From: a virus
Taxonomy: Duplodnaviria > Heunggongvirae > Uroviricota > Caudoviricetes
Length of the DNA: 64,000 nucleotides
Virus record (IMG/VR): IMGVR_UViG_3300000517_000001
Direction: 5' to 3' (one strand)
Numbering within the stretch: the first letter of the stretch is position 1; every line of letters begins with the position of its first letter. Under the pieces are notes generated by a model. It did not search any database and was not told where the DNA came from. It saw only the letters and a list, made by a program, of their open reading frames with translations. The translations under genes and the position numbers were made by a program. This document shows positions 1 through 64,000 of this stretch, piece after piece.

Positions 1-371
1 GAAGGAACTCCCTCGGTACCAACACTTAAATCGGTAAGAGCAATACCAGATCCTGATGTTCCACTTTGTGGTGATGATTGAACCCACTGTGCGGAATCAC
101 CATCATTATAATATATGAACATTGTGCCAAGATCTTCATCCCACCACAAGTCTCCTTCAGACGGTGCTCCTGGAGCTGTAGCACTTACCGTTACAGCTGC
201 ACCACCCCCACTAGAGGTTGCTGTAACGTCTACGATTGATTGTGTGCCATCATCCTTTTTAAGATATAGTTTGCCATCAAAGGTATTGATAGCTAACTCA
301 CCTAAATCTAGATCAGTGGTTGTTGGCACCTTGCCTTGAACAGCACTGCGCTTTAACTTTATGGTTGACAT
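1..371 (-). CDS. tail-fibre protein, N-terminal part (gene continues past window start)
   Basis: Reverse-strand ORF starting ATG at 369-371 (MSTIKLKRSAVQGKVPTTTDLDLGELAINTFDGKLYLKKDDGT...), open to position 1. The N-terminus parallels the 740-aa fibre (MSVIKIKRSG...) and carries the GEL..N..DGKLY fibre N-terminal motif. Absent from the ORF track because it is truncated. Confidence 0.5.
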   Translation of the reverse strand, partial: MSTIKLKRSAVQGKVPTTTDLDLGELAINTFDGKLYLKKDDGTQSIVDVTATSSGGGAAVTVSATAPGAPSEGDLWWDEDLGTMFIYYNDGDSAQWVQSSPQSGTSGSGIALTDLSVGTEGVP

Positions 372-456
372 TTGTCCTCACGTATGTATAATGGTTATAT
401 AACCAGAAAACAATAGTAGTAGATGATTATCTAATCAGCGCTACTACTGCTATTTA

Positions 457-2679
457 TTAATATGTTCCACCGTCTATTGCAGCAATTGCTACTGCACCAG
501 ATGTTACTGTAAAGTTATCTGCACTAAAGGAAGCAACACCCTTTGTAGAAGTTGTGGCATCAACACCAGAAAGAGTTACAGTAGCATTTTCACCTGTACC
601 GGTTACACTCAATCCAGTCCCGGCTGTAATACCAACACTTTGTACAAAATCACCGGTTGTATCCGTACCAAGAGTTACAGAATCAGCAGCAATTGTTGCA
701 GTGATTGTAGCATTAGCCGTACCATCAAATGTAGCAGAACCAGTAACATCACCTGTAAGCTCAATAGTACGAGTTGTTTCTAAAGCTGTTGCGGTAGATG
801 CATTACCACTCAGAGCAGCAGTAATTGTTCCAGCCGCAAAATTACCACTTGCGTCACGAGCAACTACCTTCGAAGCGGTGTTAGTTGTAGTCGCGTCGAC
901 AGCAAATGTTTGAGCTCCACTACCGTTATAAGCAGATCCTGTTAAGAAGCTTCCTGGTGTAAGACTTGCGAGGTTTGAACCAAGAGCAATACCGGAAATT
1001 GTAGAATTAGCAAGCTTTGAATTTTCAATACTACCCGCAAGTTTAGCATTTGTGATACCAAGATCTTTTACCTGAAGTGTATCAGCATCAATTGCAATAG
1101 TAGAATCATCTACATTAACACTAAATGTATCACCAGTAAGAGCTAAACCATCTCCGGCTAAGTACGTACCAGCACCAGAGAACTGCGCAAATACAATTGG
1201 ATCTGTGCCAACAGCGTTTACTGTTTCGGTTTGTACCCAACCTGTAGCACCATATTGAGAACCTTCAACAACAAATACAAAGTCACCACCTTCAATATTT
1301 TCATCTTCATCGAACGCAACATCACGAGTAAATACAGTACTACTTGTTCGAACGTAGATACCGTTATGAGCAGTATTTGCTTCATCTTTAATTAGGTATC
1401 TTTCACCATTAACAAGCGAAACACCATCGATGGTTGCAAGAGAACTTGCAAGTGTAAGAGTAGCACCAATACCATTGTTTGCATTATCATATGTTACAGA
1501 ACCGCCTGAAAGAGTAGCAAGTTCATCAGTCGTAGCTGCGCCAACACCTTCTTTAACGTTAAGACCTTGTGCTGTAGAATCTACATAAGCTTTAGTAGCT
1601 GCATCATCTGCTGCAATAGGTTCTGCCAATCCAATAATTCTTGCGCCATTAACTGCAACATTACCAGTACCGTTTGGATTAAGAGAGATATCGCCATTTG
1701 TATTTGTTGATGTAATATCATTGCCGTTAATATTGATATTATCAACTTGTAGTTCTGCAAGAGTTCCAATAGTAGCTGTAAGTGTTGTATTAGCGAGATC
1801 TGTGACTGTGGCACTACCGCTTAAGTCACCACCAAGCGTAATTGTAAAATCACCTGGATTAATAGTGATTGTATTGTCAGTAACAGCTGTTGAAATCCCT
1901 GCACCACCAGCAAAGGTAAGAGTATCATTTAAAAGATTAACAGTATCTGTTCCGGAATCACCAGCAATTCCTAAACTAGTCGCAATATTAGAAGTTGATA
2001 TCGCTGTAATGCGACCTTGCTGATCAACAGTAATTGCCGGTACTTGTGTAGAAGATCCATAAGAACCAGGTGTTACAGCAGTATTATCAAGATTAAAGGT
2101 TACTTCATTATTTGCAATAGATGATGTTAGTCCAGTTCCGCCCACAAATGTGAGAGTTTGGCCAGAATCAAAAAGATCGGATCCAGAATCTCCAGCAATA
2201 GTAAAACTTGTAACAACATTACCACTTAAAGCAACTGTATCAACATACGCCTTTGTAGCAGCATCTTGATTAGATGTGGGGTCAACAACATTAGTAATTC
2301 TACTTGTTGATGCGTTAATAACACCAGTACCATTAGGCGAAATATTAATATCGCCATTAACATTTGTTGAAGAAATGATATTGCCGTCGATGGTAATATT
2401 ATCGACATTTAGCACATCAATTTTAGATTGAGCATCTACAATAAGCGCACTATTAGCTGTGAGTGTACCAGGTGTGTGATCAAGTTTTTGAGTAAAATAC
2501 TTACCACCAATAACTTCGATGTTAGCAGCTTCACCATTAGTTTCAGTTCCAGTACCAATATAAAGTCTATCACCACCATTAATTTCGCTACCTGCTAAGT
2601 AGGAATAAGCAACTTCACCTTGGCCAAGAGCACTTGGAGATCCAGACGTACCAGATCTTTTAATCTTAATTACTGACAT
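457..2679 (-). CDS. tail-fibre protein (740 aa)
   Basis: Gly/Ser/Thr/Asn-rich protein with duplicated NITIDGN.ISSTN.NGDI..PNGTG and DAATKAYVD motifs. It shares a VTLGTDTTGDFVQS-type segment with the 1564-aa fibre. Confidence 0.7.
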   Translation of the reverse strand: MSVIKIKRSGTSGSPSALGQGEVAYSYLAGSEINGGDRLYIGTGTETNGEAANIEVIGGKYFTQKLDHTPGTLTANSALIVDAQSKIDVLNVDNITIDGNIISSTNVNGDINISPNGTGVINASTSRITNVVDPTSNQDAATKAYVDTVALSGNVVTSFTIAGDSGSDLFDSGQTLTFVGGTGLTSSIANNEVTFNLDNTAVTPGSYGSSTQVPAITVDQQGRITAISTSNIATSLGIAGDSGTDTVNLLNDTLTFAGGAGISTAVTDNTITINPGDFTITLGGDLSGSATVTDLANTTLTATIGTLAELQVDNININGNDITSTNTNGDISLNPNGTGNVAVNGARIIGLAEPIAADDAATKAYVDSTAQGLNVKEGVGAATTDELATLSGGSVTYDNANNGIGATLTLASSLATIDGVSLVNGERYLIKDEANTAHNGIYVRTSSTVFTRDVAFDEDENIEGGDFVFVVEGSQYGATGWVQTETVNAVGTDPIVFAQFSGAGTYLAGDGLALTGDTFSVNVDDSTIAIDADTLQVKDLGITNAKLAGSIENSKLANSTISGIALGSNLASLTPGSFLTGSAYNGSGAQTFAVDATTTNTASKVVARDASGNFAAGTITAALSGNASTATALETTRTIELTGDVTGSATFDGTANATITATIAADSVTLGTDTTGDFVQSVGITAGTGLSVTGTGENATVTLSGVDATTSTKGVASFSADNFTVTSGAVAIAAIDGGTY

Positions 2680-2927
2680 TAGTAATGTCCCCCATTAACT
2701 TGAGTATTTTCGTTTTCTATTATTGTTGTTGTTTCAAATGTAGAGGTATTACCATTATATATTAGAACACCACCGTCAGCAGCGTTAGATGTGTCGACAT
2801 CAAGAATATCACCTAGTCTAATATTGTTTGTGTTAACACGATATTCAGTAACCTGCAGTTGATTCTGCACGTTAACTCTACCTTTAATATTATGGCCTTG
2901 AGGAGTTACTTTAGCAGTGATAGACAT
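2679..2927 (-). CDS. hypothetical fibre-associated protein (82 aa)
   Basis: ATG/stop-coupled to flanking fibre genes. GDILDVDTSNAADGGVLIYNGNTSTFE resembles fibre N-terminal adaptor motifs. Confidence 0.4.
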   Translation of the reverse strand: MSITAKVTPQGHNIKGRVNVQNQLQVTEYRVNTNNIRLGDILDVDTSNAADGGVLIYNGNTSTFETTTIIENENTQVNGGHY

Positions 2928-3262
2928 TATGACCTCGTAATAATACCAGGCGTTACAGTCACAATACCCTCAACTACACGTGTTACTAATCCTCCACTTG
3001 ATGTTATTTCTACATCATAGAGATATCTTCCAGGGTCAAGTTGGTTAGTTACACTATTAGACATTATTAGTGTAATTTGTCCTAAGCTATCATTATCAGA
3101 TGTTGTAAAACTATAAGCAGTCTCAGATGCGTAGCTTTTTCGCATCTGAGCTGAAGAAGTGTAACCAGTCAAATCAAATGCATCACCATTTGCATCAACC
3201 ACATCAATGACTGCACTAAAATCAGTACCCTGATCTATTACAAGATTTGCTTTAATAGCCAT
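2927..3262 (-). CDS. hypothetical structural protein (111 aa)
   Basis: ORF coupled to downstream genes. Beta-rich composition. Lies 25 nt downstream of a late promoter. Confidence 0.4.
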   Translation of the reverse strand: MAIKANLVIDQGTDFSAVIDVVDANGDAFDLTGYTSSAQMRKSYASETAYSFTTSDNDSLGQITLIMSNSVTNQLDPGRYLYDVEITSSGGLVTRVVEGIVTVTPGIITRS

Positions 3263-3286
3263 ACGATTTCTCCTTTATCTTATGAC

Positions 3287-3294
3287 TATTTATA
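3287..3294 (-). promoter_or_regulatory. T4-type late promoter TATAAATA
   Basis: Minus-strand TATAAATA (plus-strand tatttata) 25 nt upstream of the start at 3262, immediately after the island. Confidence 0.4.
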
Positions 3295-3314
3295 ATTATT
3301 CCAACTAAAGAAAA

Positions 3315-4157
3315 TTAATTAGACTTAAGCTCGCTTAAAAATGCATTTACATCATTCATCATATAATTAAATTGTTCTTTGGAAGACATTTTAGACAAAT
3401 TATAGTTATAACCTAGAAAAGTTTGATTCCAATTTTCATCCTCATATGTCTTGCTTAAATATTTTCTTACTTTTTCTTTGTCAACATTTACACCGAGAAT
3501 AGACAAATAATTTCCCGGTTTAGAAAAAGAATTGTTAAAATAATCAGACATACTTGGAATATTGTTTGAAGAAGGATCACCGGTAATAATTGCCTTGAAA
3601 TGTGGTTTCGCTCTTCCGGTTAAAACAAAGTCTACTTCACCAATTTCAAGAGCAGCAATTGCATCTCCAGAGCTTGCATAAGGAACATACTTAGAATTGC
3701 TTTCTAAGCCTTCTAACATTTTATTCATTTGAATTTTTTGCAAAAGACCAGAGGCACTGGAAGCTCCAATTTTAGCTTCACCATTCATAAATTTGTCTAA
3801 GTTATTTTCTGGATTAGATTCTAATGCAAAAACACTATAATATGCACTTGAATATATTGAAACAAAATTTTCTTCGTTTATTACGTGACACGTCTTATCA
3901 CTTGTAACAGCAGATCCTAAAATGTCCCACATAAAAATGGTAGGTTCTTTTGTAGATTCCATAATTTTAACTGCTTCTGTACAATTGCTTACCTTTAAAA
4001 CCTCTGTAAAAACTTCTGGAAATTCGGTGTTTAAATAGCTTGCGGTTTTGTGGGCCATTCCGCCAACTGAATATGGGTTAATAACTTTAATTCCATCAGC
4101 ATAAGCTACACTCATAGAAAAAATTAAAGAAAAAAACATACAAAGAACTTTTTTCAT
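3315..4157 (-). CDS. TctC/Bug-family periplasmic substrate-binding protein
   Basis: N-terminal signal peptide (MKKVLCMFFSLIFSMSVAYA). INPYSVGGMAHKTASYL matches the TctC (P[FY]..GG..D..AR) N-terminal motif, and YASSGDAIAALEIGEVDFVL matches the second conserved TctC block. Very AT-rich. Confidence 0.5.
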   Translation of the reverse strand: MKKVLCMFFSLIFSMSVAYADGIKVINPYSVGGMAHKTASYLNTEFPEVFTEVLKVSNCTEAVKIMESTKEPTIFMWDILGSAVTSDKTCHVINEENFVSIYSSAYYSVFALESNPENNLDKFMNGEAKIGASSASGLLQKIQMNKMLEGLESNSKYVPYASSGDAIAALEIGEVDFVLTGRAKPHFKAIITGDPSSNNIPSMSDYFNNSFSKPGNYLSILGVNVDKEKVRKYLSKTYEDENWNQTFLGYNYNLSKMSSKEQFNYMMNDVNAFLSELKSN

Positions 4158-4169
4158 TTACTTACTCCT

Positions 4170-5495
4170 TCATATTAAATATATTAAAGTTAAAAGATTA
4201 GATTGTATTTGATCATGCATCAAAAAAGAAAACACCAAAGGAAGAGTGTCAAACTTATTTATACATAGCCCAAATATAAGCATAACAAAAAGACACTGCA
4301 CATAAAATACAGGTTGATAAAAAGTATATCCAACAAATATAGTAATACCAAATAATAAAAGTAAAATAAAAATATACACATACTGATAGTTTACTTTTGT
4401 GATATGTCTTACCCAATTTACATATTTCCCGGCAAAAAATAATCCTATTATAGCACTAATAATGTAAGCTATTCCCAATTGTGTAAACATTGCTTGAAAA
4501 AAATCTGTTGTTAATGATAATCCTTGCATAGAAAATATATCATAAATAAAAACTTGACTGGCTGTTATTGGTAAACCAAGTAAAAGTAGTGGAAGAAGTT
4601 GAGAAAAAACTCCTGCATTATTTGCTGTTTCTGCAGAAAGGAGACATGAGATATCTCCTTCTTTATATGTTTTATTTCTTTTGCCTATAAATTTTTCGAG
4701 GTAGTATGCCATTGTTGTTCCGACATAAAAAGTTAATCCAGGAATAAATGAAGAAAAATATCCTAAAGTTAACCCTCTTGCTACTGTATATCGATATGTA
4801 ACTAGTTCTTTTATAGTTTCCAAATATCCATTTATAGATAACTTTACAAGCTCTATGTGTTGCTGTTTTTCAAATACCTTTTTAATAATATAAGGCATTA
4901 CATAAATTCCAAGAATTACAGTAATGGATGGTATACCAGAATAAAGATCAACAATACCAAATGTTAAAAAATGATTATCCTCCCACGAGTTATAACCGAC
5001 TTCAGCAAGACCATAACCTCCAAATACCATAAGTGTATTAGTCCATATTTTATTTTTTCCTACAATCATAAAAATAAACAAGGAAACAACTAAAAGAAAA
5101 GTCTTTACGTATGTACTAAAAAAAGGATAGAACATAAATGCAAAGTCAACAGTAACAATAGAAAAAAGTAAAGAAAAAATAGATCCTATAAAGCTACCTA
5201 TAGCTGCATACATAATAGCTTTACTGCCATCACCTTGTCTAAATAAAGTGTGAGCTTCGTGTATGGTAGGGATTGCAGTAGCTGATCCAGGAATACAAAA
5301 AAGAGTAGATGACACAGAACCGAAGTACTGACTAATGCTAACCACGACAACATATATCATGATAACATTTATGGGATCAATAACAACAAGAAGAGGATAC
5401 AACATAATAAGCACTGTAAATGCTGATATCCCTGGTATCATTCCCGCAATGATACCCATAAATGTTGCTATAGCAAATGTTAGAATTAATTCCAT
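4170..5495 (-). CDS. TctA-family (DUF112) transporter permease
   Basis: 441 aa with many predicted TM helices. Duplicated G.IPG(I/L) motifs (IAGMIPGISAF, SSFIPGLTFY) are typical of TctA large subunits. No TctB-like gene is seen. Confidence 0.5.
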   Translation of the reverse strand: MELILTFAIATFMGIIAGMIPGISAFTVLIMLYPLLVVIDPINVIMIYVVVVSISQYFGSVSSTLFCIPGSATAIPTIHEAHTLFRQGDGSKAIMYAAIGSFIGSIFSLLFSIVTVDFAFMFYPFFSTYVKTFLLVVSLFIFMIVGKNKIWTNTLMVFGGYGLAEVGYNSWEDNHFLTFGIVDLYSGIPSITVILGIYVMPYIIKKVFEKQQHIELVKLSINGYLETIKELVTYRYTVARGLTLGYFSSFIPGLTFYVGTTMAYYLEKFIGKRNKTYKEGDISCLLSAETANNAGVFSQLLPLLLLGLPITASQVFIYDIFSMQGLSLTTDFFQAMFTQLGIAYIISAIIGLFFAGKYVNWVRHITKVNYQYVYIFILLLLFGITIFVGYTFYQPVFYVQCLFVMLIFGLCINKFDTLPLVFSFLMHDQIQSNLLTLIYLI

Positions 5496-5502
5496 ATCAA
5501 TA

Positions 5503-6606
5503 TCAAATTTTTTGTATTAACCAATCAGGTACCTTTTTTATTTTTACAGTTTCACTAGATCTTAAAATCTGTTGATTTCCCATGCTGGCTTTAATATCAT
5601 CGATAATTCTTTTTATGCCAGGGTGTTCTAGTTTATAAAATGCTTTTTTTGTTTCATTATGTAAAGGGCTTCCCGGTTTATATGCTGCAGAATTCATTAA
5701 TGCATTTACAGCTTTATAACCCATATATTCATTTATTTGTTCATAAAAGGGACTATTGTATGTTTGCCACCCACCAAGTCTAACTTCGCCTTTATTGTGA
5801 ACAGCAGCTAAACGTTCAAGTATTTCTATTTTCAGCCATGCTAGCTTTATTTGAATTTCTGGAACATCATCGGTAATGAAAAAAAATACATCATCATAAG
5901 CATCTGTAGCTAACATTTTTGCTGAAACTATTTCATGGGATGGCATATACCATTCCCAATAATTATTTCGAATACCAATCATAGGCTTTTCAAAGCCATA
6001 TACGACTGCAGTCTTTTTTTTACTTGTGTCTATTCTAATATGATTATTTTTTTCTGTGTATAGCCTATACCAAGAAGATGTCATTGCTATGTCATAAAAT
6101 TTTTGTGGTTTAAACGTTTTAATGGTTTCTTCAAATTCTTTTGGTGTAGAAGACCATACGTAATCGTTTGAATCGACTTTGGGAGACATAACTTTATAAT
6201 TTAAGTCTTTAAATTGTTGACTGTATTTTTTTAATGAATGAATAACACCTTCATTCATTTTTTTACGACCATTATAAGAAAGCTGCTCTGCTGACACTGT
6301 ATCATACAAAATGATGTTTTTTATCTTACAACGTATAAAAGATTCTAAAGCAGTATGACTATCTGTCCCACCGCTATACATAAGAATTATTTGATCATAT
6401 TTTTCATTAAGAATTCTACTATGCAAATCCAAATAATAGTGTATTGGATATACAGGCTCTTTTTGCCAATTTGCATTTTGTATAAAATCATAGTTTAAAT
6501 GAAAAACAAGCGGCTCCTTTAATTTACATGCAACAGGAGCCGCTTCTATATCTGAATAGTATTTCTTACCTTGTACACTAAAATAAAATTTTAAACCACT
6601 AAACAT
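5503..6606 (-). CDS. PP-loop (N-type) ATP pyrophosphatase, family unclear
   Basis: SGGTDS PP-loop motif (ILMYSGGTDSHTAL) about 75 aa from the N-terminus. 367 aa. AT-rich. Confidence 0.55.
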   Translation of the reverse strand: MFSGLKFYFSVQGKKYYSDIEAAPVACKLKEPLVFHLNYDFIQNANWQKEPVYPIHYYLDLHSRILNEKYDQIILMYSGGTDSHTALESFIRCKIKNIILYDTVSAEQLSYNGRKKMNEGVIHSLKKYSQQFKDLNYKVMSPKVDSNDYVWSSTPKEFEETIKTFKPQKFYDIAMTSSWYRLYTEKNNHIRIDTSKKKTAVVYGFEKPMIGIRNNYWEWYMPSHEIVSAKMLATDAYDDVFFFITDDVPEIQIKLAWLKIEILERLAAVHNKGEVRLGGWQTYNSPFYEQINEYMGYKAVNALMNSAAYKPGSPLHNETKKAFYKLEHPGIKRIIDDIKASMGNQQILRSSETVKIKKVPDWLIQKI

Positions 6607-7189
6607 CTCTTACAATCATTAAATTTTCAGTTATCACTTCGTCAATAATATTTCCAGGATCTATTACATCTGTGACAACTAATTTTTCACCAAAATAATT
6701 TTGATAGAATGAAAGGGTGCTTTCACTAACTAAAGAAAAAATAAGTATATTTTTAAATCCATTTTCTAATGCTACTACTTGTGTCGAATAGTCCATTAGT
6801 TCTTTGCATATTTTAAAATTTTGGTAATCTTTATGCACTCTAATATATGTTATACTAAAACATTCGTTTTGGTTGATGTTGTTATCTATCATATAATTTT
6901 TTATTATATTACTGCTAGAAGATAAATTGATTCCTGGCGATGATGAAGAATCTAAAAAGAATGAGCATCCAACTAAAATATCATCGTCATACGCCGTTAC
7001 TAAATAGCTGTTTTCTCTAGTAAAATAATCATTTAATGTATTCACAGTAATTTCATAATTTAAATTATCTTCAACTGTTCTATTATAACCATATGAAGAA
7101 TTTAAAGTAAAATCGATTATTTCATTTATTTCCGTACTTTCAACATCTTTAAGCAATTTATGTGAATAATTGATCATTTTTATCTCCAA
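6599..7189 (-). CDS. GNAT-fold acyltransferase-like protein
   Basis: 196 aa. Central ILVGCSFF strand and ITYIRVHKDYQNFKICKELMDY...NYFGEKL resemble GNAT motifs A/B. Weak. Confidence 0.35.
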   Translation of the reverse strand: MEIKMINYSHKLLKDVESTEINEIIDFTLNSSYGYNRTVEDNLNYEITVNTLNDYFTRENSYLVTAYDDDILVGCSFFLDSSSSPGINLSSSSNIIKNYMIDNNINQNECFSITYIRVHKDYQNFKICKELMDYSTQVVALENGFKNILIFSLVSESTLSFYQNYFGEKLVVTDVIDPGNIIDEVITENLMIVRDV

Positions 7190-7668
7190 TTAGTGCTTCT
7201 AGATGTGGTTTTAGATGTTGTACGTGAAGTAGTTTTAGATGTTGTACGTGAAGTAGTTTTAGATGTTGTACGTGAAGTAGTTTTAGATGTTGTACGTGAA
7301 GTAGTAAAAAATGTGGTAAAAAACGTAGTATAAGGTTCACCTTCAACGGGCGTGAAGGTTGTACGTGATGTTGTACGTGAAGTAGTAAAAAATGTGGTAA
7401 AAAATGTGCTAAATGACGTCGTGTATGATGTGCTAAATGACGTCGTGTATGATGTGCTAAATGACGTCGTGTATGATGTACTAAATGATGTCGTCCACGT
7501 ATTTGTGGCATTATAAAAGTCAGAAAATGAAATTTCCCCGTTAGCAGGAATAGCCCCGCCAACTTGTGTAGGAGGGTTATAAAACTCTGAAATACTTGTA
7601 GGAACTGTGTCGTTAAACTCTGTGCCAATATCACCTAATGATATAGCTCCGTTACTTTGCAACGCCAT
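7180..7668 (-). CDS. Ser/Thr/Tyr-rich tandem-repeat protein (162 aa)
   Basis: Unique 60-aa N-terminus (MALQSNGAISLGDIGTEFNDTVPTSISEFYNPPTQVGG...) followed by (TTSFSTSY)x4 and (TTSRTTSK)x4 repeats. AGGA RBS 8 nt upstream. Boundaries interlock with neighbours (overlaps of 17 and 10 nt). Confidence 0.45.
   Translation of the reverse strand: MALQSNGAISLGDIGTEFNDTVPTSISEFYNPPTQVGGAIPANGEISFSDFYNATNTWTTSFSTSYTTSFSTSYTTSFSTSYTTSFSTFFTTFFTTSRTTSRTTFTPVEGEPYTTFFTTFFTTSRTTSKTTSRTTSKTTSRTTSKTTSRTTSKTTSRSTNWR
7199..7500. repeat. two arrays of 24-bp tandem direct repeats
   Basis: Unit tagatgttgtacgtgaagtagttt repeats about 4 times (7212-7307). Unit gtgctaaatgacgtcgtgtatgat repeats 3-4 times (7406-7499). 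aaaaaatgtggtaaaaaa is also duplicated. Confidence 0.85.
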
Positions 7669-8416
7669 CTATTTCGTCCTTGTATATGCATTTGCTTATT
7701 TTATTCCACCAACCAAAATGTCGATTCTTCATACAAGAATGACAATTTCCACACGCCTCTATCCTTTTATTTATATACTTAGGTTCGCGACAAGAAAATA
7801 TCAACTTTTTGTAATCATCTGGCATTTCATTATACATTTCTGCTAAATTATTAGCTTCAAACGCTGTTATGGTATCACATCTATTTCTTGTATAGGCCCT
7901 AACAAAATTACCTAAACATACCATATGTTCTTTAATATCTTTTGAAAGAGTAGAGTAATTTTGATTTCTATCAAATGCGTCTATAAAACAATCACCGGCA
8001 ACTATATGAGAAATTCCTTCAATATATGCATAGTTTAAAGACAATATTACACCTGTATACCAATCTCTTAAAAGAGGCATTTCATAAGTAGAACGGACTT
8101 CAGAAGTTATTAACTTAATATGTTTGCCTTGATTTCTTAAGTATTCTATTTGCCTTTCTACAGAAAATCTTTCCGTATCTGCTCTTTGAGATATACTATC
8201 ATACATAGAAATATGATGACATACGATATCGTCAGTGTATTGAGCATATTTCCATAACATATATGCGCTGTCTAATCCACCAGACACAAGTATTAATGAT
8301 TTCTTTCCAATCTTAGCATCCTCTAAAACTTGTTCAAAAGAAGGCCATCCTACATCAGAAGTTAGATTGTACATACTTATACCTATAGTCTTTTCTTTTT
8401 TCATGAATATACTCAA
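7652..8416 (-). CDS. QueC-family PP-loop ATPase (7-cyano-7-deazaguanine synthase-like)
   Basis: SLILVSGGLDSAYML...DDIVCHHISMYD parallels QueC VVVFSGGQDSTTCL...DEVHCVTFDYGQ. C-terminal Cys cluster ACGNCHSC matches the QueC zinc site GCGHCAAC. The true start may be an internal Met, since the ORF overlaps the upstream gene. Confidence 0.6.
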   Translation of the reverse strand: MSIFMKKEKTIGISMYNLTSDVGWPSFEQVLEDAKIGKKSLILVSGGLDSAYMLWKYAQYTDDIVCHHISMYDSISQRADTERFSVERQIEYLRNQGKHIKLITSEVRSTYEMPLLRDWYTGVILSLNYAYIEGISHIVAGDCFIDAFDRNQNYSTLSKDIKEHMVCLGNFVRAYTRNRCDTITAFEANNLAEMYNEMPDDYKKLIFSCREPKYINKRIEACGNCHSCMKNRHFGWWNKISKCIYKDEIDGVAK

Positions 8417-9251
8417 GATACTTTGAAATTCTTTCTCTCCAATCGTCTTGATACTTTGGATTTACTAGACCAGATCTATAATCATTAAACATTTTATTTA
8501 TAACATATTCTGGATTGCTGGTTTCAAAAAAATGCTTATTTACGTGGGAAAAAGATCCAAAAAATTTAGACTGAAATGTATCAATAGGATCAATTTTTTT
8601 TCCTAAGCATAAAGAATGAAAAGCTGTTTCACTCCAATGAGTTGTATAAACAATGCTTGCATCTTTTATATATTCGTACACATCACTTTCTTTATTAGCT
8701 ACGTTTGCATGCTTATGTATACTTTTTTGAAAAAAATCTGTCATATCCCTATCAACAAGAGGATGAGGTTTAAATATTGCAAGTTTTCCATAAGTATTGT
8801 ATATATGCTTAAGTTTATTAAAGCACATATTATCTAGCTTATTGTTACCTATTAGTACCACTACGGCTTCTATGTTTTTAACATGTTTGCCTGCTGTTTT
8901 ATACTTATTAACATTTTCCTTTTGAAGATTGTTTGCATAGATATTAAAAAAATCGACTGAAAAATTGTCATCGCCATATATTAGTGCCTCTTCAACCTGA
9001 ATGTGAGATAAATCAGGTTGAAGAGGATGCATCATAAAAAAGTCACTGTAATTTGTATAGTTAACCGAGTCAAAATAAGGATGTTGAAATGCACTTAAAT
9101 CATATGAAGCATTTGTTGGATATTTTTTCATTTCCTCTAAAAAAAATTTTTCAACTTCTCGAAGGTGTTCATACCTTTTAAAATTTACTTTTTCAATATA
9201 ATCTCCAAATCTAATGTTGCGCTCTTCATCACTAAACATAGTATTGTTCAT
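8355..9251 (-). CDS. hypothetical protein, possible GT-B-like transferase
   Basis: 298 aa. KPHPL and YTTHWSETAFHSLCLGKKI loosely resemble the nucleotide-sugar-binding region of GT-B / capsule-synthesis transferases. Weak. Confidence 0.3.
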   Translation of the reverse strand: MNNTMFSDEERNIRFGDYIEKVNFKRYEHLREVEKFFLEEMKKYPTNASYDLSAFQHPYFDSVNYTNYSDFFMMHPLQPDLSHIQVEEALIYGDDNFSVDFFNIYANNLQKENVNKYKTAGKHVKNIEAVVVLIGNNKLDNMCFNKLKHIYNTYGKLAIFKPHPLVDRDMTDFFQKSIHKHANVANKESDVYEYIKDASIVYTTHWSETAFHSLCLGKKIDPIDTFQSKFFGSFSHVNKHFFETSNPEYVINKMFNDYRSGLVNPKYQDDWRERISKYLEYIHEKRKDYRYKYVQSNF

Positions 9252-9267
9252 AATTTATTATTTCTCC

Positions 9268-12200
9268 TTAGCCTTTAGATTTTAATTGTTCAATTTCAGA
9301 TTTTAATTCTTTAATAGCTTCAATAAGAAGAGGTATAAGCTTTTCATACTTAACTGTTAAATAATCCTCTTCAACATGCTCTTCATAGCTAATTGGCGCT
9401 TTTGTTACAATTTCTGGTAAAATTGCTTGAACCTCTTGTGCACTGACACCTACTTGAAGTTCATTTGTATAGCCAAGATTTTGAGCAGTTTCATTTGGAG
9501 TGTAGTAATATCCATTAAGTGAATTTACTTTATTTAATGCATTATTTATTGTACCTTTAAAATCTTTCAGTCTTGCATCAGAATAGAAAGCTGTGATATC
9601 ACCAGTTGCACGAATTTCACCACCTGTGGGAGCAGCCGTACCTACACCAAGACCAACTGTTTGGAATGTACCAGTTGTAACATCATTTGCATCTGCACGT
9701 ACAAATTGAGTGCTGTTAAGACCATCAAGCAATTCAGAATCAGCAGCTTTCGCCGAAATCCCAAGGAATCTTGTGTCCAGATCTACTGTTCCAATAGAAG
9801 TGATGTGACCAAATCCATCAACAGTAATATCTTCTACTACTACTCCATTTCCAGCCCCGCCGTAGGATCCGCTTAATGTAGACGTATCAGAGTGCGAAAC
9901 TGTAACAGTTTCATTAGATGCCTGATTAAGAGTAAATACACCACTTCCGGTTAATCCAGAACCAGTTGCAATTGTAATAGATGCATCATTTGGAGTAGGA
10001 AGGTTACCTGAGTGGAATAGAGTTCTTTGTACACCACTGTTGTCTTCTACTGACCAATCATTCGCAGTATCATCCCACATAAGTGTTCTGTATACATTTG
10101 AATTATCATCATAGAAATTGATAATGGAATCACCACCACCATTTTGTCCTACTTGAACCAATCCATTAACTGTAAGATTTCCGGTAATGGTATCACCAGA
10201 TGCATTAACATATCTCGAATCAGATTCACTTGTAGTATAGAAATCAAGAGCTCTTGTTGTTGCAGCTGTTACGTGTCCAAATCCATCATAAGAAAGACTG
10301 CTAATAACATTCTTTCCAGATGTTGAAGTATCTGTAATTGACGAAGTGTCAGCATGTGCTAAAGTAATTGTCTCATTCGATGTTTGGTTGGTTGTAAAAT
10401 TGCCACCAGTAACAAGACCACTTCCTGCACTAATAGTAATTGTAGCATTGCCGATAGTAGGTGGATTAGTAATGTCATTATAATTAATGTCGCCAGTTAA
10501 GGTCCCGGCGCTTACAGTTCCTGTTGTAGTAAATCCACCTGCAGTAATTGTTCCGTCAGCATTTACGTTACCTGTACCGAGAATTTGGAAAACAGAATCA
10601 CTACTGTTTGGTGTATCGGTTATATCAACGGATGTTCCGGTAGCATTTGCTCTAAATTCAGCAATAACATCAATTGATTCACCATCACCTGCAACAATTA
10701 GTGCAGGAGTATTGGTTCCGTCTTCAATGTTTTTAACAATCTTTGCAGCTGCGCTTCCTGCAGTGGTTGATTGTAGAATCGTCGTATTAGCAAAAGTTTT
10801 AAAACCGCTAATTGTTTGATTAGTTGTTTGTCTTACATAACGAGTATCAAGATTTGTTGAACCAAGAGCTGTTATATGACCATATGTGTCAAGAGTAATG
10901 TCTTGAATTACATTACCATTTGAATTATTAACACTTGCTTGAGTAGACGTATCGGCATGTGAAACTGTCGCTGTTGCCCCAACACCTGATCCAGAAACGC
11001 TAATTCCTGCTCCCGCCGCAACTGTTTCAACATAATCCCCAGTAGTATCTGTGCCAAGTATAATAGATCCACTATTAAGATTTGCATTAATAGTTATATT
11101 TTGTGATCCATCAAAGGTTGCAGAGCCAGTTAATGCTCCTCCAAGTGTAATCGATCTAGCAAACTGAAGTTTTGAAGCAGTAGAAGCATTACCAGAAAGA
11201 CTTCCAATAAATGAACTTGCTACAAGGCTTTGAGAACCAAGTGTCCAACGATCCGCCGTTTCATCCCAAAGGAAGCTTACATTAGTAGATGTTCCTCGTT
11301 CTATTTCAAATCCAGCATTTTGTGAAGGTGTACCTGTTTCATCAGAATTTAAAAGAAGAATATTGTCGCCAATATTTACTTCATTAGTGTTAATAGTTGT
11401 AGTTGTACCTTCGACGAGAAGATTGCCAGATACAACAACATCTTCACTTACTGTAACACTGTTGAAAGTAACATCTGATGTGGTTGCAACTGCTTGACCA
11501 ATAGAAATTGTAGGTGTAGCACCTTCACCACTATTATTCGTAATTGTAACGCCAGTACCTTGTACTAAACTTTGAACATAGGCACCAGTTGTATCAGTAC
11601 CGAGAACAACAGAGTTTGGTTGAATTGCTGTTAAAATAGAAATTGAACCATTGGCTAAATCTGTAAGTGTAGCACTCGAAGAACCAACTACATCACCACT
11701 AAGGGCAACACTTATAGTTGGATCAGGTTTATTGGCTACATTGGTCCAATCGAGAGTACCAATAAAGTTGCCGGCATACACATTATCCCATTGAGCAGCA
11801 CTACTACCAAGATCATAGGTAAGAGTTGCTTGTGGTAAAATATTAGAAATAACAGTGGCACCTGGCACAAGTTCGAACGTATCAGTAACCGAAAATACCT
11901 GAACATCAGATTCTGCAAGAGATAGCGTTACATTACTTGAAAAAGATGTATTTCCAAGAACAGTTAAATCACCTTGTACAACTAAATCAGATTGATTTAG
12001 TTGATCACCAACAACAGTTAAAGTGCTGTTAAGAGTTGCGTCTGAGTTTACAATAAGGTCATCAGCACTATTTACACCTATTGTAAATGTATCAATATTT
12101 GCAGTAAATGTGTTAGCGGTGAATGTAGAATTAGCACCCACAATAAGATCAGTTGTAGCTACGTTTGCATAAAGACCAGCAAATTTTGCATTACCATTTA

Positions 12201-13962
12201 CAGTAACTCTTCCGCTATGTGTTGTATTAGCAGAAACGTTAAGTGTATTTGTTGTAATACTTGTTCCAGTACCTGTTATATTTGTATTTGTAGAATTGAT
12301 TACAGTGTTTGTTGATGTAATGCTTACATTACCAATAGCTGTTAATGGTCCTGTAATACTAGTCGCACCAGTAATATCTGTTGCGGAGTTAATATCAACT
12401 GTTGCCCCATTAAATGTTGTATTTGATCCAACAGTCATAGAAGGACCAGTAATAGTCAAGGTACTATTAAGATCCACTGTAGATCCGGTAACACTGGTAT
12501 TAGCATTAACTACAAAGGAAGTACCATCAATTGTAGTACTTGCATTTACATCTAATAGTGAACCAGTTACAGATGCAGATCCAATAATATCTGTATTAGA
12601 TCCGGTGATTGTAGTATTAGCAGCAATTTCGAGTGTAGATCCGGTAACAGTTGTATTAGCTGCAACATCAAAATCAGTACCGGTAAACGATGCAGAACCA
12701 ACTACTGTAGTTATGCCATTAATATTTACATTAGATGCATTTACAGTTGTATTAGCATTAATTATTGCATTTGTGCCAGATGCTGTAACATCACCATTTA
12801 AGCCAATTGTAGAACCAATAATTGATGTATTGGCATTAACAGTAAGTGATGTGCCATCAACAGTTGTTGCATCTGAATTAATATCTAATAGTGAACCAGT
12901 TACAGATGCAGATCCAATAATATCAGTATTTGTTCCAGTAATTGTTGTATTACCAGTAAGAGCAATTGTAGATCCGTCAATTGTCGTATTTGCGTTAACA
13001 TCAAGATTTGTGCCGGTAACTACGGTTGTTCCTGTTACAGTAGTGTGACCCACAATGTTAACATTCGAACCAGTAATTGTCGTATTTGCATTAACATCTA
13101 CTGTTGTGCCGTTAACAGTTGTGTTTGCATTAATGGTAGAAGTTGTGCCACTAACAGTTGTATTACCAGCAACATCGATCGCAGTACTATTAACATCAAC
13201 AAAAGCAACATTTGCAATTGCTGTATTTGATATTAATGTAAGATCAGAAAGAGTGGCAACAACAGCATCCGAAGTTACATCAATAGCTGTAGAATTTACA
13301 GAAACGGTGTTTGAATTAATAGTAATGTCTTGAGCCGTATGGGTAAATGTTGTACCATTAAATGTCGCAGTAGTGTAATCTACATCTATTGCTGTTACGT
13401 TAGCTGTAAGTGCAGCTGCAGTGATTGTAGAATTAGCAGTAATATCAAGATCAGTTGTGTGGATGTTAAGAATAGCGCCATCAACTGTTGAATTAGAAGA
13501 TAGATTAAATGTATTTGCTGTAATATCAAATAATGCTGATGTTGTAGTAATATTACCAAATGTAGCTGCAAAGTTTTTAGTTGCCCCGCCATCCATTGTA
13601 ACGTTAGAGGAAATTACTACATTATTTGCGTCGACGTTAAGTAAATTAGTATTGGCTTGTACATCAATAAGATTAGACTGCTGAAATACGGTATTTGTTG
13701 TGACTACAAGATTTGCCGGTGTGCTTACCGTTCCGCCACGAAGTGCATCAGTTGCAACAAGAGTATTAGCAGAAGAAAAGCCTTCAACATGAGTATTTCC
13801 TGTTACTGCAGCACCATTTGTAGTATTTGGCTGTGCAACAGGCCCAGCTGTAAGAACAACGGTTCCCATGTCATAAACAAGTTGATTGGTTTTGTTAATC
13901 CAACCGCTAAAAGAATCTGTGGTAATTTCTACATTAGCACCAAGATATGTTGTTTTTGCCAT
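9268..13962 (-). CDS. long tail-fibre protein with C-terminal intramolecular-chaperone (S74-like) domain
   Basis: 1564 aa. Long beta-helix-like N.TTV.G(S/T) repeat run. C-terminus FYSDARLKDF...coiled coil matches the self-cleaving chaperone domain Ser/Lys motif (SD.RLK). Confidence 0.8.
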   Translation of the reverse strand: MAKTTYLGANVEITTDSFSGWINKTNQLVYDMGTVVLTAGPVAQPNTTNGAAVTGNTHVEGFSSANTLVATDALRGGTVSTPANLVVTTNTVFQQSNLIDVQANTNLLNVDANNVVISSNVTMDGGATKNFAATFGNITTTSALFDITANTFNLSSNSTVDGAILNIHTTDLDITANSTITAAALTANVTAIDVDYTTATFNGTTFTHTAQDITINSNTVSVNSTAIDVTSDAVVATLSDLTLISNTAIANVAFVDVNSTAIDVAGNTTVSGTTSTINANTTVNGTTVDVNANTTITGSNVNIVGHTTVTGTTVVTGTNLDVNANTTIDGSTIALTGNTTITGTNTDIIGSASVTGSLLDINSDATTVDGTSLTVNANTSIIGSTIGLNGDVTASGTNAIINANTTVNASNVNINGITTVVGSASFTGTDFDVAANTTVTGSTLEIAANTTITGSNTDIIGSASVTGSLLDVNASTTIDGTSFVVNANTSVTGSTVDLNSTLTITGPSMTVGSNTTFNGATVDINSATDITGATSITGPLTAIGNVSITSTNTVINSTNTNITGTGTSITTNTLNVSANTTHSGRVTVNGNAKFAGLYANVATTDLIVGANSTFTANTFTANIDTFTIGVNSADDLIVNSDATLNSTLTVVGDQLNQSDLVVQGDLTVLGNTSFSSNVTLSLAESDVQVFSVTDTFELVPGATVISNILPQATLTYDLGSSAAQWDNVYAGNFIGTLDWTNVANKPDPTISVALSGDVVGSSSATLTDLANGSISILTAIQPNSVVLGTDTTGAYVQSLVQGTGVTITNNSGEGATPTISIGQAVATTSDVTFNSVTVSEDVVVSGNLLVEGTTTTINTNEVNIGDNILLLNSDETGTPSQNAGFEIERGTSTNVSFLWDETADRWTLGSQSLVASSFIGSLSGNASTASKLQFARSITLGGALTGSATFDGSQNITINANLNSGSIILGTDTTGDYVETVAAGAGISVSGSGVGATATVSHADTSTQASVNNSNGNVIQDITLDTYGHITALGSTNLDTRYVRQTTNQTISGFKTFANTTILQSTTAGSAAAKIVKNIEDGTNTPALIVAGDGESIDVIAEFRANATGTSVDITDTPNSSDSVFQILGTGNVNADGTITAGGFTTTGTVSAGTLTGDINYNDITNPPTIGNATITISAGSGLVTGGNFTTNQTSNETITLAHADTSSITDTSTSGKNVISSLSYDGFGHVTAATTRALDFYTTSESDSRYVNASGDTITGNLTVNGLVQVGQNGGGDSIINFYDDNSNVYRTLMWDDTANDWSVEDNSGVQRTLFHSGNLPTPNDASITIATGSGLTGSGVFTLNQASNETVTVSHSDTSTLSGSYGGAGNGVVVEDITVDGFGHITSIGTVDLDTRFLGISAKAADSELLDGLNSTQFVRADANDVTTGTFQTVGLGVGTAAPTGGEIRATGDITAFYSDARLKDFKGTINNALNKVNSLNGYYYTPNETAQNLGYTNELQVGVSAQEVQAILPEIVTKAPISYEEHVEEDYLTVKYEKLIPLLIEAIKELKSEIEQLKSKG

Positions 13963-13970
13963 CTTTTCTT

Positions 13971-14174
13971 TTACCTATTCGTAAGTTCTTTTAAAAGAGA
14001 CTTAATCTCTTGCAAATCTTTTTTAATTTCATCGACTTCATTTTCTACCTTAGACAATCTATCTTGCCTATTTTTTTCCATTTTGCGTCTTTGTAAGGCT
14101 CCAATATTATTATTTATTAGAGCCTTACTGTTAATATCTCTTGCAAAATTTTTATCTTCAGTTTGTACTTTCAT
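13971..14174 (-). CDS. small coiled-coil protein (67 aa)
   Basis: Charged heptad-like sequence between structural genes, start/stop-coupled. Possibly fibre assembly/chaperone. Confidence 0.4.
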   Translation of the reverse strand: MKVQTEDKNFARDINSKALINNNIGALQRRKMEKNRQDRLSKVENEVDEIKKDLQEIKSLLKELTNR

Positions 14175-14175
14175 T

Positions 14176-17100
14176 TTATGTTAATGCTATAGATCTTATG
14201 TTTTTAATTCGCGGCACATTTTTATGACTTGTTGAAAGCATAACAATCTTAATAGCAAAAGACTTGTAATTATCGTATATTGTTCCATCTGGAGAAATGT
14301 ATCTAATTACATCATTGTTATCACTATTAAGTGCTGCTCCACCTCCTGCTACAAAATCACCACTTGGTTGTGAAGGAATATAAAATTCAAATTCCCTATA
14401 GTCAAATCTATCTGATTCGGTTGAAAACAAATTAGTTTCATTTTTTAGAAGCAATTCTGTCCATTCAATAGTATTGAAGTCACGAGGATCAACTAGATTT
14501 TTAAATCTAATGTATACTTTTATGTCAGTGGCCGGCGGTCTATATGCAGTCATATATAGACGAAGATCATCTGCATCAAACCCATCTCCTAAAATAATAC
14601 GCTTACTTATATATTTACTTTCTGCAGGACCATTTTCTGTCCCATCTAGCTCAGTTACCGAACCATCATCAACAATATTATTGATTTGATATCCATATGC
14701 CATAATTGAAGATATAGTATGATCAACAAATGGAGATGCATCTTTTGCAGTAAACGGTGAAGTGTTTTCAAGGTCAATATTAATGCTTAAAGATTTTCCT
14801 GACCCATCAACAATCTCATTAGATCTACTTTTAATAATAGTTGGATATTTTCTCAAGTAGTTGTTACTATTTGGAGACATATTAAAAGGTAATCCATCAG
14901 CATAAAGAGTTTCAGTATTTTCATCAATAAGTCTATCTGCTGAAATATTATAGTTTGTGTAATCAAATGAAGTCACATAGAAATTTGTTTGAATATAACT
15001 AACTTTAAAATTATCAACGCTAACTATATCTGCAGTTGCTCCACTAGATTCACCCATAAGCATGGTGTTAGCTTCAAAATAGTTTGCAGCAGTTATAGTT
15101 GTATTGGAAGTATCTAAATAGTTATACGTTCCAGATCTTGCGTTTGAGTTATCGATATATATTTGTGATGGTGTATTTCTATCATAATACGTTACAGTAC
15201 CAGATACTGTTTTAAAGAAAGTAGTATTTGTATTAGCATATTTAGGAGTTTCTTTTACAATAATTTCTGTATTAGAAACAACTTGATCAACTGTAAGTAC
15301 ATCAATAATAGTCGAATTAGCGTAATAAGCAAACTTATCATTGTTATTGAATACTGAAAGACCAGTACCGGTAATAGTTTTGCTATTAGTGCTAACTGAA
15401 ACATTTCCATCAACATTTGCATTAACGACAAACATTTCTTCACCAACAATAAAGTCACCAGAAATATTATCTAACGTAAAGAATTCAGTATTTTTATTAC
15501 TTAATTTCATTGCACCATTATCAGCAAATTCAGCTTTATAAAGCGTAAATTTAATATTTTCATCCTGATAAGGAGTCCAGGCACTATCATTTGTAGATGT
15601 AAATAATGTACCGTCATGCGCATCTTGTGTTACAGCTGTTCCACTAATAGTATCACTTTCGCCGGATCGTGCAATCCAAATTCTATAATCTGGATCATTT
15701 GCATCAGGTTTTACGACAAAACAATACTCCACTTCAGCTTTAAGAGTAACTGGAGCTTTAAACGTAAATGTAGTTGCAACTGAGCCATCGGCTGATACGT
15801 TTACTTCATTGGAATTTAAATGTACTTTCGAAAATGGTACAGTTCTACTAGTAGGGAATCCATTTTCTGTCTCACGAATCTCAAATGTGACACCTCGCGT
15901 CGGAGATTTTTGATTAAAATAGACATCAGCCTTTGTTAACATTACTACAGTATCATCAGTATGATTTAACTTAACAGTAAATGTTTGTGAAATAGGATCA
16001 TCACCGCCACCGCCGTCGCCAGGTTCGAACCGCGCCTGTTCTTGTATGCCAGATGTCCTAGTTGGGGCTGCCACATTCGGCACAGGTTGAACCGGTGGTG
16101 GTGGTGGAACTGGAACAGATTGTCTTACAGTATTAACAACAGTTCTCGTACTTGTATTTGTTCTACTAGAACTAGCAATATTAAATTCAGGTGTACGTGT
16201 AGTAACATTGATTCCACGTTTATCTACTTCAAAGTTAAATCCACGATATGTTATACTCGTAGAAGAAGAAAACGCTTCTTCTGATGTAAGATCATCTACA
16301 TCAATAATTTTTAAAACTCTATCACCAACATAAAATGTTTCTTCTGGAATTCTAAAAATTGCAAAAATATTACCACTTGCATCAGTTGTGATAGGAGTCC
16401 CATATGGACCAGACAATGTCATATCTACGATATTGCTATTCGTGAGTTCTCCTGGAGCAACAAATTCATTAATGTCTTGTTGGTCAAAGTAGAAATAATG
16501 ACGAGTATTTGGCTTTAGTCCTGCGGCAAATATTCTTATAGGTCTTGCACGTAAGAAAGGCTGAAATCTAAAGTCAGTAATAAAATTACCAACTTCTTGA
16601 CGTGTGCTATTGCCTTCCTCTACTATTAGCTCATCATTACGTATTGTTTGACTTGTTCTAGTTGTTTGTGAATTAGTCGTAACAATTTGATTGCCAACCC
16701 TTTGAGAAGTAGAGCTGGCTCCTATTGTAGATGTTCTTGTACTAACCACACGGCTTTGCACAAGAGGAACAAACTGTGAAAGTCTATTAGTAAATTCTGT
16801 AAATGGTGTTGTAAGATCTACATCTATATTTAATGCCGGCGCCTGATTTGTATCATATGCACCATCATACTCAGGAAATATTTGAGCTTCGCCATTAAAT
16901 TTATAAAAATCTGTAGTACAGCTTCTAAAGCTTGTGCTATAAACTTGATCAATAAATGGATCTTCAGCAATAATTTCTAAGGTTGCAGCCTCCCCATGAT
17001 TAGTCACATTAGACCAAGATTCTGTAGAATATGGTACCATATCTAAAGCATGAAGCTTAAATTTTGGCGTAATTTCTTTTACAACTGGATCGATGCCTGC

Positions 17101-19923
17101 GTTAAAATCATCATTTTTAACATCAGCCGTACTAAAGTCTTCAAAATTATCTACAAATATTCCATTTTTAAATCTATCATTACCACTTGCATCAGTAATT
17201 AATAGATCCTTTGCATTAATTTCTAACGCATTAAGGGCCGTATAGTACTCAATATTTTTAACGCGACGATCGATTTTTCCAATATCTTCCATTGTGTATC
17301 TTTTGTTCTCTTTCTTAAGAACAGTGACACCTAAATCACTTCTATCAGCTCTATCTGCAATAATTTTAGGAAGTGAAGGATAGACCGGAATATTAATTGT
17401 TGCCAAAACCATCCCTGTTGTAGGATTAGTCGGCGGCACAGGGTTTTCTGAAGGAGTACCTCTTAAAGATGAAAAGTTAGGTTCTTCATTAATGATAATA
17501 AGGTCTTTTCTAGCAAGATAATATTCATAATCTGTTTCAAATTGCTCATTAGGTGTACTAATATACAACTCATTAGTACCAAAATTTAATGTACTACTTG
17601 GATTGATAGTCGCGCTTCCTTCGGTAGATGAATAAGAAGCAGTATTTTGACAATAAGGTCTAAAGTCAATAGTATTTCTAAGATCAAAAAGCTGACCAGT
17701 TTCAGAGGTGTATCTTGGAATTTGCTCAGTAGTAATAGCAGCAGTATTTGCTGTATTAGCATCATCAATTGGGTACGAATTAACAGTGAAGAATCCGTCA
17801 CTAAATGAGCCTGATGTATTTTTTCTAAAGACTTTAGCCTTAACAAGAATCTTATCAGTACCACTTAATATTAAAGAAGCTTTCTTTTTAATAGAAGAAA
17901 GACCATAGTGTGTATCTTTTTGGCCCGTATTAAAAGTAAAGCTTGTTTTTCTATCTGGATTAGACGTTGAATATGTCGATCCAACATAGATATTATCAAT
18001 CTCATACACGTCTGGAAGACCAAGAGAATATTCACCAACTGCTGTATTTGAAACGTTGTTTGAGCAATCAATTTTTACATAAACTGCTTCAAGATCTTTA
18101 CCAGCTGGTTGAGAAGCACTTTTCTTAACATTATAATAACCTATAACAGGAACACTTGATACTGGAGAAGAAAGGCCAGTAATTGAAAGTGTTGTTGTAG
18201 AAGTAACAGTAACCGTAGCACTAGTTAAATCTACTGGCTTACCATCTTCATATGGAGATTGATTAGCAGTAGTAATTAAAATAATATCTTTTTTCTGCGT
18301 ATTATTAAGAGTCCCAGTATAAGGCCATTCGCCCTCAGAAAGGGTAATATTAATATTACCACTAGTATCAATGTTAAGTGATTTATTAACAGTTCTAAAA
18401 ATAAAATCAAGAACTTTACCTGAGGCGGGAACTGATTTAATACCATCTCTTCCTACAGGAAATAAAGATCTAGCAAAAGATGGTTCAAAAATTTGATTGC
18501 TCACAAGATCTGCAACACCATCATCTCCTGATCCTGTTCCAGGATAGTAAATAGAAAGAACTTCAGAAAAACTTTTTCCAGTATTCATTTGAATATCAAA
18601 AATATAAGCTCTATATTGCGCATCTGCATTTCCTATCGTGCCATCTTCATATAGGAAAGATCTAATTTTAGCTTCACCTATTTTATTTCCAGTTGGAGTA
18701 CCAGGAACGGTGCCACCGGTGGCAGCATTTTGAGCAGTATCATAAAGATCAATAGTAGCTGCAATATTAGGATCAAAATTACCTAAAAATTCATCAACAA
18801 CAATATACTGACCAATATTTGTTGCAATTGATTGGTCTTCTTCTACTAGAAAATCAGTAGCCTTATCAATTTGTAAATCATATGTGTTAAGTAGTTCAAT
18901 TCGTCTACCTTCAACATATGCTGTACCAGCACCTACTAACACATCTAATTTTTCTGTATTTGCTGTATTTTGAGCAACATTAATTGGAAAATTTTTAACA
19001 GTGTAGTTTCCGGACTCTTCACGAGTTCTTTTATTCATTACTTCCATTAGACCGGAATATTCGGTGCTTTTGTTTCTTCTTACTACAGAACCTTTAACGT
19101 ATTCTTGGATTGCAAAGAATTTTTCATCTTTTTTAGCTTCAATAGAATTTTTTCTTACCAAAGTCGCAGTAAGTTTAAGTCTATCAGCCCCCGGCGCATT
19201 AAAGTTATTGAAACCATTAGCGTTATCAAGAAGAGATGTATCATTATTACTATTAATAATACTTTCGTTTACATCAAAACCTACCACGATGCGATCAGGA
19301 TAATTTGTATATTTTGAAACAATTTGAATTTGTTCTTCTACTCGAACAAAAAACCCTTTTTGATAAATGATACCATCACCAACTCTAACACCATATGCAG
19401 CTCCTACTGAATTTGATTCAGTGGATCCTGCTGCCACAACCGTAGCAATAAGTTCATTCGTAGAAAAATTGCGAATTTCAATGTTTTCAGTATCAGAAAA
19501 CTCTTTTTCGCCGCTATTTCCGCTAGTAAGATATTTAACAAATATCGTATTTAAGTCAGGTGATTGTGTTTGTAGACCAGTTTCTACAATAACAATTTTA
19601 GCTTCAATTCCTGTAGTAACACCAACTGCTCGAGCATCTAAATATGTACTCATAGAAACTGGCTGACCATTAGTCTGTAGGTCAAGGATTTTAATATATC
19701 CTAAATCTGGCACCTCGACAAAATTGCACCCTTTAATAATTGTGCCTTCGCGAAGAATATTATCCCCAAATCTTTCAATTTGATTTTGAAGAATTGTCTG
19801 TAACTGAGTAAGCTCTCGTGCTTGTACTGCCACCGATGGCTTGAAAAGAACTCTGTGAAAGTTCTTTTCTTCATTAAAGTCATCAAAATATGGGGATACG
19901 TTTAGGTCTGTGTCAACTGCCAT
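14176..19923 (-). CDS. giant structural protein (1915 aa), baseplate/fibre-associated
   Basis: Ser/Thr/Asn-rich beta composition. Internal poly-Pro linker PVPPPPPVQPVP. Sits between wedge and fibre genes. Confidence 0.55.
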   Translation of the reverse strand: MAVDTDLNVSPYFDDFNEEKNFHRVLFKPSVAVQARELTQLQTILQNQIERFGDNILREGTIIKGCNFVEVPDLGYIKILDLQTNGQPVSMSTYLDARAVGVTTGIEAKIVIVETGLQTQSPDLNTIFVKYLTSGNSGEKEFSDTENIEIRNFSTNELIATVVAAGSTESNSVGAAYGVRVGDGIIYQKGFFVRVEEQIQIVSKYTNYPDRIVVGFDVNESIINSNNDTSLLDNANGFNNFNAPGADRLKLTATLVRKNSIEAKKDEKFFAIQEYVKGSVVRRNKSTEYSGLMEVMNKRTREESGNYTVKNFPINVAQNTANTEKLDVLVGAGTAYVEGRRIELLNTYDLQIDKATDFLVEEDQSIATNIGQYIVVDEFLGNFDPNIAATIDLYDTAQNAATGGTVPGTPTGNKIGEAKIRSFLYEDGTIGNADAQYRAYIFDIQMNTGKSFSEVLSIYYPGTGSGDDGVADLVSNQIFEPSFARSLFPVGRDGIKSVPASGKVLDFIFRTVNKSLNIDTSGNINITLSEGEWPYTGTLNNTQKKDIILITTANQSPYEDGKPVDLTSATVTVTSTTTLSITGLSSPVSSVPVIGYYNVKKSASQPAGKDLEAVYVKIDCSNNVSNTAVGEYSLGLPDVYEIDNIYVGSTYSTSNPDRKTSFTFNTGQKDTHYGLSSIKKKASLILSGTDKILVKAKVFRKNTSGSFSDGFFTVNSYPIDDANTANTAAITTEQIPRYTSETGQLFDLRNTIDFRPYCQNTASYSSTEGSATINPSSTLNFGTNELYISTPNEQFETDYEYYLARKDLIIINEEPNFSSLRGTPSENPVPPTNPTTGMVLATINIPVYPSLPKIIADRADRSDLGVTVLKKENKRYTMEDIGKIDRRVKNIEYYTALNALEINAKDLLITDASGNDRFKNGIFVDNFEDFSTADVKNDDFNAGIDPVVKEITPKFKLHALDMVPYSTESWSNVTNHGEAATLEIIAEDPFIDQVYSTSFRSCTTDFYKFNGEAQIFPEYDGAYDTNQAPALNIDVDLTTPFTEFTNRLSQFVPLVQSRVVSTRTSTIGASSTSQRVGNQIVTTNSQTTRTSQTIRNDELIVEEGNSTRQEVGNFITDFRFQPFLRARPIRIFAAGLKPNTRHYFYFDQQDINEFVAPGELTNSNIVDMTLSGPYGTPITTDASGNIFAIFRIPEETFYVGDRVLKIIDVDDLTSEEAFSSSTSITYRGFNFEVDKRGINVTTRTPEFNIASSSRTNTSTRTVVNTVRQSVPVPPPPPVQPVPNVAAPTRTSGIQEQARFEPGDGGGGDDPISQTFTVKLNHTDDTVVMLTKADVYFNQKSPTRGVTFEIRETENGFPTSRTVPFSKVHLNSNEVNVSADGSVATTFTFKAPVTLKAEVEYCFVVKPDANDPDYRIWIARSGESDTISGTAVTQDAHDGTLFTSTNDSAWTPYQDENIKFTLYKAEFADNGAMKLSNKNTEFFTLDNISGDFIVGEEMFVVNANVDGNVSVSTNSKTITGTGLSVFNNNDKFAYYANSTIIDVLTVDQVVSNTEIIVKETPKYANTNTTFFKTVSGTVTYYDRNTPSQIYIDNSNARSGTYNYLDTSNTTITAANYFEANTMLMGESSGATADIVSVDNFKVSYIQTNFYVTSFDYTNYNISADRLIDENTETLYADGLPFNMSPNSNNYLRKYPTIIKSRSNEIVDGSGKSLSINIDLENTSPFTAKDASPFVDHTISSIMAYGYQINNIVDDGSVTELDGTENGPAESKYISKRIILGDGFDADDLRLYMTAYRPPATDIKVYIRFKNLVDPRDFNTIEWTELLLKNETNLFSTESDRFDYREFEFYIPSQPSGDFVAGGGAALNSDNNDVIRYISPDGTIYDNYKSFAIKIVMLSTSHKNVPRIKNIRSIALT

Positions 19924-19938
19924 TTGTTCTTCTTACCT

Positions 19939-22251
19939 TTAAAATTCTATGATAAGTTTAATTCGTTCTGTCTGATCGCTTTGTCGAGATATAGGTTCAA
20001 AATGCTCTATGTAAATCACTTCACCAGATTCATCGACAATCTTATTTTTCGTTTCATCTAGTCCACTAATCTTTGCTACAGCTCCAGACTCTTGTCCTAC
20101 AAAAGTATTTATAACACCAGACAGATCATCTGATACGGAAAAGTTACCTTTAATGCCGGTCAATGAAATAACTGTTGTATTAGCTGCACCACTATTTATT
20201 TCGTGTACATAACCAGTTGCAGTAGCTTGCAATGTATTATCGACATCTAGTACTGTAGCTGTCGTATTTGCACTACTTCCCTGGATAACATTAACAGTTG
20301 TATTACCCGTTAAAAATGTTCCAGAAACGTTGAATAGTACAATAGTAGAATCGTATCTATCACTTACAGTTCCTTGAGCACCGGTATCAGCCTGTGTAAT
20401 CACTTCACCACTATTGTAAATAAGTGCGCTGTCATCAATAGTAAGTCTTACAATATCAGAACTAAGTTGATTAATTCCAGATTGAATTACAAGCTCGTCT
20501 TTAATAAATCCTGTACCACTTGGACCAGTATAAGTTATTTCAACCTGATAAGTTTCTCTTTGATCAAATGTTTCAAACTGTCTATCAAGAGCTGATACTT
20601 CAGCTGTCGTATTGCTAGTTAAACCGGTAATTACATTAACACTACTGTTTCCAGTTTCAAAAAAGCCACGAATATTTGTAAGTCTTAAAGTAGAGCCATC
20701 TCTATCAGTAACGTCACCAGTTGCATTTGTATCAGACTGAATTACAGATTCACCGGCTTGGAAGTTTGTTGCAACAGAGTCAGAAAGAGTTATTTCAACG
20801 TTAGCGAATAGAGGATCTTTAATAAGAGTAAGCTTGCGATAATCATTTTCCACAGGTATCGTGTTAGCCTCAGTATTAGCAAATTCAACACTAATACATA
20901 TTTTATTTGCACATAATTCATTGAAAATATTTGCGCCATGACCACCTTTAGGGCCTATAATTGTTCTGACGTCAGCCGAACTTGTAGAGATTGCTAAACT
21001 TGTATTTGTATCGATAAAGCCGGTATTAGCAACAACGGTGACTTCAGCAGTGGTATAACCACTTCCTCCTGTGATCACATTAACAGCACTAATAGTATTT
21101 GCGGAAGGATCAACTTCAGCAATTGCTCGAGCACCGGTACCATCACCGGAAATAACAACATTTGGTCCAATTTCATATACAGAACTACTATCAGGTAAAG
21201 GCGATAGTGGTTGATCCAAAAGAACTCTTCTCTCGGTGCCTGTTACAATATATTCTGAAATTGTTCTAAGTTGCCCAGCCCCAAGACCAGATTTAACGTA
21301 AAATGCACTATTTTTATAAAAGTCTGTATTAGCTGAAAGGGCAGTAGTAAGACGAGATGTAGAAACAATTGTTGCTTCTGTATTACTTGTAACACCAGTT
21401 AGTGTTTGGCCACTAACAAAATCAAAAATCGTATTTGTAATTTGAACAGTATTATTAGACTCATAGACATTAATGATAACACCAGATGAAATGTTACCAT
21501 CATTATCAAGAGAGGTAACCTTTTCTTGAACGAATCCAGTTACATCATCTACAGTCACTAGGAAGTCAGTGAATCTTTCACCAGACAATGCATACAACTG
21601 AGTGTTACCAGCAACAGCTGCTTCTTTTACTGTTCCAGTCGCATAGCTATTATAATTTTGTCCACCATCTTCTACGATAATTGTTTCAATTGCTCCACTT
21701 ACAGCATTTGCAGTTACATTAGGATCCTCAAAAATAGGAATATATTCTGTAGTAGCAAATTTATTGTATTGTGATTGTGTAATAGTGCATAGATATTTCC
21801 ATTGATAACCATCTACTGTTCTATACAATTCATCTTCTGCAGATGTTTCAGAAAAAAGAGGCTGATCAATGGAAGGAACTCCACCGTTATTATCTAAACA
21901 TTTAAAAATGTAATAGTTATTAGATTCTTCTGAAACGACATAGAATATTTTGGATTGTAAATCATCATCTAAGTCATCATACTTATCGTATACTGTGCCA
22001 GATTGCCATTGATTATTTTTTACCATAAAGGCAACATCTGCAGGTGTAATATGCTTACCAAAAATTAGTTCATCGTATATCTCATGATTAACATTTTTTT
22101 GAGTGTTAACTGGAACAGGAATTTGAATGTCATTAGCAAATGGTACACTGCGATGAGCACCAGCATAATAGATAGTATTAGCAGATTCATTAAATCCTTC
22201 ATAAAACTGCTGAGCAATATTTACTTTAAATGCATCTGTGAGAATTTTCAT
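19939..22251 (-). CDS. baseplate/short-fibre-associated structural protein (770 aa)
   Basis: Synteny in the wedge/fibre operon. Repeat-rich beta composition. Confidence 0.5.
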   Translation of the reverse strand: MKILTDAFKVNIAQQFYEGFNESANTIYYAGAHRSVPFANDIQIPVPVNTQKNVNHEIYDELIFGKHITPADVAFMVKNNQWQSGTVYDKYDDLDDDLQSKIFYVVSEESNNYYIFKCLDNNGGVPSIDQPLFSETSAEDELYRTVDGYQWKYLCTITQSQYNKFATTEYIPIFEDPNVTANAVSGAIETIIVEDGGQNYNSYATGTVKEAAVAGNTQLYALSGERFTDFLVTVDDVTGFVQEKVTSLDNDGNISSGVIINVYESNNTVQITNTIFDFVSGQTLTGVTSNTEATIVSTSRLTTALSANTDFYKNSAFYVKSGLGAGQLRTISEYIVTGTERRVLLDQPLSPLPDSSSVYEIGPNVVISGDGTGARAIAEVDPSANTISAVNVITGGSGYTTAEVTVVANTGFIDTNTSLAISTSSADVRTIIGPKGGHGANIFNELCANKICISVEFANTEANTIPVENDYRKLTLIKDPLFANVEITLSDSVATNFQAGESVIQSDTNATGDVTDRDGSTLRLTNIRGFFETGNSSVNVITGLTSNTTAEVSALDRQFETFDQRETYQVEITYTGPSGTGFIKDELVIQSGINQLSSDIVRLTIDDSALIYNSGEVITQADTGAQGTVSDRYDSTIVLFNVSGTFLTGNTTVNVIQGSSANTTATVLDVDNTLQATATGYVHEINSGAANTTVISLTGIKGNFSVSDDLSGVINTFVGQESGAVAKISGLDETKNKIVDESGEVIYIEHFEPISRQSDQTERIKLIIEF

Positions 22252-22259
22252 TTTATTTC

Positions 22260-25200
22260 CTAAATTATTTCTATGCTACTATTTGCTGCTTGAGCAATTG
22301 AAGGTATCACGCTCGAGTTAATAACTGTTCCAAATATTTCATTACCAGCAATATGTACTACATCTCTAATGATATCGATATATCTATTTAAAGATAAACC
22401 TGTTTGAATATCATATGAGAATTCCTGATAGTATTTATTATCATGGATTTTCTTTTCTGAATTAAGATGAGATGATGTGGTTTTCCAATATCCTTCAGAA
22501 ATACCTTGATTAACAATTTGTGCTTTACCATTAATTATAAAATCCAAACCTTTTCTTTCTAAAATTACATCGCCATCTTGTATGTATCCATAACCTGAGT
22601 CAATAACTTCAACAACAGTAGCAATGCCAGAAGCATTAATTGCTGTTCCTTGGATATTGGCATTTTCACCAAGAGCTTCGCTTTCTGGTATACCAATTAT
22701 AGAGTCAATATCAGCAGTAGACTCTGTAATGCTTCCTACTATTGGAAAACTTTGATCAAAAGCCACATTAAAAGAAGTTCTTTCAACTTCAATTACACCA
22801 GTTCCAGCTCCACTTGATACATAAGATAAAACTTTACCTTTTGCAGTAGTCGTTAAATCAATTTCTTGTTCGATAATTTCACCAATTGCAAATGAACCAA
22901 TAACACCACTAACATTCAATAAAAAGTTTTTTCTATTGTATGAAGCAATATATTTATTTCTAACACTAACAAACGGATCTACGTTATAATCTTGACCTGG
23001 GTTAATCCTTGTAAGTGACGCAATAGTTCCAATAGTAAAGTTTGCCACAGTGAGAGCATTTCCAAGTATAGTATTCACATCAGAGTTTGGATCCTTTGCA
23101 AATCCATATCCAAAATCCATAACCACTTCCGCATTTGCAATATCACCAGAAGTGGAAGGTAAATTGATAGTTGGTGCTTGATAAAACCCTGCGCCAGGAT
23201 CATCAATCGTTATTGTTTGAATTGTTCCATTTGCATCCGTAGTAATAGATCCTTCAGCTTCAAGTAAAGGATCTCCGCTAGCGAAACCACCACCGTCAAA
23301 CGTAACAATAGAACCATTAGAGTATAGTGTTCCTCCATCATTTATTGTAATGCTATCAATAAATCCGACACCACTATTAGATCCGTCAAGACCAATATCA
23401 ACAAATGGCACTCCGGCAATATTTACACCCCCAATAAGATCAGTATTTAATGATACAACTTCTGTATCTTCAAGGAAACCGATATCAAAATCAGCACCAA
23501 TACCAGTTTTAATATCAATGATAGATTTTTCTACTTCAATAATATCTCCATTTGCATTACGCGGTGGAGATAAAAGCTCTTCACGATTTGTTTCAATTGT
23601 AAAAGCACTTGATCCTTCAACAAAATAAAATGGTTCTGTATTTCCATAAATCCCAATTGATGTTGTGTTTTGACCAACCACAATACCTTGACTGTAATTA
23701 TTCGATACAGTATCAATTACACCATTAGCTGCACTATTACCAGAAAGCCAAAGATCAGTTGCACCACTATCAATTACTGTATCGATAGTATCAATCAATC
23801 TAGTCTTAACACCACGAATTTTATTGTTAGCTGTGAATTCACCGAAAATATCTCGAACATTTACATTTGCTCCATCCACAGAAGCTACTTGGCCTCTTGC
23901 ACCAGGATCTGTGATATTAATACTATCGACACTCGCCTCAACACTAGTATTTGATTGAAGGATAATTTTAAGATCTTCAGAGAACTCGCCCCAAGCTTCG
24001 ATAAGAGAAAGTGTTGTGGCATTTGCTGTATCAACAGTGCCAAATACATAACTCGTAATTAGATTAGCTACAGGATCTCTTTCTTCTTGAAAGATTACAT
24101 CTCCAGGAGAAAATGTACCAGTAGCATCTGAATAAGTAATATCAAGAGCAGATTCTTCTTCAATATATTCTGTAGGAAAAAATGCTACAGCATTTGAAGT
24201 TTGGATTAAACGCAAATCGTTAAATGTGCTACCTTCTAATGCCTGTAACGTAATGATAGAATTTGCGGATGCAGTTGTTATAATGTTCCCGTTTGCATCT
24301 GTATTAGCAACAGAAATAACAACCCCATTAGCTACTTGTGTGCCTGATCCATCGATACCAAGAATGTAATCACCAGCAACTGCATTATTAATATCTGTGG
24401 CAGATAAAGTTGTAATTGTTTCAATTCTTTGCACAACTGTTTCATAATCAATAAAGTCTAAATTTGCATTATCGATATCTAACATTGCAGTTGCGACATA
24501 TATGTCGCTTGCTGTTTGATCAGGAAACTGAGTATTTGTGTATCCGTAACCGCCCTCTACAATTTCAAAATCAACTCGACCTGTGGCATCTACAGTATCA
24601 GTTACACGAACTTTGCCTTGCTTACCCGAACTACTAACAACATCAAACACATCACCGATTTGGTTATTTCTACCGCCTTGTATCAAATTAATACTTGTAA
24701 GAGAACCTGTAATAGTAGGACAATCTTTAATGTTGCCATCTTCTGTAATTCTTTCATCTCGAATAAAATTACCTTGCACATTGCTCAAATAAACAATATC
24801 TATAATTCTGCCTTCTACTCTTTTAGACACCACACCTTCGACAAAGGCACGTGCACCTGAGTTTGATCCTGTAATCTGCTTTCCTACAAAATTAGCAGTA
24901 CGCGGTGATCTTGTTACTTCCAAATAAAAGGGTCTATACCAAATAGAATCAGAGGCACGTAAAATATCTTGACCTGGTGTATAAATCTCTGTTACATCTT
25001 CACCAAATAAGATGTTCATTAAAAGTTTTACAGATCTCTCAGATCCTTTAGATCTATAAAGATCTAGAATATTTTTAACAAGAAATTTCTTATCAGTAAA
25101 AGCCACAAACGGAAAATCTTTAAGATACTTTTCTTTAAAGTATACAATAAACTCTTCGAGAGTAGTATCAATATCTCTGATTGTAAACATATTTCTGCTT

Positions 25201-25343
25201 AAATTTACAGAATAATCAGGATTTGATTCTAAAAACTCATAATACGCCTCAAGAAAGACAATCAGTTGTTGACCTTCTTCTTTATAGATATTCGGAAATT
25301 GACTTTCAATTAATGATGAAATATTTGTTACAATATCTGTCAT
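22260..25343 (-). CDS. baseplate wedge protein, gp7-like by size and position (1027 aa)
   Basis: Immediately downstream of the gp6-like gene. T4 gp7-sized. Confidence 0.45.
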   Translation of the reverse strand: MTDIVTNISSLIESQFPNIYKEEGQQLIVFLEAYYEFLESNPDYSVNLSRNMFTIRDIDTTLEEFIVYFKEKYLKDFPFVAFTDKKFLVKNILDLYRSKGSERSVKLLMNILFGEDVTEIYTPGQDILRASDSIWYRPFYLEVTRSPRTANFVGKQITGSNSGARAFVEGVVSKRVEGRIIDIVYLSNVQGNFIRDERITEDGNIKDCPTITGSLTSINLIQGGRNNQIGDVFDVVSSSGKQGKVRVTDTVDATGRVDFEIVEGGYGYTNTQFPDQTASDIYVATAMLDIDNANLDFIDYETVVQRIETITTLSATDINNAVAGDYILGIDGSGTQVANGVVISVANTDANGNIITTASANSIITLQALEGSTFNDLRLIQTSNAVAFFPTEYIEEESALDITYSDATGTFSPGDVIFQEERDPVANLITSYVFGTVDTANATTLSLIEAWGEFSEDLKIILQSNTSVEASVDSINITDPGARGQVASVDGANVNVRDIFGEFTANNKIRGVKTRLIDTIDTVIDSGATDLWLSGNSAANGVIDTVSNNYSQGIVVGQNTTSIGIYGNTEPFYFVEGSSAFTIETNREELLSPPRNANGDIIEVEKSIIDIKTGIGADFDIGFLEDTEVVSLNTDLIGGVNIAGVPFVDIGLDGSNSGVGFIDSITINDGGTLYSNGSIVTFDGGGFASGDPLLEAEGSITTDANGTIQTITIDDPGAGFYQAPTINLPSTSGDIANAEVVMDFGYGFAKDPNSDVNTILGNALTVANFTIGTIASLTRINPGQDYNVDPFVSVRNKYIASYNRKNFLLNVSGVIGSFAIGEIIEQEIDLTTTAKGKVLSYVSSGAGTGVIEVERTSFNVAFDQSFPIVGSITESTADIDSIIGIPESEALGENANIQGTAINASGIATVVEVIDSGYGYIQDGDVILERKGLDFIINGKAQIVNQGISEGYWKTTSSHLNSEKKIHDNKYYQEFSYDIQTGLSLNRYIDIIRDVVHIAGNEIFGTVINSSVIPSIAQAANSSIEII

Positions 25344-25345
25344 AC

Positions 25346-27121
25346 TTAACTACCAATAACTGTAATTGTGATGTCTTCATCTCTTATAGTGGCTATTCTA
25401 TTTTTAATCCCAAAAATATTACCACAGCGTGTTCGTCCTACTAATTTAATGGAAGATCCTCCAAATGAATCAACAACAATGCTATTAATTACAACTGCAC
25501 CGGTATTATAGTCAATTGTTCCTGCATCATTTTTAAGATATACAAATCCGCCTTCTTGATTTGAAATGATTTTTAAAATACCTCGTCCATCATCTTGTAA
25601 GAATGCAGTCTTACCTTGATATATGAACTCAGATGATTTTAATGCAGGTTCGTGAAGATTAATATCATCACCAATATCCAAAGGAGGATGTCGATACATA
25701 ACATTATTATAAGTAAATCTTAGAGTAGAAGGAACTCCTAAAGTAGGATTGAACTCTACAATAGCTCTCACTGCTATATCATTTGATAATATTGCTGAGC
25801 TGCTATTGTCAATAGCACTAGACAGTTTACTAAATCTAACATCTCTGTTAAATTCATTGAGATTTAAGTTACTATAATTGAGTATTGCACTTTTTGCTAG
25901 CGATTCTATATTAGATGCACTTAAGCTTGTTTTTTCAGTGTCATAATAAACTCTAGATTCGACGCTGATGTATAGGAATTCCGCGGCCACAATTCTTGGC
26001 TCAATAGCAAGAGGCGCTCTTTCACTTAAGAAGTTAGAATACTCAGTTTTAGCATTTTCACTAACACCATCAGAATCTTGAATATCAACAGAGATAATTA
26101 CTCGTCCATACTGAGGAGGATCAAGAGTCTCTCCACCATATGCAGATACGGCTTGGATTTCTGGAAACTGATTTTTTAGAAGTACTTCATAATCTGATTC
26201 TGTTACAGCTCTTTCCTGAATTTGAATAGATTTAGGAGCAAAGAATTTAATTGATTCTATGCTTTCTCTCTCAGCGCCGCCTTGTGATCTTGACGTCACA
26301 GTTTCAGTGCTACTAATCCCGTTAATTTGTGTATCTAAATTAATTGTTTGAATACCATTAGCATCATCACCATTTGTAACACGATATTCGATTCGAATTA
26401 CATTACCATTAATTGGCTGTTTGCCAAATACGTTATTACCAAATACAACTTCATAACGATTACCATGATAAGGTTGAAGATAAAAAATTTCTGAATTACT
26501 TTGCACACCAAAAATATTTGATTTGTAAAGGTATTCAGTTTCAGTTGCAGAAGAACTATTAGCCTTTACATAGACTTTAACACTTTCAGTATCAACATTT
26601 GCATTATTGATAATAAATTTTTGATCAGCAATTCCAGTAGCTTCATAAAATTCATCAATATAACGGCCTTCAAATACAACAACATCATCAATAATATACT
26701 GACCATTTATTGCTCGAGCAGTATAAGCCGTATCATTGTAAAAAGAATATGTAGAAGATCCACAGCGCGCGGTAAATTTTGTCTTACGAGGAATTGTAAT
26801 AGTCGCTGGGTTGTTTGTAGGGAAAAATTGAACTCGTAAATTAGCATTTGCGGATCTACGAGAGCGAGGAAGATAGTTTAATTCCTTTGCGTGCGATACA
26901 ACGCTGTCCTTGATTTGTGCAGAATCAAGGAACATTTCGCTAATTGCCATGTTTGTATAAAAGTTATTTTGGAATGTATTATATGCTAATACATCCAGTA
27001 ACACATTCATGTTGGATCCTTCAAAGTCATAATCTTTAAAGCGATCCTGTGCTTTAAGGTAACTTTTCAGACTTGCCTTAACGTTTTCAAAGTCAAGATT
27101 TGTAAATGTTTGGTTTGCCAT
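25346..27121 (-). CDS. baseplate wedge protein gp6-like (Baseplate_J-like)
   Basis: 591 aa, directly downstream of the gp25-like gene. N-terminal region typical of the gp6/J family. Confidence 0.55.
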   Translation of the reverse strand: MANQTFTNLDFENVKASLKSYLKAQDRFKDYDFEGSNMNVLLDVLAYNTFQNNFYTNMAISEMFLDSAQIKDSVVSHAKELNYLPRSRRSANANLRVQFFPTNNPATITIPRKTKFTARCGSSTYSFYNDTAYTARAINGQYIIDDVVVFEGRYIDEFYEATGIADQKFIINNANVDTESVKVYVKANSSSATETEYLYKSNIFGVQSNSEIFYLQPYHGNRYEVVFGNNVFGKQPINGNVIRIEYRVTNGDDANGIQTINLDTQINGISSTETVTSRSQGGAERESIESIKFFAPKSIQIQERAVTESDYEVLLKNQFPEIQAVSAYGGETLDPPQYGRVIISVDIQDSDGVSENAKTEYSNFLSERAPLAIEPRIVAAEFLYISVESRVYYDTEKTSLSASNIESLAKSAILNYSNLNLNEFNRDVRFSKLSSAIDNSSSAILSNDIAVRAIVEFNPTLGVPSTLRFTYNNVMYRHPPLDIGDDINLHEPALKSSEFIYQGKTAFLQDDGRGILKIISNQEGGFVYLKNDAGTIDYNTGAVVINSIVVDSFGGSSIKLVGRTRCGNIFGIKNRIATIRDEDITITVIGS

Positions 27122-27528
27122 TATCGGATCCTATTCAGTACTACTTCGAGTGTTGTTGGCTCTTCATTATTTATAAGAGCAAAAGTAATGATCACTCGAA
27201 TCTCATTTGAGTCAATTCTTCCGGTTACATCTACGCCAAGAAGATTGCATCGAGGCTCATATGTTTGAATAGTTTCAAATACCATGTTGCGCATCGTGTC
27301 AACAGTTTCTTGTGTAAAGTTTTCGAATAACATAGCACGGATATCGCAACCAACTTCGGGTTGAAATAATCTTTCACCTCGATCAGTAAGAATCAAATTC
27401 TTAATTGACTCTTTTACTGCTTCTTCATTAATCTTCCGAGAAACATCAGAACTGACAGGATTCAAAAGCAAATCCTTTCCAAAGTCTGAATAGATTTCTC
27501 TTTTCTTTGTAAGAGGTGTGATGGCCAT
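27121..27528 (-). CDS. baseplate wedge protein gp25-like (GPW/gp25 family)
   Basis: 135 aa. EAVKESIKNLILTDRGERLFQPEVGCDIRAMLFEN matches the gp25/W lysozyme-like fold family signature. Confidence 0.6.
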   Translation of the reverse strand: MAITPLTKKREIYSDFGKDLLLNPVSSDVSRKINEEAVKESIKNLILTDRGERLFQPEVGCDIRAMLFENFTQETVDTMRNMVFETIQTYEPRCNLLGVDVTGRIDSNEIRVIITFALINNEEPTTLEVVLNRIR

Positions 27529-27560
27529 GTTTACTCTCTTCTTTTAGTTATTTATTAAAC

Positions 27561-29327
27561 TTACCAAGATCTTAGAGGACCGACATCATAATGATTGAAC
27601 GTTGAGTAACTTCCAAATCCACCAAATCCAGCAGCACGCATTTGCCTCGTAAATTCATTTAATGCAATAGAGTTGATTCCCACTGTTCGAATATCAAGTG
27701 CTTCACCTCGTATATGACGTGAATTAACAGCAACTCCACTATTTTCTTGAACAACTCTAAGGTACCAATTGTAATAAGGACTGCGGTATGCGCTATTAAT
27801 TGTGAGCTCAGGTAAATCAAATCCTGCAGCTTTAGTAGCATCAATTGCTCTAATCAATCTTACCCATACACCAATCTTTACTTTACCCCAGCCAGCATCA
27901 ACAATACCACCATCAAAACCAAGATCATAATGATAGTTCTCATCTTGTCTAAAGTACTTTTGATGCTCTGGATCAGTTTTGTTATTTTTAAACCAACCTT
28001 GAGACTTTTGTCCCATAGTCGGCACATTTGATCCTCTAAAGGTAAAATATCCAATGAGACCGGTTTGTGATATTTGATCAAGAAGATCACGCTCTTTTTG
28101 TGTTAAATCATCAGGAAGATACTGCTGACCTGGGTTAGCTCTATTCCAAACGTCAGCACCTGCGCTTCTACTAATATCACGCTGACGTGGCGGAACTCTA
28201 AGAGCACCTGAAGTAGAAAGTGTACTTCTCATATTGCTAGAAAAGCTTGATGCAAAGTTATGTGTATCAGTATAAGAAGAAACAAGATTTGCTAAATTAT
28301 TAACAGGCTTATTCATAATCGAATTAATTAGCTCTGATATCTTACAGGCCTTAAGTAGGAAAAAGTTTAACACATCAGGAACTACATCTTCAAATTGATT
28401 AATCGCCTTTTTAAAGAATGCTCTAATATCATCCTTAAGTCTATTCATATTTTCAGCAGAAAAGAAGTTTTTTACTTGTTTGATTTTCTTGTTAATAAAA
28501 TTATAAGCGGCTTTTGGTAATTCACCAATCTCATTAAACAATCTTTTTGCGGTGTCAGCAATACCTTTAACCTTTTGTAATAAAGAATCCTTTACTCGAT
28601 CAACAATACTAATAAGCTGATTTTGAAATGATTCAAGAGTAGACATTAATGAAGATATAATGCCACTTAGAGAACCATACTTTTGAATATCATTAAGAAT
28701 ATTTGAAATATTTCCGGCTAAACCTTGAATACCGCGAATAAGATCAGTAAATGTTTGTGCAACACCAAGAATCTTTTTAAACGGATCAATAAAGCTCGCA
28801 CACAGATTTTCATTAAACTCATTAGCATTAAAGTAATTATTTTGAATACTTAAAAGCGCATTAAGATTTTCTGAATTACTAGAGCTAATAATTTCTTGAC
28901 GATCATAGCCACTATCTACTAACGAATCAATTAACTCGTTTCTTGTTGCATTATCTATTTCAATTGGAAAATCGTTAATAAAAGTCGTTTGTACAAAATC
29001 AATAGATAGTCCAGATGATATTAAAATATCACCAAAAACTGCTTCAGAAATAGGAGAAATAGAGCCTTCTGATATTTCTATGGTAGAAACTTGAGAGTCG
29101 GAAAGATTTGTTAATGTTTCTGAATTAAACGCACTCTTCCTTACTGCTTGATTAAGCGCAGGATAAGGTGTTAAATCTACATTCTGTAAAAGCGTATTAT
29201 TTAATGTTGATACTGTTCTCAGCTCATTTAAATCAAATCTACTTAAAGGATCGTTAAGTTGTGTTATGTCAACTGTACTATCAGCAACTAAAGCTGATGT
29301 AGGATATATTGGTTTACATACTGCCAT
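27561..29327 (-). CDS. baseplate protein with C-terminal M15-type peptidase domain
   Basis: C-terminal INSAYRSPYYN...NSRHIRGEALDI fits the zinc D-Ala-D-Ala carboxypeptidase motifs (S.YRS...N, SxHxxGxAxD). The N-terminal ~450 aa are coiled/structural. Confidence 0.6.
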   Translation of the reverse strand: MAVCKPIYPTSALVADSTVDITQLNDPLSRFDLNELRTVSTLNNTLLQNVDLTPYPALNQAVRKSAFNSETLTNLSDSQVSTIEISEGSISPISEAVFGDILISSGLSIDFVQTTFINDFPIEIDNATRNELIDSLVDSGYDRQEIISSSNSENLNALLSIQNNYFNANEFNENLCASFIDPFKKILGVAQTFTDLIRGIQGLAGNISNILNDIQKYGSLSGIISSLMSTLESFQNQLISIVDRVKDSLLQKVKGIADTAKRLFNEIGELPKAAYNFINKKIKQVKNFFSAENMNRLKDDIRAFFKKAINQFEDVVPDVLNFFLLKACKISELINSIMNKPVNNLANLVSSYTDTHNFASSFSSNMRSTLSTSGALRVPPRQRDISRSAGADVWNRANPGQQYLPDDLTQKERDLLDQISQTGLIGYFTFRGSNVPTMGQKSQGWFKNNKTDPEHQKYFRQDENYHYDLGFDGGIVDAGWGKVKIGVWVRLIRAIDATKAAGFDLPELTINSAYRSPYYNWYLRVVQENSGVAVNSRHIRGEALDIRTVGINSIALNEFTRQMRAAGFGGFGSYSTFNHYDVGPLRSW

Positions 29328-29329
29328 TC

Positions 29330-30661
29330 TTATACCTCCACAGATTCATCAGAATCGAATGCACCAATTTGACTTGTAGTCGACTCTACTTCAGAGCTAA
29401 TATTTGTAACTTCTCTTTCAACAGGAGTATCGATTTCAGGTGCCTTTGTTGATTCAGGTGTTTTACTTCCGGCTGTTGCAGTAGTAGAAAGACCACTGTT
29501 AAGATATACTTCAGAACCATCTCCTGCAATGATACCACCTGATGTTAAATAGAGATTACCGCCAGCAGAGTTGTATGTACGAGATCCAGAGTTTTTATGA
29601 AGCTCAGATTGTGTGTTTAAGAACATATTGCCAGTGGAATATCCACTTAATATACCATCAGATGTTAGAAACATATCAGAACCAGACTTTAAGCTGAGAT
29701 TATTGCCAGCATCAATCTTGATCTTTTGAGCTGATTTCAAATTAAAGTGTTCTGATGTTGCAGCAAGAGACATACGCTGTGCACCCATTTCAAAGCTTTC
29801 GCCAGCAGTTATACTCATCTTACCCCCAACATTGAGATTGTAATCACCTTTGACTGTATGATTCATATCACCGTTTACTTGAAGAGTAACGTTCTTACAT
29901 TCGAGTGCATATGCACCTTCAATATGAACTGTTCTAGAACCAGCAGTTGCTTCCATCATATGACCTTCACTGTAGTAGTGAGAATCGCCAAACGATTTAA
30001 TCTTAATGTTACCACTAGAATCGATTTGCATATGAGAACCAGATTCATGAGATATTACAATGAACTCTTCATCTTCTGCAATTTGGATATATGAGTTACT
30101 GTTACGGCTTTTCCATACCATATTTTTATGTGGCTCGGTTGCTGCCGGAACTCCAGGTTCTTCAATAGAAGGAGCAGAAGGAGTATTATCATCTTGCCCA
30201 GCGATTTGCTTTGCCGTTTGTGCAGAACCAAAAATCATCTTAGCTGCATTTTGTAAAACAAGCTGAGTTGTTTCAAGATCTTCACCAGCCATAATTTTAC
30301 CAAGTGGAGGAATACCATACTGACGTAAAGCTTCAATAGAAAGATAGTCATCGGAGCTTCCTGTCCCACCTGGTAGCTCTAAGTTTTGACCAGGAATAAT
30401 ACCAAGAACGATAGGATGTTGAGCATCTCTTCCATCAATAAAGCAACCAAATACCCAATCTCCTGGCGCAGGTGTATTCACACCATAACCAAGATTCAGC
30501 ACAGGAGCCCAAGGTAAATCTTCTGTAGGAACAAGATTTCTATCAGGTGAATGAATACCATAAGCTCGAACACGTACACGCCCTTGCTTGATAGCATCGT
30601 CATTTTTATCTACTGCTCCGACGTACCAAAGTACGTTATCAAATCCGTTAGATGAAATCAT
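29330..30661 (-). CDS. central spike protein gp5-like (OB-fold plus beta-helix, no lysozyme domain)
   Basis: N-terminal GRVRVRAYGIHSP OB-fold signature. C-terminal short beta-helix repeats (SGSHMQIDSSGNIKIKS...). Confidence 0.65.
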   Translation of the reverse strand: MISSNGFDNVLWYVGAVDKNDDAIKQGRVRVRAYGIHSPDRNLVPTEDLPWAPVLNLGYGVNTPAPGDWVFGCFIDGRDAQHPIVLGIIPGQNLELPGGTGSSDDYLSIEALRQYGIPPLGKIMAGEDLETTQLVLQNAAKMIFGSAQTAKQIAGQDDNTPSAPSIEEPGVPAATEPHKNMVWKSRNSNSYIQIAEDEEFIVISHESGSHMQIDSSGNIKIKSFGDSHYYSEGHMMEATAGSRTVHIEGAYALECKNVTLQVNGDMNHTVKGDYNLNVGGKMSITAGESFEMGAQRMSLAATSEHFNLKSAQKIKIDAGNNLSLKSGSDMFLTSDGILSGYSTGNMFLNTQSELHKNSGSRTYNSAGGNLYLTSGGIIAGDGSEVYLNSGLSTTATAGSKTPESTKAPEIDTPVEREVTNISSEVESTTSQIGAFDSDESVEV

Positions 30662-32601
30662 TAACTATTCCTTCTCAATGTATCATTATATGTTGCAATT
30701 GAATCCGCTCTTAGGTTTGAATACTGCCATGCTTCCCATGTTGGTCCAAGATGTGATAGCACTCGATTGTCTAGGCCATTTGCAGCAATATAAGAATCAT
30801 ATGTTGAGAACCCATCAAGTGCTCCATAAGACTGATATCTTTGCCTAATCAGCTTAAGTGCTGCTCTATCTTGATTCTCTGGTGTCATTGGAACGTTAAC
30901 ACCGTTATTCATATCCAACCATGTTCCGTAAGTAAACTGATATCTACCTGCAGCCGTACTTGTACCACCTGGTCCAATAGTATTTGGATGGGGTTTAGTA
31001 GTATCAAACGAAGATCCGCCATTAAGAACAGCATAGTCACCGTTTGACTCCCGAGCTGCAATTGCATTCAGTGTAGCCTTTTCTTCCGCAGTTAATCCTG
31101 CTGCTGCGGGATCAGTAGTAATTTGAGGTGTGCCAGTAGATAAAGTGCCTTCACCAGGTCCTCTAACATTTCCGGCGCCAGGTGCAGAAGTCCCACCACT
31201 CTCGGTATAAACACTTTCAGTTTGTGGACCATTTTCATAAGAATCTGCGCGTTCTGGTTGGCCATAAATACCGCTACGAGAAATCATAAGCTCTTGTATA
31301 AACTGATCACCACGAAAAATGTTTTCAATTGATTCAATTACATAACGGCCTGATCTTTCAATATCTATTTCACGATCTTCTTGATAGTTAATATCATACA
31401 ATTTAAGTTCTATAAGATCACCAACTGTAATCTCATTTCTACCGTAAATGGTTACTTTAACCATTTCATTTTGATGATGATATAGATTGACATTCTTTTG
31501 ATTATAAGCTTTTGGATAAAATGTATCAGGTCTTAAATAATCCGGATCAGAGAATGTTTGTTCAGGATTCTTGTAATCTTTGAATACAAGAGTCTCAAGA
31601 GGATCATTCATATGTTCATCAACAAAATCTTTAGTATGTTTTGAACGAGTAGTATTATCACCGTCTGGATAACGATACTTTTGATATTCATCAAGATGGC
31701 GGTATTCAGTATATAGTGGAGTACGATTTAAAAAGTCAAGTTCAGTGGTAAGCTTATAATAAGCGCCATTACTCATATCTTGAATAGTATTAACATAGTT
31801 TGGATACTCGATATCAATGAGTGTCGACATCATTCGCAATTGACCATCTGGACTTTGATCAGCAAATTCTGATCTTACAAAAATTGGAACTCCACCTTCT
31901 CGATCTAGCTCTCCGCTAAACAATTCATAATCGTCTATAACCCAGCCAATAGTGCCAAAGTAAAATCCATCTTTAGATTCAAAGAAACGATATGTTTGAG
32001 ATGCATATAGTTCATTTCCAGATATGGCTTTGCGAGTAAAGAAATGCATAGTTTCTTCTGCAGTGTAGTTTGGCACTACAAGCTTTTGATCACCATCTGT
32101 TTCTTGTACAAAAAACTCTTTATCTGATTCAAAGTAATCATTAAATACCGTATTAGCAAATTGGCTAATTGGCGCGCCGCTAAATGATCGGCGAATAGAT
32201 ACCCTATCCCCATAGAACTTTTCTTTTGAAACGAAAAAAATGTCATATTCATATACATTGTCTTTGTTTCCACTTGCAATCTTTACATTTGATATTGCAT
32301 ACAAGAAAAACTTAAGTGTAATACTATTTTGAAAGAAGTCAGTAATCTTAATTTCGATCTCTTCTTCACCTTTTAACCATCCATTTTTTTCGCCAATAAA
32401 TTCATCAAGAACACGATCAGAATCAAATACCTTAGCAGTACCTTGGATATATCCAGTACTCATTGACTCGGAAAAACTCCAAGTGTGAATAAGTCTCCAT
32501 ATATCTTTACTGTTTTCAGGGGTAGGAGTTTCTCCAAGCTTATAGATCTTGAAAGAATTTAAAACATATTCCCCAGCTTTACGTTTAAACGATTCCGTCA
32601 T
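30661..32601 (-). CDS. baseplate hub protein gp27-like with C-terminal lysozyme/lytic-transglycosylase-like domain
   Basis: 646 aa. C-terminal AIAARESNGDYAV...AAGRYQFTYGTW resembles the SLT/lysozyme-like catalytic region (E-S...GxxQ). Confidence 0.5.
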   Translation of the reverse strand: MTESFKRKAGEYVLNSFKIYKLGETPTPENSKDIWRLIHTWSFSESMSTGYIQGTAKVFDSDRVLDEFIGEKNGWLKGEEEIEIKITDFFQNSITLKFFLYAISNVKIASGNKDNVYEYDIFFVSKEKFYGDRVSIRRSFSGAPISQFANTVFNDYFESDKEFFVQETDGDQKLVVPNYTAEETMHFFTRKAISGNELYASQTYRFFESKDGFYFGTIGWVIDDYELFSGELDREGGVPIFVRSEFADQSPDGQLRMMSTLIDIEYPNYVNTIQDMSNGAYYKLTTELDFLNRTPLYTEYRHLDEYQKYRYPDGDNTTRSKHTKDFVDEHMNDPLETLVFKDYKNPEQTFSDPDYLRPDTFYPKAYNQKNVNLYHHQNEMVKVTIYGRNEITVGDLIELKLYDINYQEDREIDIERSGRYVIESIENIFRGDQFIQELMISRSGIYGQPERADSYENGPQTESVYTESGGTSAPGAGNVRGPGEGTLSTGTPQITTDPAAAGLTAEEKATLNAIAARESNGDYAVLNGGSSFDTTKPHPNTIGPGGTSTAAGRYQFTYGTWLDMNNGVNVPMTPENQDRAALKLIRQRYQSYGALDGFSTYDSYIAANGLDNRVLSHLGPTWEAWQYSNLRADSIATYNDTLRRNS

Positions 32602-33151
32602 TCAATAAATCTTTCAATTGCTCTTCTGCTCTTTTAGCATACTTCTTATCAACCAATTCTATAGTTCTTCGGTCATCATTTAAACGAGATTCATAATCAT
32701 AATATCTTACTGCAGACCAATCACCTTCAACAAGATTTGGATCAAGTGTGTAAGTGTCTGGTGAAATAATATCACCTTCAGCATTTGTGTAATGAATGAT
32801 ATTTTCGGTGATATTTGTATTTTGTGTCCAAGCAATAACTGCATCACCAGTTGTATTTGCTTGTGTTTGATACTTATCAATGATATATTTATCAAACTGT
32901 CTTGTGTTGAGTGGCCATTGGAAATATGGATCAATCATTCCAACTGACAAATAAACAAGCCAAGTATATCTTACACTATCATAGTAATAGTAAGCTATGT
33001 CTTCTGGTCTTTCTTCACTTTGAATGGTATATGGAAGAAATACGTATGGGTCATTTAAAATAGATTTACTAAAATCTACTCTTCTCGTAATATCTTTTAC
33101 AAGCTCACCGGTGTGAGTGACATTAGGAAAGTTTTGAAAATATACAGCCAT
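32585..33151 (-). CDS. baseplate wedge protein gp53-like
   Basis: RPEDIAYYYYDSVRYTWLVYLSVGMIDPYFQWPL aligns with T4 gp53 RPEELANAIYGNPQLYWVLLMCNDNYDPYYGWI. Similar length (188 vs 196 aa). Confidence 0.55.
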   Translation of the reverse strand: MAVYFQNFPNVTHTGELVKDITRRVDFSKSILNDPYVFLPYTIQSEERPEDIAYYYYDSVRYTWLVYLSVGMIDPYFQWPLNTRQFDKYIIDKYQTQANTTGDAVIAWTQNTNITENIIHYTNAEGDIISPDTYTLDPNLVEGDWSAVRYYDYESRLNDDRRTIELVDKKYAKRAEEQLKDLLNDGIV

Positions 33152-34080
33152 TAACGTGGTCCCTCACCTGATGTATTTGGATCATAGTAACCATTATAAG
33201 GCGTGCTTCTATTGGCAGAGCTTGAACCTGATGTTCTGATTTGAGCTTCTTGGAATGTAAATGAAAGATTCACAATAGCTGGCTTACCACCCTCTACAAG
33301 AACATTTCCTTGTGGTGTATAATCAACAGTAAAGTTACTAATCATTCCAGGTCTTAGTTGTGGAAAGTATTCTTTTGCTACACCATTGAGACGAATCTTT
33401 GCGATGTCTGGATATTTTAAAATAGCTCTTTCGAGGCCAGGCGCATCTCCAAATCCTACAGTTTTTGGTAGAATATGCGATTTAATTTTCGCAATTATGT
33501 TTTTTAATAAATCAGATTCTTCAGCATTACGAGGTGCAAGTTGCCAACTAAATGTAAATTCCTTAAGACCAACACCATCAAAGTTAAGAGTTGTATGAGG
33601 GTTGATAGCTGTGCCTGTAGCTACATCAGCAGCAAGACTTAATTCGGGCGATAATGATAATAGATTTCGTGCAGCAAAACCAAGATAATCAGAATATACA
33701 CTAAAATTACCAGAAGCAATGTTATCAGCAACACTTGCACCAGCTTGTTGTGCACCTTTAAGTGCATTTGATATTTTTTGATCTAAGCCACCGTCTGTAG
33801 CAGAACTAAATGCTCCAACGGCGAAAGCTCCGCCAGAACCAAGTTGTCCTGCTCCGATATCAATACTATCAACGTCTACGAGTTGTTGAGGAAGAGGTAA
33901 AATAATTGCAGTTGTTGATCGACCAGATTGGTTTACACGCGAAAATGTTGCATTATAAGAATAACGCATAAAGTCTAATACTAAAGCGTTTGGACCTAAG
34001 TCTCTTGGAAAACGATACAAGCCGAAATTCGTATCTTCTCGTTTTGTTCTCATTTCGACTGCGACTGGGTTGGACGCCAT
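33151..34080 (-). CDS. baseplate/tail-tube-associated structural protein (309 aa)
   Basis: First gene of the baseplate operon, downstream of a late promoter. Gly/Ala-rich. Confidence 0.4.
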   Translation of the reverse strand: MASNPVAVEMRTKREDTNFGLYRFPRDLGPNALVLDFMRYSYNATFSRVNQSGRSTTAIILPLPQQLVDVDSIDIGAGQLGSGGAFAVGAFSSATDGGLDQKISNALKGAQQAGASVADNIASGNFSVYSDYLGFAARNLLSLSPELSLAADVATGTAINPHTTLNFDGVGLKEFTFSWQLAPRNAEESDLLKNIIAKIKSHILPKTVGFGDAPGLERAILKYPDIAKIRLNGVAKEYFPQLRPGMISNFTVDYTPQGNVLVEGGKPAIVNLSFTFQEAQIRTSGSSSANRSTPYNGYYDPNTSGEGPR

Positions 34081-34092
34081 ATTAATGACCTC

Positions 34093-34100
34093 TATAAATA
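34093..34100 (+). promoter_or_regulatory. T4-type late promoter TATAAATA (rightward)
   Basis: Plus-strand tataaata 39 nt upstream of the gp4-like start at 34139. Confidence 0.45.
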
Positions 34101-34117
34101 ATTGTTGAACTTATTTC

Positions 34118-34125
34118 TATTTATA
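34118..34125 (-). promoter_or_regulatory. T4-type late promoter TATAAATA (leftward)
   Basis: Plus-strand tatttata (minus-strand TATAAATA) 38 nt upstream of the minus-strand start at 34080. Divergent pair with 34093. Confidence 0.45.
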
Positions 34126-34138
34126 TTGAAAAGAAGAA

Positions 34139-34579
34139 ATGGCATATAAAGGCAGATTTAAACCAAAAAATCCCAAAAAGTATATGGGTGATCCGACCAA
34201 TATTATTTATCGGTCGAGATGGGAGCTATTGCTTATGTCGTACTGTGACCGTCATCCTCATGTTGTCCAATGGGCATCTGAAGAAGTCGTGATTCCATAT
34301 CGTAGTCCTATAGATGGTCGCATCCACAGATACTTTCCTGATTTTCTAGTAAAGCGTATAAATAAAAAAGGAATAAAGGAAACAATTCTAATAGAGGTAA
34401 AGCCCGAGTACCAAACAGTACCGCCTCAAGTACAAAGTAGTAAGACTCAAAGATACTTGAACGAAGTAAAAACATGGGGTGTTAATGAAGCAAAGTGGAA
34501 AGCAGCTCGTGAGTATTGTAAAGATCGTGGTTGGAAATTCGAAATATTTACCGAAAAACATTTAGGACTTAAGAAGTAA
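34139..34579 (+). CDS. head completion protein gp4-like, PD-(D/E)XK nuclease fold
   Basis: 146 aa. IIYRSRWELLLM...EEVVIPYRSPIDG...DF...ILIEVKP gives a D..E.K nuclease motif. Position divergent from gp53 as in T4. Confidence 0.5.
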   Translation: MAYKGRFKPKNPKKYMGDPTNIIYRSRWELLLMSYCDRHPHVVQWASEEVVIPYRSPIDGRIHRYFPDFLVKRINKKGIKETILIEVKPEYQTVPPQVQSSKTQRYLNEVKTWGVNEAKWKAAREYCKDRGWKFEIFTEKHLGLKK

Positions 34580-35166
34580 TGGCAATTCTTTTCGACGAAA
34601 TTCTTACTAAAGGTGTTCGAGCAGGACAAATACCTGCACGCGAACAAAAAGCACGTGAGTGGTATCGTGACGTCGCAAAAGATTTTCGAAAAGTAAATGA
34701 ATCCGAATTAATGCGCGGTGATAAGTCAAGACTTACTGCACAGCCACAGGTTGGTTCGATGTACATGTTTTATTATGATGCTAAACACAAAGATACATTG
34801 CCATATTGGGATAGATTCCCATTAATTTTTCCATTTAAGAAAGTACAGGGCGGGTTTCTTGGAATCAATCTCCATTATCTTCCACATCCTCTCCGTGCTA
34901 AACTTATGGATTCACTATATGATCTTACAACAAATGAAAGATACGACGAAAGAACAAAATTGAAACTCAGCTATGATGTATTGAACAGTGCAAGTCGTTT
35001 TAGATACTTTAAGCCATGTGTCAAACATTATCTTACAGGCCAACTCAAAAGTCGTTTTCTTTATGTATATCCATCTGAGTGGGATATTGCTATGTTCCTT
35101 CCCCTCGAAAGATTTGAAGGCGCGGGAAAACGCAAGGTTTGGTCAGATTCAAGGAAAGCAATCTAA
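34579..35166 (+). CDS. hypothetical virion-assembly protein (195 aa)
   Basis: ATG overlaps the stop of the gp4-like gene. No motif recognised. Confidence 0.4.
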   Translation: MAILFDEILTKGVRAGQIPAREQKAREWYRDVAKDFRKVNESELMRGDKSRLTAQPQVGSMYMFYYDAKHKDTLPYWDRFPLIFPFKKVQGGFLGINLHYLPHPLRAKLMDSLYDLTTNERYDERTKLKLSYDVLNSASRFRYFKPCVKHYLTGQLKSRFLYVYPSEWDIAMFLPLERFEGAGKRKVWSDSRKAI

Positions 35167-35942
35167 TGTCGTTCAATATCTCAGAGTTTAGTTCTAAGCT
35201 AAATAAGTATGGACTTTCAAGAGACAACTTATTTCTTGTCACTATCACACCACCTGATCTTGGTGTTGATATGCCTGCACAAGACTTAAGATTCTTTTGC
35301 AATAGCGTTAACCTTCCGGCTCTTTCAATATCTGTTGCAGAAGTACAGACACAGGGATATGGTCTAGCTGAAAAGCGACCAACCGGCTTACCACTTGACA
35401 ATCTCAACACAGTATTTATGGTTGATTCTACTTATCGCGTAAAAGAATTCTTCCATCGTTGGGCTCAGAGCATCGTAAACTATGACAATAATCGTGGATA
35501 TAACTATGAATATAATCGTATGCTTCCTTATGAAACAGCATACAAAGATAGTTATGTTGGAACGATTGAAATCATTGTTTATTCTTATAATGAACGTGAT
35601 ATCAAATACGTATACAAATTTGGTAATGCGTACCCTGTCGCTCTTGGAGAGATTACCACATCATGGGAAAATAATGACAGTGTTATGGTGATGCCAGTAC
35701 AGTTTGCATACGATAAGTATCAAGTAGACGGGCTAGGTCAATCAGTAAAATCCAATCGTATCAATTCCAGCCGAGGCTTCGGCGGCGGTGGTGTAGGTGG
35801 TTTTGTTACATCACTTGGAAACTTTGGTCAAGCACTTGATGCAATTGGTATTGATACACCAATTCAAGATATCGTAAATCAGTATTCATCAGTAGCAAGC
35901 CGTATTAATAGCGGACTTGAAGCTGTAAGAGGAATTTTCTAA
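35139..35942 (+). CDS. tail-tube-family protein (gp19/gp48/gp54-like fold)
   Basis: N-terminal LSRDNLFLVTITPP matches the tail-tube ARPNLFQVEI signature. 267 aa. Confidence 0.5.
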   Translation: MVRFKESNLMSFNISEFSSKLNKYGLSRDNLFLVTITPPDLGVDMPAQDLRFFCNSVNLPALSISVAEVQTQGYGLAEKRPTGLPLDNLNTVFMVDSTYRVKEFFHRWAQSIVNYDNNRGYNYEYNRMLPYETAYKDSYVGTIEIIVYSYNERDIKYVYKFGNAYPVALGEITTSWENNDSVMVMPVQFAYDKYQVDGLGQSVKSNRINSSRGFGGGGVGGFVTSLGNFGQALDAIGIDTPIQDIVNQYSSVASRINSGLEAVRGIF

Positions 35943-35960
35943 ACAATATGGAGTTACACA

Positions 35961-36665
35961 ATGGGTTTACCTAAAATTCAACAACCGCTTTTTGAACTGA
36001 CAGTACCATCAACAGAGAAAAAAGTAAAGTACAGACCCTTTACGGTTAAAGAGGAGAAGATCCTTTTAATTGCTCAAGAGTCTAAGGACATTGATCAAGT
36101 GATTCTTGCTATCAAACAGATTATAGGTAATTGCGTTGAAGATGTTGATGTAGATACACTTGCAATGTTTGATCTTGAATATATGTTGATCAACATCCGT
36201 GCCAAATCTGTAAGCAACGAAATTGAGTTTGCGATTAAAGATCCTGACACTGATGAACGTATTGAAATGGCTTTAAATATTGAAGATATTCAAATTAAGC
36301 GAGATCCGAAACATAATAAACTCGTAAAGATCAATGATGATATTACTCTTGAAATGGCCTATCCAAGAATTGATCAACTTAAGAGTATTGCAGAAGTAAA
36401 TGAGAAAGATCGTGAAGTTGTATTGTTTGATATGATGATGGGTTGCATTAATTCAGTTGTACAAGGTGATCAAATTTACAAGCTTAAAGACTTTAGTGAA
36501 CAAGAGGTTGAAGAGTTTATCGGAAGTCTTTCATCGTCTAACATATCAGATATTAAAACATTCTTTGACACTATGCCGGTTCTTCGTTATGAAAAGAAAT
36601 ATAAGCTTAAAGACGGAACAGAAAAGACATTTGTCGCGGAGGGTACAGAGACTTTTTTTATCTAG
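35961..36665 (+). CDS. hypothetical structural protein (234 aa)
   Basis: Operon position between the tube-like and tape-measure-like genes. Confidence 0.4.
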   Translation: MGLPKIQQPLFELTVPSTEKKVKYRPFTVKEEKILLIAQESKDIDQVILAIKQIIGNCVEDVDVDTLAMFDLEYMLINIRAKSVSNEIEFAIKDPDTDERIEMALNIEDIQIKRDPKHNKLVKINDDITLEMAYPRIDQLKSIAEVNEKDREVVLFDMMMGCINSVVQGDQIYKLKDFSEQEVEEFIGSLSSSNISDIKTFFDTMPVLRYEKKYKLKDGTEKTFVAEGTETFFI

Positions 36666-36843
36666 CGCTGAGCCATACGAGCCTTCATGTTTATTATAAG
36701 AACGTTTTTGCTTTGGCTCAGCATCATAAATATCAAATAAGTGAGATAGAAAATCTGTTACCATTTGAACGAGACATTTATGTGGATATGCTTCTGGCAT
36801 ATATTGAAGAACAAAAAGAAAAGAATAAGTAGAGAGAAGTCAT

Positions 36844-38379
36844 ATGGCTCTAGAGCAAACAATAGAAAAATTCTCGGGTGTACTTAAATCCATCGAAATG
36901 AATGTGCTTAAGCAAGCGAGTTTTGCTGAGTCGCTTTATAATGAGAAACCACTTGAAAATCTAGAGCAACAAAAACAAACATCTTTACTTCAACGTCTTG
37001 TCGGTATTCAATCCGAAGAATTAAAGGTTTTGAAAGAAGGCCGTAAAAGAGCTCGAGGTGAAGAGCGTCTTACTGATATACCAAATAAAACACGACCTAC
37101 TGATGAATCTGGTAAACCTGTAACATTCGGTGGTGCTGTTGGCGCCGACGTAATAGGTGATGCGATTGTTGGTGTACTTGGTGCTATATCTTTAGGAGGT
37201 ATCCTTAAAACTGCTGCACTAGCAATTGCTGCACCATTTGCTTATAAATTTGTTGAGGGCTTTTTCGGAGAATTTGGTCTAAACGGCATTGAAGCTGCTG
37301 GTGTTACCCTTGGTGGATTAATTGCTTTAAAGACTACAAAAAGTCTAATAAAGGATGTTCTTGCAAAAGACACCACAAAAAAATTCATGCGGGGTTTTCT
37401 TGGTAAAGCTGGAATTGCTACAGGAATAGGTATTATTGGATCTCTTATAGGCAATGCAGTAGGAGATGCATTTGAAAATCCAGAATTAGGTGACGATATA
37501 TCACAAGTTGCTAATATAGCTGCATTAGGATCGTTCTTTGGTATTAAAGGTCTTATTATTGGGGCAGTTGCTGGGCTAGCATTAACATTAGGCCAAAAGC
37601 TTTTAGACTGGTTTAATAACCAAGACAAAAAATATCGAGACAAATTAGATGAAAAGCTAGCAGCAAATATGGCGGAAGCTGATAAAGCATTTGAAGAAGG
37701 TGATTATGAAACTGCGTCTAAGTTATCGGCAGAAAATTTAGCTAGAACAGATCAAGAATTAAAAAATAATGAGCAAAGGCTAGGTGTTGAAGCCCGAGAA
37801 AGTGTTAAACGAGCTAAAGAAGAGGCATTAACAAAATTAGAAGATCTTGCTAAAGAAGGAAAAGCAAGACCAGCTGATATTCAATTAGCAGCTACTAAGA
37901 GACTAGAAGCAAGTGATAAGACTGTAGAAGATTATGAAAACTATATAAAGCTTATGTCACAGGCATTTAAACAGCGTGAGCCTGAAGTGAATATGTATGA
38001 TATTGTCAAAACAGTTCGAGTTCCTGTAGGCTTAGGCGCCAAACCTCAAAATATTGAAAAAGCAAGACAAAATGTTTTAACAGAAATTTCTACAAAACAA
38101 GAAATGACTTATGGTACTCCATTACAAATTCCTTCTACTGGAATGTTTTGGTGGAAAAAACAAAATATGGAAGAGCTAATGCCACCTTTAGCCCAAAAGA
38201 CTGAAGCTCTATCACAAGGCTCTACTGCGATGGCTGCAGCTGGTTCGCCTGTTGTTATTAAAGGCGGTGATCGTGTTACTGGCGGATCAACCTATAATGA
38301 TAATAAGACTATTACACAGGTAACTAATATCATTGATCCAACTCAGGCATTGAACTTTAACGCAGCTCAAGCAAGATAA
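36844..38379 (+). CDS. tape-measure-like protein (coiled coil plus Gly-zipper hydrophobic segments)
   Basis: 511 aa. N- and C-terminal coiled coils. Central GxxxG-rich hydrophobic stretch (GAVGADVIGDAIVGVLGAISLGG...). Confidence 0.4.
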   Translation: MALEQTIEKFSGVLKSIEMNVLKQASFAESLYNEKPLENLEQQKQTSLLQRLVGIQSEELKVLKEGRKRARGEERLTDIPNKTRPTDESGKPVTFGGAVGADVIGDAIVGVLGAISLGGILKTAALAIAAPFAYKFVEGFFGEFGLNGIEAAGVTLGGLIALKTTKSLIKDVLAKDTTKKFMRGFLGKAGIATGIGIIGSLIGNAVGDAFENPELGDDISQVANIAALGSFFGIKGLIIGAVAGLALTLGQKLLDWFNNQDKKYRDKLDEKLAANMAEADKAFEEGDYETASKLSAENLARTDQELKNNEQRLGVEARESVKRAKEEALTKLEDLAKEGKARPADIQLAATKRLEASDKTVEDYENYIKLMSQAFKQREPEVNMYDIVKTVRVPVGLGAKPQNIEKARQNVLTEISTKQEMTYGTPLQIPSTGMFWWKKQNMEELMPPLAQKTEALSQGSTAMAAAGSPVVIKGGDRVTGGSTYNDNKTITQVTNIIDPTQALNFNAAQAR

Positions 38380-38383
38380 AAAA

Positions 38384-38401
38384 GGGGCTCCTTAGAGCCC
38401 C
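38384..38401. terminator. bidirectional hairpin terminator
   Basis: ggggctc-ctta-gagcccc stem-loop flanked by an A-run on the left, between convergent genes. Confidence 0.5.
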
Positions 38402-38751
38402 GAAATAAATCCTTCAAGAAATGCGAACCAAAGTGGTGATGTTAGAATTAAGATAATCCAAAAGACCCAATTATTGTTTGCTGAGTTTTCTGACCGAACT
38501 TTACCATAACAATTACCACAGAGCCATACTTTACGTTTACGATAGTAAGTACGCTGATTGTTATTAAAGACCGTATCGACTACTGATCGAGCACTCTTTT
38601 TATTTCCAAATACCAACCATCCAGTAACAGTTGATCCAGAAACACCTTTCTTCGATCTTCCAGACTCTGCGTAGATTTCTTTCTGACGCATATTTGGTTG
38701 AATGTCACGAAGTCCACAGTTTACACAAGTTCTTTTAGTATATTGTGCCAT
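38392..38751 (-). CDS. zinc-ribbon membrane protein (119 aa)
   Basis: CVNC...CGNC four-Cys motif. C-terminal TM helix. Confidence 0.4.
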   Translation of the reverse strand: MAQYTKRTCVNCGLRDIQPNMRQKEIYAESGRSKKGVSGSTVTGWLVFGNKKSARSVVDTVFNNNQRTYYRKRKVWLCGNCYGKVRSENSANNNWVFWIILILTSPLWFAFLEGFISGL

Positions 38752-38768
38752 GATATAATCCTTTGAAA

Positions 38769-38791
38769 GGGGAGGAGCCGAAGCCCCTCCC
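38769..38791 (-). terminator. GC-rich hairpin downstream of gene 32
   Basis: gggaggagc-cgaa-gcccctccc stem-loop 8 nt after the gp32 stop. Confidence 0.45.
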
Positions 38792-38798
38792 GATAGGT

Positions 38799-39734
38799 TT
38801 AGTCGTCAGTGAGACCTTTGAAGAACGACAGATCGTCATCGTCGTCATCACTTGTCGAACCAAAATCCGGAGAAGGAGCTTCATCCATTGTTTTCGGTGC
38901 GCTTTCCTTGAACTTCGGAGTGAAGTCCATCTCCGGCTCGTCATCCTCGGCGGTATGTGTGGGTGCGTGGGAACCACCGTCAAGCGCAAGAACTTTGTAA
39001 AGCTTCGCTTTGAGTTCATCATACGACTTGAAGTTTTTAGGATCGACGATTTCCTGCAGAGAATGCTGGGAATTCCAAATGGACTCCATTTCCTCGTCTG
39101 TCATCGCAGAGCCATCAGGCTTAGTGATTGGACCAGGAGCAGAAAACTCTGACTTATCATAGTTACGATAACCTTCAACATTACGAGCTTTCAGTTTGAA
39201 ATCTGCACCTTCCCAGAAGTCAAACGGATTAACAGCTTCTTCATCCTCGAATTGAGGGTTCATCATGTCATTCAGCTTATCGAAAATTTTCTTACCAAAC
39301 TTGTACTTGAAAACCTTGCCTTCGTTTTGAGGATTTGCAGGATCCTTGACAACATAGACATTGGCATGGAAACCAAGACGGCGCTTCTGTTTGCGGGCGA
39401 TGTCTTTATCTGATTCGACACCAGAATTCCAAAGTTTACTATTGTATTCAGAAACGGGGTCATCTTGACCAATAGTGGTAAGAGAGTTTTCAATGTACCA
39501 ACCACCAGGACCTTGGAAACCATGGTCCCACATACGAACAAATGGCATGTCTTCACCCTGAGGCGCAGGAAGAAAACGAAGCACAGCATAACCATTGCCG
39601 GCTTTGTCGACTTCGAGCTTCCAGTAGTCATCATCGCCAGATGGGCCGGAAGAGTTCATAGATTGTAGTTGGGAATTGAGCTTATCAAACTCTTTAGAAC
39701 GAGCTTGTTTTAGTGCGGAAAAAGAACTTGGCAT
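38799..39734 (-). CDS. 32: single-stranded DNA-binding protein gp32
   Basis: WKLEVDKAGNGYAVLRFLPA parallels T4 gp32 [20 protein letters not shown]. Acidic C-terminal tail (DDDDDDLSFF). Confidence 0.85.
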   Translation of the reverse strand: MPSSFSALKQARSKEFDKLNSQLQSMNSSGPSGDDDYWKLEVDKAGNGYAVLRFLPAPQGEDMPFVRMWDHGFQGPGGWYIENSLTTIGQDDPVSEYNSKLWNSGVESDKDIARKQKRRLGFHANVYVVKDPANPQNEGKVFKYKFGKKIFDKLNDMMNPQFEDEEAVNPFDFWEGADFKLKARNVEGYRNYDKSEFSAPGPITKPDGSAMTDEEMESIWNSQHSLQEIVDPKNFKSYDELKAKLYKVLALDGGSHAPTHTAEDDEPEMDFTPKFKESAPKTMDEAPSPDFGSTSDDDDDDLSFFKGLTDD

Positions 39735-39789
39735 ATGTGTATCTCCTTATATATGCGGTGTATAAAAATTGTTTGCGGTATATAGCGTT

Positions 39790-39818
39790 ATATTAACTTG
39801 TATACTTAAATTTGTCAA
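39790..39818 (-). promoter_or_regulatory. sigma70-like promoter for gene 32 (TTGACA-17-TAATAT)
   Basis: Minus-strand TTGACA (39818-39813), 17-nt spacer, TAATAT (39795-39790). Lies within the 3' end of gene 59. Confidence 0.4.
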
Positions 39819-40392
39819 CCACTATTTTCCTCATCTTATCTTTGTCATACTCTAGAAATGGCTTGTAATTCAGCACGAAACTATTTATATGTGGGAACAT
39901 GATTTTTTCATGAATTTTTTTGTCCCAGTAAATAAAACATTTTGTCAAATCATCGAGTATCACAAGGGTTTCTGGACTAATTTTTTCTTGCATATACAAT
40001 GTAAGCAAGCGTGGATGTTGTCCGTTATCAACCACAATGTTTGAGTCGAAATTATCATTCAACTCGTTTAACTCACGCTTAAAATTATACGTGAGAGCCT
40101 GTATTCGTTTAGCCCATGCGACATAGTTTTGATGCGCTTTCTCTTCAAGCATATCACCAATCCATATCGAGGGATCAACGATCATATTAGCAAGAATAAG
40201 CTCTTTTGCTTCTGATCTTTTTGAAAGCTTATAGAAAAAGAACTTATCTTTTCGATTCTCAAAGCTTTGGACATTAGCTTTGATTTTGCCATTATACTTG
40301 AAGAAATCATAATTAGAAGTAAAATGACGTTTCATTGCAAGATAGTATACATAGATGTCATAAGCATCTCGAGTACTATAAAGTTTTGTCAT
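39793..40392 (-). CDS. 59: helicase-loading protein gp59
   Basis: RKDKFFFYKLSKRSEAKELILANMIVDPSIWIGDM parallels T4 gp59 RRDKYFFQKLSEKYKLKELALIF...AWIGDI. 59-32 order as in T4. Confidence 0.75.
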   Translation of the reverse strand: MTKLYSTRDAYDIYVYYLAMKRHFTSNYDFFKYNGKIKANVQSFENRKDKFFFYKLSKRSEAKELILANMIVDPSIWIGDMLEEKAHQNYVAWAKRIQALTYNFKRELNELNDNFDSNIVVDNGQHPRLLTLYMQEKISPETLVILDDLTKCFIYWDKKIHEKIMFPHINSFVLNYKPFLEYDKDKMRKIVVDKFKYTS

Positions 40393-40685
40393 ACTGGCAA
40401 CCTTGCGGTTTTCTCCATTAGTCGAAGTCGTTCAGCATCTTCACGAACTTTTGCTTTTAAAATAGGTGAACGCTTTACAATATCACCAATGAGTTCAATT
40501 TCAATTTCATTTTTTTGAGCATAATGCACAAGAGCATCCATGAGTGTTACATCTTCATTTACCCATGGACTTACTTCTTTTAATATTTGCTCTGCTTTGA
40601 GGTCTTCAATTTTATCCATTGAGATTTTTGATTCCTGCTGCCCAATTTTGTGCTGCACTTTCGACCCAATGTACAGATTTTCCAT
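40389..40685 (-). CDS. hypothetical protein (98 aa)
   Basis: ORF coupled to the gp59 start. Confidence 0.4.
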   Translation of the reverse strand: MENLYIGSKVQHKIGQQESKISMDKIEDLKAEQILKEVSPWVNEDVTLMDALVHYAQKNEIEIELIGDIVKRSPILKAKVREDAERLRLMEKTARLPV

Positions 40686-40824
40686 GATGAGTTTCTGACT
40701 TCATAAAATTACCGTTCATATCATAGTACTCGATCATATAGCCATCAGGTGTATCATGTACCTCTGCACGTGCACCAGATGTATCTTCTTTGAAATAAGT
40801 TGAAATAAGCATTTGCGTCCTCAC
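40612..40824 (-). CDS. hypothetical protein (70 aa)
   Basis: ORF overlaps neighbours in a different frame. Confidence 0.3.
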   Translation of the reverse strand: MRTQMLISTYFKEDTSGARAEVHDTPDGYMIEYYDMNGNFMKSETHHGKSVHWVESAAQNWAAGIKNLNG

Positions 40825-41441
40825 TTTACCATAAATCCAATTCTTGCGGGTTTGATGAAACCATCAGCATCATCAAAACTCTCTATATAACTATAACCCA
40901 TACTTTCGTAAATGTCAATCAAATTGACTGGATCATCCTCGAATATAGGAACGAGCTCATCATATTCCGGATCAGGAGTATCTCTTAGATGTACTTCGAT
41001 CACTTTATCACCTATGAATTCTATATTGATTAAAGGTAAGTCTGATAACTCATTAAGTTTACGTGGAACTGCAGGAGCATAATTAGTTCTTTTCCACCAC
41101 ATGAATCGAAGCTCTAGTTTACTCGCTAACCAACAACTCTTAAGTTGCCATCCAACCAAATGTTTCCAAGTAAATGTAGCCGAGTAATGATCGCCTTCAA
41201 ACCATTCGCACCAAAAATATCCAGGTGGGACTTGTGTTACATCTCCGGCTTTGATAAACTTTTTATGAGCACCTGCACTCATCCCAGAGAGGTTGTAAAT
41301 CGGTCTGATGATATAATAACCATCACGATCTGGAGCTACACCACAGGGGCCACAGTAGTGTCCTAGAAGGTTAGACACATAAAGCTTATTGAACCATTTA
41401 CGATATTCAGGATATTCTTTCCAAGCTTCATGATCTTCCAT
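40821..41441 (-). CDS. hypothetical protein (206 aa)
   Basis: ORF with AACGGAG RBS. Trp/Cys-containing (HYCGPCG). Confidence 0.5.
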   Translation of the reverse strand: MEDHEAWKEYPEYRKWFNKLYVSNLLGHYCGPCGVAPDRDGYYIIRPIYNLSGMSAGAHKKFIKAGDVTQVPPGYFWCEWFEGDHYSATFTWKHLVGWQLKSCWLASKLELRFMWWKRTNYAPAVPRKLNELSDLPLINIEFIGDKVIEVHLRDTPDPEYDELVPIFEDDPVNLIDIYESMGYSYIESFDDADGFIKPARIGFMVK

Positions 41442-41454
41442 AATATACTCCGTT

Positions 41455-41824
41455 GTTAAGTGAGCCCGTTCTGTTGCCCGGTGGAGCTCATACCGCGTAG
41501 ACTCAAGCTGCGAGTGCTACAGGTTCTGCGTTAATGTTTGCAGTTATTAAGATGCGACTATTACGCGTTCGCCTCCGATAGTCTCCACGTTCCCTTCCGC
41601 ATACGTCGATCCCAATTCACCCCCATCAAAGATACACTTTAAGCTTCAGAGTGTCGGACTCGAACCGACATACCCTTCTCTGATATTCAGAAACACAGAA
41701 CGTTACAATGTTCCCTTAGTTGGCCAACTAGCTTATAAAGGTTGCGGCGCCTTTAAGTGTATCCGTGGTGGAGGTGCGGGGTTTCGAACCCCGGTCCGTC
41801 CTACGTCCAGTCAGTTTCACCGAC
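41455..41824 (-). ncRNA. ssrA: circularly permuted (two-piece) tmRNA gene
   Basis: On the minus strand the order is: acceptor piece, intervening segment, coding piece. The acceptor piece ends ...CGGGG-TTCGAAA-CCCCG-CACCTCC-A-CCA (canonical T-arm, 7-nt 3' acceptor strand, discriminator, CCA; plus 41765-41792). About 140 nt downstream lies GGGGGTG-AATTGGGATCGACG (plus 41624-41604), a perfect partner for CACCTCC followed by the tmRNA D-analog consensus (cf. GGGGCUGAUUCUGGAUUCGACGGG). Then comes a tag reading frame. ORF-free. Confidence 0.55.
41503..41541 (-). other. tmRNA tag reading frame ANINAEPVALAA-stop
   Basis: GCA AAC ATT AAC GCA GAA CCT GTA GCA CTC GCA GCT TGA on the minus strand. Typical AN...ALAA degradation tag. 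Resume-region AATAGTCGCA-like sequence just upstream. Confidence 0.5.
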
Positions 41825-42051
41825 TACAATATATTTATACCATAAAAACTCTTTAATGTCAACAAGATAAACACGCAACCAAGTATACCCATAAAAATAT
41901 GTTTTGCATTTTCAATATCTATACCAAACGATGTAAGAACAGCAACAGAAAAAACAGTTAGAATATAACTTGTAAGAATTGATAATGGGATATTAACCGT
42001 GATCATAGCGACGTAGTTTCTCTTCGCGCCCTTCTCTTTGACCATAGCCAA
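41824..42051 (-). CDS. small membrane protein (75 aa, 2 TM), holin-like
   Basis: Two hydrophobic helices. Charged N-terminus. Confidence 0.4.
   Translation of the reverse strand: MAMVKEKGAKRNYVAMITVNIPLSILTSYILTVFSVAVLTSFGIDIENAKHIFMGILGCVFILLTLKSFYGINIL
41831..41838 (-). promoter_or_regulatory. T4-type late promoter TATAAATA upstream of the tmRNA locus
   Basis: Minus-strand TATAAATA (plus-strand tatttata) about 7 nt before the start of the structured RNA region. Confidence 0.4.
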
Positions 42052-42187
42052 GTCTCCTCATTACATCCATTCTTTCAAGGTCCGTATATCGAGACCACAT
42101 TCGAATTTCTTCTACAGTACGATTACAACCCTTACAAATTTGGGTTTCATTGTCGATCTTACATATACCAACACAAGGAGTAATCAT
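41993..42187 (-). CDS. DUF1289-like Cys-rich protein
   Basis: CVGICKID...CKGCNRTVEEIRMW matches the C.GiC...CiGCgRt.eEi.W pattern. Confidence 0.45.
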   Translation of the reverse strand: MITPCVGICKIDNETQICKGCNRTVEEIRMWSRYTDLERMDVMRRLGYGQREGREEKLRRYDHG

Positions 42188-42474
42188 TTAGACATTACCT
42201 GATAGATGTGAACCATCCTATTACCGCACATTGTAGAACCAACGTGTGTACTATTATCAGGAATATATTCATTATCATAGCAAAGTTCTAGAACTACTTT
42301 GCGACGATGGATTGGGTTTTCAAGAGTTTCATACCAAACCGTAGGTAAACCATAACACGAAAAAACACGAATTACTTTGAAAACATCAACAGCAGTATCA
42401 AATTCTAGAGTTCTTTGAAGTGCATATGCACCATCTTCTTTGAAGCTTCTTCGATGAATTACCCGATCGCACAT
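42184..42474 (-). CDS. hypothetical protein (96 aa)
   Basis: ORF, start/stop-coupled. Confidence 0.4.
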   Translation of the reverse strand: MCDRVIHRRSFKEDGAYALQRTLEFDTAVDVFKVIRVFSCYGLPTVWYETLENPIHRRKVVLELCYDNEYIPDNSTHVGSTMCGNRMVHIYQVMSK

Positions 42475-42485
42475 ATAGTTTCTCC

Positions 42486-42980
42486 TTATTGATAGAAAAT
42501 ATGAGTGTCGACTTGCACAACCTGATCATATGCACTGGACCAATATGGTTCAACGTAGTCTGCATGATACATAGTTGCATCTTCAACAGGACTATTTATT
42601 CCACGAGCCCAGTCAAGCAGGACAACATCAGTAACAATACCAGCATCTTCCCATGCACGCTGTTCAAGCACATTATCAGAAGGTGTATCCGACTTACCGT
42701 CATGTGTCCAGCTAAACTGCTTATGCTGCCAGACCACTTCGCAAATCGTATTAGGATAACGAGCACTTTCAACACGATTCAGTGTAACCCATGCAACTGC
42801 TGCTTGTCCAAGTGTAGACTGGTTACGAGCTTCGAAGAAAATGTTTTGCTGAAGACAATAACGATCTTCTTCGGAGATACCTTTCACAAACTGCTCAGCT
42901 TGAGCATCTTGAATTTGATATGCGCCAACACCGACGATACTTGCAAGAGTGAGTGCGTTCAGGAAACCTGCGATTTTCAT
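42486..42980 (-). CDS. secreted SleB/CwlJ-family cell-wall hydrolase
   Basis: Signal peptide, then QNIFFEARNQS...AAVAWVTLNRV matching the Hydrolase_2 (SleB) signature. Confidence 0.6.
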   Translation of the reverse strand: MKIAGFLNALTLASIVGVGAYQIQDAQAEQFVKGISEEDRYCLQQNIFFEARNQSTLGQAAVAWVTLNRVESARYPNTICEVVWQHKQFSWTHDGKSDTPSDNVLEQRAWEDAGIVTDVVLLDWARGINSPVEDATMYHADYVEPYWSSAYDQVVQVDTHIFYQ

Positions 42981-42992
42981 GTCTATTTCTCC

Positions 42993-43400
42993 TTACACAC
43001 CAAAGAATTCTTTGATGTCTTTCCATGTGCCGCTTACGAGAGGTCCATCAAAGTTGTTGTCGATGCCCCAAACTTCGGCTTTACCGTTATGACCACTGCG
43101 AGGAACAACGGTGTAGATCACATCGCCAGTTTCCATGTCACAAATGCGAAAGTCATCATAAAGAGAACCGCGCGATGGGCAGTTGTTTTTAAAGAACACA
43201 TACATAGTTTCACCATCAACCTTTTTCGAAGGAAGAAGCTGAATAACCTTTTTGCCGAGTGTTCGAGTTTTGTTACGAAGAGACTCAGTCTTACAGAACC
43301 AGTCATACCAGCCGGCTTTACACTGAGTTTCAAACGAAGCGTCTTCAAACTGGCCATCGAGAAATTTACCGACAAAAGTGTTGATGTTCATGTTGTTCAT
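42993..43400 (-). CDS. hypothetical protein (135 aa)
   Basis: ORF downstream of an early promoter copy. Confidence 0.45.
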   Translation of the reverse strand: MNNMNINTFVGKFLDGQFEDASFETQCKAGWYDWFCKTESLRNKTRTLGKKVIQLLPSKKVDGETMYVFFKNNCPSRGSLYDDFRICDMETGDVIYTVVPRSGHNGKAEVWGIDNNFDGPLVSGTWKDIKEFFGV

Positions 43401-43427
43401 AGTGTTTTCTCCATTGCTTATATTATT

Positions 43428-43456
43428 AATATAAGCCTTTTAAGAAGGAATGTCAA
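43428..43456 (-). promoter_or_regulatory. early promoter repeat (TTGACA-17-TATATT)
   Basis: Member of the GTTGACATTC...-10 family. Minus orientation. Confidence 0.5.
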
Positions 43457-43460
43457 CAGT

Positions 43461-43829
43461 TTATTCATCATTTTTTGCATTTATTTCAAGATAGCCAATA
43501 TTAATTAGCCATGCAAGAACTAAAGAACTAATAGCGATAGCAACCCAAGGTGCACACCAAAAAGCCACATAAGCAAAGGGAGTCAACTTATACAACGCAA
43601 CCAATGCAACAAGATTTCCACCGGTGCTCAACGTAGCATCTTTCAAAACATCTCTTTCGGCCACAAGCTGCGACTCATCAAGTGTCACCATAATACGCCC
43701 GACCTGGTAGTAATAGAAAAGAGAGTACATAACCATCATTGATGCAAGAGCAATCTGAGCCCACCAATAAGGTGTAAGCATAACAAATGCAATAAGAGTA
43801 TATGTGGCCCAACGAAAAGGATTAAGCAT
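43461..43829 (-). CDS. membrane protein (122 aa, multi-TM)
   Basis: Three to four hydrophobic helices. Confidence 0.45.
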   Translation of the reverse strand: MLNPFRWATYTLIAFVMLTPYWWAQIALASMMVMYSLFYYYQVGRIMVTLDESQLVAERDVLKDATLSTGGNLVALVALYKLTPFAYVAFWCAPWVAIAISSLVLAWLINIGYLEINAKNDE

Positions 43830-43848
43830 TTAGTATCTCCAGAAAGTG

Positions 43849-43869
43849 GAGGAGGGCCGAAGCCCTCCA
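43849..43869 (-). terminator. GC hairpin with CGAA loop downstream of the DUF932 gene
   Basis: ggagggc-cgaa-gccctcc, same motif as the hairpin at 38769. Confidence 0.35.
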
Positions 43870-43872
43870 TTA

Positions 43873-44823
43873 TTAAGCAGCGTCTGCCATTTCAAGGGCA
43901 AGCTCAAGAGCATCAGTCTTCAGCTTGCGGTTGGCGCCATACCATGCCGACTGAAGGCGAGTATCAGCAGTACGACCAAGTTCGTGGTCAGTCATGTAGG
44001 TGATTGCATTGAAGGCAGTCCAGAAGGTACCTTCCGCAAACTCTGCACCGGGCTGTTCCTGAAGAACTTCCATTGCACGCTGACCTTTACGGCTCAGCTC
44101 ACCTTCGTTCTTGTTCGACATGCCAAGCAGATGACCGAAGTACTGCTTTACAGTTTCTTCGGTAGTACGCTTCGAGCCAAGGAACTCAGCCATCTCTTTG
44201 TACTGACCCATCTTAAAGTGCGCGATACCCATCATTTCCTTGACAGCATCAGCATCGAACTGCGAACGGTGGTTAACACGAACAGCTGCTTGACCTTGTT
44301 GCTGAAGAGAAAGAGTCAAAGTGTTGTTGCAGACCACGCGGATCGGAGTGAAACGGATGTCGATGGTTTTACCATACTGATGAGGGTTCGAGAAAAGCAT
44401 GTAGCTTTCAACCTTATCACCATTGAACAACTCGAAGTCATCATTGACTTTTGCAAGAGCCCAGATGATTTCGCCATTCTTCAGCGAACCAGCAGTATGC
44501 ATTTCCATTTGTCCACGCTCGACAAACTCAGCGAAGAAATCGAAAGCTTCTTCATTTTGTACAGGGTGCCAGTTCTTACCGACCTGGGTCAGGACTCGAC
44601 CATCGGTCTCGCGAACAAGAGCCTTTTGGCCAGTGGGGATTTGTTTACCGTTGAAGTTCACAAAGGACTCAACTTCCTGAACACGCCAGTCGACACCAGC
44701 TGCTTTCATCATTTCCTCGGGCGAGATGTCAGGATCAACCTGAACTCCAAGCCCATGCCAAGGAAGTTCACCAACATATGCATGCTGTGCTTGACCGTTG
44801 ATCATTTCAAGTTCGTGTGCCAT
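43873..44823 (-). CDS. DUF932-family protein
   Basis: N-terminal MAHELEMINGQAQHAYVGELPWHGLG matches the DUF932 signature (..G.A.MAY.G..PWHGLG). Markedly GC-richer than its surroundings. Confidence 0.55.
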   Translation of the reverse strand: MAHELEMINGQAQHAYVGELPWHGLGVQVDPDISPEEMMKAAGVDWRVQEVESFVNFNGKQIPTGQKALVRETDGRVLTQVGKNWHPVQNEEAFDFFAEFVERGQMEMHTAGSLKNGEIIWALAKVNDDFELFNGDKVESYMLFSNPHQYGKTIDIRFTPIRVVCNNTLTLSLQQQGQAAVRVNHRSQFDADAVKEMMGIAHFKMGQYKEMAEFLGSKRTTEETVKQYFGHLLGMSNKNEGELSRKGQRAMEVLQEQPGAEFAEGTFWTAFNAITYMTDHELGRTADTRLQSAWYGANRKLKTDALELALEMADAA

Positions 44824-44859
44824 GATATATACTCCATAGTTTGTGCTGTTGATAGATAT

Positions 44860-44888
44860 AATCTACACTATTTAAGAAGGAATGTCAA
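44860..44888 (-). promoter_or_regulatory. early promoter repeat (TTGACA-17-TAGATT)
   Basis: Family member upstream of 44823. Confidence 0.5.
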
Positions 44889-44895
44889 CTCTTTT

Positions 44896-45264
44896 TTAAA
44901 AAGAATTCAACATTTCAACTTCATCATTGAAGAGAAGAAGAGAAGCAAAGCCAAAGTTGTCGACCATATAGAACCGATCACCTTTTTGGAAGATGTCACC
45001 AACAGAAGTTGAGCTTTGCATATCACCAATACGAGTAACACGCTCTGGATTGCTCCAAAGATTGGTTAGCAAAAACGCTTCTTCGAGGTCATCAGTATCA
45101 ACCTGCATAGTCTCGGTATAGTACTGAAGATCGGAAGTACGGAAGTTTGAAGCTCCAAACATGACATTCAACTTAGCACGTTGAGCAGGAACAGCTTCGT
45201 GACCGCGCTCGTTGATGATGTCAATTTGCTCGTCGGTGAGTTGGATTTGGTAGATGGTGATCAT
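44896..45264 (-). CDS. hypothetical protein (122 aa)
   Basis: ORF downstream of an early promoter copy. Confidence 0.45.
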   Translation of the reverse strand: MITIYQIQLTDEQIDIINERGHEAVPAQRAKLNVMFGASNFRTSDLQYYTETMQVDTDDLEEAFLLTNLWSNPERVTRIGDMQSSTSVGDIFQKGDRFYMVDNFGFASLLLFNDEVEMLNSF

Positions 45265-45296
45265 GTTGGAAACTCCTTTTTCCTTCTTACAATACT

Positions 45297-45325
45297 AATC
45301 TACATTATTCTTAAAACAATGTCAA
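45297..45325 (-). promoter_or_regulatory. early promoter repeat (TTGACA-17-TAGATT)
   Basis: Family member upstream of 45264. Confidence 0.5.
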
Positions 45326-45726
45326 CATATTTTTTCAAAATTAGGAAAAATAATTTGAGCTTCTACAACTTCAGTTTCTCCATTACGAACCCGAGCTTTC
45401 CAAATATCAGGAAACTCTTCACCAACACCATTTACTTCGAACGTAAGATGCGGATATTTTTTACTCAAAGCCTCGAGGTCTTTTTGCCAATTATACCACT
45501 TCCACTGCCCCAACCGAAACGAAACACTATGACTTTCGACATACATGCTTGTAGAACTTTTGATGTCATTGAGAAGACCATCATCTTTGTGGAATTCTTT
45601 AAACTCAAAAAACTCTGCTTCGTCTCGATTCTTAAACCCACTAATCTGTACTTCGTAATCAGTGTAATAGCCCATTTTATTCTCCTTAGTCACACATTCC
45701 CATAAAGGCTGCAGGTGCAGCTCCAT
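45322..45726 (-). CDS. hypothetical protein (134 aa)
   Basis: ORF. Confidence 0.45.
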   Translation of the reverse strand: MELHLQPLWECVTKENKMGYYTDYEVQISGFKNRDEAEFFEFKEFHKDDGLLNDIKSSTSMYVESHSVSFRLGQWKWYNWQKDLEALSKKYPHLTFEVNGVGEEFPDIWKARVRNGETEVVEAQIIFPNFEKIC

Positions 45727-45835
45727 TGCCTAGCAGTAAAGTTTTAGCACCACACTTTTGAAAGGTAAATGCAAGCATACCTACAGAAACTATAAACCAA
45801 ATTACTGCAACGACGTAAACCCATCCAGGTACCAT
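45687..45835 (-). CDS. small TM peptide (49 aa)
   Basis: MVPGWVYVVAVIWFIVSVGMLAFTF... single TM. Below the ORF-track size cut-off. Confidence 0.3.
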
Positions 45836-45847
45836 TTTATTCTCCTA

Positions 45848-45940
45848 TGAAACCGCGATAAAAAAGAGAAGAAACATGAGAGCCCAATAACCCACATAGA
45901 GGATAATAGCAATCTTTATAAGCTCCCAAATAAATCCCAT
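45848..45940 (-). CDS. small TM peptide (31 aa)
   Basis: MGFIWELIKIAIILYVGYWALMFLLFFIAVS single TM. Confidence 0.25.
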
Positions 45941-45941
45941 T

Positions 45942-46151
45942 TTACCACTCCTTGTGCCAACCCATTTTTTCGTTGTCGTCATAACCAGCCCAGTATGCGG
46001 CAAGTTCTTCCTGAGTCATATTTTCCATTTCGACTCGTTCACTCATGCCGGTACCACCGACATAGTAGTGAGGGCGAGGTGTACGACCATAGTAACTATC
46101 AGCAGAACCACGATCATACGGACCACCGTGCCGTTCATCATACTTTGTCAT
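45942..46151 (-). CDS. hypothetical protein (69 aa)
   Basis: ORF, coupled. Confidence 0.4.
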   Translation of the reverse strand: MTKYDERHGGPYDRGSADSYYGRTPRPHYYVGGTGMSERVEMENMTQEELAAYWAGYDDNEKMGWHKEW

Positions 46152-46495
46152 TCTTTATCTCCTTTCCAATCTGCTTCAGGATCATATTCAAAACCTTCGA
46201 ATCGCTCTTCAAGGCTCCGAATAAGTTGTTGCTTATGCTCATTCATAAACCGCCGAAAGAGCTCACGATCAAATTGCATGTCAGTGGCATCTGAACTATG
46301 TTTAGGGTTTCTCACTTTCATATATGCGGGACCAGGCTTGTCTTCTTTATACCATTCAAGCGCTTCGTCAATGTCCTGGATAGCTTCAAGTGTAGTTTGA
46401 ATAGAATTCAGTCGCGCGAGATTCATTTTCATTTTAATATCCTTTCGAAACTGCGACGATTTCACCACCGCGGTAGATTGCAACTTCAAATCCAA
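46148..46495 (-). CDS. hypothetical protein (115 aa)
   Basis: ORF, coupled. Confidence 0.4.
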   Translation of the reverse strand: MDLKLQSTAVVKSSQFRKDIKMKMNLARLNSIQTTLEAIQDIDEALEWYKEDKPGPAYMKVRNPKHSSDATDMQFDRELFRRFMNEHKQQLIRSLEERFEGFEYDPEADWKGDKE

Positions 46496-46603
46496 CTTCG
46501 CGTGCTTTTGCTTTTGCAGTCACAAGATCATCAGTTACAAAGTCGAGGAAGTATCCGAAGTTGATCATAAAGAGTTCGTACATTGTGTTTCTCCTGTTTT
46601 CAC

Positions 46604-46864
46604 TTAGTAAGGAAATCGAATACTGTTTACCAAATTTGCAATCTTTTGTTTGACTTTTTCAAATTCTTCCTTTGCAAATTTCATATCGCTTTCGGCTTCC
46701 CAGATTTGATTCTTGAGATCATCATCAAGCGGGTCGTCATTCATTGCGCGAATCAATGCTTTGTCCTGAAGAACTTTCAGCTTCTTTTGTGCTTCAGAGA
46801 AAAAGCGAATATTATCTTCGAGGTCCAACATAAGAGACTCGATATGATCAAAAGCTCCGTGCAT
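46604..46864 (-). CDS. hypothetical coiled-coil protein (86 aa)
   Basis: ORF downstream of an early promoter copy. Confidence 0.4.
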   Translation of the reverse strand: MHGAFDHIESLMLDLEDNIRFFSEAQKKLKVLQDKALIRAMNDDPLDDDLKNQIWEAESDMKFAKEEFEKVKQKIANLVNSIRFPY

Positions 46865-46894
46865 GGTGTTTTCCTTTTCATTTTGTATATTACT

Positions 46895-46923
46895 AATCTA
46901 CAATACTCTTAAAAGGATGTCAA
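46895..46923 (-). promoter_or_regulatory. early promoter repeat (TTGACA-17-TAGATT)
   Basis: Family member. Confidence 0.5.
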
Positions 46924-46951
46924 CTACTTTTTTTACTTTTTTGAAAAAAGT

Positions 46952-47452
46952 TTAGGCTGCCACTTTTGCAGCAGCCTTTTCTTTGATCATAGGATTAACG
47001 AGGTCCCGGCGAAGGTAGCTATAGATTTGCTTGAAGCATTCACCGTGTGGCTTATCATAGTTTTGACGGAACCGCTTTACTCTCCAGCAATAGCGATACT
47101 GCACGTGATGAGATACTTCATGAGCAACAAGAACCCACATCACATCTTCCCAATCATTACAACGAATCGATCCAATCGTAGGATGATCTTTGAATGCTTT
47201 ATACTCTTGAAAGGTGAGATACGGATAAGCGATATTGATCTTAATTACACGAGCACCGGCCCGTGAGCGATATCCCATTGTCTTTCGAACTTCGAGAACA
47301 CGTGCTGCGATATCAGGGCAGTTGGTCGGAAGCTCGAGCTCATATTCCTTTTTACGAAGAAGACGCATGCACTTTTTAACCATCTGTTCGATTTTACGAT
47401 ATTCAGCGGTGGTGACATTCGAGTTCTTTTTCAAAGGTACACTCCTTTTCAT
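46952..47452 (-). CDS. SprT-like zinc metallopeptidase-domain protein
   Basis: HEVSHH (HExxH) motif in a ~166-aa basic protein. Confidence 0.4.
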   Translation of the reverse strand: MKRSVPLKKNSNVTTAEYRKIEQMVKKCMRLLRKKEYELELPTNCPDIAARVLEVRKTMGYRSRAGARVIKINIAYPYLTFQEYKAFKDHPTIGSIRCNDWEDVMWVLVAHEVSHHVQYRYCWRVKRFRQNYDKPHGECFKQIYSYLRRDLVNPMIKEKAAAKVAA

Positions 47453-47465
47453 TTGGTATAGTTAT

Positions 47466-47494
47466 ATACTACACCATTTAAGAAGGAATGTACA
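47466..47494 (-). promoter_or_regulatory. degenerate early promoter repeat (TGTACA-17-TAGTAT)
   Basis: Same leader context (aagaaggaatg) as the family, but the -35 element is mutated. Confidence 0.3.
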
Positions 47495-47522
47495 CAAAAA
47501 CGTTTGCTTTAAAAACAACTAC

Positions 47523-48113
47523 TTATGCAGCATTTTCATAAGGACGTTCACCATCATAGTCTTGGAAACCCTGCCACCAGTCAGGAGCAGAGCGACCACG
47601 ATCCCATTTAGCAAACGGTTTTGCGGCATGGTAATAGTTACGATAAGAGGTAACCGCATCACCTTCGACAATACAATCCGGATATGCTTTCATCGCGAGA
47701 GCAAATGGTGTAAGACCAATATCAGGAATATTGTCAGGTGCTTTACGAAGAAGTTCACCAAGCTTTAGGATTGTAGCATGATCTTTATTGAAGCGATACA
47801 GGAACTCGACACCAAGAGCACGGAAGTGTTCGTAATGCCATTCGTAGTTAGCCTTCGACTCAGCAGTCCATGTGGTGCAAGGATGATACTTATGTACCGC
47901 AAGGTAATACTGATCATCACGTTCATCGCCAAAGCTGTAATAAGTCTGCATGGTTTTACCGGACTTAGATGGCCGTTTGGTGGGAGTACCATCAAGCATA
48001 CGATGTACGGTCGACATCATTTGAGCAGACTCTACGATCATTTTGGGAATATGCTTATCGCACATCATTTGAGCAGAAATAATAGGTGATTCGTCAAGTA
48101 CGAAGATATTCAT
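47523..48113 (-). CDS. hypothetical protein (196 aa)
   Basis: ORF. Confidence 0.45.
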   Translation of the reverse strand: MNIFVLDESPIISAQMMCDKHIPKMIVESAQMMSTVHRMLDGTPTKRPSKSGKTMQTYYSFGDERDDQYYLAVHKYHPCTTWTAESKANYEWHYEHFRALGVEFLYRFNKDHATILKLGELLRKAPDNIPDIGLTPFALAMKAYPDCIVEGDAVTSYRNYYHAAKPFAKWDRGRSAPDWWQGFQDYDGERPYENAA

Positions 48114-48182
48114 GTTGTAACTCCATTGTTAGATAGATACATTCTATCACATAAAAAAGTATATGTACAATGAAAAAAAGTG

Positions 48183-48211
48183 TTGACATTCAATAACTTA
48201 GTGTGTATAAT
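48183..48211 (+). promoter_or_regulatory. inverted copy of the early promoter family, perfect TTGACA-17-TATAAT, rightward
   Basis: tgTTGACAttcaataacttagtgtgTATAATgctattaag on the plus strand, pointing against the flanking minus-strand genes. Confidence 0.45.
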
Positions 48212-48237
48212 GCTATTAAGCTACTGAAAATAATCTG

Positions 48238-48385
48238 TTATCTTTTATACTTGGTTACGTAAAATCCTTCAGGATAATTCATTGCTTCAAGCATATCTTT
48301 AAACATTTTAGGTGTAAGCAATATCATATCAGGTACATCATCGAAGGTAGAATCATTGAACTGTTTAATGTAAACCATATCGTCT
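48238..48385 (-). CDS. small hypothetical ORF (~47 aa from first ATG)
   Basis: MVYIKQFNDSTFDDVPDMILLTPKMFKDMLEAMNYPEGFYVTKYKR, in-frame open region between the flanking genes. Start uncertain. Confidence 0.25.
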
Positions 48386-48475
48386 TCGATTATGAGTTGT
48401 ACATCTTCGAGATTACCTTCTTCATCTAGAACGGTAGTTACAGTACCTTCAAATTCAAATTCGTTAGTAAAAATC

Positions 48476-49144
48476 TTAGAATCCTTTCAGTTTCTTGAAG
48501 TCAACTCTGAGTTCCATAAAGTCTCGAATGTGATTGTCTCGATGTTCAACAAACACTTGTGGATCATCTCCATCTACAGTAATTATAGTAACTAACTGGG
48601 TGATTGGTTTCTTTGTACGCTCTTCAAATGCGACAGCGTAGAATGATTCTTGCATAAAATAGCTTTTGATCCAATCTTTTTGTTTCTTTCTACGAGATGT
48701 TTTGAAATCAATAATTGAAAGCTTACCATCAAACTCAGCAATGCAGTCAACTTGTCCAGCAGTTTGAAGATAATCACTATAGAGAAAAGCTTCTTGAAAC
48801 CAAATATTGTCTACATGCTTATCGAGAATGCCTTTGATTTGCTGAAACGAAAAAATATTTGAAGGCATATGATTCTCTTTCCAATCTTCTCGATTGTCAA
48901 GATAGTCTTCGGCAAGTTTATGTACAGCCGTTCCACGTACTGCAGCTTGAGTTGAGATTTTTTGAGCCTCTTCTTCACCAACTCTTTTTTTCCAAGCTTC
49001 AAGACCAGACTTGTCCTGAATACCAAGAACAGTAGTCACCGAAGGATATGTATTACCCTCCGGTGTAAAGTACTTTCTTCCTTGTGGTGTTGTTTCACGT
49101 GTGCATTCAGGCAGCACAATTCCATGATCTACATGAGTAAACAT
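48476..49144 (-). CDS. PD-(D/E)XK nuclease-family protein
   Basis: GTAVHKLAE...VDCIAEFDG...IIDFKTSRRK motif set (D..D.K) in 222 aa. Confidence 0.5.
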   Translation of the reverse strand: MFTHVDHGIVLPECTRETTPQGRKYFTPEGNTYPSVTTVLGIQDKSGLEAWKKRVGEEEAQKISTQAAVRGTAVHKLAEDYLDNREDWKENHMPSNIFSFQQIKGILDKHVDNIWFQEAFLYSDYLQTAGQVDCIAEFDGKLSIIDFKTSRRKKQKDWIKSYFMQESFYAVAFEERTKKPITQLVTIITVDGDDPQVFVEHRDNHIRDFMELRVDFKKLKGF

Positions 49145-49453
49145 TTACCCTCCGATAAACACGTTGTCAGAACCAGTAATAATTTGACCGCCGTCAGCTG
49201 AGTCACCGATACGAGCAGCTGGTATATTTTCAAAGAAAACTGTAGAGCTTCCTTCATTCACGTATGCGGTATGAGGTACACAAACTAGTCCTTGCAAAAT
49301 CGTGTGAGGAGCAATAATATCACCCTTTACTGATGCAAGGATTCCATTAATATAGACACTGTTTTGTTCTGTGCCACGTATTTGAGCAGTGCCATCGCAC
49401 GCATGGCCAGTTGTGATTGTGTCTTCGTCTTGCGCTCTTGCTGCCTTTGGCAT
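49145..49453 (-). CDS. PAAR-domain spike-tip protein (gp5.4-like)
   Basis: NIPAARIGD PAAR motif. 102 aa with conserved His/Cys. Confidence 0.65.
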   Translation of the reverse strand: MPKAARAQDEDTITTGHACDGTAQIRGTEQNSVYINGILASVKGDIIAPHTILQGLVCVPHTAYVNEGSSTVFFENIPAARIGDSADGGQIITGSDNVFIGG

Positions 49454-49454
49454 C

Positions 49455-50198
49455 TTAGTATCCTAGCTCTTCCTTTTTCAGTATGTACGACTTAACTAAT
49501 CCACTACGTACAATATCTTCTGGATAGAATCTTATTATATCAAATTCTTCCATTTTGTCAACAATGTTTAGTATATCACCAAACCCAGACTTCTCAGATT
49601 TACGCTGAGTAGCAAGATCGTCTTGCTTAGTATCACCACAAAAGATAAATTTGGTATTCTCACCGGCTCTTGTAATCACTGTATCAATTTCATGGAAGTT
49701 CATGTTTTGTATTTCATCTACAACTATATATGCATTATCAAATGTTGCTGATCTCAAAAACGATGTTGATGTAAACTCAATCATATTTTTTTGTTTTAAG
49801 ATCGTATAAGCATCTCCACGACCAAATACTTGATTACAGATTGGTGGATATGGTGTTTCATATACTGCTTCTTTTTCGTTTTTGTTGCCTGGCTGAAATC
49901 CTTGATCTCGAGTAGAAACAGTAGAGCGTATAATGAAAACCTTATTACGAGGACTGTTCTTATCTACAATATCACTTAAGGCAAAATACAAACCTAAAAA
50001 GCTTTTACCTGTACCAGGAGAACCATGAAGTACGAGATTGTAATCTTCTTCCCACGCTTCCCAAGCAGCCTTTTGACCTGGTGTTAATGGTTCAATTTCA
50101 GAATTTACTCGAAATACACTTTCTCTAAAATTACCTTCTTGATCAATTATACCTTGTTGTCTCAGTGTTCTTTTTTGTTTTTTTGTTAAACGAGACAT
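49455..50198 (-). CDS. phoH: PhoH-like ATPase
   Basis: Walker A GSPGTGKSF, Walker B IVVDEIQN, FCGDTKQ motif. 247 aa. Confidence 0.8.
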   Translation of the reverse strand: MSRLTKKQKRTLRQQGIIDQEGNFRESVFRVNSEIEPLTPGQKAAWEAWEEDYNLVLHGSPGTGKSFLGLYFALSDIVDKNSPRNKVFIIRSTVSTRDQGFQPGNKNEKEAVYETPYPPICNQVFGRGDAYTILKQKNMIEFTSTSFLRSATFDNAYIVVDEIQNMNFHEIDTVITRAGENTKFIFCGDTKQDDLATQRKSEKSGFGDILNIVDKMEEFDIIRFYPEDIVRSGLVKSYILKKEELGY

Positions 50199-50206
50199 AT
50201 GATTCC

Positions 50207-50443
50207 TTATCTTGTATTAATGGTGGAATGCTTATGAGAAGACTTTGCTTTTTTCAGTACGTCATTGAAGTTATCATCCGGTCTTCGAAAACCGAGACGA
50301 ACTGAATCACCAAAAGCTGGAGGCGCGATCTTCTGTGTCATGTGGGGATTGTCTTGTTTGTATTGCTCATACTCAGCAATAGACATAGTAAGTGTAGTTT
50401 CTTCTTTTGTATCATTATTCACAAACGTGTAATTTGGCATCAT
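50207..50443 (-). CDS. hypothetical protein (78 aa)
   Basis: ORF. Confidence 0.4.
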   Translation of the reverse strand: MMPNYTFVNNDTKEETTLTMSIAEYEQYKQDNPHMTQKIAPPAFGDSVRLGFRRPDDNFNDVLKKAKSSHKHSTINTR

Positions 50444-50452
50444 TTACCTCCA

Positions 50453-50480
50453 TAAAAAAAGAGCAGCCAATAAGCTGCTC
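50453..50480 (-). terminator. Rho-independent terminator
   Basis: gagcagc-caataa-gctgctc hairpin followed on the minus strand by a T-run (plus-strand A-run 50453-50460). Confidence 0.5.
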
Positions 50481-50504
50481 TGTTCAACCTACTGACAATA
50501 GTAT

Positions 50505-51092
50505 TTATACTAGACTGTCATAGATTTCACGCCAGTTTGAAACACGACGAATACTATACTTCGACATATTAAAGTGCGTGTTATGCGGATGATTAATAAG
50601 AATAGGATCAAGACCCATTATTTGGCCAGTGATCGCATTTTCGGGTTTATCTTCTACCCAAAGACAACCAGTATCACGATAAGGTTCAAGTGCTTCATCT
50701 TTGTCAGCACCACAATCAAGACACTCAATCTTTTCAAATGCAGTTTTACCAAAGAGCGCTTCGAGATTTTTCTTACGAAGCTTACCTGCATAAATGTCTT
50801 CACTCAACGAAGTAATACAGTGGAACACAAAGCCATGATCTTCATGAAGACGCCGAACATATTTTACCGAGTCGCGAAGCTGAGGCAACCAACCAATTGC
50901 GGCTGACTCGTTAAACTGTCGGACATATGATTTGGCTTCTGGTTTCGGCATATTAAAGATCTTACCAATATCATATTCAGTATGATTGATTGGCTCAAAT
51001 CCACGATCTCGCATCCAACGATAGAAACCATATTGCCAATCAAGCAATACACCGTCGCAGTCTACAAGAATTAGTTTATCACTCAGTTTCAT
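50505..51092 (-). CDS. HAD-superfamily 5'(3')-deoxyribonucleotidase-like protein
   Basis: LILVDCDGVLLDW motif I (DxDGV), 195 aa. NT5C-like. Confidence 0.5.
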   Translation of the reverse strand: MKLSDKLILVDCDGVLLDWQYGFYRWMRDRGFEPINHTEYDIGKIFNMPKPEAKSYVRQFNESAAIGWLPQLRDSVKYVRRLHEDHGFVFHCITSLSEDIYAGKLRKKNLEALFGKTAFEKIECLDCGADKDEALEPYRDTGCLWVEDKPENAITGQIMGLDPILINHPHNTHFNMSKYSIRRVSNWREIYDSLV

Positions 51093-51103
51093 AATATATT
51101 TCC

Positions 51104-51301
51104 TTATCCGACAACGTTGAAGTGGAAGTGAACGCCGTTTTGAACAGCTTCTTGACCAACAAACACCGGGAAAAAGCGACCTTCCTCATTGGTCATCATA
51201 AAATGCCGAAAACCTTCGCAACCTGCTTTCTCAACCGCACGGCGAGCATTAGCAATAGTCTTGTAGGTTTTCGGCGCTGTGAAAGTGAATTCGCGGTTCA
51301 T
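51104..51301 (-). CDS. hypothetical protein (65 aa)
   Basis: ORF downstream of an early promoter copy. Confidence 0.4.
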   Translation of the reverse strand: MNREFTFTAPKTYKTIANARRAVEKAGCEGFRHFMMTNEEGRFFPVFVGQEAVQNGVHFHFNVVG

Positions 51302-51331
51302 GTTGATTTCCTTTTCATTCTGTATAGTTAT

Positions 51332-51360
51332 ACTATAAGCTTTCTAAAAAGGAATGTCAA
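51332..51360 (-). promoter_or_regulatory. early promoter repeat (TTGACA-17-TATAGT)
   Basis: Family member. Confidence 0.5.
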
Positions 51361-51529
51361 CTACTTTTTTGAAAAAAGTTACTCTAAATGCGAAAATTTA
51401 TTCTTGTTCTTATTTCGCCGAGCGTTTTGGATCTTTGCTTTCTTTTTGTCGTACCTTTTACCATCACGCTTTTTAAACTTGACTTCAGAGTCTTGTTCTT
51501 CGTACATCCATTCACGGAAGTTTTTATTC

Positions 51530-51970
51530 TTAGCCATCGCTAATGATCTCACCAAACGCTTCGTTGATTGTTGCTTTAGTCAAACCCTTGATCGGTTTCT
51601 TTTGAATCATTTGAATCAATAGCTCAGCATCTTTCTTATCTACAGACTCAAGCATCTCGATAAACATTGTTTCACGCTTGATACGATGCACACCTTCAGG
51701 CGCAAATCCTTCAACAAAGTATTTAAGTTTACGCGCTTGACGCTGAAGAGCACCTTGATTATCAGGATACTCAGAAGGTGTATAAGGTGGTGCTGTATCA
51801 GGAATGTTAAACTTCTTTGACTTATCATACATAAGTACAAGAATATTTCGAAGAGGTAGACTATTGTGCTGTCGAAGGTAGTCTACCTTTTCTTGTTTTG
51901 ATTTCATTTTTGCTGCTTCTTCAAGAATTTCTGCAATAGACAATCTATAACCCATTTTTACTCCGTTCAA
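51530..51970 (-). CDS. hypothetical protein (146 aa)
   Basis: ORF. Confidence 0.4.
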   Translation of the reverse strand: MNGVKMGYRLSIAEILEEAAKMKSKQEKVDYLRQHNSLPLRNILVLMYDKSKKFNIPDTAPPYTPSEYPDNQGALQRQARKLKYFVEGFAPEGVHRIKRETMFIEMLESVDKKDAELLIQMIQKKPIKGLTKATINEAFGEIISDG

Positions 51971-52821
51971 AAGTCCTGGATGGACTCCATAAGAAATTTC
52001 AATTTGTTCTTGATAAAGTAATTGAAGAGCTGTGAACGATCCTTATCATTCTCTTCACCATACACATCAAGAATTTGCTCTTTAATAGACTCAGGAACTT
52101 CAGAAAGGTCGATGAGCTTTTTGTTCCGAGCCCAATTACGTTTAAGTGTCTCATCAAGATTATTTATATCCTCAAACATCTCGATACGCTTCTTAGTAAC
52201 TGGCTTTTGACGCTGACCAACCACGAGACAATTATCAGGTGAGAGTACATTCGGAATTCCGTCACCTACATCGCCTTTAATGATATGCTCAGCAAGATAC
52301 TTTTCAGCATCTGAGTGTTTGATCCAACGCTTACGTGTAGGGTCCCATTGATCGACATTAGCATACTTATGAAGCTGAATGTAGTCCTTATCACCAGAAA
52401 GAATAAGGATAGGCTCACCAGTATTAAGAGGTGTACCCTCACTATGAACAACAGTGCCAATAATATCATCGGCTTCAGCAGTTGGAATTTGAATTACTTT
52501 ATATGGAAAGAACGTCTTGAGTTCTTCACGTACATTATTCAATGCAGTAAAGATTGCATTCCAATCAAGCTCAGACTCTTGACGAGCTTTCTTACGAGAT
52601 GCTTTGTAGTACGGAAAATAAGACCTACGCCAATAGTTTGTGTCATCACAGCAGATGACAAATTCTCCATACTTTTCATGAAACTTTTTACGATTGAAAC
52701 GCAAGCTGTTAAGTACCATGTGACGGATCATTGACTCATCAACCTGCGCGTTTTTATGATTACCAATTTGAACCATCATATTCGAAATCATTACTTGGTT
52801 AAGATCAACCAAAATAGGCAT
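51967..52821 (-). CDS. rnh: RNase H / 5'-3' flap exonuclease (T4 rnh-like)
   Basis: MIRHMVLNSLRFNRKKF...YWRRSYFPYYKASRKKARQES..DW parallels T4 RNase H MVRHLILNSIKFNVKK...YWRRDFAYYYKKNRGKAREES.WDW. Confidence 0.8.
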   Translation of the reverse strand: MPILVDLNQVMISNMMVQIGNHKNAQVDESMIRHMVLNSLRFNRKKFHEKYGEFVICCDDTNYWRRSYFPYYKASRKKARQESELDWNAIFTALNNVREELKTFFPYKVIQIPTAEADDIIGTVVHSEGTPLNTGEPILILSGDKDYIQLHKYANVDQWDPTRKRWIKHSDAEKYLAEHIIKGDVGDGIPNVLSPDNCLVVGQRQKPVTKKRIEMFEDINNLDETLKRNWARNKKLIDLSEVPESIKEQILDVYGEENDKDRSQLFNYFIKNKLKFLMESIQDF

Positions 52822-52848
52822 TGTATTCTCCTTATCTGTTACCTATTA

Positions 52849-52877
52849 ATTATATTCTAGGCACAGACAAATGTCAA
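52849..52877 (-). promoter_or_regulatory. early promoter repeat (TTGACA-17-TATAAT)
   Basis: Family member upstream of rnh. Confidence 0.5.
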
Positions 52878-53224
52878 CTTAAATTGTCTTCCATATCAGC
52901 AAGAAAGTCTTCGAGCAAAGAAGCTTCATCATCAATAAATCCATAAAGCGTATTGTTTACTTCATGGATTGGACTATTTAGACCCTTTGCTCGATATCCA
53001 AGAGCTCGAATCGCTTCAATCAAGCCAAGAATATCTTTGATACATTCAGGATTCTCTTGAATTGGATATTCAAAGTGTAGCATAGCATCTACAATTTCCA
53101 TAGTTGCTAACGCGGCAATGTTAGCTACCTCCTCTTCGTCGCTTTCGAACTCCTCTGTAATAGTATCAAGCTTTTCTTGCTCGCGCTTTTGTTTTATTTT
53201 AGCGAAGTCGATTACTTCTGTCAT
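52874..53224 (-). CDS. hypothetical acidic protein (116 aa)
   Basis: ORF. Very acidic. Confidence 0.4.
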   Translation of the reverse strand: MTEVIDFAKIKQKREQEKLDTITEEFESDEEEVANIAALATMEIVDAMLHFEYPIQENPECIKDILGLIEAIRALGYRAKGLNSPIHEVNNTLYGFIDDEASLLEDFLADMEDNLS

Positions 53225-54414
53225 GCATAAACCTTTACGATAATTGTTTGATCATTCACTCGGCCGTTGCAGGATGCTTCTTTTGTTTTCAAATCTTTGA
53301 GAAGCTTACGAGCCTTTGCCTTGGTTGTCTTAGTGAATTCACTGAAGAATTCTTCAGGCTTACGAAGAGTCTTCTTATAAGAAGCTTCTACATCAATACC
53401 CTGAATAGTGGTACCTTTCACCTCAAAGCCTTTAGGAGATTGAGTAACAAGGTATGTCATAGTACGATACTTGGTATTAAACAGGTACACCTCAGAGGCA
53501 CCCACAATGTTTGTAGGATCAACACTCACAAGCTTAAATTCAGCACTATTGACCATATACTTCATTTTGTCGACTTGCTTTGAAGCAGGAGCAACCTTTT
53601 TCTTACGAGTCTTACGAACCGCTTTCTTGCTCATCATGTACTTTTCAGCATCATCGATGATTGCTTGAATAACCTTGAGATACTGCTTACGCTTACGAGG
53701 ACCAAGCCATGCATACGCTTCGACAAGGTCTTCGGTTTTCTTTTCAACAAGCTCTTGAATTTCATCGCGAAGAGGTGTGTAGTAATCAACAACAGCCTTA
53801 GCAGTGTTATAAGGCGCATCGATTTTTTGAAGCTCATTATAGACCGAGTATTCATCCCAATCCATATGTGTCTTGCCACCAAACATGTCAATGACCTCTT
53901 CGATCTCAGCAATGAAATCAGAGGTACGCTCTTTTACAATTTCAGCAGGCGACTTCTTGCGAATGTCGACTACCTTTTCTTCAGCAGTTTCTTCTACTTT
54001 ATTGATACCACGTTGGATTTGATCATCAATATTTTTGTTAATGAATGCCATACGCTTTTCACTAAACGTTGCTCCATTCATAATCATCTTACAAAGACCA
54101 GAAACAGTCGAAGAAAAGTGACGCTCAGGCGCAGCCTTGAAGTTTTTTAGATCTTCCTTTGAGCGGTTAACCTTAACCCACTCAACAGCCCACTTATAAG
54201 AGTCTTTCACATCATAGAAGTATCCATAATGACGAAGAGTCTCATAGACTTTCTTTTCCATATCTTCAGGAAGAATATTTGTCCAGTCTGTTGTTTCACG
54301 ACCTATATGTTTCTCTTCAGCTGCAATGGATTTGCGAGCATTTGAAATCGGTACTTTTTTCTTTTTACGAGAAATGCTAGCACGAGCCATGTTGTATCCT
54401 TTCGATTGATTCAA
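53221..54414 (-). CDS. hypothetical protein (397 aa)
   Basis: Lys-rich ORF downstream of an early promoter copy. Confidence 0.45.
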   Translation of the reverse strand: MNQSKGYNMARASISRKKKKVPISNARKSIAAEEKHIGRETTDWTNILPEDMEKKVYETLRHYGYFYDVKDSYKWAVEWVKVNRSKEDLKNFKAAPERHFSSTVSGLCKMIMNGATFSEKRMAFINKNIDDQIQRGINKVEETAEEKVVDIRKKSPAEIVKERTSDFIAEIEEVIDMFGGKTHMDWDEYSVYNELQKIDAPYNTAKAVVDYYTPLRDEIQELVEKKTEDLVEAYAWLGPRKRKQYLKVIQAIIDDAEKYMMSKKAVRKTRKKKVAPASKQVDKMKYMVNSAEFKLVSVDPTNIVGASEVYLFNTKYRTMTYLVTQSPKGFEVKGTTIQGIDVEASYKKTLRKPEEFFSEFTKTTKAKARKLLKDLKTKEASCNGRVNDQTIIVKVYA

Positions 54415-54418
54415 TTAC

Positions 54419-54447
54419 AATCTATCATATTACAAAAGAGATGTCAA
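54419..54447 (-). promoter_or_regulatory. early promoter repeat (TTGACA-17-TAGATT)
   Basis: Family member. Confidence 0.5.
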
Positions 54448-55344
54448 CAAGTTTGTCCACTCTTTTGCGCGTGTTTCCCAACTATAGTTATGATTTGCAA
54501 GCAGTTTTTGTACTTGATAATCTGGTTTCATTTGTTTTTGTACTTCTACCGCATGTACTAGCGCTTGGTAGAACATATTTACATGATTTTGCATATCTTC
54601 GGTGTACTGATACATTCTTGTCAGGCCCATACTTGTCTCAGGTAGAGCAGCAAGAGAGGAATGTACACACTCAAGACCAGCACTCATTGCTTCGATCAAA
54701 CAAAGACAAGAGGTCTCTTGCCAAATTGAAGGATAAGCAAAAATGTGATGGTTTTTGAGTTCATTGCGAATATGTTTATTCGATACTGCACCACTATAAC
54801 GAATACGAGGATGTGCTTCAAGCGCTTCAAATAGCTTCTTATAAGGTTCATCTCGTTGTGGCCACCCATATAAACCAAACGATGAATATACAGTAAGTTC
54901 TACGTCATCATAATGTTTACAAAGCTCATCGAATGCTGGGTATAGTAACTCAAGACCACGATGTGGTGTACTGTAATAAATCAAACGAATTTTATCATTT
55001 GGTTTTTCGTGTTCTTCAATTGGCTTAATAGCATTACGCATTACTCCTCCAGCAAAAAAGGGAACACCAAGATAGGCGTTATACATTTGCTGCTGCCAAT
55101 GTGAAACAAATACTATTTGATCAAACTTCTTCCAACCACCATCTTTTAGATGCTGTACTTCTGGATCACCGGCAAGATCATGAACCCAATAGATCTTTTT
55201 CTTTTTTGGATCAAGTTCACGTACTCGACTTTGCACAATTTGAAACTCATCAAGAAGTTTATTATCTACATATTCATAAAGGCGGTCAGCCATTAACTCT
55301 GTACCGCCTTTTGCATTTTTATTCAGCTCATTGAGCTCCATCAA
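54430..55344 (-). CDS. GT-B fold glycosyltransferase (GT1/GT4-like)
   Basis: ETSCLCLIEAMSAGLECV matches the E..x7E / EAMA.G C-terminal-domain motif of retaining GT-B transferases. 304 aa. Confidence 0.5.
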   Translation of the reverse strand: MMELNELNKNAKGGTELMADRLYEYVDNKLLDEFQIVQSRVRELDPKKKKIYWVHDLAGDPEVQHLKDGGWKKFDQIVFVSHWQQQMYNAYLGVPFFAGGVMRNAIKPIEEHEKPNDKIRLIYYSTPHRGLELLYPAFDELCKHYDDVELTVYSSFGLYGWPQRDEPYKKLFEALEAHPRIRYSGAVSNKHIRNELKNHHIFAYPSIWQETSCLCLIEAMSAGLECVHSSLAALPETSMGLTRMYQYTEDMQNHVNMFYQALVHAVEVQKQMKPDYQVQKLLANHNYSWETRAKEWTNLLTSLL

Positions 55345-55609
55345 AGATTACTCCATTGACTGTTTGCAATTTATCCCAACGAAAGCTCCGCCACCCTTCT
55401 TGAGAAATATCAAATACAGCAAGAACTTCAGGATTTTGCTTTTTCTTTTCGGTAAACTCTTGTTCGTTCATTTTAAGAGGAAGATGCAATTCATTAAGAG
55501 TACACTGCATTTTTCGATATTCACCGTTGACTTTAGTAAACTCTACTACAACAATTCCTTTTTTCAAAAGGTCGATCACATCAGAACGATCCATCACCAT
55601 ATCCTCCAA
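55328..55609 (-). CDS. hypothetical protein (93 aa)
   Basis: ORF. Confidence 0.4.
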   Translation of the reverse strand: MEDMVMDRSDVIDLLKKGIVVVEFTKVNGEYRKMQCTLNELHLPLKMNEQEFTEKKKQNPEVLAVFDISQEGWRSFRWDKLQTVNGVIFDGAQ

Positions 55610-55826
55610 TTGTATTTTCTACTTCTTCTGCAAATTCTGTATAACCACCAATGTGACGACCATCCCAAACAATTTGTGGAACTGTTTTAGCACCTGGAAA
55701 TTGTTCTAGGAATGTTTCTTTCCATTCCTTTGCGTCACGATATTCGTAATCCATGTTATAAGATTGTGCGAGAGCTACTGCATACTTACAGTAGCTACAG
55801 TTTTCCATTCCGTAGATTATAACCAT
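55581..55826 (-). CDS. glutaredoxin-like protein
   Basis: CSYC active site near the N-terminus and TVPQIVWDGRHIGGY Grx motif. 81 aa. Confidence 0.65.
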   Translation of the reverse strand: MVIIYGMENCSYCKYAVALAQSYNMDYEYRDAKEWKETFLEQFPGAKTVPQIVWDGRHIGGYTEFAEEVENTIGGYGDGSF

Positions 55827-55827
55827 A

Positions 55828-56103
55828 TCACGCCTTTTTCTTGGGTGGGTTCAGACGTTCCTTAGGTGTACCCCAAAGAGTGTTAGCCTTCACACGAATA
55901 AAGCGCTTGTTGGTCTCATTTGGATTCGGATTTGCGATGGTGATCCAAGGGTTCTTACCAGCCCAGTAAGCGTTAACCTTGTACATTTCTTTTTCAGCGC
56001 CAGTGCGATCACGCTTCATACCCTTAAGAGTATCACGTGCTACATTAGAGTGAAGTCCTTGCGAAATAAATCCTTTGGATTTCCCGCCCTTACCTTTTGC
56101 CAT
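55828..56103 (-). CDS. hypothetical basic protein (91 aa)
   Basis: ORF. Confidence 0.4.
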   Translation of the reverse strand: MAKGKGGKSKGFISQGLHSNVARDTLKGMKRDRTGAEKEMYKVNAYWAGKNPWITIANPNPNETNKRFIRVKANTLWGTPKERLNPPKKKA

Positions 56104-56405
56104 TGTTTATCTCCTTCATCAATTTCATAAATAACGTCTTTACGAACTCGCCAATAAATCCAAGATTCCATACAATGATTGTCGAGTTTGTATATTATAT
56201 TTCTTCTATAGTATAATGTTAACCATAACGATACACAATATGCGATAAAAATACAAACACCGTCTATAACTAAAACGAGATTGGTTTTACCGTTTCTTTT
56301 TCGATCCCAATTACGAGCAGAAAATGTTTGGTTACTCTTACCTCCAAGAGTAACATTTAAAAGAACAGAAAGAGCAATTCCAATTCGTTTTAAATAGGTG
56401 AGCAT
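56040..56405 (-). CDS. hypothetical membrane protein (121 aa)
   Basis: ORF with TM helices. Overlaps its neighbour in another frame. Confidence 0.35.
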   Translation of the reverse strand: MLTYLKRIGIALSVLLNVTLGGKSNQTFSARNWDRKRNGKTNLVLVIDGVCIFIAYCVSLWLTLYYRRNIIYKLDNHCMESWIYWRVRKDVIYEIDEGDKQWQKVRAGNPKDLFRKDFTLM

Positions 56406-56496
56406 TGTAAATCCTATTGTGTATAGGACTATTTATCTTCTCTCTCCTCTTTAATTTTACGCTTTAGCCACTCGTGGTAGCGTTCTTGATCGTTAC

Positions 56497-56808
56497 TCAT
56501 CTGAATTGCATGATCAAATTGCGAGTCCAATCAATCTTGTAATCACGTGACCAGCTTGAAAGATAAGCATTATCCTTATCAAACAGTTCAAGCATTTCAT
56601 CTTCTGTCATTGTTGTGGAGTCAATAATCAATTCACCAAGATGTTCTTGTGAAAAGTCATCACATTCATTACACGTAATAGTGTCCTTTGCCCATTCAAT
56701 AGGATTGACCGGAGTATCAGGATTTAGTTTCTGAAGATCGTCTTTGTGCATTACATACCGCATACGAAACTGGGATACAGTTGTCACTACTACATAATCA
56801 TTTGACAT
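56497..56808 (-). CDS. hypothetical protein (103 aa)
   Basis: ORF. Confidence 0.4.
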   Translation of the reverse strand: MSNDYVVVTTVSQFRMRYVMHKDDLQKLNPDTPVNPIEWAKDTITCNECDDFSQEHLGELIIDSTTMTEDEMLELFDKDNAYLSSWSRDYKIDWTRNLIMQFR

Positions 56809-56817
56809 ATTTTTCTC

Positions 56818-57201
56818 CTAAGAAAAGTTCATATGAATTTGTGTTGAAAAGTTCAAATTGCCAGGCCGATCTTCACCTTCAGCATTGAGAAGTTTTGTCA
56901 TATATTCTGGCAAGTGATTACCAAACCTTTGCAAAAACTCTTCACGAGGCAGGTTCTCAGCACCTTGAAGATACCAACCACCAAACTTTTCACTGAATTC
57001 ACGAGCTGCACGAAACTTAGCAGAGTTTTTGACTTCTGGCTTTGTCTCACCAGTCTCATAATCATCAGCACGAGGATATGCTCGCGTGATAAGAAGAGAA
57101 ATGGTACGACCTTCGCCGGTAGCAAAGTAATCACATGCTAGGTATTGGTATAGTTCTTCATCTCTTTCATGACTTCCATCTGATACTGTTCGATTTTTCA
57201 T
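56818..57201 (-). CDS. hypothetical protein (127 aa)
   Basis: ORF. Confidence 0.4.
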   Translation of the reverse strand: MKNRTVSDGSHERDEELYQYLACDYFATGEGRTISLLITRAYPRADDYETGETKPEVKNSAKFRAAREFSEKFGGWYLQGAENLPREEFLQRFGNHLPEYMTKLLNAEGEDRPGNLNFSTQIHMNFS

Positions 57202-57491
57202 TGAACGAATTCTCCCATTTTTACTACTCGATGTACTTTAGCAAGAAGTTTTGGGTTGTCATATAAACTAACCCAAACTAAAGTTTCGGCAACTTCTGCT
57301 TCAATCTCAAGGTCATAAGTCACAGTGTTGTAGACATGACCGTGATCGTATACTTGATTCTTTTTTCTTACCGCTCGAGCGTCGTAGTCCCACCCTTCAA
57401 TAGTTACAGCGTCAATGTCTCGAACATCAACAGATGAGCCATCCAATGTCCATTCATAGTTTTCCCAGTTGTTACGTACTCGAAGTTTCAT
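57198..57491 (-). CDS. hypothetical protein (97 aa)
   Basis: ORF. Confidence 0.4.
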   Translation of the reverse strand: MKLRVRNNWENYEWTLDGSSVDVRDIDAVTIEGWDYDARAVRKKNQVYDHGHVYNTVTYDLEIEAEVAETLVWVSLYDNPKLLAKVHRVVKMGEFVQ

Positions 57492-57658
57492 TAGATCAAC
57501 TCCCTTAGTTGTTCGGGGTCTTTTCCTATAATAGCAGCTAATGAGTCAATGGCGTCACTGATTCGAACGCCGCCCCACATCATGTTCTGATCCTGTTGTT
57601 CTGCCCAAAGCAGGAAGAACACAAGGTTAGCATAATGCTCATTCATCAAAAGTCCTCC

Positions 57659-57883
57659 TCACCACCTTGAACCTGACATCAAATTCCGATGTTCGTGAAT
57701 AATATTTTGACGTTCATTAAGAGCGACCATTGCAATGGTAGCGGAAACTTCATCGTGACTTTGCTCAGTAATTTTCAACAAAGCGTCATACATTATAGCT
57801 TCAAGTTTCCAAGCCAAATCAGCACTATTTGCTTTTTTGGTACGTTGCTGATTGATTTCAAATTGAAGATCACCGATAGACAT
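57659..57883 (-). CDS. hypothetical protein (74 aa)
   Basis: ORF. Confidence 0.35.
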   Translation of the reverse strand: MSIGDLQFEINQQRTKKANSADLAWKLEAIMYDALLKITEQSHDEVSATIAMVALNERQNIIHEHRNLMSGSRW

Positions 57884-58374
57884 TAAAAGTCCTCCTCACC
57901 TTGATATACGTCAAAAACAAAGATACCGTTATCACGCCACATCTTCACAACTCTCGGTCTGTCGTCAAAGACCATATCAGGCTTCTTACCGTAGTCAGCG
58001 ATGATTTCGTCAAGGATTTCCTGCTTCACAATATCATCACTACGGAAGTCTTCTGCCTTACGCATATAGAGTTTTTGATACATGCTAAAACCGTTTTTAC
58101 GTAGCCAATCCTGCGTTGCGATACGACTGCGTTCATTACGACCACTGGCAAGGATAACAGTATGACCACCCATAACCATTGCGTCAAACACTTCCGCAAC
58201 AGGCTCATTCACCTTATCATTCGGAATGCCAGCATCAAAGGCTTTCCAGTTCTTTGGCTTACTACGAACATAATCAAGTCGATGTTCGATGTTAGCAAGA
58301 GTTCCATCGATATCAAATACTACTAGCATTTTATTTTCCTCTAAGTTCTTATAATAGTAATCTATACTATTCAA
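57883..58374 (-). CDS. HAD-family phosphatase (polynucleotide 3'-phosphatase-like)
   Basis: LVVFDIDGTLA motif I. 163 aa, similar in size and motifs to the phosphatase domain of T4 Pnkp. Confidence 0.5.
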   Translation of the reverse strand: MNSIDYYYKNLEENKMLVVFDIDGTLANIEHRLDYVRSKPKNWKAFDAGIPNDKVNEPVAEVFDAMVMGGHTVILASGRNERSRIATQDWLRKNGFSMYQKLYMRKAEDFRSDDIVKQEILDEIIADYGKKPDMVFDDRPRVVKMWRDNGIFVFDVYQGEEDF

Positions 58375-58387
58375 GAATGAATGTCAA
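58359..58387 (-). promoter_or_regulatory. early promoter repeat (TTGACA-17-TAGATT)
   Basis: Family member. Confidence 0.5.
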
Positions 58388-58818
58388 CTATTATCTTCGA
58401 CGAATTCGCCATCTTTCACTTTGAACCAGCGAGACGGAATAGTCATATCACCAAGGCGACGAAAGTATGCACGACCACCATCAATACATATATTTCCAAC
58501 AGAATAGAAATCGTGACGATGCTGACTGTAATGTAGTTGTCCAGCTGATTGAATCATACCAAACTCAAGCTCTTCAATCATATCAGCATTGGTGATCATA
58601 ATCGTACCATCAGAAGCTGGATCAGGATTACGATACAATCCAAAGTAGCGATTACCAAACTCAGGGTGTGGAGTTTCACGGTAAAAAATATCTGCAGCAT
58701 AATTTGCATACTCGTTAGGAGCAGATGTACAGACATACTTCACCGGTACACCATCTTTCTCAGAGTAATGTTCTTCTACTCTTTTAGTATCAAAAATTGG
58801 CCTATGATGTATGTTCAT
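58384..58818 (-). CDS. hypothetical protein (144 aa)
   Basis: ORF. Confidence 0.4.
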   Translation of the reverse strand: MNIHHRPIFDTKRVEEHYSEKDGVPVKYVCTSAPNEYANYAADIFYRETPHPEFGNRYFGLYRNPDPASDGTIMITNADMIEELEFGMIQSAGQLHYSQHRHDFYSVGNICIDGGRAYFRRLGDMTIPSRWFKVKDGEFVEDNS

Positions 58819-59081
58819 TGTTCTTCCTCATCAAATGTTAACGGCGCCCATTTGGTTTTTTCATAATAAGTCAAATACAATGTATCGTCAATACCATCAA
58901 TTGCGATTGTGGCACCTTCGTGATCTTCTTCTAAAAATACTGTATGAAATATAAGATCACCCGCAGATTCTAAAACCTCGTTTAGTTCATCGAGTTCTTC
59001 ATCAAGTATTTTTTGTTGTTGTGCTGTTAATGTTGGCTCTTCGTGAGTCCATTGTGTTTCAAATTTCATAGTCCAAACCAT
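58815..59081 (-). CDS. hypothetical acidic protein (88 aa)
   Basis: ORF. Confidence 0.4.
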   Translation of the reverse strand: MVWTMKFETQWTHEEPTLTAQQQKILDEELDELNEVLESAGDLIFHTVFLEEDHEGATIAIDGIDDTLYLTYYEKTKWAPLTFDEEEQ

Positions 59082-59455
59082 TCCTTTGTAAAAACAATAT
59101 TGCTCGGCAATGGAGCACAGTTTCGTATCAAATTAAAAATTTCTTCGCGTTTATAACCTGCTAATCCAGTGCCAATAGGTGTAAGTAGAAAAATGTCATT
59201 TGGATTATTGTTAGCATATGTTATGAATTCATTTATAAAATCCTGAATGCGATCTAGAGAAAGCACATTTAACTGATAACCCTTAGTGGGAAGAGCATAC
59301 GCATTTCCAGTACGGCCTTTACCCACTCCATACTCAGCTCCATAGTGTTGTTTTGCATGCAGAGCGGCACCTTTTCCATGCCGCCCTGCTAGATTTGATC
59401 CAAAAACAAATACATTAGCCATTACATGCCCATCCATTCTGCGCAAGCATCCCAC
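59066..59455 (-). CDS. hypothetical protein with a Gly-rich FGSN.AGRHGKGAA motif
   Basis: 129 aa. Conserved-looking Gly-rich loop suggests a nucleotide or ADP-ribose-type binding fold. Family not assigned. Confidence 0.4.
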   Translation of the reverse strand: MGCLRRMDGHVMANVFVFGSNLAGRHGKGAALHAKQHYGAEYGVGKGRTGNAYALPTKGYQLNVLSLDRIQDFINEFITYANNNPNDIFLLTPIGTGLAGYKREEIFNLIRNCAPLPSNIVFTKEWFGL

Positions 59456-60609
59456 TTGGTGTTGCTGCTAATACTCTTGCGAATATGATCTAACAACAAT
59501 TCACGAAGCTCTTTTCCATCAAGCATACGAAAAACGAATGATGCATCTGCTTTATGCTCCAGTGTAGGAACAAACTCAAGAGCAATACGCTTGCGATCAC
59601 CATCATAAGTTTGTGTAGCAGCCATATAAAGACCATACAAACGGTTTTCCTTTTGCTTAAACGCTTTCCAAAAACTAGTTTCGAAGTCACGAATACGAGT
59701 TACTTGCTCTTGCGGCAGCATCGGAATAACATCGTCTACATCCTCGTTAAGAATCAGATCAACAATGTTACGGTCAAACTTCACACGATCCAAAGTTTTA
59801 TGAATTCTGACATACCAGTCGTTCTTGATTTTCAAACGATGACCATCAGCAAACGCGATAATATCACCTTCACGACCCTCTGCTTCACGCTGACGGTTGA
59901 TGTAGTCAACAATGTTACCTTCCATCGAACCGTAACGAGGAACAACAGTGAAGGGGCAACGAATTTCAGTCATCTCTTCATCTAGATCTAGATATCGACC
60001 AGTTACGTTTTCACGAATGGCAAGAAGAACAAGGTCTGCTTCTTCATAAGCAAGAACAATCTGATTAAACGGGCTTACCCATTCAAAGATAGGAGTATAT
60101 CCGTTATCTATGTAGGCACGAAGCCATTCCTTGTACTCAGAGTCTTGAGCAGCAAGCCATTCTTCAGCCTGCATTGACACTTCGGTCACACCCATCTTGG
60201 TAGCAAGGCGCAAGTAACCGTCAACCAAGATAGGACGAATCATAGATCCATCCATCTTTTCCATGATTATATGCGGCTGCAACATATCGATCTTATTGAC
60301 CTGAGTTTCATCACGCTCGTTCACATTGAAGAACTTGTGGAACGGGCGGCTCATGATGTTACCATCACGATCAAAGATAAGACCTCGACACTCTCGTCTT
60401 ACCAGACTTGAGTAATCGTAATGGAATTCTTTAGGTGCACCACGAATTAGTTTGCTGCCGATACTTACGCTACCGAAAGTATCAGCCATTGCTACAACAT
60501 AGTTGATAACAGTGTAGCCTTCTCGTTCCGCCACAATGAATTCGTCACGCCCTTCGATATGCGGAAGCACATCAGAGATAGTGCGGATTTCAGGAAAAGT
60601 ATAGTGCAT
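59422..60609 (-). CDS. rnlA: RNA ligase 1 (T4 Rnl1-like)
   Basis: ECRGLIF, KMDGSM (KxDG adenylation), PIFEWVSPFNQIVLAY and DWYV parallel T4 Rnl1 ECRGIMF, KEDGSL, ANFEFVAPTNRIVLAY, DWYV. Confidence 0.8.
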   Translation of the reverse strand: MHYTFPEIRTISDVLPHIEGRDEFIVAEREGYTVINYVVAMADTFGSVSIGSKLIRGAPKEFHYDYSSLVRRECRGLIFDRDGNIMSRPFHKFFNVNERDETQVNKIDMLQPHIIMEKMDGSMIRPILVDGYLRLATKMGVTEVSMQAEEWLAAQDSEYKEWLRAYIDNGYTPIFEWVSPFNQIVLAYEEADLVLLAIRENVTGRYLDLDEEMTEIRCPFTVVPRYGSMEGNIVDYINRQREAEGREGDIIAFADGHRLKIKNDWYVRIHKTLDRVKFDRNIVDLILNEDVDDVIPMLPQEQVTRIRDFETSFWKAFKQKENRLYGLYMAATQTYDGDRKRIALEFVPTLEHKADASFVFRMLDGKELRELLLDHIRKSISSNTKWDACAEWMGM

Positions 60610-60639
60610 ATCTTAGTACCTTTCATTCATTATAGAATC

Positions 60640-60668
60640 AATATAAACTATTTCAAAAAGAATGTCAA
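60640..60668 (-). promoter_or_regulatory. early promoter repeat (TTGACA-17-TATATT)
   Basis: Family member upstream of rnlA. Confidence 0.5.
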
Positions 60669-60673
60669 CTAAA

Positions 60674-60691
60674 AAGTGAGCTTCGGCTCAC
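60674..60691 (-). terminator. UUCG-tetraloop hairpin
   Basis: agtgagc-ttcg-gctcact at the stop of the upstream gene. Confidence 0.4.
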
Positions 60692-61029
60692 TTTAGTGGA
60701 GTAAATCCTTCAAGTGTTTCGGTTCGAGGTGGTGGAGTTTCGATGATAATTTCCTCAGTACTTTCTTGATACTCAATTAGTGCGCGATTTTGCACAGGAT
60801 CAATTGATAGTTTGGGTTGTGTAGCACTTCCAAGAAAAATAAACAAAATACATACAACCATCACATAAAAGAATTCTGGCGGAGTTTTAACATCTTTAAA
60901 CGATTCGTATTCTTTCCATTGTGCATACATTTTCCTAAGGCCACGGATAAAAAGATATACCAAACCAAGAAAGATTATGAGATTAATGAGGGCGAACACT
61001 GTCGCCCCCGTCATAAATTCAATAGCCAT
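60688..61029 (-). CDS. small membrane protein, possible NfeD-like partner of the SPFH protein
   Basis: Two TM helices then a soluble tail. Start is taken at the internal MAIEF... ATG (61029), which has an AAGGT RBS and abuts the SPFH stop. The ORF-track start at 61068 overlaps the SPFH gene. Confidence 0.4.
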   Translation of the reverse strand: MAIEFMTGATVFALINLIIFLGLVYLFIRGLRKMYAQWKEYESFKDVKTPPEFFYVMVVCILFIFLGSATQPKLSIDPVQNRALIEYQESTEEIIIETPPPRTETLEGFTPLK

Positions 61030-61030
61030 A

Positions 61031-61933
61031 TTACTTACCTTCACTGAAGATTCGGTTTTCAAGTCCAACTGAATTAGTCATTTCAAGTGGGAAGAATACA
61101 GAGTTCTTGTTGGTAGCCATTTTTTCGATTACTTGCCACTTACGATACTCAAGCAGTTCAGGTGTAACACCATCAGCAAGAATCTTATTTGCCTCGGCTA
61201 CAGTTTTGGCTTCGAGTAGATCGGCTTCACGTTCAGCTCGGGCAACTTCAAGTCGTGCCTGTGCTTCTCGAATTTTTACTTGTGCATCTGCTTCTGCACG
61301 TTCAACATCAATCTTTCGACTTTGTGCTGCTTCACGTGCTTGTGTAATAATAGCAGGGAAGCGGATATCAGCAAGACCAAACTGCTTCACTTCAAGTGGA
61401 GTTCGTTTAAGAGCAGATGATACTTCTTGCTTAAGCTTTTCACTTACAGAACTTTGGTTTTCTGCGATTTCAGCAATACTGTATTCACTCAAAGTAGAAC
61501 GAACGACATTACGTACTACGCTTTGACCATAAACACCGTAGACTTGTTGAAGTGTGGTACCAAAATTTCCACTTTCAAGTCGAGTAGGAACAACACGATC
61601 AAACACGCCAAGAATTTGGTTTCGGTCCTCACTCAATGCAAGAGTAAAGCGAACATCAACACCAAGATCAAGATTGTCTTGTGGCATCAACACGGTCATT
61701 GCCTCTTTCATGCCAGCATCACCAGCTTCAATCACGACAAGTTTATCACAATTAAAGAAACAGGGAGAAAGACGGAAACGACTCGGCGGAACGATATCAC
61801 CCTGATAGCCATTCTTACCAAGTACCATACCTACAGATGCAGGCGGAACTTCTACCTTTTCTCCCCAAAAACAACCAGAAAGGGACATTACCATTGCGCC
61901 AGCAAGGGCAAGTTTTGCAAGTCGATTAAGCAT
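61031..61933 (-). CDS. SPFH/band-7 domain lipoprotein
   Basis: Lipobox LSGC after the signal peptide. Central SPFH-like region and C-terminal Ala/Glu/Arg coiled coil (AEADAQVKIREAQARLEVARAEREADLLEAK), typical of HflK/C / stomatin-like proteins. GC-richer than neighbours. Confidence 0.55.
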   Translation of the reverse strand: MLNRLAKLALAGAMVMSLSGCFWGEKVEVPPASVGMVLGKNGYQGDIVPPSRFRLSPCFFNCDKLVVIEAGDAGMKEAMTVLMPQDNLDLGVDVRFTLALSEDRNQILGVFDRVVPTRLESGNFGTTLQQVYGVYGQSVVRNVVRSTLSEYSIAEIAENQSSVSEKLKQEVSSALKRTPLEVKQFGLADIRFPAIITQAREAAQSRKIDVERAEADAQVKIREAQARLEVARAEREADLLEAKTVAEANKILADGVTPELLEYRKWQVIEKMATNKNSVFFPLEMTNSVGLENRIFSEGK

Positions 61934-61947
61934 TATTTAGATTCTCC

Positions 61948-62226
61948 TTATTGAGTTTTTTGAAAACAGTTGAGACCCATATAGGGTGCCGAAGACGAGT
62001 TACCAATTGCAACAGTGCAATAAGTATTAGGATCACTTTCTGTCTGCCACTCATATACACGAAAGTCAAAACCATAAGCTTCAACTTTGAAAGCTTTACT
62101 TTGTTTGACAGGCCAGTTACTTGTTGCAATGCTATCAAACAAACCAGCATTTGCTTGTCCAGAGGTGAGTGCTGCATATCCGGTGCCGAGTACACCTAGA
62201 GCAGCGATTGTCCAAATAAACTTCAT
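61948..62226 (-). CDS. small secreted protein (92 aa)
   Basis: Signal peptide MKFIWTIAALGVLGTGYA. Confidence 0.4.
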   Translation of the reverse strand: MKFIWTIAALGVLGTGYAALTSGQANAGLFDSIATSNWPVKQSKAFKVEAYGFDFRVYEWQTESDPNTYCTVAIGNSSSAPYMGLNCFQKTQ

Positions 62227-62350
62227 TTTCTCTTCTCTATTTCTTTTTTCACTTCTTCAAGTTCAATTTTACCTTGCTTATACATCCACGCAAAAAATGG
62301 CATGTAAGCAAGCAACATTACGATTGCAAGTTCCATAGTGTTTCCTTTTA

Positions 62351-62530
62351 TTAAAGCACGTGAGAATGGCGCAGAGTGCTAGGAAAATCTTTACCACTCG
62401 GCTGAAAAATCATCCGATCACGGCAAAGTGATGCAAATTCTTCAGCTTCCTCTTTATCAAAGGTAGTAAGTAAAATACTTTGAAACCGAGGACTCATATC
62501 AATAACGATGTAAATATCTGCAGTATTCAT
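62351..62530 (-). CDS. hypothetical protein (59 aa from second ATG)
   Basis: Start is placed at MNTADIY. The upstream ATG (MKGNT) belongs to the promoter-leader repeat, and its AAGGAAAC serves as the RBS. Confidence 0.35.
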   Translation of the reverse strand: MNTADIYIVIDMSPRFQSILLTTFDKEEAEEFASLCRDRMIFQPSGKDFPSTLRHSHVL

Positions 62531-62558
62531 AGTGTTTCCTTTCATTTTGTATAATAGT

Positions 62559-62587
62559 AATCTACACTATTTGAGAATGAATGTCAA
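62559..62587 (-). promoter_or_regulatory. early promoter repeat (TTGACA-17-TAGATT)
   Basis: Family member. Confidence 0.5.
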
Positions 62588-63040
62588 CTAGTTTTTTACT
62601 ACTACTGCCTCGACATCTGCATAATTGAAGTGTTCAAAGTATCCCTTCCATTCATTAGTATTAATAGGCACGCCTTCAAATTCAAGAGGCTTACCTTCAT
62701 AATTGAAGTTAGGGTTCGCAGCAGCATCTTTACGAATTGCTTCAACAAGGCGGTAAGCTTTTGCGCTGTTGCTGAATGCCCACAGATGTGTTCTACAACC
62801 ATTTTCGCGACCAAAGCTGTCGCCGCTGTCGTAGCTCACGTAGACAATGTAAATATCATCACCAGGTTTAACCTCTGTCTCACCAGGAAAAAGACTCACA
62901 TCGCTATAACCCTCATTTGTTATTCGAGCCCCAAAATAGCGGTAGACATGGTCCTCACGCCATTCGTATTCCCAACGGCTTTCGCCATACTGAGTTTCTT
63001 CCCGTCGACCATAATCACGATAGTCAAGATTGAAGTTCAT
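62588..63040 (-). CDS. hypothetical protein (150 aa from second ATG)
   Basis: Same leader-encoded MKGNTMN as the previous gene. Real start likely MNFNLDY. Confidence 0.4.
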   Translation of the reverse strand: MNFNLDYRDYGRREETQYGESRWEYEWREDHVYRYFGARITNEGYSDVSLFPGETEVKPGDDIYIVYVSYDSGDSFGRENGCRTHLWAFSNSAKAYRLVEAIRKDAAANPNFNYEGKPLEFEGVPINTNEWKGYFEHFNYADVEAVVVKN

Positions 63041-63068
63041 AGTGTTTCCTTTCATTTTATATAATAGT

Positions 63069-63097
63069 AATCTATACTATTTAAGAATGAATGTCAA
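63069..63097 (-). promoter_or_regulatory. early promoter repeat (TTGACA-17-TAGATT)
   Basis: Family member. Confidence 0.5.
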
Positions 63098-63650
63098 CTA
63101 GTTTTTTAGCCTGTTGTGCAATATCTTCAATATGTACTGGCGTATAATCAATTGCCTCTACAGACATGTTAATATAAGCACCAGGCGGAGATGGATTTTG
63201 ATGAATATGTCCATGAACGTTGACCATTTTTATTTGTGCGTCAGGTCTACCACGAGAAGCAGACATTTCATGTAGTGGTACATGACTCAAAAGGAGATTG
63301 TACTCTGTAAACTGACGCCACAGACCAACCTTTTGAAACCAGCCACCAGATGCAAGAAACTTTACATCATCGTGATTACCTACAAGAAGACGCTTGCTTC
63401 CATGAAGTCGATTAAAGTTTTTAGCCATCCATTCTTTATGGTCTGGACCCATAGCTACATCACCAAGATGATACACAATATCACCTTGCTTAACTGTACT
63501 GTTCCAAAGCTCAATCATATGTTCATTCATATGATCCACATCGTCGTAGCCAGGACGAATATGCTTGCCAGTAAATGCATCAGTAAAGTTTAAGATGTTC
63601 GAATGGCAGAAATGTGTATCACTAATAAGCCAAATATCACGTGACATCAT
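63081..63650 (-). CDS. calcineurin-like metallophosphoesterase
   Basis: ISDTHF, GD, GNHD, VHGHIH motif series. 189 aa. Confidence 0.65.
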   Translation of the reverse strand: MMSRDIWLISDTHFCHSNILNFTDAFTGKHIRPGYDDVDHMNEHMIELWNSTVKQGDIVYHLGDVAMGPDHKEWMAKNFNRLHGSKRLLVGNHDDVKFLASGGWFQKVGLWRQFTEYNLLLSHVPLHEMSASRGRPDAQIKMVNVHGHIHQNPSPPGAYINMSVEAIDYTPVHIEDIAQQAKKLVDIHS

Positions 63651-63840
63651 TAAATCCTTTTGAGAAAGAAGAAGTAACTGGACCCAAATCTTTTTCTGGT
63701 TCTATCCAGCGACCGTCTCTTTGATATACACGTCTTGCCCGCATAGCGCACGGGCAATAAGGTTCACCATTTTGAGGGCCGATGCAGCCACATGCCTGAG
63801 CAGCTACATCGGTTTCAAGCTTCCAACTATTCATGATCAT
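63637..63840 (-). CDS. hypothetical Cys-rich protein (67 aa)
   Basis: CGCIGPQNGEPYCPC Cys cluster. Confidence 0.35.
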   Translation of the reverse strand: MIMNSWKLETDVAAQACGCIGPQNGEPYCPCAMRARRVYQRDGRWIEPEKDLGPVTSSFSKGFNDVT

Positions 63841-64000
63841 ACTCGTCGATATCAGTACCAGCGCGAGTAATAGTCACTTTAACATGATCACCATAAATTG
63901 CTTGCATAATATCTTCATCAATCATATTAAGTGCACTTTGCAAAGCACTAAAGCTTTCATCGATCCTTTGAGTAGTTTCAAGAGGATACTTTTCCAAAAA
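63827..64000 (-). CDS. hypothetical protein, C-terminal part (gene starts beyond window end)
   Basis: Minus-strand reading frame open from 64000 to stop at 63827 (...VKVTITRAGTDIDEYDHE-stop). Overlaps the start of the next gene out of frame. Confidence 0.35.
   Translation of the reverse strand, partial: FLEKYPLETTQRIDESFSALQSALNMIDEDIMQAIYGDHVKVTITRAGTDIDEYDHE

Follow-up and report, generated by a model that had tools for sequence, protein, structure and literature searches.

A seven-gene island in the tail-fibre operon of a T4-like phage contains a recurrent TctC/TctA/PP-loop trio and a glycosyltransferase-like module

The window analysed here, a stretch of 64,000 nucleotides, derives from a T4-like marine or freshwater phage and carries an island within the tail-fibre operon. 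Seven open reading frames, all on the minus strand, are packed across 3315-9251 with tail-fibre genes on both sides, and are transcribed in the order p7, p6, p5, p4, p3, p2, p1. At each junction there is either an overlap of 4-20 nt or a gap of 7-16 nt, bearing out the description in a first-pass annotation of seven co-directional, tightly coupled genes. The upstream anchor is a 1564-aa tail fibre (9268..13962, minus strand), recognised from its reading frame and from matches to its C-terminal S74-type intramolecular chaperone region, which is 53% identical to Peptidase_S74-annotated genes in two of the loci compared (L001 and L002) and 72% identical in a third (L020); its stop codon is followed after 16 nt by the start of p7. 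The region downstream of the island (457-3262) holds a gene for a 111-aa LtfC-like fibre-assembly protein (2927..3262, minus strand), an 82-aa gene and a 740-aa fibre. The LtfC-like protein matches phrog_3304, 'L-shaped tail fiber protein assembly' (1.8e-22), and in L001 its gene also comes after p1, p2 and p3 (the trio). The late promoter proposed to follow the island directly corresponds to a T4-type motif, TATAAATA (3287..3294, minus strand), lying in the 52 bp that separate p1 from the LtfC-like gene, 25 nt ahead of the next ATG; this is a motif match only, and the motif occurs 13 times in the window where 7.5 would be expected, no more than a mild enrichment. Inside the island, no terminator or promoter signals were found above chance.

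The island had been estimated at about 28% GC against about 40% for its flanks. The dip is real but smaller, at 30.4% against 37.7% in the remainder of the window, where the lowest value for a stretch of the same size is 33.7%. The codon-usage break that was expected to accompany it is absent: GC3 is 0.18-0.25 in the island genes and 0.16-0.23 in the flanking structural genes, so that the island is not lower and, by this comparison, its usage is not distinct. The GC difference is confined to codon positions 1 and 2, the fibres being rich in Gly, Ala and Thr and the island enzymes in Lys, Asn and Ile. The dip thus reflects amino-acid composition and provides no evidence for a foreign origin.

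The three genes transcribed last encode a permease, a binding protein and an ATP-dependent enzyme. The 441-aa p2 (4170..5495, minus strand), with about 10 or more hydrophobic segments, is a TctA-type permease, as originally called: it covers positions 2-416 of 423 in the Pfam profile PF01970 (2.5e-64) and aligns with Salmonella TctA in hhalign at 99.8% (E 2e-29). It belongs to a short, phage-associated subfamily (about 425-445 aa) whose homologues form 209 clusters, nearly all metagenomic. The 280-aa p1 (3315..4157, minus strand) is a secreted, divergent member of the TctC/Bug family, with a signal peptide ending in an AYA/D cleavage site, a single N-terminal hydrophobic segment and, across its family, near-invariant cysteines. 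A Pfam search with p1 returned no match; the assignment is established by profile-profile comparison of its family with annotated TctC proteins in hhalign (97.1%, E 5e-11, 266 columns), single-profile matches to BugD and TctC being weaker. TctC/Bug proteins bind carboxylates. The adjacency of a full-length TctA and a secreted TctC-family protein resembles TctABC (Salmonella tctCBA), and by analogy p1 and p2 would be expected to mediate carboxylate uptake dependent on the solute-binding protein (SBP). The trio, however, lacks TctB, a part of canonical TTT systems. Furthermore, p2 is about 60 residues shorter than its Salmonella counterpart (441 against 504 aa) and p1 about 40 residues shorter than TctC and beyond Pfam recognition. 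Also unlike TctABC, the set is phage-encoded, lies in a late structural operon, is accompanied by a dedicated PP-loop enzyme and belongs to a clade nearly missing from cellular genomes.

That enzyme, the 367-aa p3 (5503..6606, minus strand), had been annotated as a PP-loop ATPase on account of its SGGTDS sequence (in full, YSGGTDSHT), and fold comparison now refines this to a synthetase domain of the asparagine synthetase B (AsnB), beta-lactam synthetase and carbapenam synthetase type. Enzymes with this fold adenylate a carboxylate and then form an amide. Identity to these three and to TsnB9 is 7-11%; no sequence relationship to asparagine synthetases is detectable, Pfam Asn_synthase gives no match, and no cellular orthologues were found. 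Unlike class-II (AsnB-type) amidotransferases, p3 lacks the N-terminal glutaminase domain, and has an extra beta/alpha unit of ~55 aa at its N-terminus together with the family-specific motifs GxEKP, DDVPEIQIKLSWLK and MGY. It is a member of an unannotated, phage-borne family which, like the short TctA clade, is essentially virus-only, occurring almost exclusively on viral or metagenomic contigs.

The three genes of the trio neighbour one another in about 16 independent viral lineages, where four arrangements occur (p3-p2-p1, p2-p3-p1, p2-p1-p3 and p1-p2-p3), which indicates that their co-occurrence has been selected rather than inherited as synteny; no counterpart was found in cellular genomes. 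When the search started from TctA, 11 of 15 IMG/VR loci proved at the first tblastn pass to carry the PP-loop enzyme as well, and a wider p3 profile added L039 and L040, bringing the total to 13. The trio often has amino-sugar genes as neighbours, with DegT aminotransferases in L004, L006, L009 and L013, sugar 4,6-dehydratases/epimerases in L004, L006 and L008, and a hexapeptide acetyltransferase, a GT10 and a sulfotransferase in L004. An S74 fibre lies directly upstream of the trio in L001, L008, L010 and L019. Certain contexts are without sugar genes and contain radical-SAM genes with DUF6071, or Thy1 with Mom. A recently captured fragment of a host operon, one of three readings offered initially, is disfavoured because GC3 is native, the TctA clade and PP-loop family are nearly confined to viral and metagenomic sequences, and TctB is missing.

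The gene transcribed first, p7 (298 aa; 8355..9251, minus strand), had been described as GT-B-like. Fold comparison and a KPHP motif refine this to a glycosyltransferase-like protein of the CMP-ulosonic-acid (Kdo/sialyl) type with a modified GT-B fold, an assignment on which two methods agree. KPHP (161-164), D51 and S207-E208 are invariant, as is the CMP-binding (K/R)XHP motif throughout 24 p7 homologues. Its closest known counterparts are the retaining beta-Kdo transferases WbbB (GT99), KpsC (GT107) and KrkA (GT140), and the HP-motif sialyltransferases. Unlike the three Kdo transferases, p7 lacks the QXXXD nucleophile/carboxylate-binding motif, is smaller, has no Pfam Capsule_synth match and is encoded directly 3' of phage fibre genes, its acceptor presumably being a protein rather than a lipid-linked glycan. 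In the window and in L010, L020, L021, L024 and L025, p7 lies directly or nearly directly 3' of the S74 fibre. It occurs in 216 IMG/VR loci, and among the best 80 of these only a few also carry p6, p5, p4 or the trio; L022-L025 have p7 alone.

Where p7 does have company, it is that of the next three genes: p7-p6-(GNAT)-p5 recurs in a handful of phages (L020, L021, L054 and partly L052). p6 (~240 aa; 7652..8374, minus strand, the longest reading frame extending to 8416) is a PP-loop ATPase with an SGGLDS motif and a C-terminal Cys cluster (C205, C218-x2-C221-x2-C224); its homologues begin at MYNLT in alignment. Of the earlier description as a QueC-like PP-loop/Zn enzyme the PP-loop is borne out, and p6 is only weakly QueC-like by sequence, matching phrog_1550 (5e-10), PADLOC QueC over the N-terminus only (1.3e-5) and Pfam QueC at 18.4 bits, under the 22-bit cut-off. 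It shares nothing but the PP-loop with p3, and accompanies p7 and p5 rather than the trio. p4 (~192 aa; 6599..7189, minus strand, alternative start 7177) is a putative GNAT-fold acyltransferase, a marginal assignment (Acetyltransf_1 at 21.7 bits, where the cut-off is 20.7); from end to end it shares 23% identity with the GNAT encoded after p7-p6 in L021 (E 3e-8).

The 162-aa p5 (7180..7668, minus strand) is 49% Ser/Thr (31% Thr and 18% Ser) and contains the repeats noted at first reading. These are TTSF/TTFF/TTSR/TTSK units, for which the DNA has two tandem arrays with a 24-nt period (7208-7305 and 7404-7494), a repeat type that is kept in the GC-rich phage L021. Ahead of the repeats is a 58-aa 'fibre adhesin head' domain, whose profile matches the N-terminus of the 'putative tail fiber adhesin' encoded directly 3' of the S74 fibre in Rhizobium phage RHph_Y68 (E 1e-12), as well as a 328-aa post-S74 protein of L019. 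The domain heads fibre-adjacent proteins of 177-382 aa with globular C-termini, and is therefore a domain for structural attachment rather than a leader peptide.

The island is therefore two modules, A (p7-p6-p5-p4) and B (p3-p2-p1), rather than the single seven-gene system first envisaged: the trio recurs by itself, p7 is mostly alone, and no second occurrence of the complete set was found in the other loci compared. As had been remarked, most of the products are non-virion in character and the gene set corresponds to no described system. By classes of part, the island may be likened to islands for flagellin/pilin-type O-glycosylation with nonulosonic acids, the pse/ptm loci of Campylobacter and Helicobacter, which comprise a Ser/Thr-rich surface-filament acceptor, a CMP-sugar transferase, a PP-loop amidotransferase (PseA-type) and a GNAT (PseH-type). 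Unlike those loci, the window is without Pse or Leg biosynthetic genes and the setting is a phage virion; no homology was seen to PseH, Maf or PseA/WbuX, the last with no NCBIfam match.

Our preferred reading, which we hold tentatively, is that the two separable modules, inserted between the S74-type fibre gene and the downstream fibre genes, form a cassette, expressed late, for the tailoring of a glycoconjugate at the fibre tip, to which the trio would contribute by taking up a carboxylate and attaching it via an amide bond. In favour of this reading are the position in the late fibre operon, the absence of an internal terminator and the native GC3. p7 would act in the cytoplasm as a CMP-ulosonic-acid-type glycosyltransferase on a virion protein, probably with host CMP-Kdo or a nonulosonic acid as donor. 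Two observations count against this: no genes for CMP-sugar or nonulosonic-acid biosynthesis were seen within the 64-kb window, and p7 lacks the QXXXD motif. The most likely acceptor would be p5, which occupies the 'adhesin after the S74 fibre' slot and has a Thr/Ser-rich repeat tail, and p6 and p4 may further modify the sugar or the acceptor. Periplasmic p1 and the permease p2 would install in the infected cell a phage-own TTT uptake route without TctB, bringing in a carboxylate whose carboxyl group p3 would adenylate and couple to an amine, thereby supplying or finishing an acyl/amide decoration on an (amino-)sugar. All substrates, the direction of amide coupling, the role of p5 or the fibre as acceptor and the cooperation of A with B are inferred; cooperation is drawn from two contigs, the window and L010, because p7 and the trio are mostly found apart.

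That separation raises the possibility, which we consider unlikely though worth serious attention, that these are two or more independent accessory modules (morons) of unrelated function, co-located by chance in a hyperplastic fibre region, with the trio a self-contained uptake-and-amidation unit, p7 a stand-alone fibre-linked enzyme, and p6, p4 and p5 separate. T4-like phages collect unrelated accessory genes at hot spots close to their fibre genes, which weakens arguments from neighbourhood. Moreover, p7 is absent beside the trio in most lineages, and in L001, where the trio is positioned as in the window, other genes stand in place of p4-p7. Against chance, L010, the only other locus to unite p7 and p5 with the trio, again places them directly 5' of it in another order, p7-p6-GNAT-p5 is itself recurrent, and each module independently points to carboxylated/amino-sugar chemistry and to fibres.

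Modification of the host surface is somewhat less probable again. Here p7 would place an ulosonic acid on nascent LPS O-antigen or capsule and the trio would supply a decoration, masking the receptor and preventing superinfection or the loss of progeny on debris, like llp of T5, which adjoins the receptor-binding gene of that phage. WbbB and KpsC, among the nearest structural relatives of p7, act on lipid-linked glycans of this kind, the island adjoins receptor-binding genes, and phage seroconversion genes typically sit beside tailspike genes. However, a T4-like, probably lytic phage expressing these genes from a late operon would have little time to remodel a surface, no flippase or Gtr-type membrane glycosyltransferase is present, and a Ser/Thr-rich adhesin-type virion protein is embedded within the cluster.

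A nutritional role seems slightly more doubtful still, namely that the trio is an auxiliary metabolic gene (AMG) set that imports an organic or amino acid (aspartate, glutamate or a di-/tricarboxylate) and amidates it in the manner of an Asn/Gln synthetase, providing more N or C for phage production in an oligotrophic host. The AsnB-like fold of p3 would suit this, aspartate, glutamate and other carboxylates are ligands of Bug/TctC proteins, and a TRAP DctP protein is encoded on a further phage contig that has the trio. Yet AMGs are typically near-copies of host genes, whereas p3 has neither sequence kinship to asparagine synthetases nor cellular orthologues, and the trio, set in a late structural operon, is found again beside genes for sugar tailoring and fibres rather than for early metabolism. 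In favour of the nutritional role, uncultured contigs of marine phages already provide a TctA-domain gene, in SUP05 viruses (Roux et al., 2014, PMC4164917), where tctA has been put forward as a putative AMG, its role being given as unknown (PMC4164917; PMC6359870).

Hypermodification of DNA or nucleotides, with the trio importing a carboxylate precursor of a base or side chain for QueC-like amidation and p6 as a QueC-type enzyme, is very improbable. QueC does catalyse ATP-dependent carboxylate amidation, p6 has its weak QueC likeness, Thy1 and Mom lie a few kb from the trio in L006, and radical-SAM genes are neighbours in L009, L011 and L033; but p6 is below the QueC threshold and partners p7/p5, DpdA/TGT, FolE, QueD and QueE were not seen near the island or among the scanned window ORFs, and the island is within a late fibre operon rather than a replication module. 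Least probable of all is a RiPP-like pathway in which p5, as a precursor with leader and Thr/Ser cores, is modified by p6, p4, p7 and p3 with TTT export or import: the N-terminal region of p5 is conserved and precedes short repeats bordered by K or R, lasso peptides are cyclised by AsnB-like enzymes, and GNATs or glycosyltransferases tailor some RiPPs, but the N-domain of p5 is that of fibre-adjacent proteins including an annotated adhesin, a class-defining RiPP enzyme and a protease are absent, and TTT systems are SBP-dependent importers. Of the first suggestion made for this locus, the amidotransferase-type chemistry is upheld, and a RiPP-like pathway acting on p5 is disfavoured.

Among the three readings originally proposed, the evidence most favours a cassette that modifies the fibre or the surface, and it is tailoring of the fibre tip that we tentatively favour within it. 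The SUP05 tctA reports concerned a domain match alone, the TctC-like and PP-loop partners and the fibre/sugar-gene context being unrecognised there. Collectively, these results indicate that p1-p2-p3 is a robust, recurrent and phage-specific module, previously undescribed, which may equip the infected cell with a carboxylate uptake and ligation route of the phage's own.

The island of seven minus-strand genes at 3315-9251, which lies between tail-fibre genes, is tentatively read here as a cassette, expressed late and linked to the fibres, for the tailoring of a glycoconjugate. The first-pass annotation had described seven co-directional, tightly packed genes, and all seven ORFs are indeed present, their neighbours overlapping by 4-20 nt or separated by gaps of 7-16 nt. 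All lie on the minus strand and are transcribed in the order p7 (298 aa), p6 (about 240-254 aa), p5 (162 aa), p4 (about 192 aa), p3 (367 aa), p2 (441 aa) and p1 (280 aa). Upstream is a gene for a 1564-aa fibre with a C-terminus similar to fibres annotated with S74, the C-terminal intramolecular chaperone of fibres, and downstream are an LtfC-like gene and a gene for a 740-aa fibre. The 52-bp gap 3' of p1 contains a TATAAATA late-promoter motif, and a scan for terminators and sigma-70 promoters inside the island gave nothing above chance. Three more TATAAATA motifs are found inside the island, all on the coding (minus) strand (4256-4263, 7768-7775 and 8495-8502) and precede the start codons of p1, p5 and p6 by some 100-120 nt, with none on the opposite strand; their count is within chance for DNA of 30% GC. 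They may nevertheless serve as late promoters within the island, one use of which could be to boost the binding protein encoded by p1.

The window comes from a T4-like myovirus: its baseplate gp6 shares 45% identity with that of Sinorhizobium phages phiM12 and phiN3, and it also encodes gp32, gp59, RNase H, PhoH and T4 baseplate proteins. Phages uncommonly carry tmRNAs; here a permuted tmRNA of alphaproteobacterial type lies at 41459-41866 (-) (Rfam alpha_tmRNA, 79.3 bits; tmRNA_permuted, 93.6 bits), with an ARAGORN tag peptide of ANINAEPVALAA, and its type suggests that the host is an alphaproteobacterium. Distant from the island, the replication/early region contains a GT1-family glycosyltransferase gene (54430-55344 (-); Pfam Glycos_transf_1, 7e-12), the product of which may target DNA or serve in a different glycosylation step, and two accessory genes of the early region encode a DUF932 protein (43873-44823 (-)) and an SPFH/Band-7 protein (61031-61933 (-)).

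The earlier description of the island as an AT-rich compositional break holds for overall GC content, which is 30.4% in the island, 37.7% in the remainder of the window and 33.7% in the lowest stretch of the same size elsewhere. It does not extend to GC3, the GC content at third codon positions, which is 0.18-0.25 in the island genes and 0.16-0.23 in the flanking structural genes. Since GC3 equals that of the flanks, the dip must sit at codon positions 1 and 2 and so reflects amino-acid composition. Low GC was therefore rejected as a mark of recent horizontal capture, and the dip does not speak for a recent foreign origin.

The last three genes of the island form a trio that comprises a binding protein, a permease and a PP-loop enzyme. 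TctA is the large membrane subunit of tripartite tricarboxylate transporter (TTT) systems, with about 12 transmembrane segments, and is encoded with TctB, a small subunit with four; TctC/Bug-family proteins are their periplasmic substrate-binding component. As first proposed, p2 is a TctA, and a full-length one (Pfam PF01970, 2.5e-64, 217.9 bits, profile positions 2-416 of 423); it has multiple hydrophobic segments, matches Salmonella TctA at 99.8% over 428 columns in hhalign, and is one of a group in which 209 relatives of about 425-445 aa, nearly all metagenomic, were found. The signal peptide-bearing p1 has no match in Pfam and negative or weak matches to a single TctC sequence, and its assignment to the TctC/Bug family, which agrees with the earlier call, came only from a profile-profile comparison of twelve homologues with six annotated TctC proteins (97.1% probability, E 5.1e-11, 266 columns). 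Whereas the canonical Salmonella TTT operon includes a 143-aa TctB, the phage trio does without it: the island has neither an ORF nor room for one, the gaps being 7 nt between p3 and p2 and 12 nt between p2 and p1, and a small membrane gene is also absent from most other phage trios. On one phage contig with a distant TctA trio (L042), a DctP-family (TRAP) substrate-binding protein is encoded at 1013-1924, a second such protein on a single phage.

The third member, p3, has an SGGxDS PP-loop and the synthetase-domain fold of AsnB-type (class II) amidotransferases and N-type ATP pyrophosphatases. It lacks the N-terminal Ntn glutaminase domain, as only about 70 of its 367 residues precede the PP-loop, and it has no match in Pfam (Asn_synthase included) or NCBIfam, while its profile drew only spurious GGT-motif matches among PDB sequences. 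Used as single sequences against IMG/VR, p3 and p2 returned nothing, and the loci discussed below came with alignment queries. A word-indexed search recovered 15 clusters of p3 homologues and a profile search 1317 representatives, one cluster representative being 100% identical to p3. This wider family has no Pfam annotation and only weak PHROG matches, to PAPS-reductase; among 185,579 species genomes it is represented by one 4.5-kb MAG contig, which is similar to phage loci L008 and L014. The PP-loop is all that aligns between p3 and p6, and the two were rejected as paralogues. In a Pfam scan of 61 distant family members, one has a phage endonuclease I domain (1.9e-8); this is presumably P0097 (688 aa), the sole member long enough for a fusion, in which case a PP-loop protein has been fused to an endonuclease.

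Wherever a contig extends far enough to either side, the p3 homologue adjoins a TctA and a p1-like gene. The order varies among these loci (L numbers denote loci on other viral contigs): p3-p2-p1 in the window, L001, L008, L019 and L041; p2-p3-p1 in L004; p2-p1-p3 in L006, L009-L012 and L033; and p1-p2-p3 in L013 and L036. Approached from the TctA side, 11 of 15 IMG/VR loci have a PP-loop partner at tblastn sensitivity, and a wider p3 profile brings in L039 and L040 to make 13; of the other two, one lies on a contig truncated at the gene and the other on a short contig without a partner. Genes of amino-sugar type are frequent company, with DegT aminotransferases beside the trio in L004, L006, L009 and L013, sugar 4,6-dehydratase/epimerases in L004, L006 and L008, and a hexapeptide acetyltransferase, GT10 and a sulfotransferase in L004. 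S74 fibres lie immediately 5' of the trio in L001, L008, L010 and L019. A second recurrent neighbourhood has radical-SAM genes (L009, 1-6125; L011, 3706-7499; L033, 2012-3214), accompanied in L009 and L011 by a DUF6071 protein, which may point to a more elaborate tailoring of small molecules or sugars; one of these three is a 316-kb jumbo phage. The phage-like L006 also encodes CsgG-/CsgF-like curli secretion proteins, a CHASE2-guanylate cyclase, Thy1 and a Mom-like protein (5764-7058, 15303-17810), an unusual mix that could mark a prophage-host junction. Among 50,697 cultured phage records, a near-identity DNA search with the island found no match, tblastn with six concatenated products found only p7 against Caulobacter phage Lullwater (23% identity), and the TctA matches are to bacterial-type sequences.

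The first gene of the island, p7, had been described as GT-B-like, and it has the modified GT-B fold of retaining beta-Kdo glycosyltransferases (GT99/GT107/GT140). The (K/R)XHP motif, which binds CMP in these enzymes (PMC12887879), is K161-P162-H163-P164 in p7 and is invariant across 24 homologues. The QXXXD motif of these retaining enzymes is absent from p7: its counterpart there reads VVLxGxNKL and conserves neither Gln nor Asp. Of the acidic residues, D51 and E208 are invariant. Profiles of p7 and p6 gave nothing useful against PDB sequences. Homologues of p7 occur at 216 IMG/VR loci, located in structural modules, and p7 is often immediately, or almost immediately, 3' of an S74 fibre, as in the window, L010, L020, L021, L024 and L025. 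S74 was sought with four seed sequences in a survey of 80 of these loci, a search that is probably insensitive, so that a low count does not mean absence.

That p5 is a tandem-repeat protein was upheld; it has 49% Ser+Thr and is encoded with perfect 24-nt tandem repeats. The same repeat type is kept in the GC-rich phage L021, which indicates that the reading frame is real, and this frame is the one conserved in L010, L020 and L021; a 158-aa His/Leu/Arg-rich ORF over the repeats in another frame (7158-7634 (-)) was discarded as a shadow ORF arising from the tandem repeats. The 58-aa N-domain has a pattern of roughly 55 aa (GxISLxD...SxSEFY...GxISxSxF) that is shared with other fibre-adjacent proteins, among them adhesins encoded after S74 fibres in T4-like alphaproteobacterial phages. 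Its profile matches the 382-aa 'putative tail fiber adhesin' of Rhizobium phage RHph_Y68 (E 1e-12), the gene for which overlaps the end of its S74 fibre gene, as well as the 328-aa product of the gene that follows the S74 fibre in L019 (4e-8) and, weakly, 37 cultured-phage records; the domain also heads a 177-aa protein of L010. Because this domain heads fibre-adjacent proteins, including the RHph_Y68 adhesin, p5 is placed on sequence grounds in the adhesin slot that follows an S74 fibre, although in the window p7 and p6 come between the two. The assignment of p4 as a GNAT stands only marginally (Pfam Acetyltransf_1, 21.7 bits against a cut-off of 20.7); in L021 a homologue of p4 comes after p7-p6, itself a GNAT with a weak precomputed Acetyltransf_1 match.

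These fibre-linked genes recur together as p7-p6-p5 in L020, p7-p6-GNAT-p5 in L021, p7 surrounded by an S74 fibre, p6 and p5 in L054, and p7 beside p5 and a gene that matches p4 weakly (E 3e-4) in L052, while in L010 p7-p5 is followed by the trio. The seven genes are present and coupled but are not one system: the island is a composite of the trio and a fibre-linked module (p7-p6-p5-p4). Across the 80 loci surveyed p7 mostly occurs without the other island genes, and a collection of independent morons, although unlikely, is the best placed of the alternatives.

Folds, families, co-occurrences and neighbourhoods are established here, while every substrate, the choice of acceptor and a joint action of the two modules are inferences. 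In the fibre-linked cassette that we favour, p7 would attach an acidic, CMP-activated sugar to a virion protein, the likeliest acceptor being the Thr/Ser-rich, adhesin-type p5, and p6 and p4 would tailor the product. The TctC-like p1 and TctA p2 would import a carboxylate and p3 would make an amide bond via ATP-dependent adenylation, so that the trio would provide or complete a decoration, acyl or amide in type, on an (amino-)sugar. A more specific proposal, which we hold to be doubtful, is that the trio is a virus-specific, TctB-less, binding protein-dependent carboxylate importer that phages set up in their infected hosts and that feeds a phage-only PP-loop ligase to give an amide-linked decoration on a virion glycan, here a p7-placed ulosonic-acid glycan on fibre-tip p5. 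That the island instead masks the host surface through LPS or capsule modification is rather unlikely, and ranks behind independent morons. Lower again is a nutrient-uptake role as an auxiliary metabolic gene set: tctA is listed among such genes, with role unknown, in SUP05 viruses (PMC4164917), but the native GC3, virus-only clades, absent TctB and late structural context speak against a generic role of this kind, as they do against recent capture from a host.

QueC, 7-cyano-7-deazaguanine synthase, combines a PP-loop with a C-terminal Zn-binding Cys cluster. The PP-loop ATPase p6 fits the QueC-like description only weakly, in that the SGGLDS PP-loop and a conserved C-terminal cluster (C205/C218/C221/C224) are present but the Pfam QueC score is 18.4 bits, under the 22-bit cut-off and confined to the N-terminus. 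It also matches phrog_1550 (5e-10) and PADLOC QueC (1.3e-5), PDB gave no QueC match, and FolE, QueD, QueE and DpdA are absent from the window ORFs scanned. Precursor supply for DNA hypermodification is very improbable, and a RiPP-like pathway acting on the repeat protein p5 is the least probable reading of all. A defence system was rejected, the only PADLOC match being that of the p6 N-terminal PP-loop to QueC, with none for the six other proteins.

Each component is of a known kind, be it TTT transporter, AsnB-type PP-loop enzyme or Kdo/sialyl-type transferase. In the searchable literature, however, no description was found of a phage-specific, TctB-less trio of TctA, TctC and a PP-loop protein, of its link to fibre and amino-sugar genes, or of a p7/p6/GNAT cluster around a Ser/Thr-rich adhesin-type protein, and the SUP05 tctA mention was all that bore on a phage TTT module or phage Kdo transferase. 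To our knowledge, complete binding protein-dependent transporters are rarely encoded by viruses, and until now phage tctA amounted to no more than a 'domain hit of unknown role'. The trio, virus-specific and in the company of amino-sugar and fibre genes, turns a piece of viral 'dark matter' into a concrete, testable unit of TctA with TctC-like and PP-loop partners, and amide-bond and carbohydrate biochemistry would gain two new enzyme families, that of p3, with over 1300 representative clusters, and that of p7.

The island points to an acidic sugar of Kdo or sialic type on a fibre-tip protein in phages of Gram-negative bacteria. If so, with p7 in more than 200 viral contigs, virion glycosylation would be commoner and chemically richer than the few studied cases show, which would bear on receptor recognition, host range and the behaviour of particles in water. 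Were the trio to act as proposed, many environmental phages, jumbo phages among them, would rely on a small molecule taken from outside the cell for their virion surface chemistry, and hence for their host range or their stickiness in the environment.

What the first reader, a model, noticed from the sequence alone, without database searches (positions are those of the whole stretch)
7180..7668. Protein built from two arrays of exact 24-bp tandem repeats encoding (TTSFSTSY)n and (TTSRTTSK)n
The reading frame with a non-repetitive 60-aa N-terminus, an RBS and interlocking gene boundaries runs through two perfect 24-bp tandem repeat arrays. Because the unit length is a multiple of 3, gain or loss of repeat units keeps the frame. 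This is the architecture of a contingency or length-variable locus.

The product is a hydroxyl-rich (Ser/Thr/Tyr) low-complexity tail, an obvious candidate substrate for O-glycosylation, O-acylation or other side-chain chemistry by the neighbouring enzymes. Alternatively it is a mucin-like flexible decoration of the fibre.
Basis: seen in the sequence. Interest (0 to 1): 0.6.

Follow-up and report, generated by a model that had tools for sequence, protein, structure and literature searches.

The report
Threonine-repeat phage tail protein, enzyme partner
A small gene in the tail-fibre region of a marine T4-like phage encodes a real protein whose tail is two threonine-rich repeat arrays; the arrays change copy number between near-identical phages and are almost always encoded next to a sugar-transferase-like enzyme found so far only in phage sequences, which suggests an undescribed, widespread way of building and probably sugar-coating phage fibres.

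Summary
ORF 7180-7668 (-) is a conserved 162-aa gene with two 24-bp tandem arrays, the strongest tandem repeats in the window.

In two assemblies 99.6% identical to each other and to the window here, the gene has 162 or 154 aa. The only difference is one (TTSFSTSY) unit, so copy number really varies.

The first ~55 aa are not a leader. They form a widespread phage N-terminal module (at least 244 IMG/VR hits) fused to very different distal parts, including GP38-like glycine-rich adhesins, and often encoded directly after Peptidase_S74 tail fibres.

The tail is period-4 (T-T-S-X). An aromatic-X array and a basic-X array fold onto each other antiparallel: 11 aromatic-basic pairs, centre exactly mid-tail, reached by 1 of 500 shuffles.

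Best reading: a length-polymorphic, fibre-anchored beta-ribbon that F298 O-glycosylates. Glycosylation and virion location are inferred, not shown.

The parts
7180..7668 (-). Gene for the 162-aa Thr-repeat ('TTSX') protein (stop at 7180-7182)
   Evidence: ORF. Homologues P0001-P0013. phrog_30374 at E 1e-8. 26 synonymous against 9-10 non-synonymous changes. Identical gene in L101 and a one-unit-shorter gene in L102.
7504..7668 (-). N-terminal module, residues 1-55 (SGAISLGDIGTEF ... ISEFY ... NGEISFSDFY): putative anchor to the fibre
   Evidence: Alignments A1 and A2. At least 244 IMG/VR relatives with unrelated C-terminal parts. 399 cluster representatives at E<=1e-3; all 150 listed match from residue 1. 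No Pfam or PDB match.
7351..7503 (-). Array 1, residues 56-106: T-T-S-X tetrads with X mostly F/Y/W (contains the 24-bp array 7404-7494, TTSFSTSY)
   Evidence: TRF. Codon layout. Site of the one-unit deletion in L102.
7330..7350 (-). Central turn PVEGEPY, residues 107-113; in longer relatives this position holds a ~100-aa domain
   Evidence: Alignment A1. The best antiparallel centre falls at tail position 54.5 of 110. The central domain of P0008 matches the insert of the RHph_Y68 adhesin at E 0.003.
7183..7329 (-). Array 2, residues 114-162: tetrads with X = F, then alternating R/K, ending NWR (contains the 24-bp array 7208-7305, TTSRTTSK)
   Evidence: TRF. Codon layout. Pairing diagram.
8355..9251 (-). 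F298: 298-aa glycosyltransferase-like partner (phrog_26179), GT-B-like fold, invariant NKY, KPHP and SE motifs plus near-invariant VYT-H
7652..8416 (-). QueC-family PP-loop ATPase (SGGLDS, CxxCxxC); accessory, present in 4-5 of the lineages examined (probable start at 8404, as called in L101)
   Evidence: Pfam QueC weak hit. phrog_1550. Profile against PDB: QueC 2pg3 at E 2e-4, Cap9. Alignment A4.
6599..7189 (-). GNAT acetyltransferase (probable start ATG at 7177); accessory, also in L095
   Evidence: Pfam Acetyltransf_1. Gene call in L101.
5503..6606 (-). 367-aa protein with an SGGTDSH PP-loop motif; function unknown; travels with TctA and the 280-aa protein
   Evidence: Alignment A5. No Pfam, NCBIfam or PDB match. 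Also found in L009 and L094.
4170..5495 (-). TctA-family membrane protein
   Evidence: Pfam TctA at 2.5e-64.
3315..4157 (-). 280-aa protein, function unknown, conserved with TctA and the 367-aa protein
   Evidence: BLASTP and HMM matches in L009 and L094.
9268..13962 (-). 1564-aa tail fibre with C-terminal Peptidase_S74 intramolecular chaperone; the likely carrier of the TTSX protein
   Evidence: Pfam PF13884. PHROG tail-fibre families. An S74 gene lies directly upstream of 41 of 98 genes with the N-terminal module.
2927..3262 (-). 111-aa tail-fibre-assembly-like protein closing the module
   Evidence: phrog_1084 and phrog_3304. Homologue in L005.

Best explanation
The gene encodes a small accessory protein of the tail-fibre module in a marine T4-like phage.

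1. Anchor. Its first ~55 residues are a widespread phage N-terminal module. By analogy with gp38-type adhesins, this module probably docks the protein onto the Peptidase_S74 fibre encoded just upstream (inferred).

2. Ribbon. The rest is two arrays of T-T-S-X tetrads, one with aromatic X and one with Arg/Lys X, joined by a PVEGEP turn. They most likely pair antiparallel into a long two-faced beta-ribbon of about 12 tetrads per strand, roughly 16 nm. One face would carry an aromatic/cationic zipper and the other only Thr/Ser hydroxyls (inferred from sequence statistics).

3. Length change. Slippage of the 24-bp units changes the ribbon length in frame, and this does occur between near-identical phages (shown).

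4. Modification. The Thr/Ser-rich arrays are the partner, and most likely the O-glycosylation substrate, of the co-encoded 298-aa enzyme F298. F298 has a KpsC/WbbB-like fold and a CMP-binding KxHP motif, so it probably uses a CMP-activated acidic sugar such as the host's CMP-Kdo. The association is shown; the chemistry is inferred.

5. Tailoring. The QueC-like PP-loop enzyme, the GNAT, the second PP-loop protein, TctA and the 280-aa protein are variable accessories that may tailor the glycan (speculative).
For: Real, selected gene.

Copy-number polymorphism of exactly one unit in stretches 99.6% identical.

N-terminal module:
- Shared with GP38-like glycine-rich adhesins and other distal domains.
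- An S74 fibre gene lies directly upstream of 41 of 98 such genes. It is annotated this way in Rhizobium phage RHph_Y68 and phiM9.

Antiparallel complementarity:
- Window protein: 11 aromatic-basic pairs and 1 like pair, centre at 54.5 of 110, 1 of 500 shuffles as good.
- P0007 1/500, P0012 0/500, Vibrio phage 6E35.1a 2/500. In these members the centre lies near the middle of the tail.
- Folding the window tail in half gives 30 Ser/Thr-Ser/Thr pairs plus 11 aromatic-basic pairs out of 55.
- P0007 shows mirror-image blocks, including matching 'ST' insertions.

Beta-strand signature: 91% of 6955 spacings between bulky residues are even, in 67 Ser/Thr-rich ORFs from the F298-selected loci.

F298:
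- Invariant KPHP matches the (K/R)XHP CMP-binding motif described in PMC12887879.

Association:
- Every TTSX lineage found through the protein carries F298.
- All loci found through F298 that had DNA on both sides carry a Thr-rich repeat ORF beside it.
- In 80 IMG/VR loci chosen by F298 alone, 56 have a period-4 score >=5 and 76 have >=4. Three of the four failures have under 120 bp of upstream DNA.
- In 82 control loci, 0 ORFs score >=5.
- The two genes are often translationally coupled.
Against: - No experimental datum shows the protein in virions or shows any modification.
- AlphaFold gives only pLDDT 40 for the repeat protein. It draws two long strands, but that is not evidence.
- In the window protein itself a parallel register scores almost as well (9 against 10), so hairpin, intermolecular sheet and solenoid cannot be separated. 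Eleven shorter or degenerate family members give no significant signal.
- The L102 variant removes two tetrads from one array only (10 against 12 tetrads). Equal array length is therefore not strictly required, or that variant is impaired or mis-assembled.
- I could not find the QXXXD nucleophile motif of retaining Kdo transferases in F298. GxNK sits at the expected place. Sequence searches give nothing better than weak polysialyltransferase hits in 2 of 31 members. The donor could instead be another CMP- or CDP-activated group; TagF appears lower in the Foldseek list.
- In the window the gene is separated from the fibre gene by two genes.
- Co-occurrence does not prove an enzyme-substrate relation.
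Confidence: 0.5

Rival explanations
1. The tail is an intrinsically disordered, mucin-like Ser/Thr linker or decoration. It may be glycosylated by F298 but has no defined hairpin. The aromatic and basic residues only tune solubility or enzyme recognition.
For: 49% Ser/Thr over the whole protein. AlphaFold confidence of only 40. Copy number can change in one array alone. F298 partners include 800-1300-aa proteins with 60-65% Ser/Thr, which look mucin-like.
Against: Disorder predicts no parity rule, yet 91% of spacings between bulky residues are even. Disorder also predicts no mirror-image aromatic/basic complementarity centred on the middle of the tail, which is seen in several very divergent members.
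Confidence: 0.2
2. The repeat protein and F298 work together but not as substrate and enzyme. For example, the Thr-rich protein could be an assembly scaffold or chaperone for the fibre, or a glycan-binding surface, while F298 modifies the fibre itself or a host envelope glycan.
For: The position after a tail-fibre gene is also typical of fibre chaperones, such as T4 gp38 (own knowledge). A tail-fibre-assembly-like gene is nearby. All solved structural relatives of F298 act on glycolipid or polysaccharide acceptors, not proteins.
Against: F298 tracks the Thr-rich repeats themselves, whatever they are fused to: the N-terminal module, short S74 proteins, or giant repeat proteins. It does not track the fibre type or the N-terminal module. 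The pattern search found no F298 relative in 185,579 bacterial and archaeal genomes, so a host-glycan role has no cellular precedent.
Confidence: 0.15
3. A contingency locus in the strict sense: frequent reversible slippage of the 24-bp units generates a population of fibre lengths that changes host range or escapes host defences, and this variability is the selected function.
For: The units are perfect or near-perfect at the DNA level. There is a one-unit difference between stretches 99.6% identical, and it is the only length difference between L101 and L102 in 11 kb. Tetrad numbers differ widely among close relatives. Contigs tend to break at this gene, for example in L093.
Against: Only one variant was seen among three genomes. 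No read-level heterogeneity could be examined. In-frame units cannot switch expression on or off. Across homologues the best antiparallel centre lies close to the middle of the tail, which suggests selection on length rather than free drift. Assembly collapse cannot be excluded, although the arrays are shorter than typical reads (own knowledge).
Confidence: 0.12
4. A ribosomally synthesised peptide precursor: a 55-60-aa leader plus a repetitive core, processed by the neighbouring PP-loop and GNAT enzymes.
For: The layout looks leader-like, and two PP-loop enzymes and a GNAT lie alongside. QueC-like enzymes can act on proteins in other systems; there is a Cap9 hit.
Against: The 'leader' is the N-terminus of hundreds of 170-680-aa phage proteins found beside tail-fibre genes. 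The PP-loop and GNAT genes are absent from most TTSX/F298 loci. No known RiPP maturase family was detected.
Confidence: 0.02
5. The repeats are non-coding DNA repeats and the ORF is an artefact.
For: Repeats without stop codons leave several frames open.
Against: The N-terminal module is under purifying selection. Protein-level homologues use different codons and different units. The gene boundaries are tightly coupled to neighbours.
Confidence: 0.01

Closest known systems
T2/S16-type gp38 tail-fibre adhesins (Pfam PF05268)
   Same: A small protein encoded after the distal fibre gene. A conserved N-terminal attachment part is followed by repeat arrays that flank variable tip segments. Proteins carrying this same N-terminal module include glycine-rich members with weak GP38 hits (RHph_Y68 'tail fiber adhesin', E 8e-5). 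Their central insert matches the central domain of long TTSX proteins.
   Different: The window protein has 4% Gly and no GP38 or Gly_rich hit. T-T-S-X arrays replace the polyglycine-II motifs. The N-terminal module has no detectable similarity to any solved structure. The carrier fibre ends in a Peptidase_S74 chaperone rather than being gp37-like.
Phage-encoded virion glycosylation in mycobacteriophages (Freeman et al. 2023, as cited in PMC10877033)
   Same: Phage glycosyltransferases encoded near structural genes that modify virion proteins.
   Different: There the targets are the capsid and tail tube. Here the enzyme is a distinct KpsC-like family with a CMP-type KxHP motif. The target would be dedicated Thr-rich repeat proteins in phages of Gram-negative, mostly marine, hosts. 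Nothing here has been shown biochemically.
Serine-rich-repeat glycoprotein adhesins of Gram-positive bacteria (GspB/Fap1 with GtfA/GtfB) (own knowledge; GtfA/B and Asp1 appear as weak fold matches)
   Same: Long Ser/Thr repeat regions of variable length, O-glycosylated in the cytoplasm by a dedicated, adjacently encoded GT-B enzyme, forming a fibre-like adhesin stalk.
   Different: The repeat chemistry is unrelated (SASESASTSASV-type, own knowledge, against T-T-S-aromatic/basic). Those use UDP-sugar GT4-type enzymes, export through accessory Sec and cell-wall anchoring. There is no homology.
Retaining beta-Kdo transferases KpsC (GT107), WbbB (GT99) and KrkA (GT140)
   Different: No QXXXD nucleophile motif was recognisable. 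Sequence identity is 12-16%. F298 is smaller (298 aa), has no hit to any sequence family, and was found only in phage and viral sequences here. The acceptor would be a protein rather than a glycolipid or glycan.
Simple-sequence contingency loci
   Same: Perfect tandem repeats inside a surface-structure gene, with copy number differing between near-identical genomes.
   Different: The 24-bp unit keeps the frame, so the outcome is length change rather than phase variation. The rate and reversibility are unknown.

Membership tests
PHROG phrog_30374 / phage proteins with the 'SGxISLxDIxxEF ... SGxISFSDFYG' N-terminal module | Significant match to the family profile and to the conserved N-terminal ~55 residues | tested here: met
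   phrog_30374 at E 1.1e-8 over residues 4-160. At least 244 tblastn-confirmed IMG/VR relatives and 37 cultured-phage records. All 150 listed representative hits align from residue 1.
GP38 tail-fibre adhesin (PF05268) | Match to the GP38 profile, with glycine-rich motifs forming the polyglycine-II sandwich | tested here: not met
   No Pfam hit at E<=0.01. 4% Gly. Only relatives with glycine-rich tails give weak GP38 hits.
GP38 tail-fibre adhesin (PF05268) | Encoded directly downstream of the distal tail-fibre gene and bound to its tip | tested here: inconclusive
   Directly downstream of an S74 fibre gene for 41 of 98 family members, including TTSX loci L001-L008. In the window two genes intervene. 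Binding is not testable here.
Simple-sequence contingency locus | Tandem repeat within a coding region, with copy number differing between otherwise near-identical genomes | tested here: met
   L102 lacks one 24-bp unit. The rest of the gene is identical and the 11.1-kb flanks are 99.6% identical.
Simple-sequence contingency locus | High-frequency reversible switching within a population, with a phenotypic consequence | not testable with these tools
   No read-level data. An exact 27-mer search in the viral and metagenome collections found nothing further.
Retaining beta-Kdo glycosyltransferases (GT99/GT107/GT140), tested for the partner F298 | Modified GT-B fold similar to KpsC/WbbB/KrkA | tested here: met
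Retaining beta-Kdo glycosyltransferases (GT99/GT107/GT140), tested for the partner F298 | (K/R)XHP CMP-binding motif | tested here: met
   K161-P162-H163-P164 is invariant in 31 sequences. The motif is defined in PMC12887879.
Retaining beta-Kdo glycosyltransferases (GT99/GT107/GT140), tested for the partner F298 | QXXXD motif with the nucleophilic Asp and the carboxylate-binding Gln, about 35 residues before HP | tested here: not met
   The corresponding strand-loop (residues 129-140) reads VVL(P/I)GxNKL, with G135 and N137 conserved and no conserved Gln or Asp. This was judged from sequence and secondary structure only, without a residue-level superposition.
Retaining beta-Kdo glycosyltransferases (GT99/GT107/GT140), tested for the partner F298 | Uses CMP-beta-Kdo as donor | not testable with these tools
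   Needs a biochemical assay.
RiPP precursor peptide | Leader peptide recognised by a co-encoded maturase of a known RiPP class | tested here: not met
   The N-terminal part is shared with large structural proteins. No RiPP enzyme family was found in the neighbours. The PP-loop and GNAT genes are dispensable across loci.

The most novel reading that the evidence does not exclude
Thr-rich aromatic/basic repeat proteins plus F298 form a previously unrecognised, widespread two-gene system found so far only in phage sequences. Phages would build fibres or ribbons from two-faced 'threonine-ladder' beta-strands zipped by aromatic-cation pairs. They would then coat the hydroxyl face with an acidic CMP-activated sugar such as Kdo or a nonulosonic acid. 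This would be the first viral system of ulosonic-acid protein O-glycosylation. Repeat slippage would set fibre length, which varies in natural populations. The window protein would be the minimal version, fused to a fibre-docking module.
Probability: 0.3. Interest if true: 0.85.

Novelty: new variant of a known kind. Interest (0 to 1): 0.68.

Why it matters
If correct, this adds a new building principle for phage receptor-binding appendages: repeat-encoded beta-ribbons of adjustable length with a dedicated glycosyltransferase. It would also extend virion protein glycosylation from mycobacteriophages to abundant marine myo-, sipho-, podo- and crAss-like phages. There are 216 F298 genes in IMG/VR alone, some next to 1300-aa proteins that are 65% Ser/Thr.

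It assigns a testable role to two 'unknown function' PHROG families. It also supplies cultured systems for experiments: Caulobacter phage Lullwater gp41/gp42 and Vibrio phage 6E35.1a. It would point to a CMP-sugar transferase family with a protein acceptor, which would be of interest for glyco-engineering.

It also documents natural in-frame repeat-number polymorphism in a phage tail gene.

Tried and rejected
- Megablast of 10 kb around the gene against cultured phages: no match.
- Pfam and NCBIfam on the repeat protein: nothing meaningful, only a spurious 'serine-rich protein' hit far below cut-off.
- Sequence searches of F298, the QueC-like protein and the 367-aa protein against PDB: no useful single-sequence hits. 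The F298 and 367-aa profiles also gave none.
- AlphaFold of the repeat protein: pLDDT 40, so it was not used for fold search.
- The afdb50 fold library was unavailable.
- N-terminal module profile against PDB: no relative.
- A simple Ser/Thr-content window did not separate F298 loci from other loci. It was replaced by a period-4 detector.
- Exact look-up of the window's F298 in the contig index failed. An exact 27-mer of the gene was absent from the viral and metagenome collections. The near-identical genomes were finally reached through the 367-aa protein.
- F298 in 185,579 bacterial and archaeal genomes: no relative found. This was a pattern-based search, so it is not exhaustive.
- Literature searches for Thr-rich phage fibre repeats, and for the phiM9 homologue in virion proteomics, gave nothing relevant. 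The Freeman 2023 paper itself is not held.
- The RiPP-leader and non-coding-repeat readings were considered and rejected (see rival explanations).
Full report
**1. The observation**

The - strand ORF 7180-7668 encodes 162 aa. Tandem Repeats Finder reports two 24-bp arrays. One is at 7208-7305 (4.1 copies, 100% matches, score 196). The other is at 7404-7494 (3.8 copies, 97%, score 168). No other independent repeat in the 64-kb window scores above 51.

Read on the coding strand, the arrays spell (TTSFSTSY)n near the N-terminus and (TTSRTTSK)n near the C-terminus. A short duplicated block, TFFTTFFTTSR, lies on each side of a central PVEGEPY segment.

An AAGGA lies 9-13 nt before the ATG. The start overlaps the upstream gene's end by 17 nt, and the next gene starts 2 nt after the stop.

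The gene is under purifying selection. In the first 58 codons there are 26 synonymous against 9-10 non-synonymous codon differences to the orthologues in L009 and L093. The additional ORFs in other frames of the repeats are most simply by-products of stop-free repeats (my reading).

**2. Copy number varies**

The neighbouring 367-aa protein occurs with an identical sequence on other contigs. Two of these were retrieved: L101 (116-kb contig, sample ERZ508546) and L102 (150.7-kb contig, sample ERZ27241896). Both are 99.6-99.7% identical to the window over 11.1 kb.

The repeat gene has 162 aa in the window and in L101, and 154 aa in L102. The only difference is the loss of one 24-bp TTSFSTSY unit. 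Every other base of the gene is identical, and this is the only length difference between L101 and L102 in 11.1 kb.

More distant relatives, with N-termini 85-93% identical, have 10-12 tetrads instead of 25. The contig of the closest F298 relative ends inside the array (L093).

**3. Setting**

The window is from a T4-like myovirus. It carries baseplate wedge and hub proteins and RnlA. Its nearest cultured relatives are Sinorhizobium phages phiM12 and phiN3, at 46% identity for the gp6-like protein.

The gene order on the - strand is:
- 1915-aa structural protein (phrog_358; 42% identical to the structural protein preceding the S74 fibre in L005)
- 1564-aa fibre with a Peptidase_S74 chaperone
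- F298 (298 aa)
- QueC-like PP-loop ATPase
- the repeat protein
- GNAT
- 367-aa PP-loop-motif protein
- TctA
- 280-aa protein
- tail-fibre-assembly-like protein
- 740-aa protein with tail-fibre and head-decoration matches

**4. The N-terminal 55 residues are a structural module, not a leader**

A profile of the N-terminus finds at least 244 confirmed relatives in IMG/VR and 37 cultured-phage records. An exhaustive search with the whole protein found 399 cluster representatives at E<=1e-3, and all 150 listed match from residue 1.

The C-terminal parts of these relatives are unrelated to one another. They include:
- glycine-rich domains, with a Pfam Gly_rich_2 hit and weak GP38 adhesin hits
- repeats that look propeller-like
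- domains that look Ig-like
- a ~100-aa 'W.WNG ... YTYYRG' domain

(the last three labels are from reading the sequences)

Of 98 such genes in the loci held, 41 lie directly downstream of a Peptidase_S74 fibre gene. These include Rhizobium phage RHph_Y68, where the gene is annotated 'putative tail fiber adhesin', and phiM9 gp135. This is the usual layout of a receptor-binding accessory protein: a conserved anchor with an exchangeable distal part.

The long TTSX proteins (P0007, P0008, P0010, P0012) carry the 'WNG' domain between their two arrays. In the rhizobiophage adhesins that position lies between the glycine-rich arrays (P0008 against RHph_Y68, E 0.003). The T-T-S-X arrays therefore take the place of the polyglycine motifs of GP38-like adhesins. 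The window protein is a minimal form in which the tip domain is reduced to PVEGEPY.

**5. Architecture of the tail**

Every fourth residue (X) is aromatic in array 1 and Arg/Lys in array 2. Folding the 110-residue tail exactly in half gives 11 aromatic-basic pairs, one aromatic-aromatic pair and 30 Ser/Thr-Ser/Thr pairs out of 55.

I then scanned all fold-back centres, and shuffled the aromatic and basic residues among their own positions as a control. The results:
- Window protein: best centre at 54.5 of 110, with 1 of 500 shuffles as good.
- P0007: 79.5 of 153, 1/500.
- P0012: 103.5 of 201, 0/500.
- Vibrio phage 6E35.1a protein: 62 of 120, 12 pairs, 2/500.
- Five further members: 15-32 of 500.
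- Eleven shorter or degenerate members: not significant.

P0007 is the most telling case. Its blocks run R-type, 'ST', Y-type, centre, K/R-type, 'ST', Y-type. That is a mirror arrangement in which basic residues always face aromatic ones.

In the window protein a parallel register scores almost as well (9 against 10). Hairpin, intermolecular sheet and solenoid therefore cannot be told apart there.

Independently, I examined 67 distinct Ser/Thr-rich ORFs from the F298-selected loci. In these, 91% of 6955 spacings between successive bulky residues (F, Y, W, R, K, H) are even. This is the signature of beta-strands with all large side chains on one face and hydroxyls on the other. A disordered linker would show no such rule.

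AlphaFold draws two long strands (61-95 and 116-150), but at pLDDT 40, so it is not evidence.

The L102 allele shortens only one array (10 against 12 tetrads), so exact balance is not obligatory.

**6. The partner enzyme**

The 298-aa neighbour (phrog_26179) has no sequence-family assignment. A 31-sequence alignment shows invariant NKY, KPHP and SE motifs and a near-invariant VYT-H motif just before the SE pair.

Generic GT-B enzymes follow. Foldseek agrees. Among viral models it finds close uncharacterised homologues (TM 0.85, and 0.73 for Vibrio phage VH1_2019), followed by 'capsule polysaccharide biosynthesis' proteins.

The KPHP motif corresponds to the (K/R)XHP CMP-binding motif shared by sialyltransferases and Kdo transferases (PMC12887879). 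I could not find the QXXXD nucleophile motif of the retaining Kdo transferases. F298 should therefore not be filed in GT99/107/140. It works like a CMP- (or possibly CDP-) dependent transferase.

**7. The association**

Loci found through the repeat protein:
- All carry F298 within two genes: L001-4 (siphovirus-like), L005-8, L009, and Vibrio phage 6E35.1a.

Loci found through F298:
- All carry a Thr-rich repeat ORF beside it. Some of these ORFs have the N-terminal module (L094, L095, L099).
- Others lack it: L097 (183 and 418 aa), L098 (98 aa plus a short S74 protein with a TTSX start), crAss-like L096 (544 aa), and Caulobacter phage Lullwater gp41 next to gp42.

Period-4 detector:
- It flags 12 of 3003 ORFs in the first 100 loci. 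All 12 are in F298 loci, and none is in the 82 control loci that share the N-terminal module but have other tails.
- In 80 further IMG/VR loci selected by F298 alone, 56 have a same-strand ORF scoring >=5 and 76 scoring >=4. Three of the four failures have under 120 bp of upstream DNA.
- Only 3 of the 80 have the N-terminal module, and 7 have an S74 gene.
- Many partners are 800-1300-aa proteins with 60-65% Ser/Thr.

The pattern search found no F298 relative in 185,579 bacterial and archaeal genomes.

So F298 follows the Thr-rich repeats themselves. The window protein is a fusion of two separately mobile modules: a fibre anchor and an F298-associated repeat.

**8. Accessory genes**

The QueC-like protein keeps SGGLDS and the CxxCxxC cluster. 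As a profile it hits QueC (E 2e-4) and Cap9. It occurs in the window/L093 lineage, L005-8, L095, one IMG/VR locus, and probably the Vibrio phage. GNAT also recurs in L095. The 367-aa PP-loop-motif protein, TctA and the 280-aa protein travel together in the window, L009 and L094.

Their presence varies from locus to locus. I regard them as optional tailoring functions, for example amidation or acetylation of an acidic sugar. That is speculation.

**9. Verdict**

The responsible enzyme is now identified. The 'leader peptide' idea is rejected, and the flexible 'mucin-like' reading is disfavoured.

The most likely mechanism is a fibre-anchored, length-adjustable beta-ribbon that F298 O-glycosylates with a CMP-activated sugar. 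Copy-number variation, family membership, the sequence statistics and the gene association are shown computationally. Docking to the fibre, the hairpin itself, glycosylation and the donor are inferred.

I found no description of this module in the literature searched.

Noticed in passing
window 41459-41866 (-): The phage carries an alphaproteobacterial-type two-piece (permuted) tmRNA. Rfam gives RF01849 at 79 bits and RF04321 at 94 bits, and ARAGORN reads the tag peptide ANINAEPVALAA. This fits an alphaproteobacterial host; the nearest cultured relatives are Sinorhizobium phages phiM12 and phiN3.
   Followed up: partly
window 4170-5495 (-), with 5503-6606 and 3315-4157: A full-length TctA tricarboxylate-transporter homologue (Pfam 2.5e-64) sits inside the tail-fibre module. 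It is conserved together with a 367-aa SGGTDSH PP-loop-motif protein and a 280-aa unknown protein in L009 and L094. Its role is unexplained.
   Followed up: partly
L110 2-3895, L145 2-3946, L128 1497-3941, L096 5335-6969: These loci encode giant phage proteins (540-1314 aa) that are 60-65% Ser/Thr. They are built almost entirely of TS(R/K/H)STTTT(F/Y/W)N-like units and each is followed, directly or after one or two short genes, by an F298 homologue. They include one in a crAss-like contig.
   Followed up: partly
L118 1525-2502: This ORF lies about 1.5 kb upstream of an F298 gene. It has a Thr-rich N-terminal region, then a glycine run, then what reads like a Hint/intein-type autoprocessing domain (...GGGGGGFRCVVQGT ... 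THN). This suggests self-cleavage or ligation of a Thr-rich segment.
   Followed up: no
L100 (Caulobacter phage Lullwater NC_047860) 5321-6843: In this cultured T7-like phage, gp41 (a Thr-rich period-4 protein without the N-terminal module) and gp42 (an F298 homologue, 23% identity, E 2e-7) follow the tail-fibre gene gp40 directly. This gives a tractable system for experiments.
   Followed up: partly
L092 (Vibrio phage 6E35.1a MW824377) 6001-8925: The TTSX homologue is annotated 'putative cell wall mannoprotein'. It lies away from tail-fibre genes but still sits with an F298 homologue and a gene annotated queC. That queC may therefore be mis-assigned to queuosine or DNA-modification chemistry.
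   Followed up: partly
window 7158-7634 (-), 7193-7333 (+), 7352-7516 (+): Long ORFs in other frames and on the other strand run across the repeats. They look like stop-free by-products of the repeat units and could mislead gene callers. In L095 the real gene was not called at all.
   Followed up: yes
window 14176-19923 (-): A 1915-aa structural protein (phrog_358, function unknown) lies upstream of the S74 fibre. It is 42% identical to the 728-aa contig-end fragment of the protein that precedes the S74 fibre in L005. A large VrlC-like protein occupies the same relative position in phiM9, but its homology was not tested.
   Followed up: no

Follow-up and report, generated by a model that had tools for sequence, protein, structure and literature searches.

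A two-piece tmRNA gene of alphaproteobacterial type in an uncultured T4-like phage

Does a short GC-rich interval in the DNA of an uncultured T4-like phage encode a working two-piece (circularly permuted) tmRNA, when would such an RNA be made, and what does its presence tell us about the phage and its host? We have considered these questions for the gene and its surroundings in a stretch of 64 kb, referred to here as the window. A preliminary description of this DNA had proposed a permuted ssrA gene behind a late promoter, and its core reading, a two-piece gene of the alphaproteobacterial type, is upheld by ARAGORN, by Rfam and by covariation across relatives. The gene is a real, intact two-piece ribosome-rescue RNA gene. 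We put at close to nine in ten (about 0.88) the probability that it is a functional phage-encoded ssrA of alphaproteobacterial structural type that has been inherited within an aquatic T4-like phage clade at a fixed slot upstream of gp33-gp59-gp32, a judgement made from sequence comparison. It is a further case of a gene type already on record, since published marine phages, Melnitz among them, have the same gene at the corresponding genomic position.

The gene and its two mature pieces

Direct reading of the minus strand recovered every sequence element listed in the preliminary description, each where it had been placed. ARAGORN called a permuted tmRNA at 41412-41862 with the tag ANINAEPVALAA, and two Rfam models matched above their gathering scores, namely RF04321 (tmRNA_permuted) at 41826-41503, full-length over model positions 1-213 (93.6 bits, gathering score 47, E = 8e-17), and RF01849 (alpha_tmRNA) at 41866-41459 (79.3 bits, gathering score 50, E = 7e-20), alpha_tmRNA being the best match within the Rfam clan. 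According to direct reading, ARAGORN and RF04321 alike, the order along the minus strand is that of a permuted tmRNA, i.e. acceptor piece, spacer and coding piece; the spacer, previously put at about 140 nt, measures 141 nt (41765-41625). The interval had also been called the only ORF-free, GC-rich stretch of the window. This is correct for the two traits combined, since 41442-41823 is the sole ORF-poor stretch at 50% GC (window mean 37%), but not for the lack of ORFs alone, as an ORF of 75 aa or more is also lacking at both window ends and in at least three further internal stretches, of 227-391 nt (45727-45953, 48114-48475 and 57492-57882).

The acceptor piece (61 nt, 41766..41826, minus strand), delimited by the RF04321 alignment with its 5' end predicted from the promoter and the model start, consists of 3'-type P2 strands, GGAC, a T-arm, the 3' strand of the acceptor stem and ACCA. 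Its T-arm, CGGGG-TTCGAAA-CCCCG (41777..41793, minus strand), was recognized by direct reading and by Rfam, and is followed by the acceptor-stem 3' strand CACCTCC, discriminator A and an encoded CCA (41766..41776, minus strand). The coding piece (41459..41624, minus strand; Rfam and cofold), whose 3' end is taken as the end of the alpha_tmRNA model, contains the acceptor 5' strand, D-loop analogue, 5'-type P2 strands, tag frame and 3' hairpin. It opens with the acceptor-stem 5' strand GGGGGTG (41618..41624, minus strand) and then AATTGGGATCGACG; both the T-arm with its T-loop and the D-loop analogue, AAUUGGGAUCGAC, that follows this strand are present. The two acceptor strands, located by direct reading and Rfam, pair over 7 bp in the cofold (CACCTCC with 41624-41618), giving an inter-piece stem GGGGGUG/CACCUCC whose one G-U pair, already noted in the preliminary description, is G3·U70 (G3 at 41622, U70 at 41772). 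This pair is invariant in seven aligned relatives, and with A73 it supplies the identity elements for AlaRS.

The tag frame (41503..41541, minus strand), read directly and called by ARAGORN, runs from the alanine resume codon GCA, through AAC ATT AAC GCA GAA CCT GTA and on to GCA CTC GCA GCT, to the stop TGA; it encodes ANINAEPVALAA, as had been anticipated, with a hydrophobic C-terminus. The tags of relatives retain the pattern AN.N...ALAA (L058 ANINAAPVALAA, L055 ANTNAAPKALALAA) and vary in their internal residues. Beyond the tag lies a 3'-terminal hairpin, UGAGCUC-(CACCGGGCAACAGAAC)-GGGCUCA (41461..41490, minus strand), identified by folding and by alignment to RF01849 positions ~325-355; it carries the alpha-type loop motif GGCAACAGAA, and the same module is found in L052, L016 and L058.

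Comparison across relatives bears most directly on whether these elements are maintained as a structure. Among seven aligned sequences, 96.9% of cells pair, against 39-48% when the partners are slid, and 16 of 23 pairs have changed on both sides, a result matched by none of 500 shuffles. All seven pairs of the acceptor stem are 100% paired in the seven relatives, two having changed on both sides, and the T-stem is likewise 100% paired with compensatory changes at four of its five pairs; the acceptor stems of the closer relatives are themselves compensatory (CACCTCC/GGGGGTG, CGACTCC/GGGGTCG and CTGGTCC/GGGCCAG). The P2 pairing between the pieces, on which the earlier reading also depended, is present as canonical proximal ACG/CGU and distal UAGUC/GACUA helices; the middle 4-bp P2 helix of the Rfam model is not formed in the window. 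In a comparison of six sequences, with columns taken from model-fitted alignments, changes in this helix, the outermost of those between the pieces, are compensated throughout (window UAGUC/GACUA, Melnitz CAAUU/AAUUG, L052 GGUAG/CUACU, L012 GUCGC/GCGGC). Such compensatory substitutions argue for selection on structure. When the sequence is folded singly, the MFE structure has a local hairpin at the 5' end (AGUCGGU-GAA-ACUGACU) in place of the distal P2 pairing, and the inter-piece interaction energy in the cofold is modestly better than that of shuffled sequences, 38 of 300 of which were equally good. In the PK1 region upstream of the resume codon, the RF04321 hairpin aligns with two non-canonical pairs, and the closest relatives are identical there, so that no covariation is usable.

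Promoter and timing of expression

The preliminary description assigned the gene to a T4-type late promoter and regarded it as expressed late. The TATAAATA box on which this was based (41832..41839, minus strand) is real and conserved, and late use is plausible because the phage encodes the gp33 late coactivator; the doubtful part is exclusively late expression. By direct reading, the box, which ends 5 nt before the first Rfam model-match position, is both a -10 element (TGn-TATAAA) and a T4-type late consensus, and exactly 17 nt upstream of it is the -35 box TTGACA (41857..41862, minus strand) of a sigma-70-type promoter. The same layout is found in Melnitz, L055, L058, L059, L016 and L053, with 100% identity to L055 over 36 nt. 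A simple sigma-70 scan requires T at the last -10 position and did not list this promoter, because TATAAA lacks the conserved T there; we have therefore judged it by direct reading and conservation.

Transcription that is only late and gp55-dependent, with an upstream TTGACA that is fortuitous or irrelevant, would fit the perfect late consensus conserved in six of the seven related phages, the presence of gp33, the strand bias of the TATAAATA boxes, 11 of the window's 13 being in gene sense on the minus strand, and a -10 without the final T that sigma-70 prefers. It is difficult to reconcile, however, with the retention of the -35 at exactly 17 nt in all seven of the related phages examined, L053 included, where the late consensus is replaced by the non-late TATATATA. 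Within the window, moreover, the tmRNA box is the sole one of the 11 on the minus strand to have a TTGACA -35, with none among the other 10; TTGACATT, the context of its -35, agrees with that of the other canonical TTGACA-N16/17-TATAAT promoters in the window, the canonical early promoters of this phage; and a TGn extended -10 is present. The equivalent promoter in Melnitz was described as early by Buchholz et al. (PMC9004378), and the bacterial alpha ssrA genes share a CTTG...TATATT layout that is built into the RF01849 model. We accordingly regard exclusively late transcription as unlikely, and early or dual expression appears more likely from the arrangement of these elements. Genes of this type should not be annotated as 'late only' on account of an upstream TATAAATA box.

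Spacer, predicted maturation and function

The intervening sequence (141 nt, 41625..41765, minus strand; direct reading) is predicted to be removed on maturation. In the MFE fold it is closed by a stem with the 5' arm GGAUACACUU (41755..41764, minus strand) and the 3' arm AAGUGUAUCU (41630..41639, minus strand), the latter followed by a 5-nt leader, UUGAU, before G1. All eight spacers examined have an equivalent closing stem of 9-12 bp that starts 0-1 nt after CCA, with unrelated interiors, and seven phages and one bacterium share an invariant TGAT leader. The mature pieces are 91-95% identical to those of L058 and L055 (acceptor piece 93% and 95%, respectively), yet the identity of the spacer to its counterparts in relatives is at the level of shuffled sequence; indeed, genes whose promoters are 100% identical, and whose acceptor pieces are 93-95% identical, have wholly unrelated spacers of 61, 141 and 169 nt. 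What stands out from these alignments is an apparent wholesale swapping of the spacer between near-identical genes, with the closing stem (and TGAT leader) alone retained, and this turnover offers a small, testable point on what the processing enzymes need. As a separate observation, the L055 spacer contains a 50-codon ORF with a Shine-Dalgarno sequence, and the 50-aa product gave no phage tblastn match and no PHROG match. A hammerhead-like CUGAUGAG...GAAA string in the spacers of L008, L017 and L029 was dropped from consideration, having no Rfam match at gathering score.

The spacer of the window also contains a truncated tRNA-like element (41645..41699, minus strand) with five of seven acceptor-stem pairs, a short D-like hairpin, no anticodon arm and discriminator A. 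Its T-arm, GTCGG-TTCGAGT-CCGAC (41669-41653), is perfect and is one of only three T-arm-like motifs in 128 kb (the window, both strands). An intact tRNA was ruled out, as ARAGORN made no call at default settings and RF00005, with the spacer scanned alone, aligned without an anticodon arm and stayed below threshold at 15.8 bits (E = 0.56; gathering score 29); at 80% thresholds ARAGORN returned an inconsistent 97-nt 'tRNA-Arg' in which the canonical T-arm was unused. A conserved processing module was ruled out as well, the element being absent from all relatives examined, and where the spacer does match unrelated phage tRNAs, the match is confined to their T-arm parts. The element is most likely a lineage-specific passenger, a decayed tRNA that is dispensable for function. 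A more speculative reading, which we consider doubtful, is that the intervening sequence is a hypervariable 'cargo slot' in this phage lineage, the contents of which would be released by the tRNA-processing machinery; in that event the tRNA-like element could serve as a handle at which RNase P/RNase Z cut the spacer apart, or be the source of a stable small RNA.

Our working model is that a single precursor would be transcribed from the hybrid promoter TTGACA-N17-TGn-TATAAATA, by host sigma-70 RNA polymerase early and probably by way of phage gp55/gp33 late, and that transcription would run on into the downstream genes, since no terminator-like site was found at the tmRNA gene. The spacer closing stem would bring the acceptor-stem halves together, host RNase P would cleave at G1 (41624) after the UUGAU leader, and host 3'-end enzymes would trim back as far as the CCA (41766) that the gene itself specifies, which would free the spacer of 141 nt. 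Held together by the acceptor stem and P2, the two products, an acceptor piece of 61 nt and a coding piece of ~166 nt, could then be charged by host AlaRS via G3·U70 and A73 and, with host SmpB and EF-Tu, enter stalled ribosomes, where translation would resume on GCA; ANINAEPVALAA would be added and the product marked for host proteases. The likely benefit to the phage is that ribosomes are kept available during mRNA cutting and host transcription shutdown.

An RNA of this kind might alternatively act mainly as a decoy, titrating host SmpB or disturbing host trans-translation instead of rescuing ribosomes, and there is a precedent in mycobacteriophage DS6A, in which a tmRNA with a tRNA-like domain only behaves as a decoy when expressed in E. 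coli (PMC4131195, PMC11915505). A tblastn search of the window (64 kb) with an approximate E. coli SmpB query gave no SmpB homologue (best E = 0.69), an observation that also suits a decoy. Unlike the DS6A RNA, however, the one described here has a complete resume codon, tag frame and stop, with a proteolysis-type ALAA C-terminus that is conserved among relatives, as is the 3' hairpin module; because a decoy needs neither, we think a decoy function very unlikely and favour ribosome rescue. There is only the barest chance that the locus is a non-functional relic, whether a host ssrA captured and now in decay or a piece of an attachment site as in temperate phages, for although L053, L055 and L059 have a longer 3' domain, the middle P2 helix is missing and the spacer holds an apparent decayed tRNA, all the defining elements of the tRNA-like domain are present with an intact tag frame, substitutions across relatives are compensatory, the tag termini are conserved while internal residues vary, and the gene is full length, not a 3' fragment, at a conserved syntenic position in lytic-type T4-like genomes.

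Genomic slot and comparison with known systems

The gene is located upstream of gp33-gp59-gp32, in synteny with the annotated SsrA of Melnitz and with L049, and five closer metagenomic relatives have an intact gene in the same slot. In the window, the tmRNA gene and gp33 are separated by two extra ORFs, of 206 aa and 70 aa, and the next ORF begins 18 nt past the end of the alpha_tmRNA model. The closer relatives were reached through homologues of ORF206, the three closest of which are on contigs too short for the spacer; an exact look-up of ORF206 gave no match, and DNA-pattern scans returned only L016 from viral sequence and, from metagenomes, the same sequence again as L049; neither JGI collection contains the window itself. 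The gp32 of the window is only ~55% identical to that of any cultured phage, and a divergent lineage is thus added to the phages known with a two-piece tmRNA. The occupation of one fixed slot across widely diverged T4-like phages suggests long-term vertical retention and hence real selective value, not sporadic capture.

It had been suggested that the gene argues for a host that processes permuted ssrA. This inference is weak, because it is the general enzymes of tRNA processing that cut permuted transcripts (PMC11915505) and because Melnitz has an alpha-type tmRNA yet infects a non-alphaproteobacterial host (PMC9004378); an alpha-type phage tmRNA alone should not serve for host assignment. 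Nor is a phage-borne two-piece tmRNA as unusual as was supposed: it is uncommon but documented. In 18,146 phage genomes, Buchholz et al. (2022, PMC9004378) counted 133 unique tmRNA structures, of which 53 were of the two-piece kind. The same study reported two-piece tmRNAs in Melnitz and pelagimyophages, and in 17 of 47 Melnitz-cluster contigs, and there are many more phage examples in IMG/VR.

The locus is of the Melnitz type, i.e. a permuted ssrA of alpha type that has a TTGACA-N17-TATAAATA promoter and precedes gp33 (the late coactivator), gp59 and gp32. In the Methylophilales phage Melnitz itself (MZ577097, MelnitzEXVC044M_86; PMC9004378), SsrA is also permuted and of alpha type by Rfam, occupies the same slot, has the same promoter layout (TTGACA-N17-TATAAATATATT) and encodes a tag of the AN.N...ALAA type. 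The spacers, of 142 nt in Melnitz and 141 nt in the window, both have the closing stem and TGAT leader with unrelated interiors; the mature parts are only ~57-60% identical and gp32 ~53% identical. In Melnitz a glutamine riboswitch (RF01739) directly follows the tmRNA, whereas none was found in the window at gathering score or at E <= 10; this riboswitch is common at the ssrA 3' end in the group but does not define it (Buchholz et al., PMC9004378).

With the alphaproteobacterial two-piece tmRNA (RF01849) the window gene shares gene order, the tRNA-like domain, promoter layout and a 3' hairpin with the GGCAACAGAA loop, and the alphaproteobacterial MAG UBA7371 has exactly the same 21-mer at the 5' end of the coding piece. 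The alphaproteobacterial two-piece form was reportedly described by Keiler, Shapiro and Williams in 2000. The window gene differs from that type in being phage-encoded, in having no match to the alpha 5' hairpin and middle P2 helix, and in its shortened post-tag region; it scores 79 bits with RF01849 against 180 for the alphaproteobacterial L052 gene, in which the spacer is 38 nt compared with 141 nt. A tRNA-shaped spacer element is shared with the permuted tmRNA gene of GCA-2688965 sp002688965.2, whose intervening sequence holds an intact tRNA-Ala gene (PMC11915505), although that of the window lacks the anticodon arm and is sub-threshold. The ssrA genes of the mycobacteriophages of the Bxz1 group and of Bacillus phage G (PMC4131195) are likewise phage-borne and presumably reliant on host SmpB, but they specify one-piece, non-permuted tmRNAs and belong to unrelated phage lineages.

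Identity and fold of the two-piece tmRNA

Direct reading of the minus strand places, in order, a -35 element TTGACA (41862-41857) 17 nt before a TATAAATA box (41839-41832), a 61-nt acceptor piece whose 3' end comprises GGAC, the T-arm CGGGG-TTCGAAA-CCCCG (41793-41777) and CACCTCC-A-CCA (41776-41766), a spacer (41765-41625), GGGGGTG-AATTGGGATCGACG from 41624, a tag frame (GCA...GCT TGA, 41541-41503) and a terminal hairpin (41490-41461). Across the window ARAGORN called one gene only, a permuted tmRNA with the tag ANINAEPVALAA encoded by this frame, and only two Rfam matches exceeded the gathering score, namely tmRNA_permuted (RF04321, 93.6 bits, full model) and alpha_tmRNA (RF01849, 79.3 bits); a permissive Rfam scan of the tmRNA locus yielded no further family. 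The permuted tmRNA identity proposed in the preliminary description is thus borne out by ARAGORN and by both covariance models. The same description saw here the only ORF-free, GC-rich stretch; other stretches without long ORFs exist, but 41442-41823 is the sole GC-rich one among them (50% GC; window mean 37%). We conclude that this is a real and apparently functional gene of a published class and locus type. Elsewhere in the window, 57492-57882 (391 nt, 41% GC) lacks an ORF of at least 75 aa and has no Rfam match at gathering score; a weak T-arm-like motif, TGATG-TTCGAGA-CATTG, adjoins it at approximately 57429 (minus strand).

Cofolding of the two predicted mature pieces recovered the 7-bp acceptor stem in trans. 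In the minimum free energy structure of the single sequence, the distal P2 pairing loses out to a local hairpin within the first 19 nt of the acceptor piece. The inter-piece interaction energy was only modestly better than that of shuffled sequences (38/300 equally good), and of the P2 helices in the Rfam model the middle one (4 bp) is formed neither in the window nor in several phage relatives. The outermost inter-piece helix, however, shows fully compensatory differences in covariance-model alignments, being UAGUC/GACUA in the window, CAAUU/AAUUG in the Methylophilales phage Melnitz, GGUAG/CUACU in an alphaproteobacterial MAG contig (L052), and GUCGC/GCGGC, GGUAA/UUACU and UAUCA/UGAUA in the compared contigs L012, L009 and L040, respectively. 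In helix columns transcribed from the model-fitted alignments of seven sequences, 96.9% of cells were paired, versus 39-48% with partners slid by 1-3 columns; both sides had changed in 16 of 23 pairs, none of 500 shuffles reached the observed values, and G3·U70 was invariant.

Promoter, genomic slot and ancestry

The TATAAATA box, previously read as evidence of late expression, is indeed present and conserved, but it doubles as the -10 of TTGACA-N17-(TGG)TATAAA, so that the late inference was overstated. A TTGACA-type -35 accompanies none of the 10 other minus-strand TATAAATA boxes in the window. Four perfect TTGACA-N16/17-TATAAT promoters, at 365 (+), 48183 (+), 49561 (-) and 52877 (-), are probably the early promoters of this phage, and three of them share the TTGACATT context of the tmRNA -35. 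The site at 48183 sits in an ORF-poor stretch of 362 nt (48114-48475, 30% GC). In all seven phages compared, exactly 17 nt separate a -35 (TTGACA, TTGACT or TTGCTT) from TATA(A/T)ATA; six have TATAAATA and the seventh, the relative L053, has TATATATA. The promoter region is identical at 36/36 positions between the window and the related contig L055, and the bacterial alpha_tmRNA model, too, covers a promoter, CTTG...TATATT. Given the fixed spacing, the L053 variant and the promoter in the bacterial model, we take the conserved feature to be a promoter of the sigma-70 type, with a -10 that in most of these phages meets the T4 late consensus as well, and early or continuous expression of the tmRNA is the better guess. 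Since no terminator-like site was found downstream of the gene and ORF206 (206 aa) starts 18 nt past the end of the tmRNA model, transcription is likely to read through into ORF206-gp33. Upstream, a hydrophobic 75-aa ORF (41824-42051, minus strand) extends as far as the base at which the tmRNA model match begins, so its 3' end contains the tmRNA promoter; L055 and L057 have a 73-aa counterpart called in the corresponding position.

The gene order in the window is tmRNA, ORF206, ORF70 (70 aa), gp33 late-transcription coactivator (40389-40685, Pfam), gp59 (39793-40392, Pfam) and gp32 (38799-39734, 311 aa). The gp32 product is at most ~55% identical to homologues from cyanophages, Sinorhizobium phage phiM12 and Melnitz, and among 50,697 phage records no near-DNA match to the window was found beyond short gp32 fragments. 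In the Melnitz record (MZ577097) the annotated 'SsrA' tmRNA is immediately upstream of the coactivator, helicase loader and ssDNA-binding protein, and in a metagenomic relative (L049, with the same sequence as L016) the order is PhoH, nuclease, tmRNA, ORF71, gp33, gp59, gp32. All five closer relatives, found through ORF206 homologues (74-81% identity) in ENA, JGI and Logan assemblies, carry at this position a tmRNA that is permuted and of the alpha type. Most close relatives also have, between the tmRNA and the ORF206 homologue, an ORF of 109-110 aa with a signal-peptide-like N-terminus (L055:2112-2444, L058:1194-1523, L059:1142-1471, L060:85-417, L061:119-448), one copy of which matches Porin_4 weakly; it is missing from the window and from L053.

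The best Rfam clan member for the window tmRNA is alpha_tmRNA, and a 21-mer at the 5' end of the coding piece matches exactly once among 185,579 species representatives, in the alphaproteobacterial MAG UBA7371, on a contig that is genuinely chromosomal (HflK/C, DHFR, ThyA and fumarase neighbours) and whose tmRNA likewise ends CACCTCCACCA. These matches support an alphaproteobacterial ancestry of the gene. They do not identify the phage host, because Melnitz has an alpha-type tmRNA yet infects OM43 (Buchholz et al., 2022; PMC9004378) and the enzymes that cut permuted precursors are those of general tRNA processing (PMC11915505); the earlier argument that the host processes permuted ssrA was for the same reasons too strong. 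As no SmpB homologue was detected within the 64-kb window, the tmRNA presumably depends on host SmpB.

Spacer and 3' domain

Spacer length varies among phage permuted tmRNAs, from 2-5 nt up to 170 nt. The eight compared measure 38 nt (bacterial contig L052), 61 nt (L058), 74 nt (L059), 77 nt (L053), 95 nt (L016), 141 nt (window), 142 nt (Melnitz) and 169 nt (L055), and all fold with a closing stem of 9-12 bp, which starts 0-1 nt past CCA and stops 4-5 nt short of G1; the TGAT leader is invariant and the interiors are unrelated. Between the window and L055 or L058, respectively, identity is 95% or 93% in the acceptor piece and ~76% or 91% in the 5' part of the coding piece through the tag region, versus 48% or 40% in the spacer, where the same aligner gave 51% with shuffled sequence. 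Shuffle-level spacer identity between flanking pieces that are 76-95% identical, together with the closing stem in all eight, argues that the spacer has been swapped wholesale and the stem re-created. Presentation by this stem of both acceptor-stem halves to RNase P and 3'-end enzymes would fit these data. The L055 spacer contains a 50-codon ORF, MTFRPYYAFMRVKYNKDETDIIEIEKCYLDAPETWSKEAKKALEAKGISF (L055:1646-1798; also L057:1070-1222), with AAAGGAAATGATAAA in front of it. The source assemblies include this ORF among their gene calls, and neither tblastn against phages nor PHROG gave a match for it. Spacers of 143-170 nt in three further contigs (L008, L017, L029) end in ...CCCTGATGAGCGTAATAGTGTATTACGGAAAG...; their likeness to a hammerhead core (CUGAUGA...GAAA) is superficial, no ribozyme family reaching the Rfam gathering score.

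The window spacer contains GTCGG-TTCGAGT-CCGAC (41669-41653), one of only three T-arm-like motifs that the 64-kb window has on its two strands, the tmRNA's own T-arm included. Because the tRNA and alpha_tmRNA families share an Rfam clan, a tRNA match would have been hidden in the whole-window and locus scans; with the spacer scanned alone, RF00005 matched 41699-41645 at 15.8 bits (E = 0.56; gathering score 29), with 5/7 of an acceptor stem, a short D-like hairpin, a perfect T-arm and a discriminator A, and no anticodon arm. ARAGORN at default settings called no tRNA here, similarities elsewhere were confined to other phage contigs, where they fell on the T-arm parts of real tRNAs, and no relative examined has the element. 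Most simply, it would be what is left of a decayed tRNA, or else an insertion of tRNA origin at a site that tolerates insertions; a role as a processing handle is conceivable but finds no comparative support.

Beyond the tag stop, L053, L055 and L059 have ~100 extra nt before the terminal GGTATGAGCTCCACC hairpin, including a second ...AGAAACAGAA... module. The window (41502-41459) and L058 have a compact version of this region, as if one 3' module had been lost.

Relation to known phage tmRNAs

The sole phage-database DNA match to the window tmRNA, at 78% identity in the coding-piece 5' region, is MW677525.1 32247-32332 (Rhodobacter phage RcSimone-Hastad), which has no annotation beneath it and may be an unannotated tmRNA. 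Among other tmRNA-bearing viral contigs, L010 has a permuted tmRNA with an unusual tag (GGNSPLQNII) and no encoded CCA, and Rfam matches to wcaG RNA and abiF RNA (L010:3777-3887 and L010:409-445). ARAGORN reported amber-reading CTA-anticodon tRNAs, labelled 'Pyl', in three (L019:2767-2944, L034:4907-4981, L042:1945-2020) and a tRNA with a 4-base anticodon at L014:441-526; they may act as suppressors or reflect recoding of stop codons in the phages concerned.

The Melnitz two-piece tmRNA lies upstream of the coactivator and has an early promoter (Buchholz et al., 2022; PMC9004378). Among 18,146 phage genomes the same study counted 133 unique tmRNA structures, 53 of them two-piece and nearly all of these marine or aquatic, and it found a permuted tmRNA in 17/47 Melnitz-cluster contigs (PMC9004378). 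Given these counts and the ~20 further permuted phage tmRNAs that one degenerate pattern scan found in IMG/VR, a two-piece tmRNA in a phage is uncommon but established. The 2025 tmRNA database paper describes just one permuted tmRNA whose spacer contains an intact tRNA-Ala, a case that it calls unique (PMC11915505). The new points are modest: a divergent lineage, a 3' domain that is compact and, in contrast to that of Melnitz, without the riboswitch, turnover of the spacer with its closing stem kept, and a putative tRNA-like remnant within that spacer.
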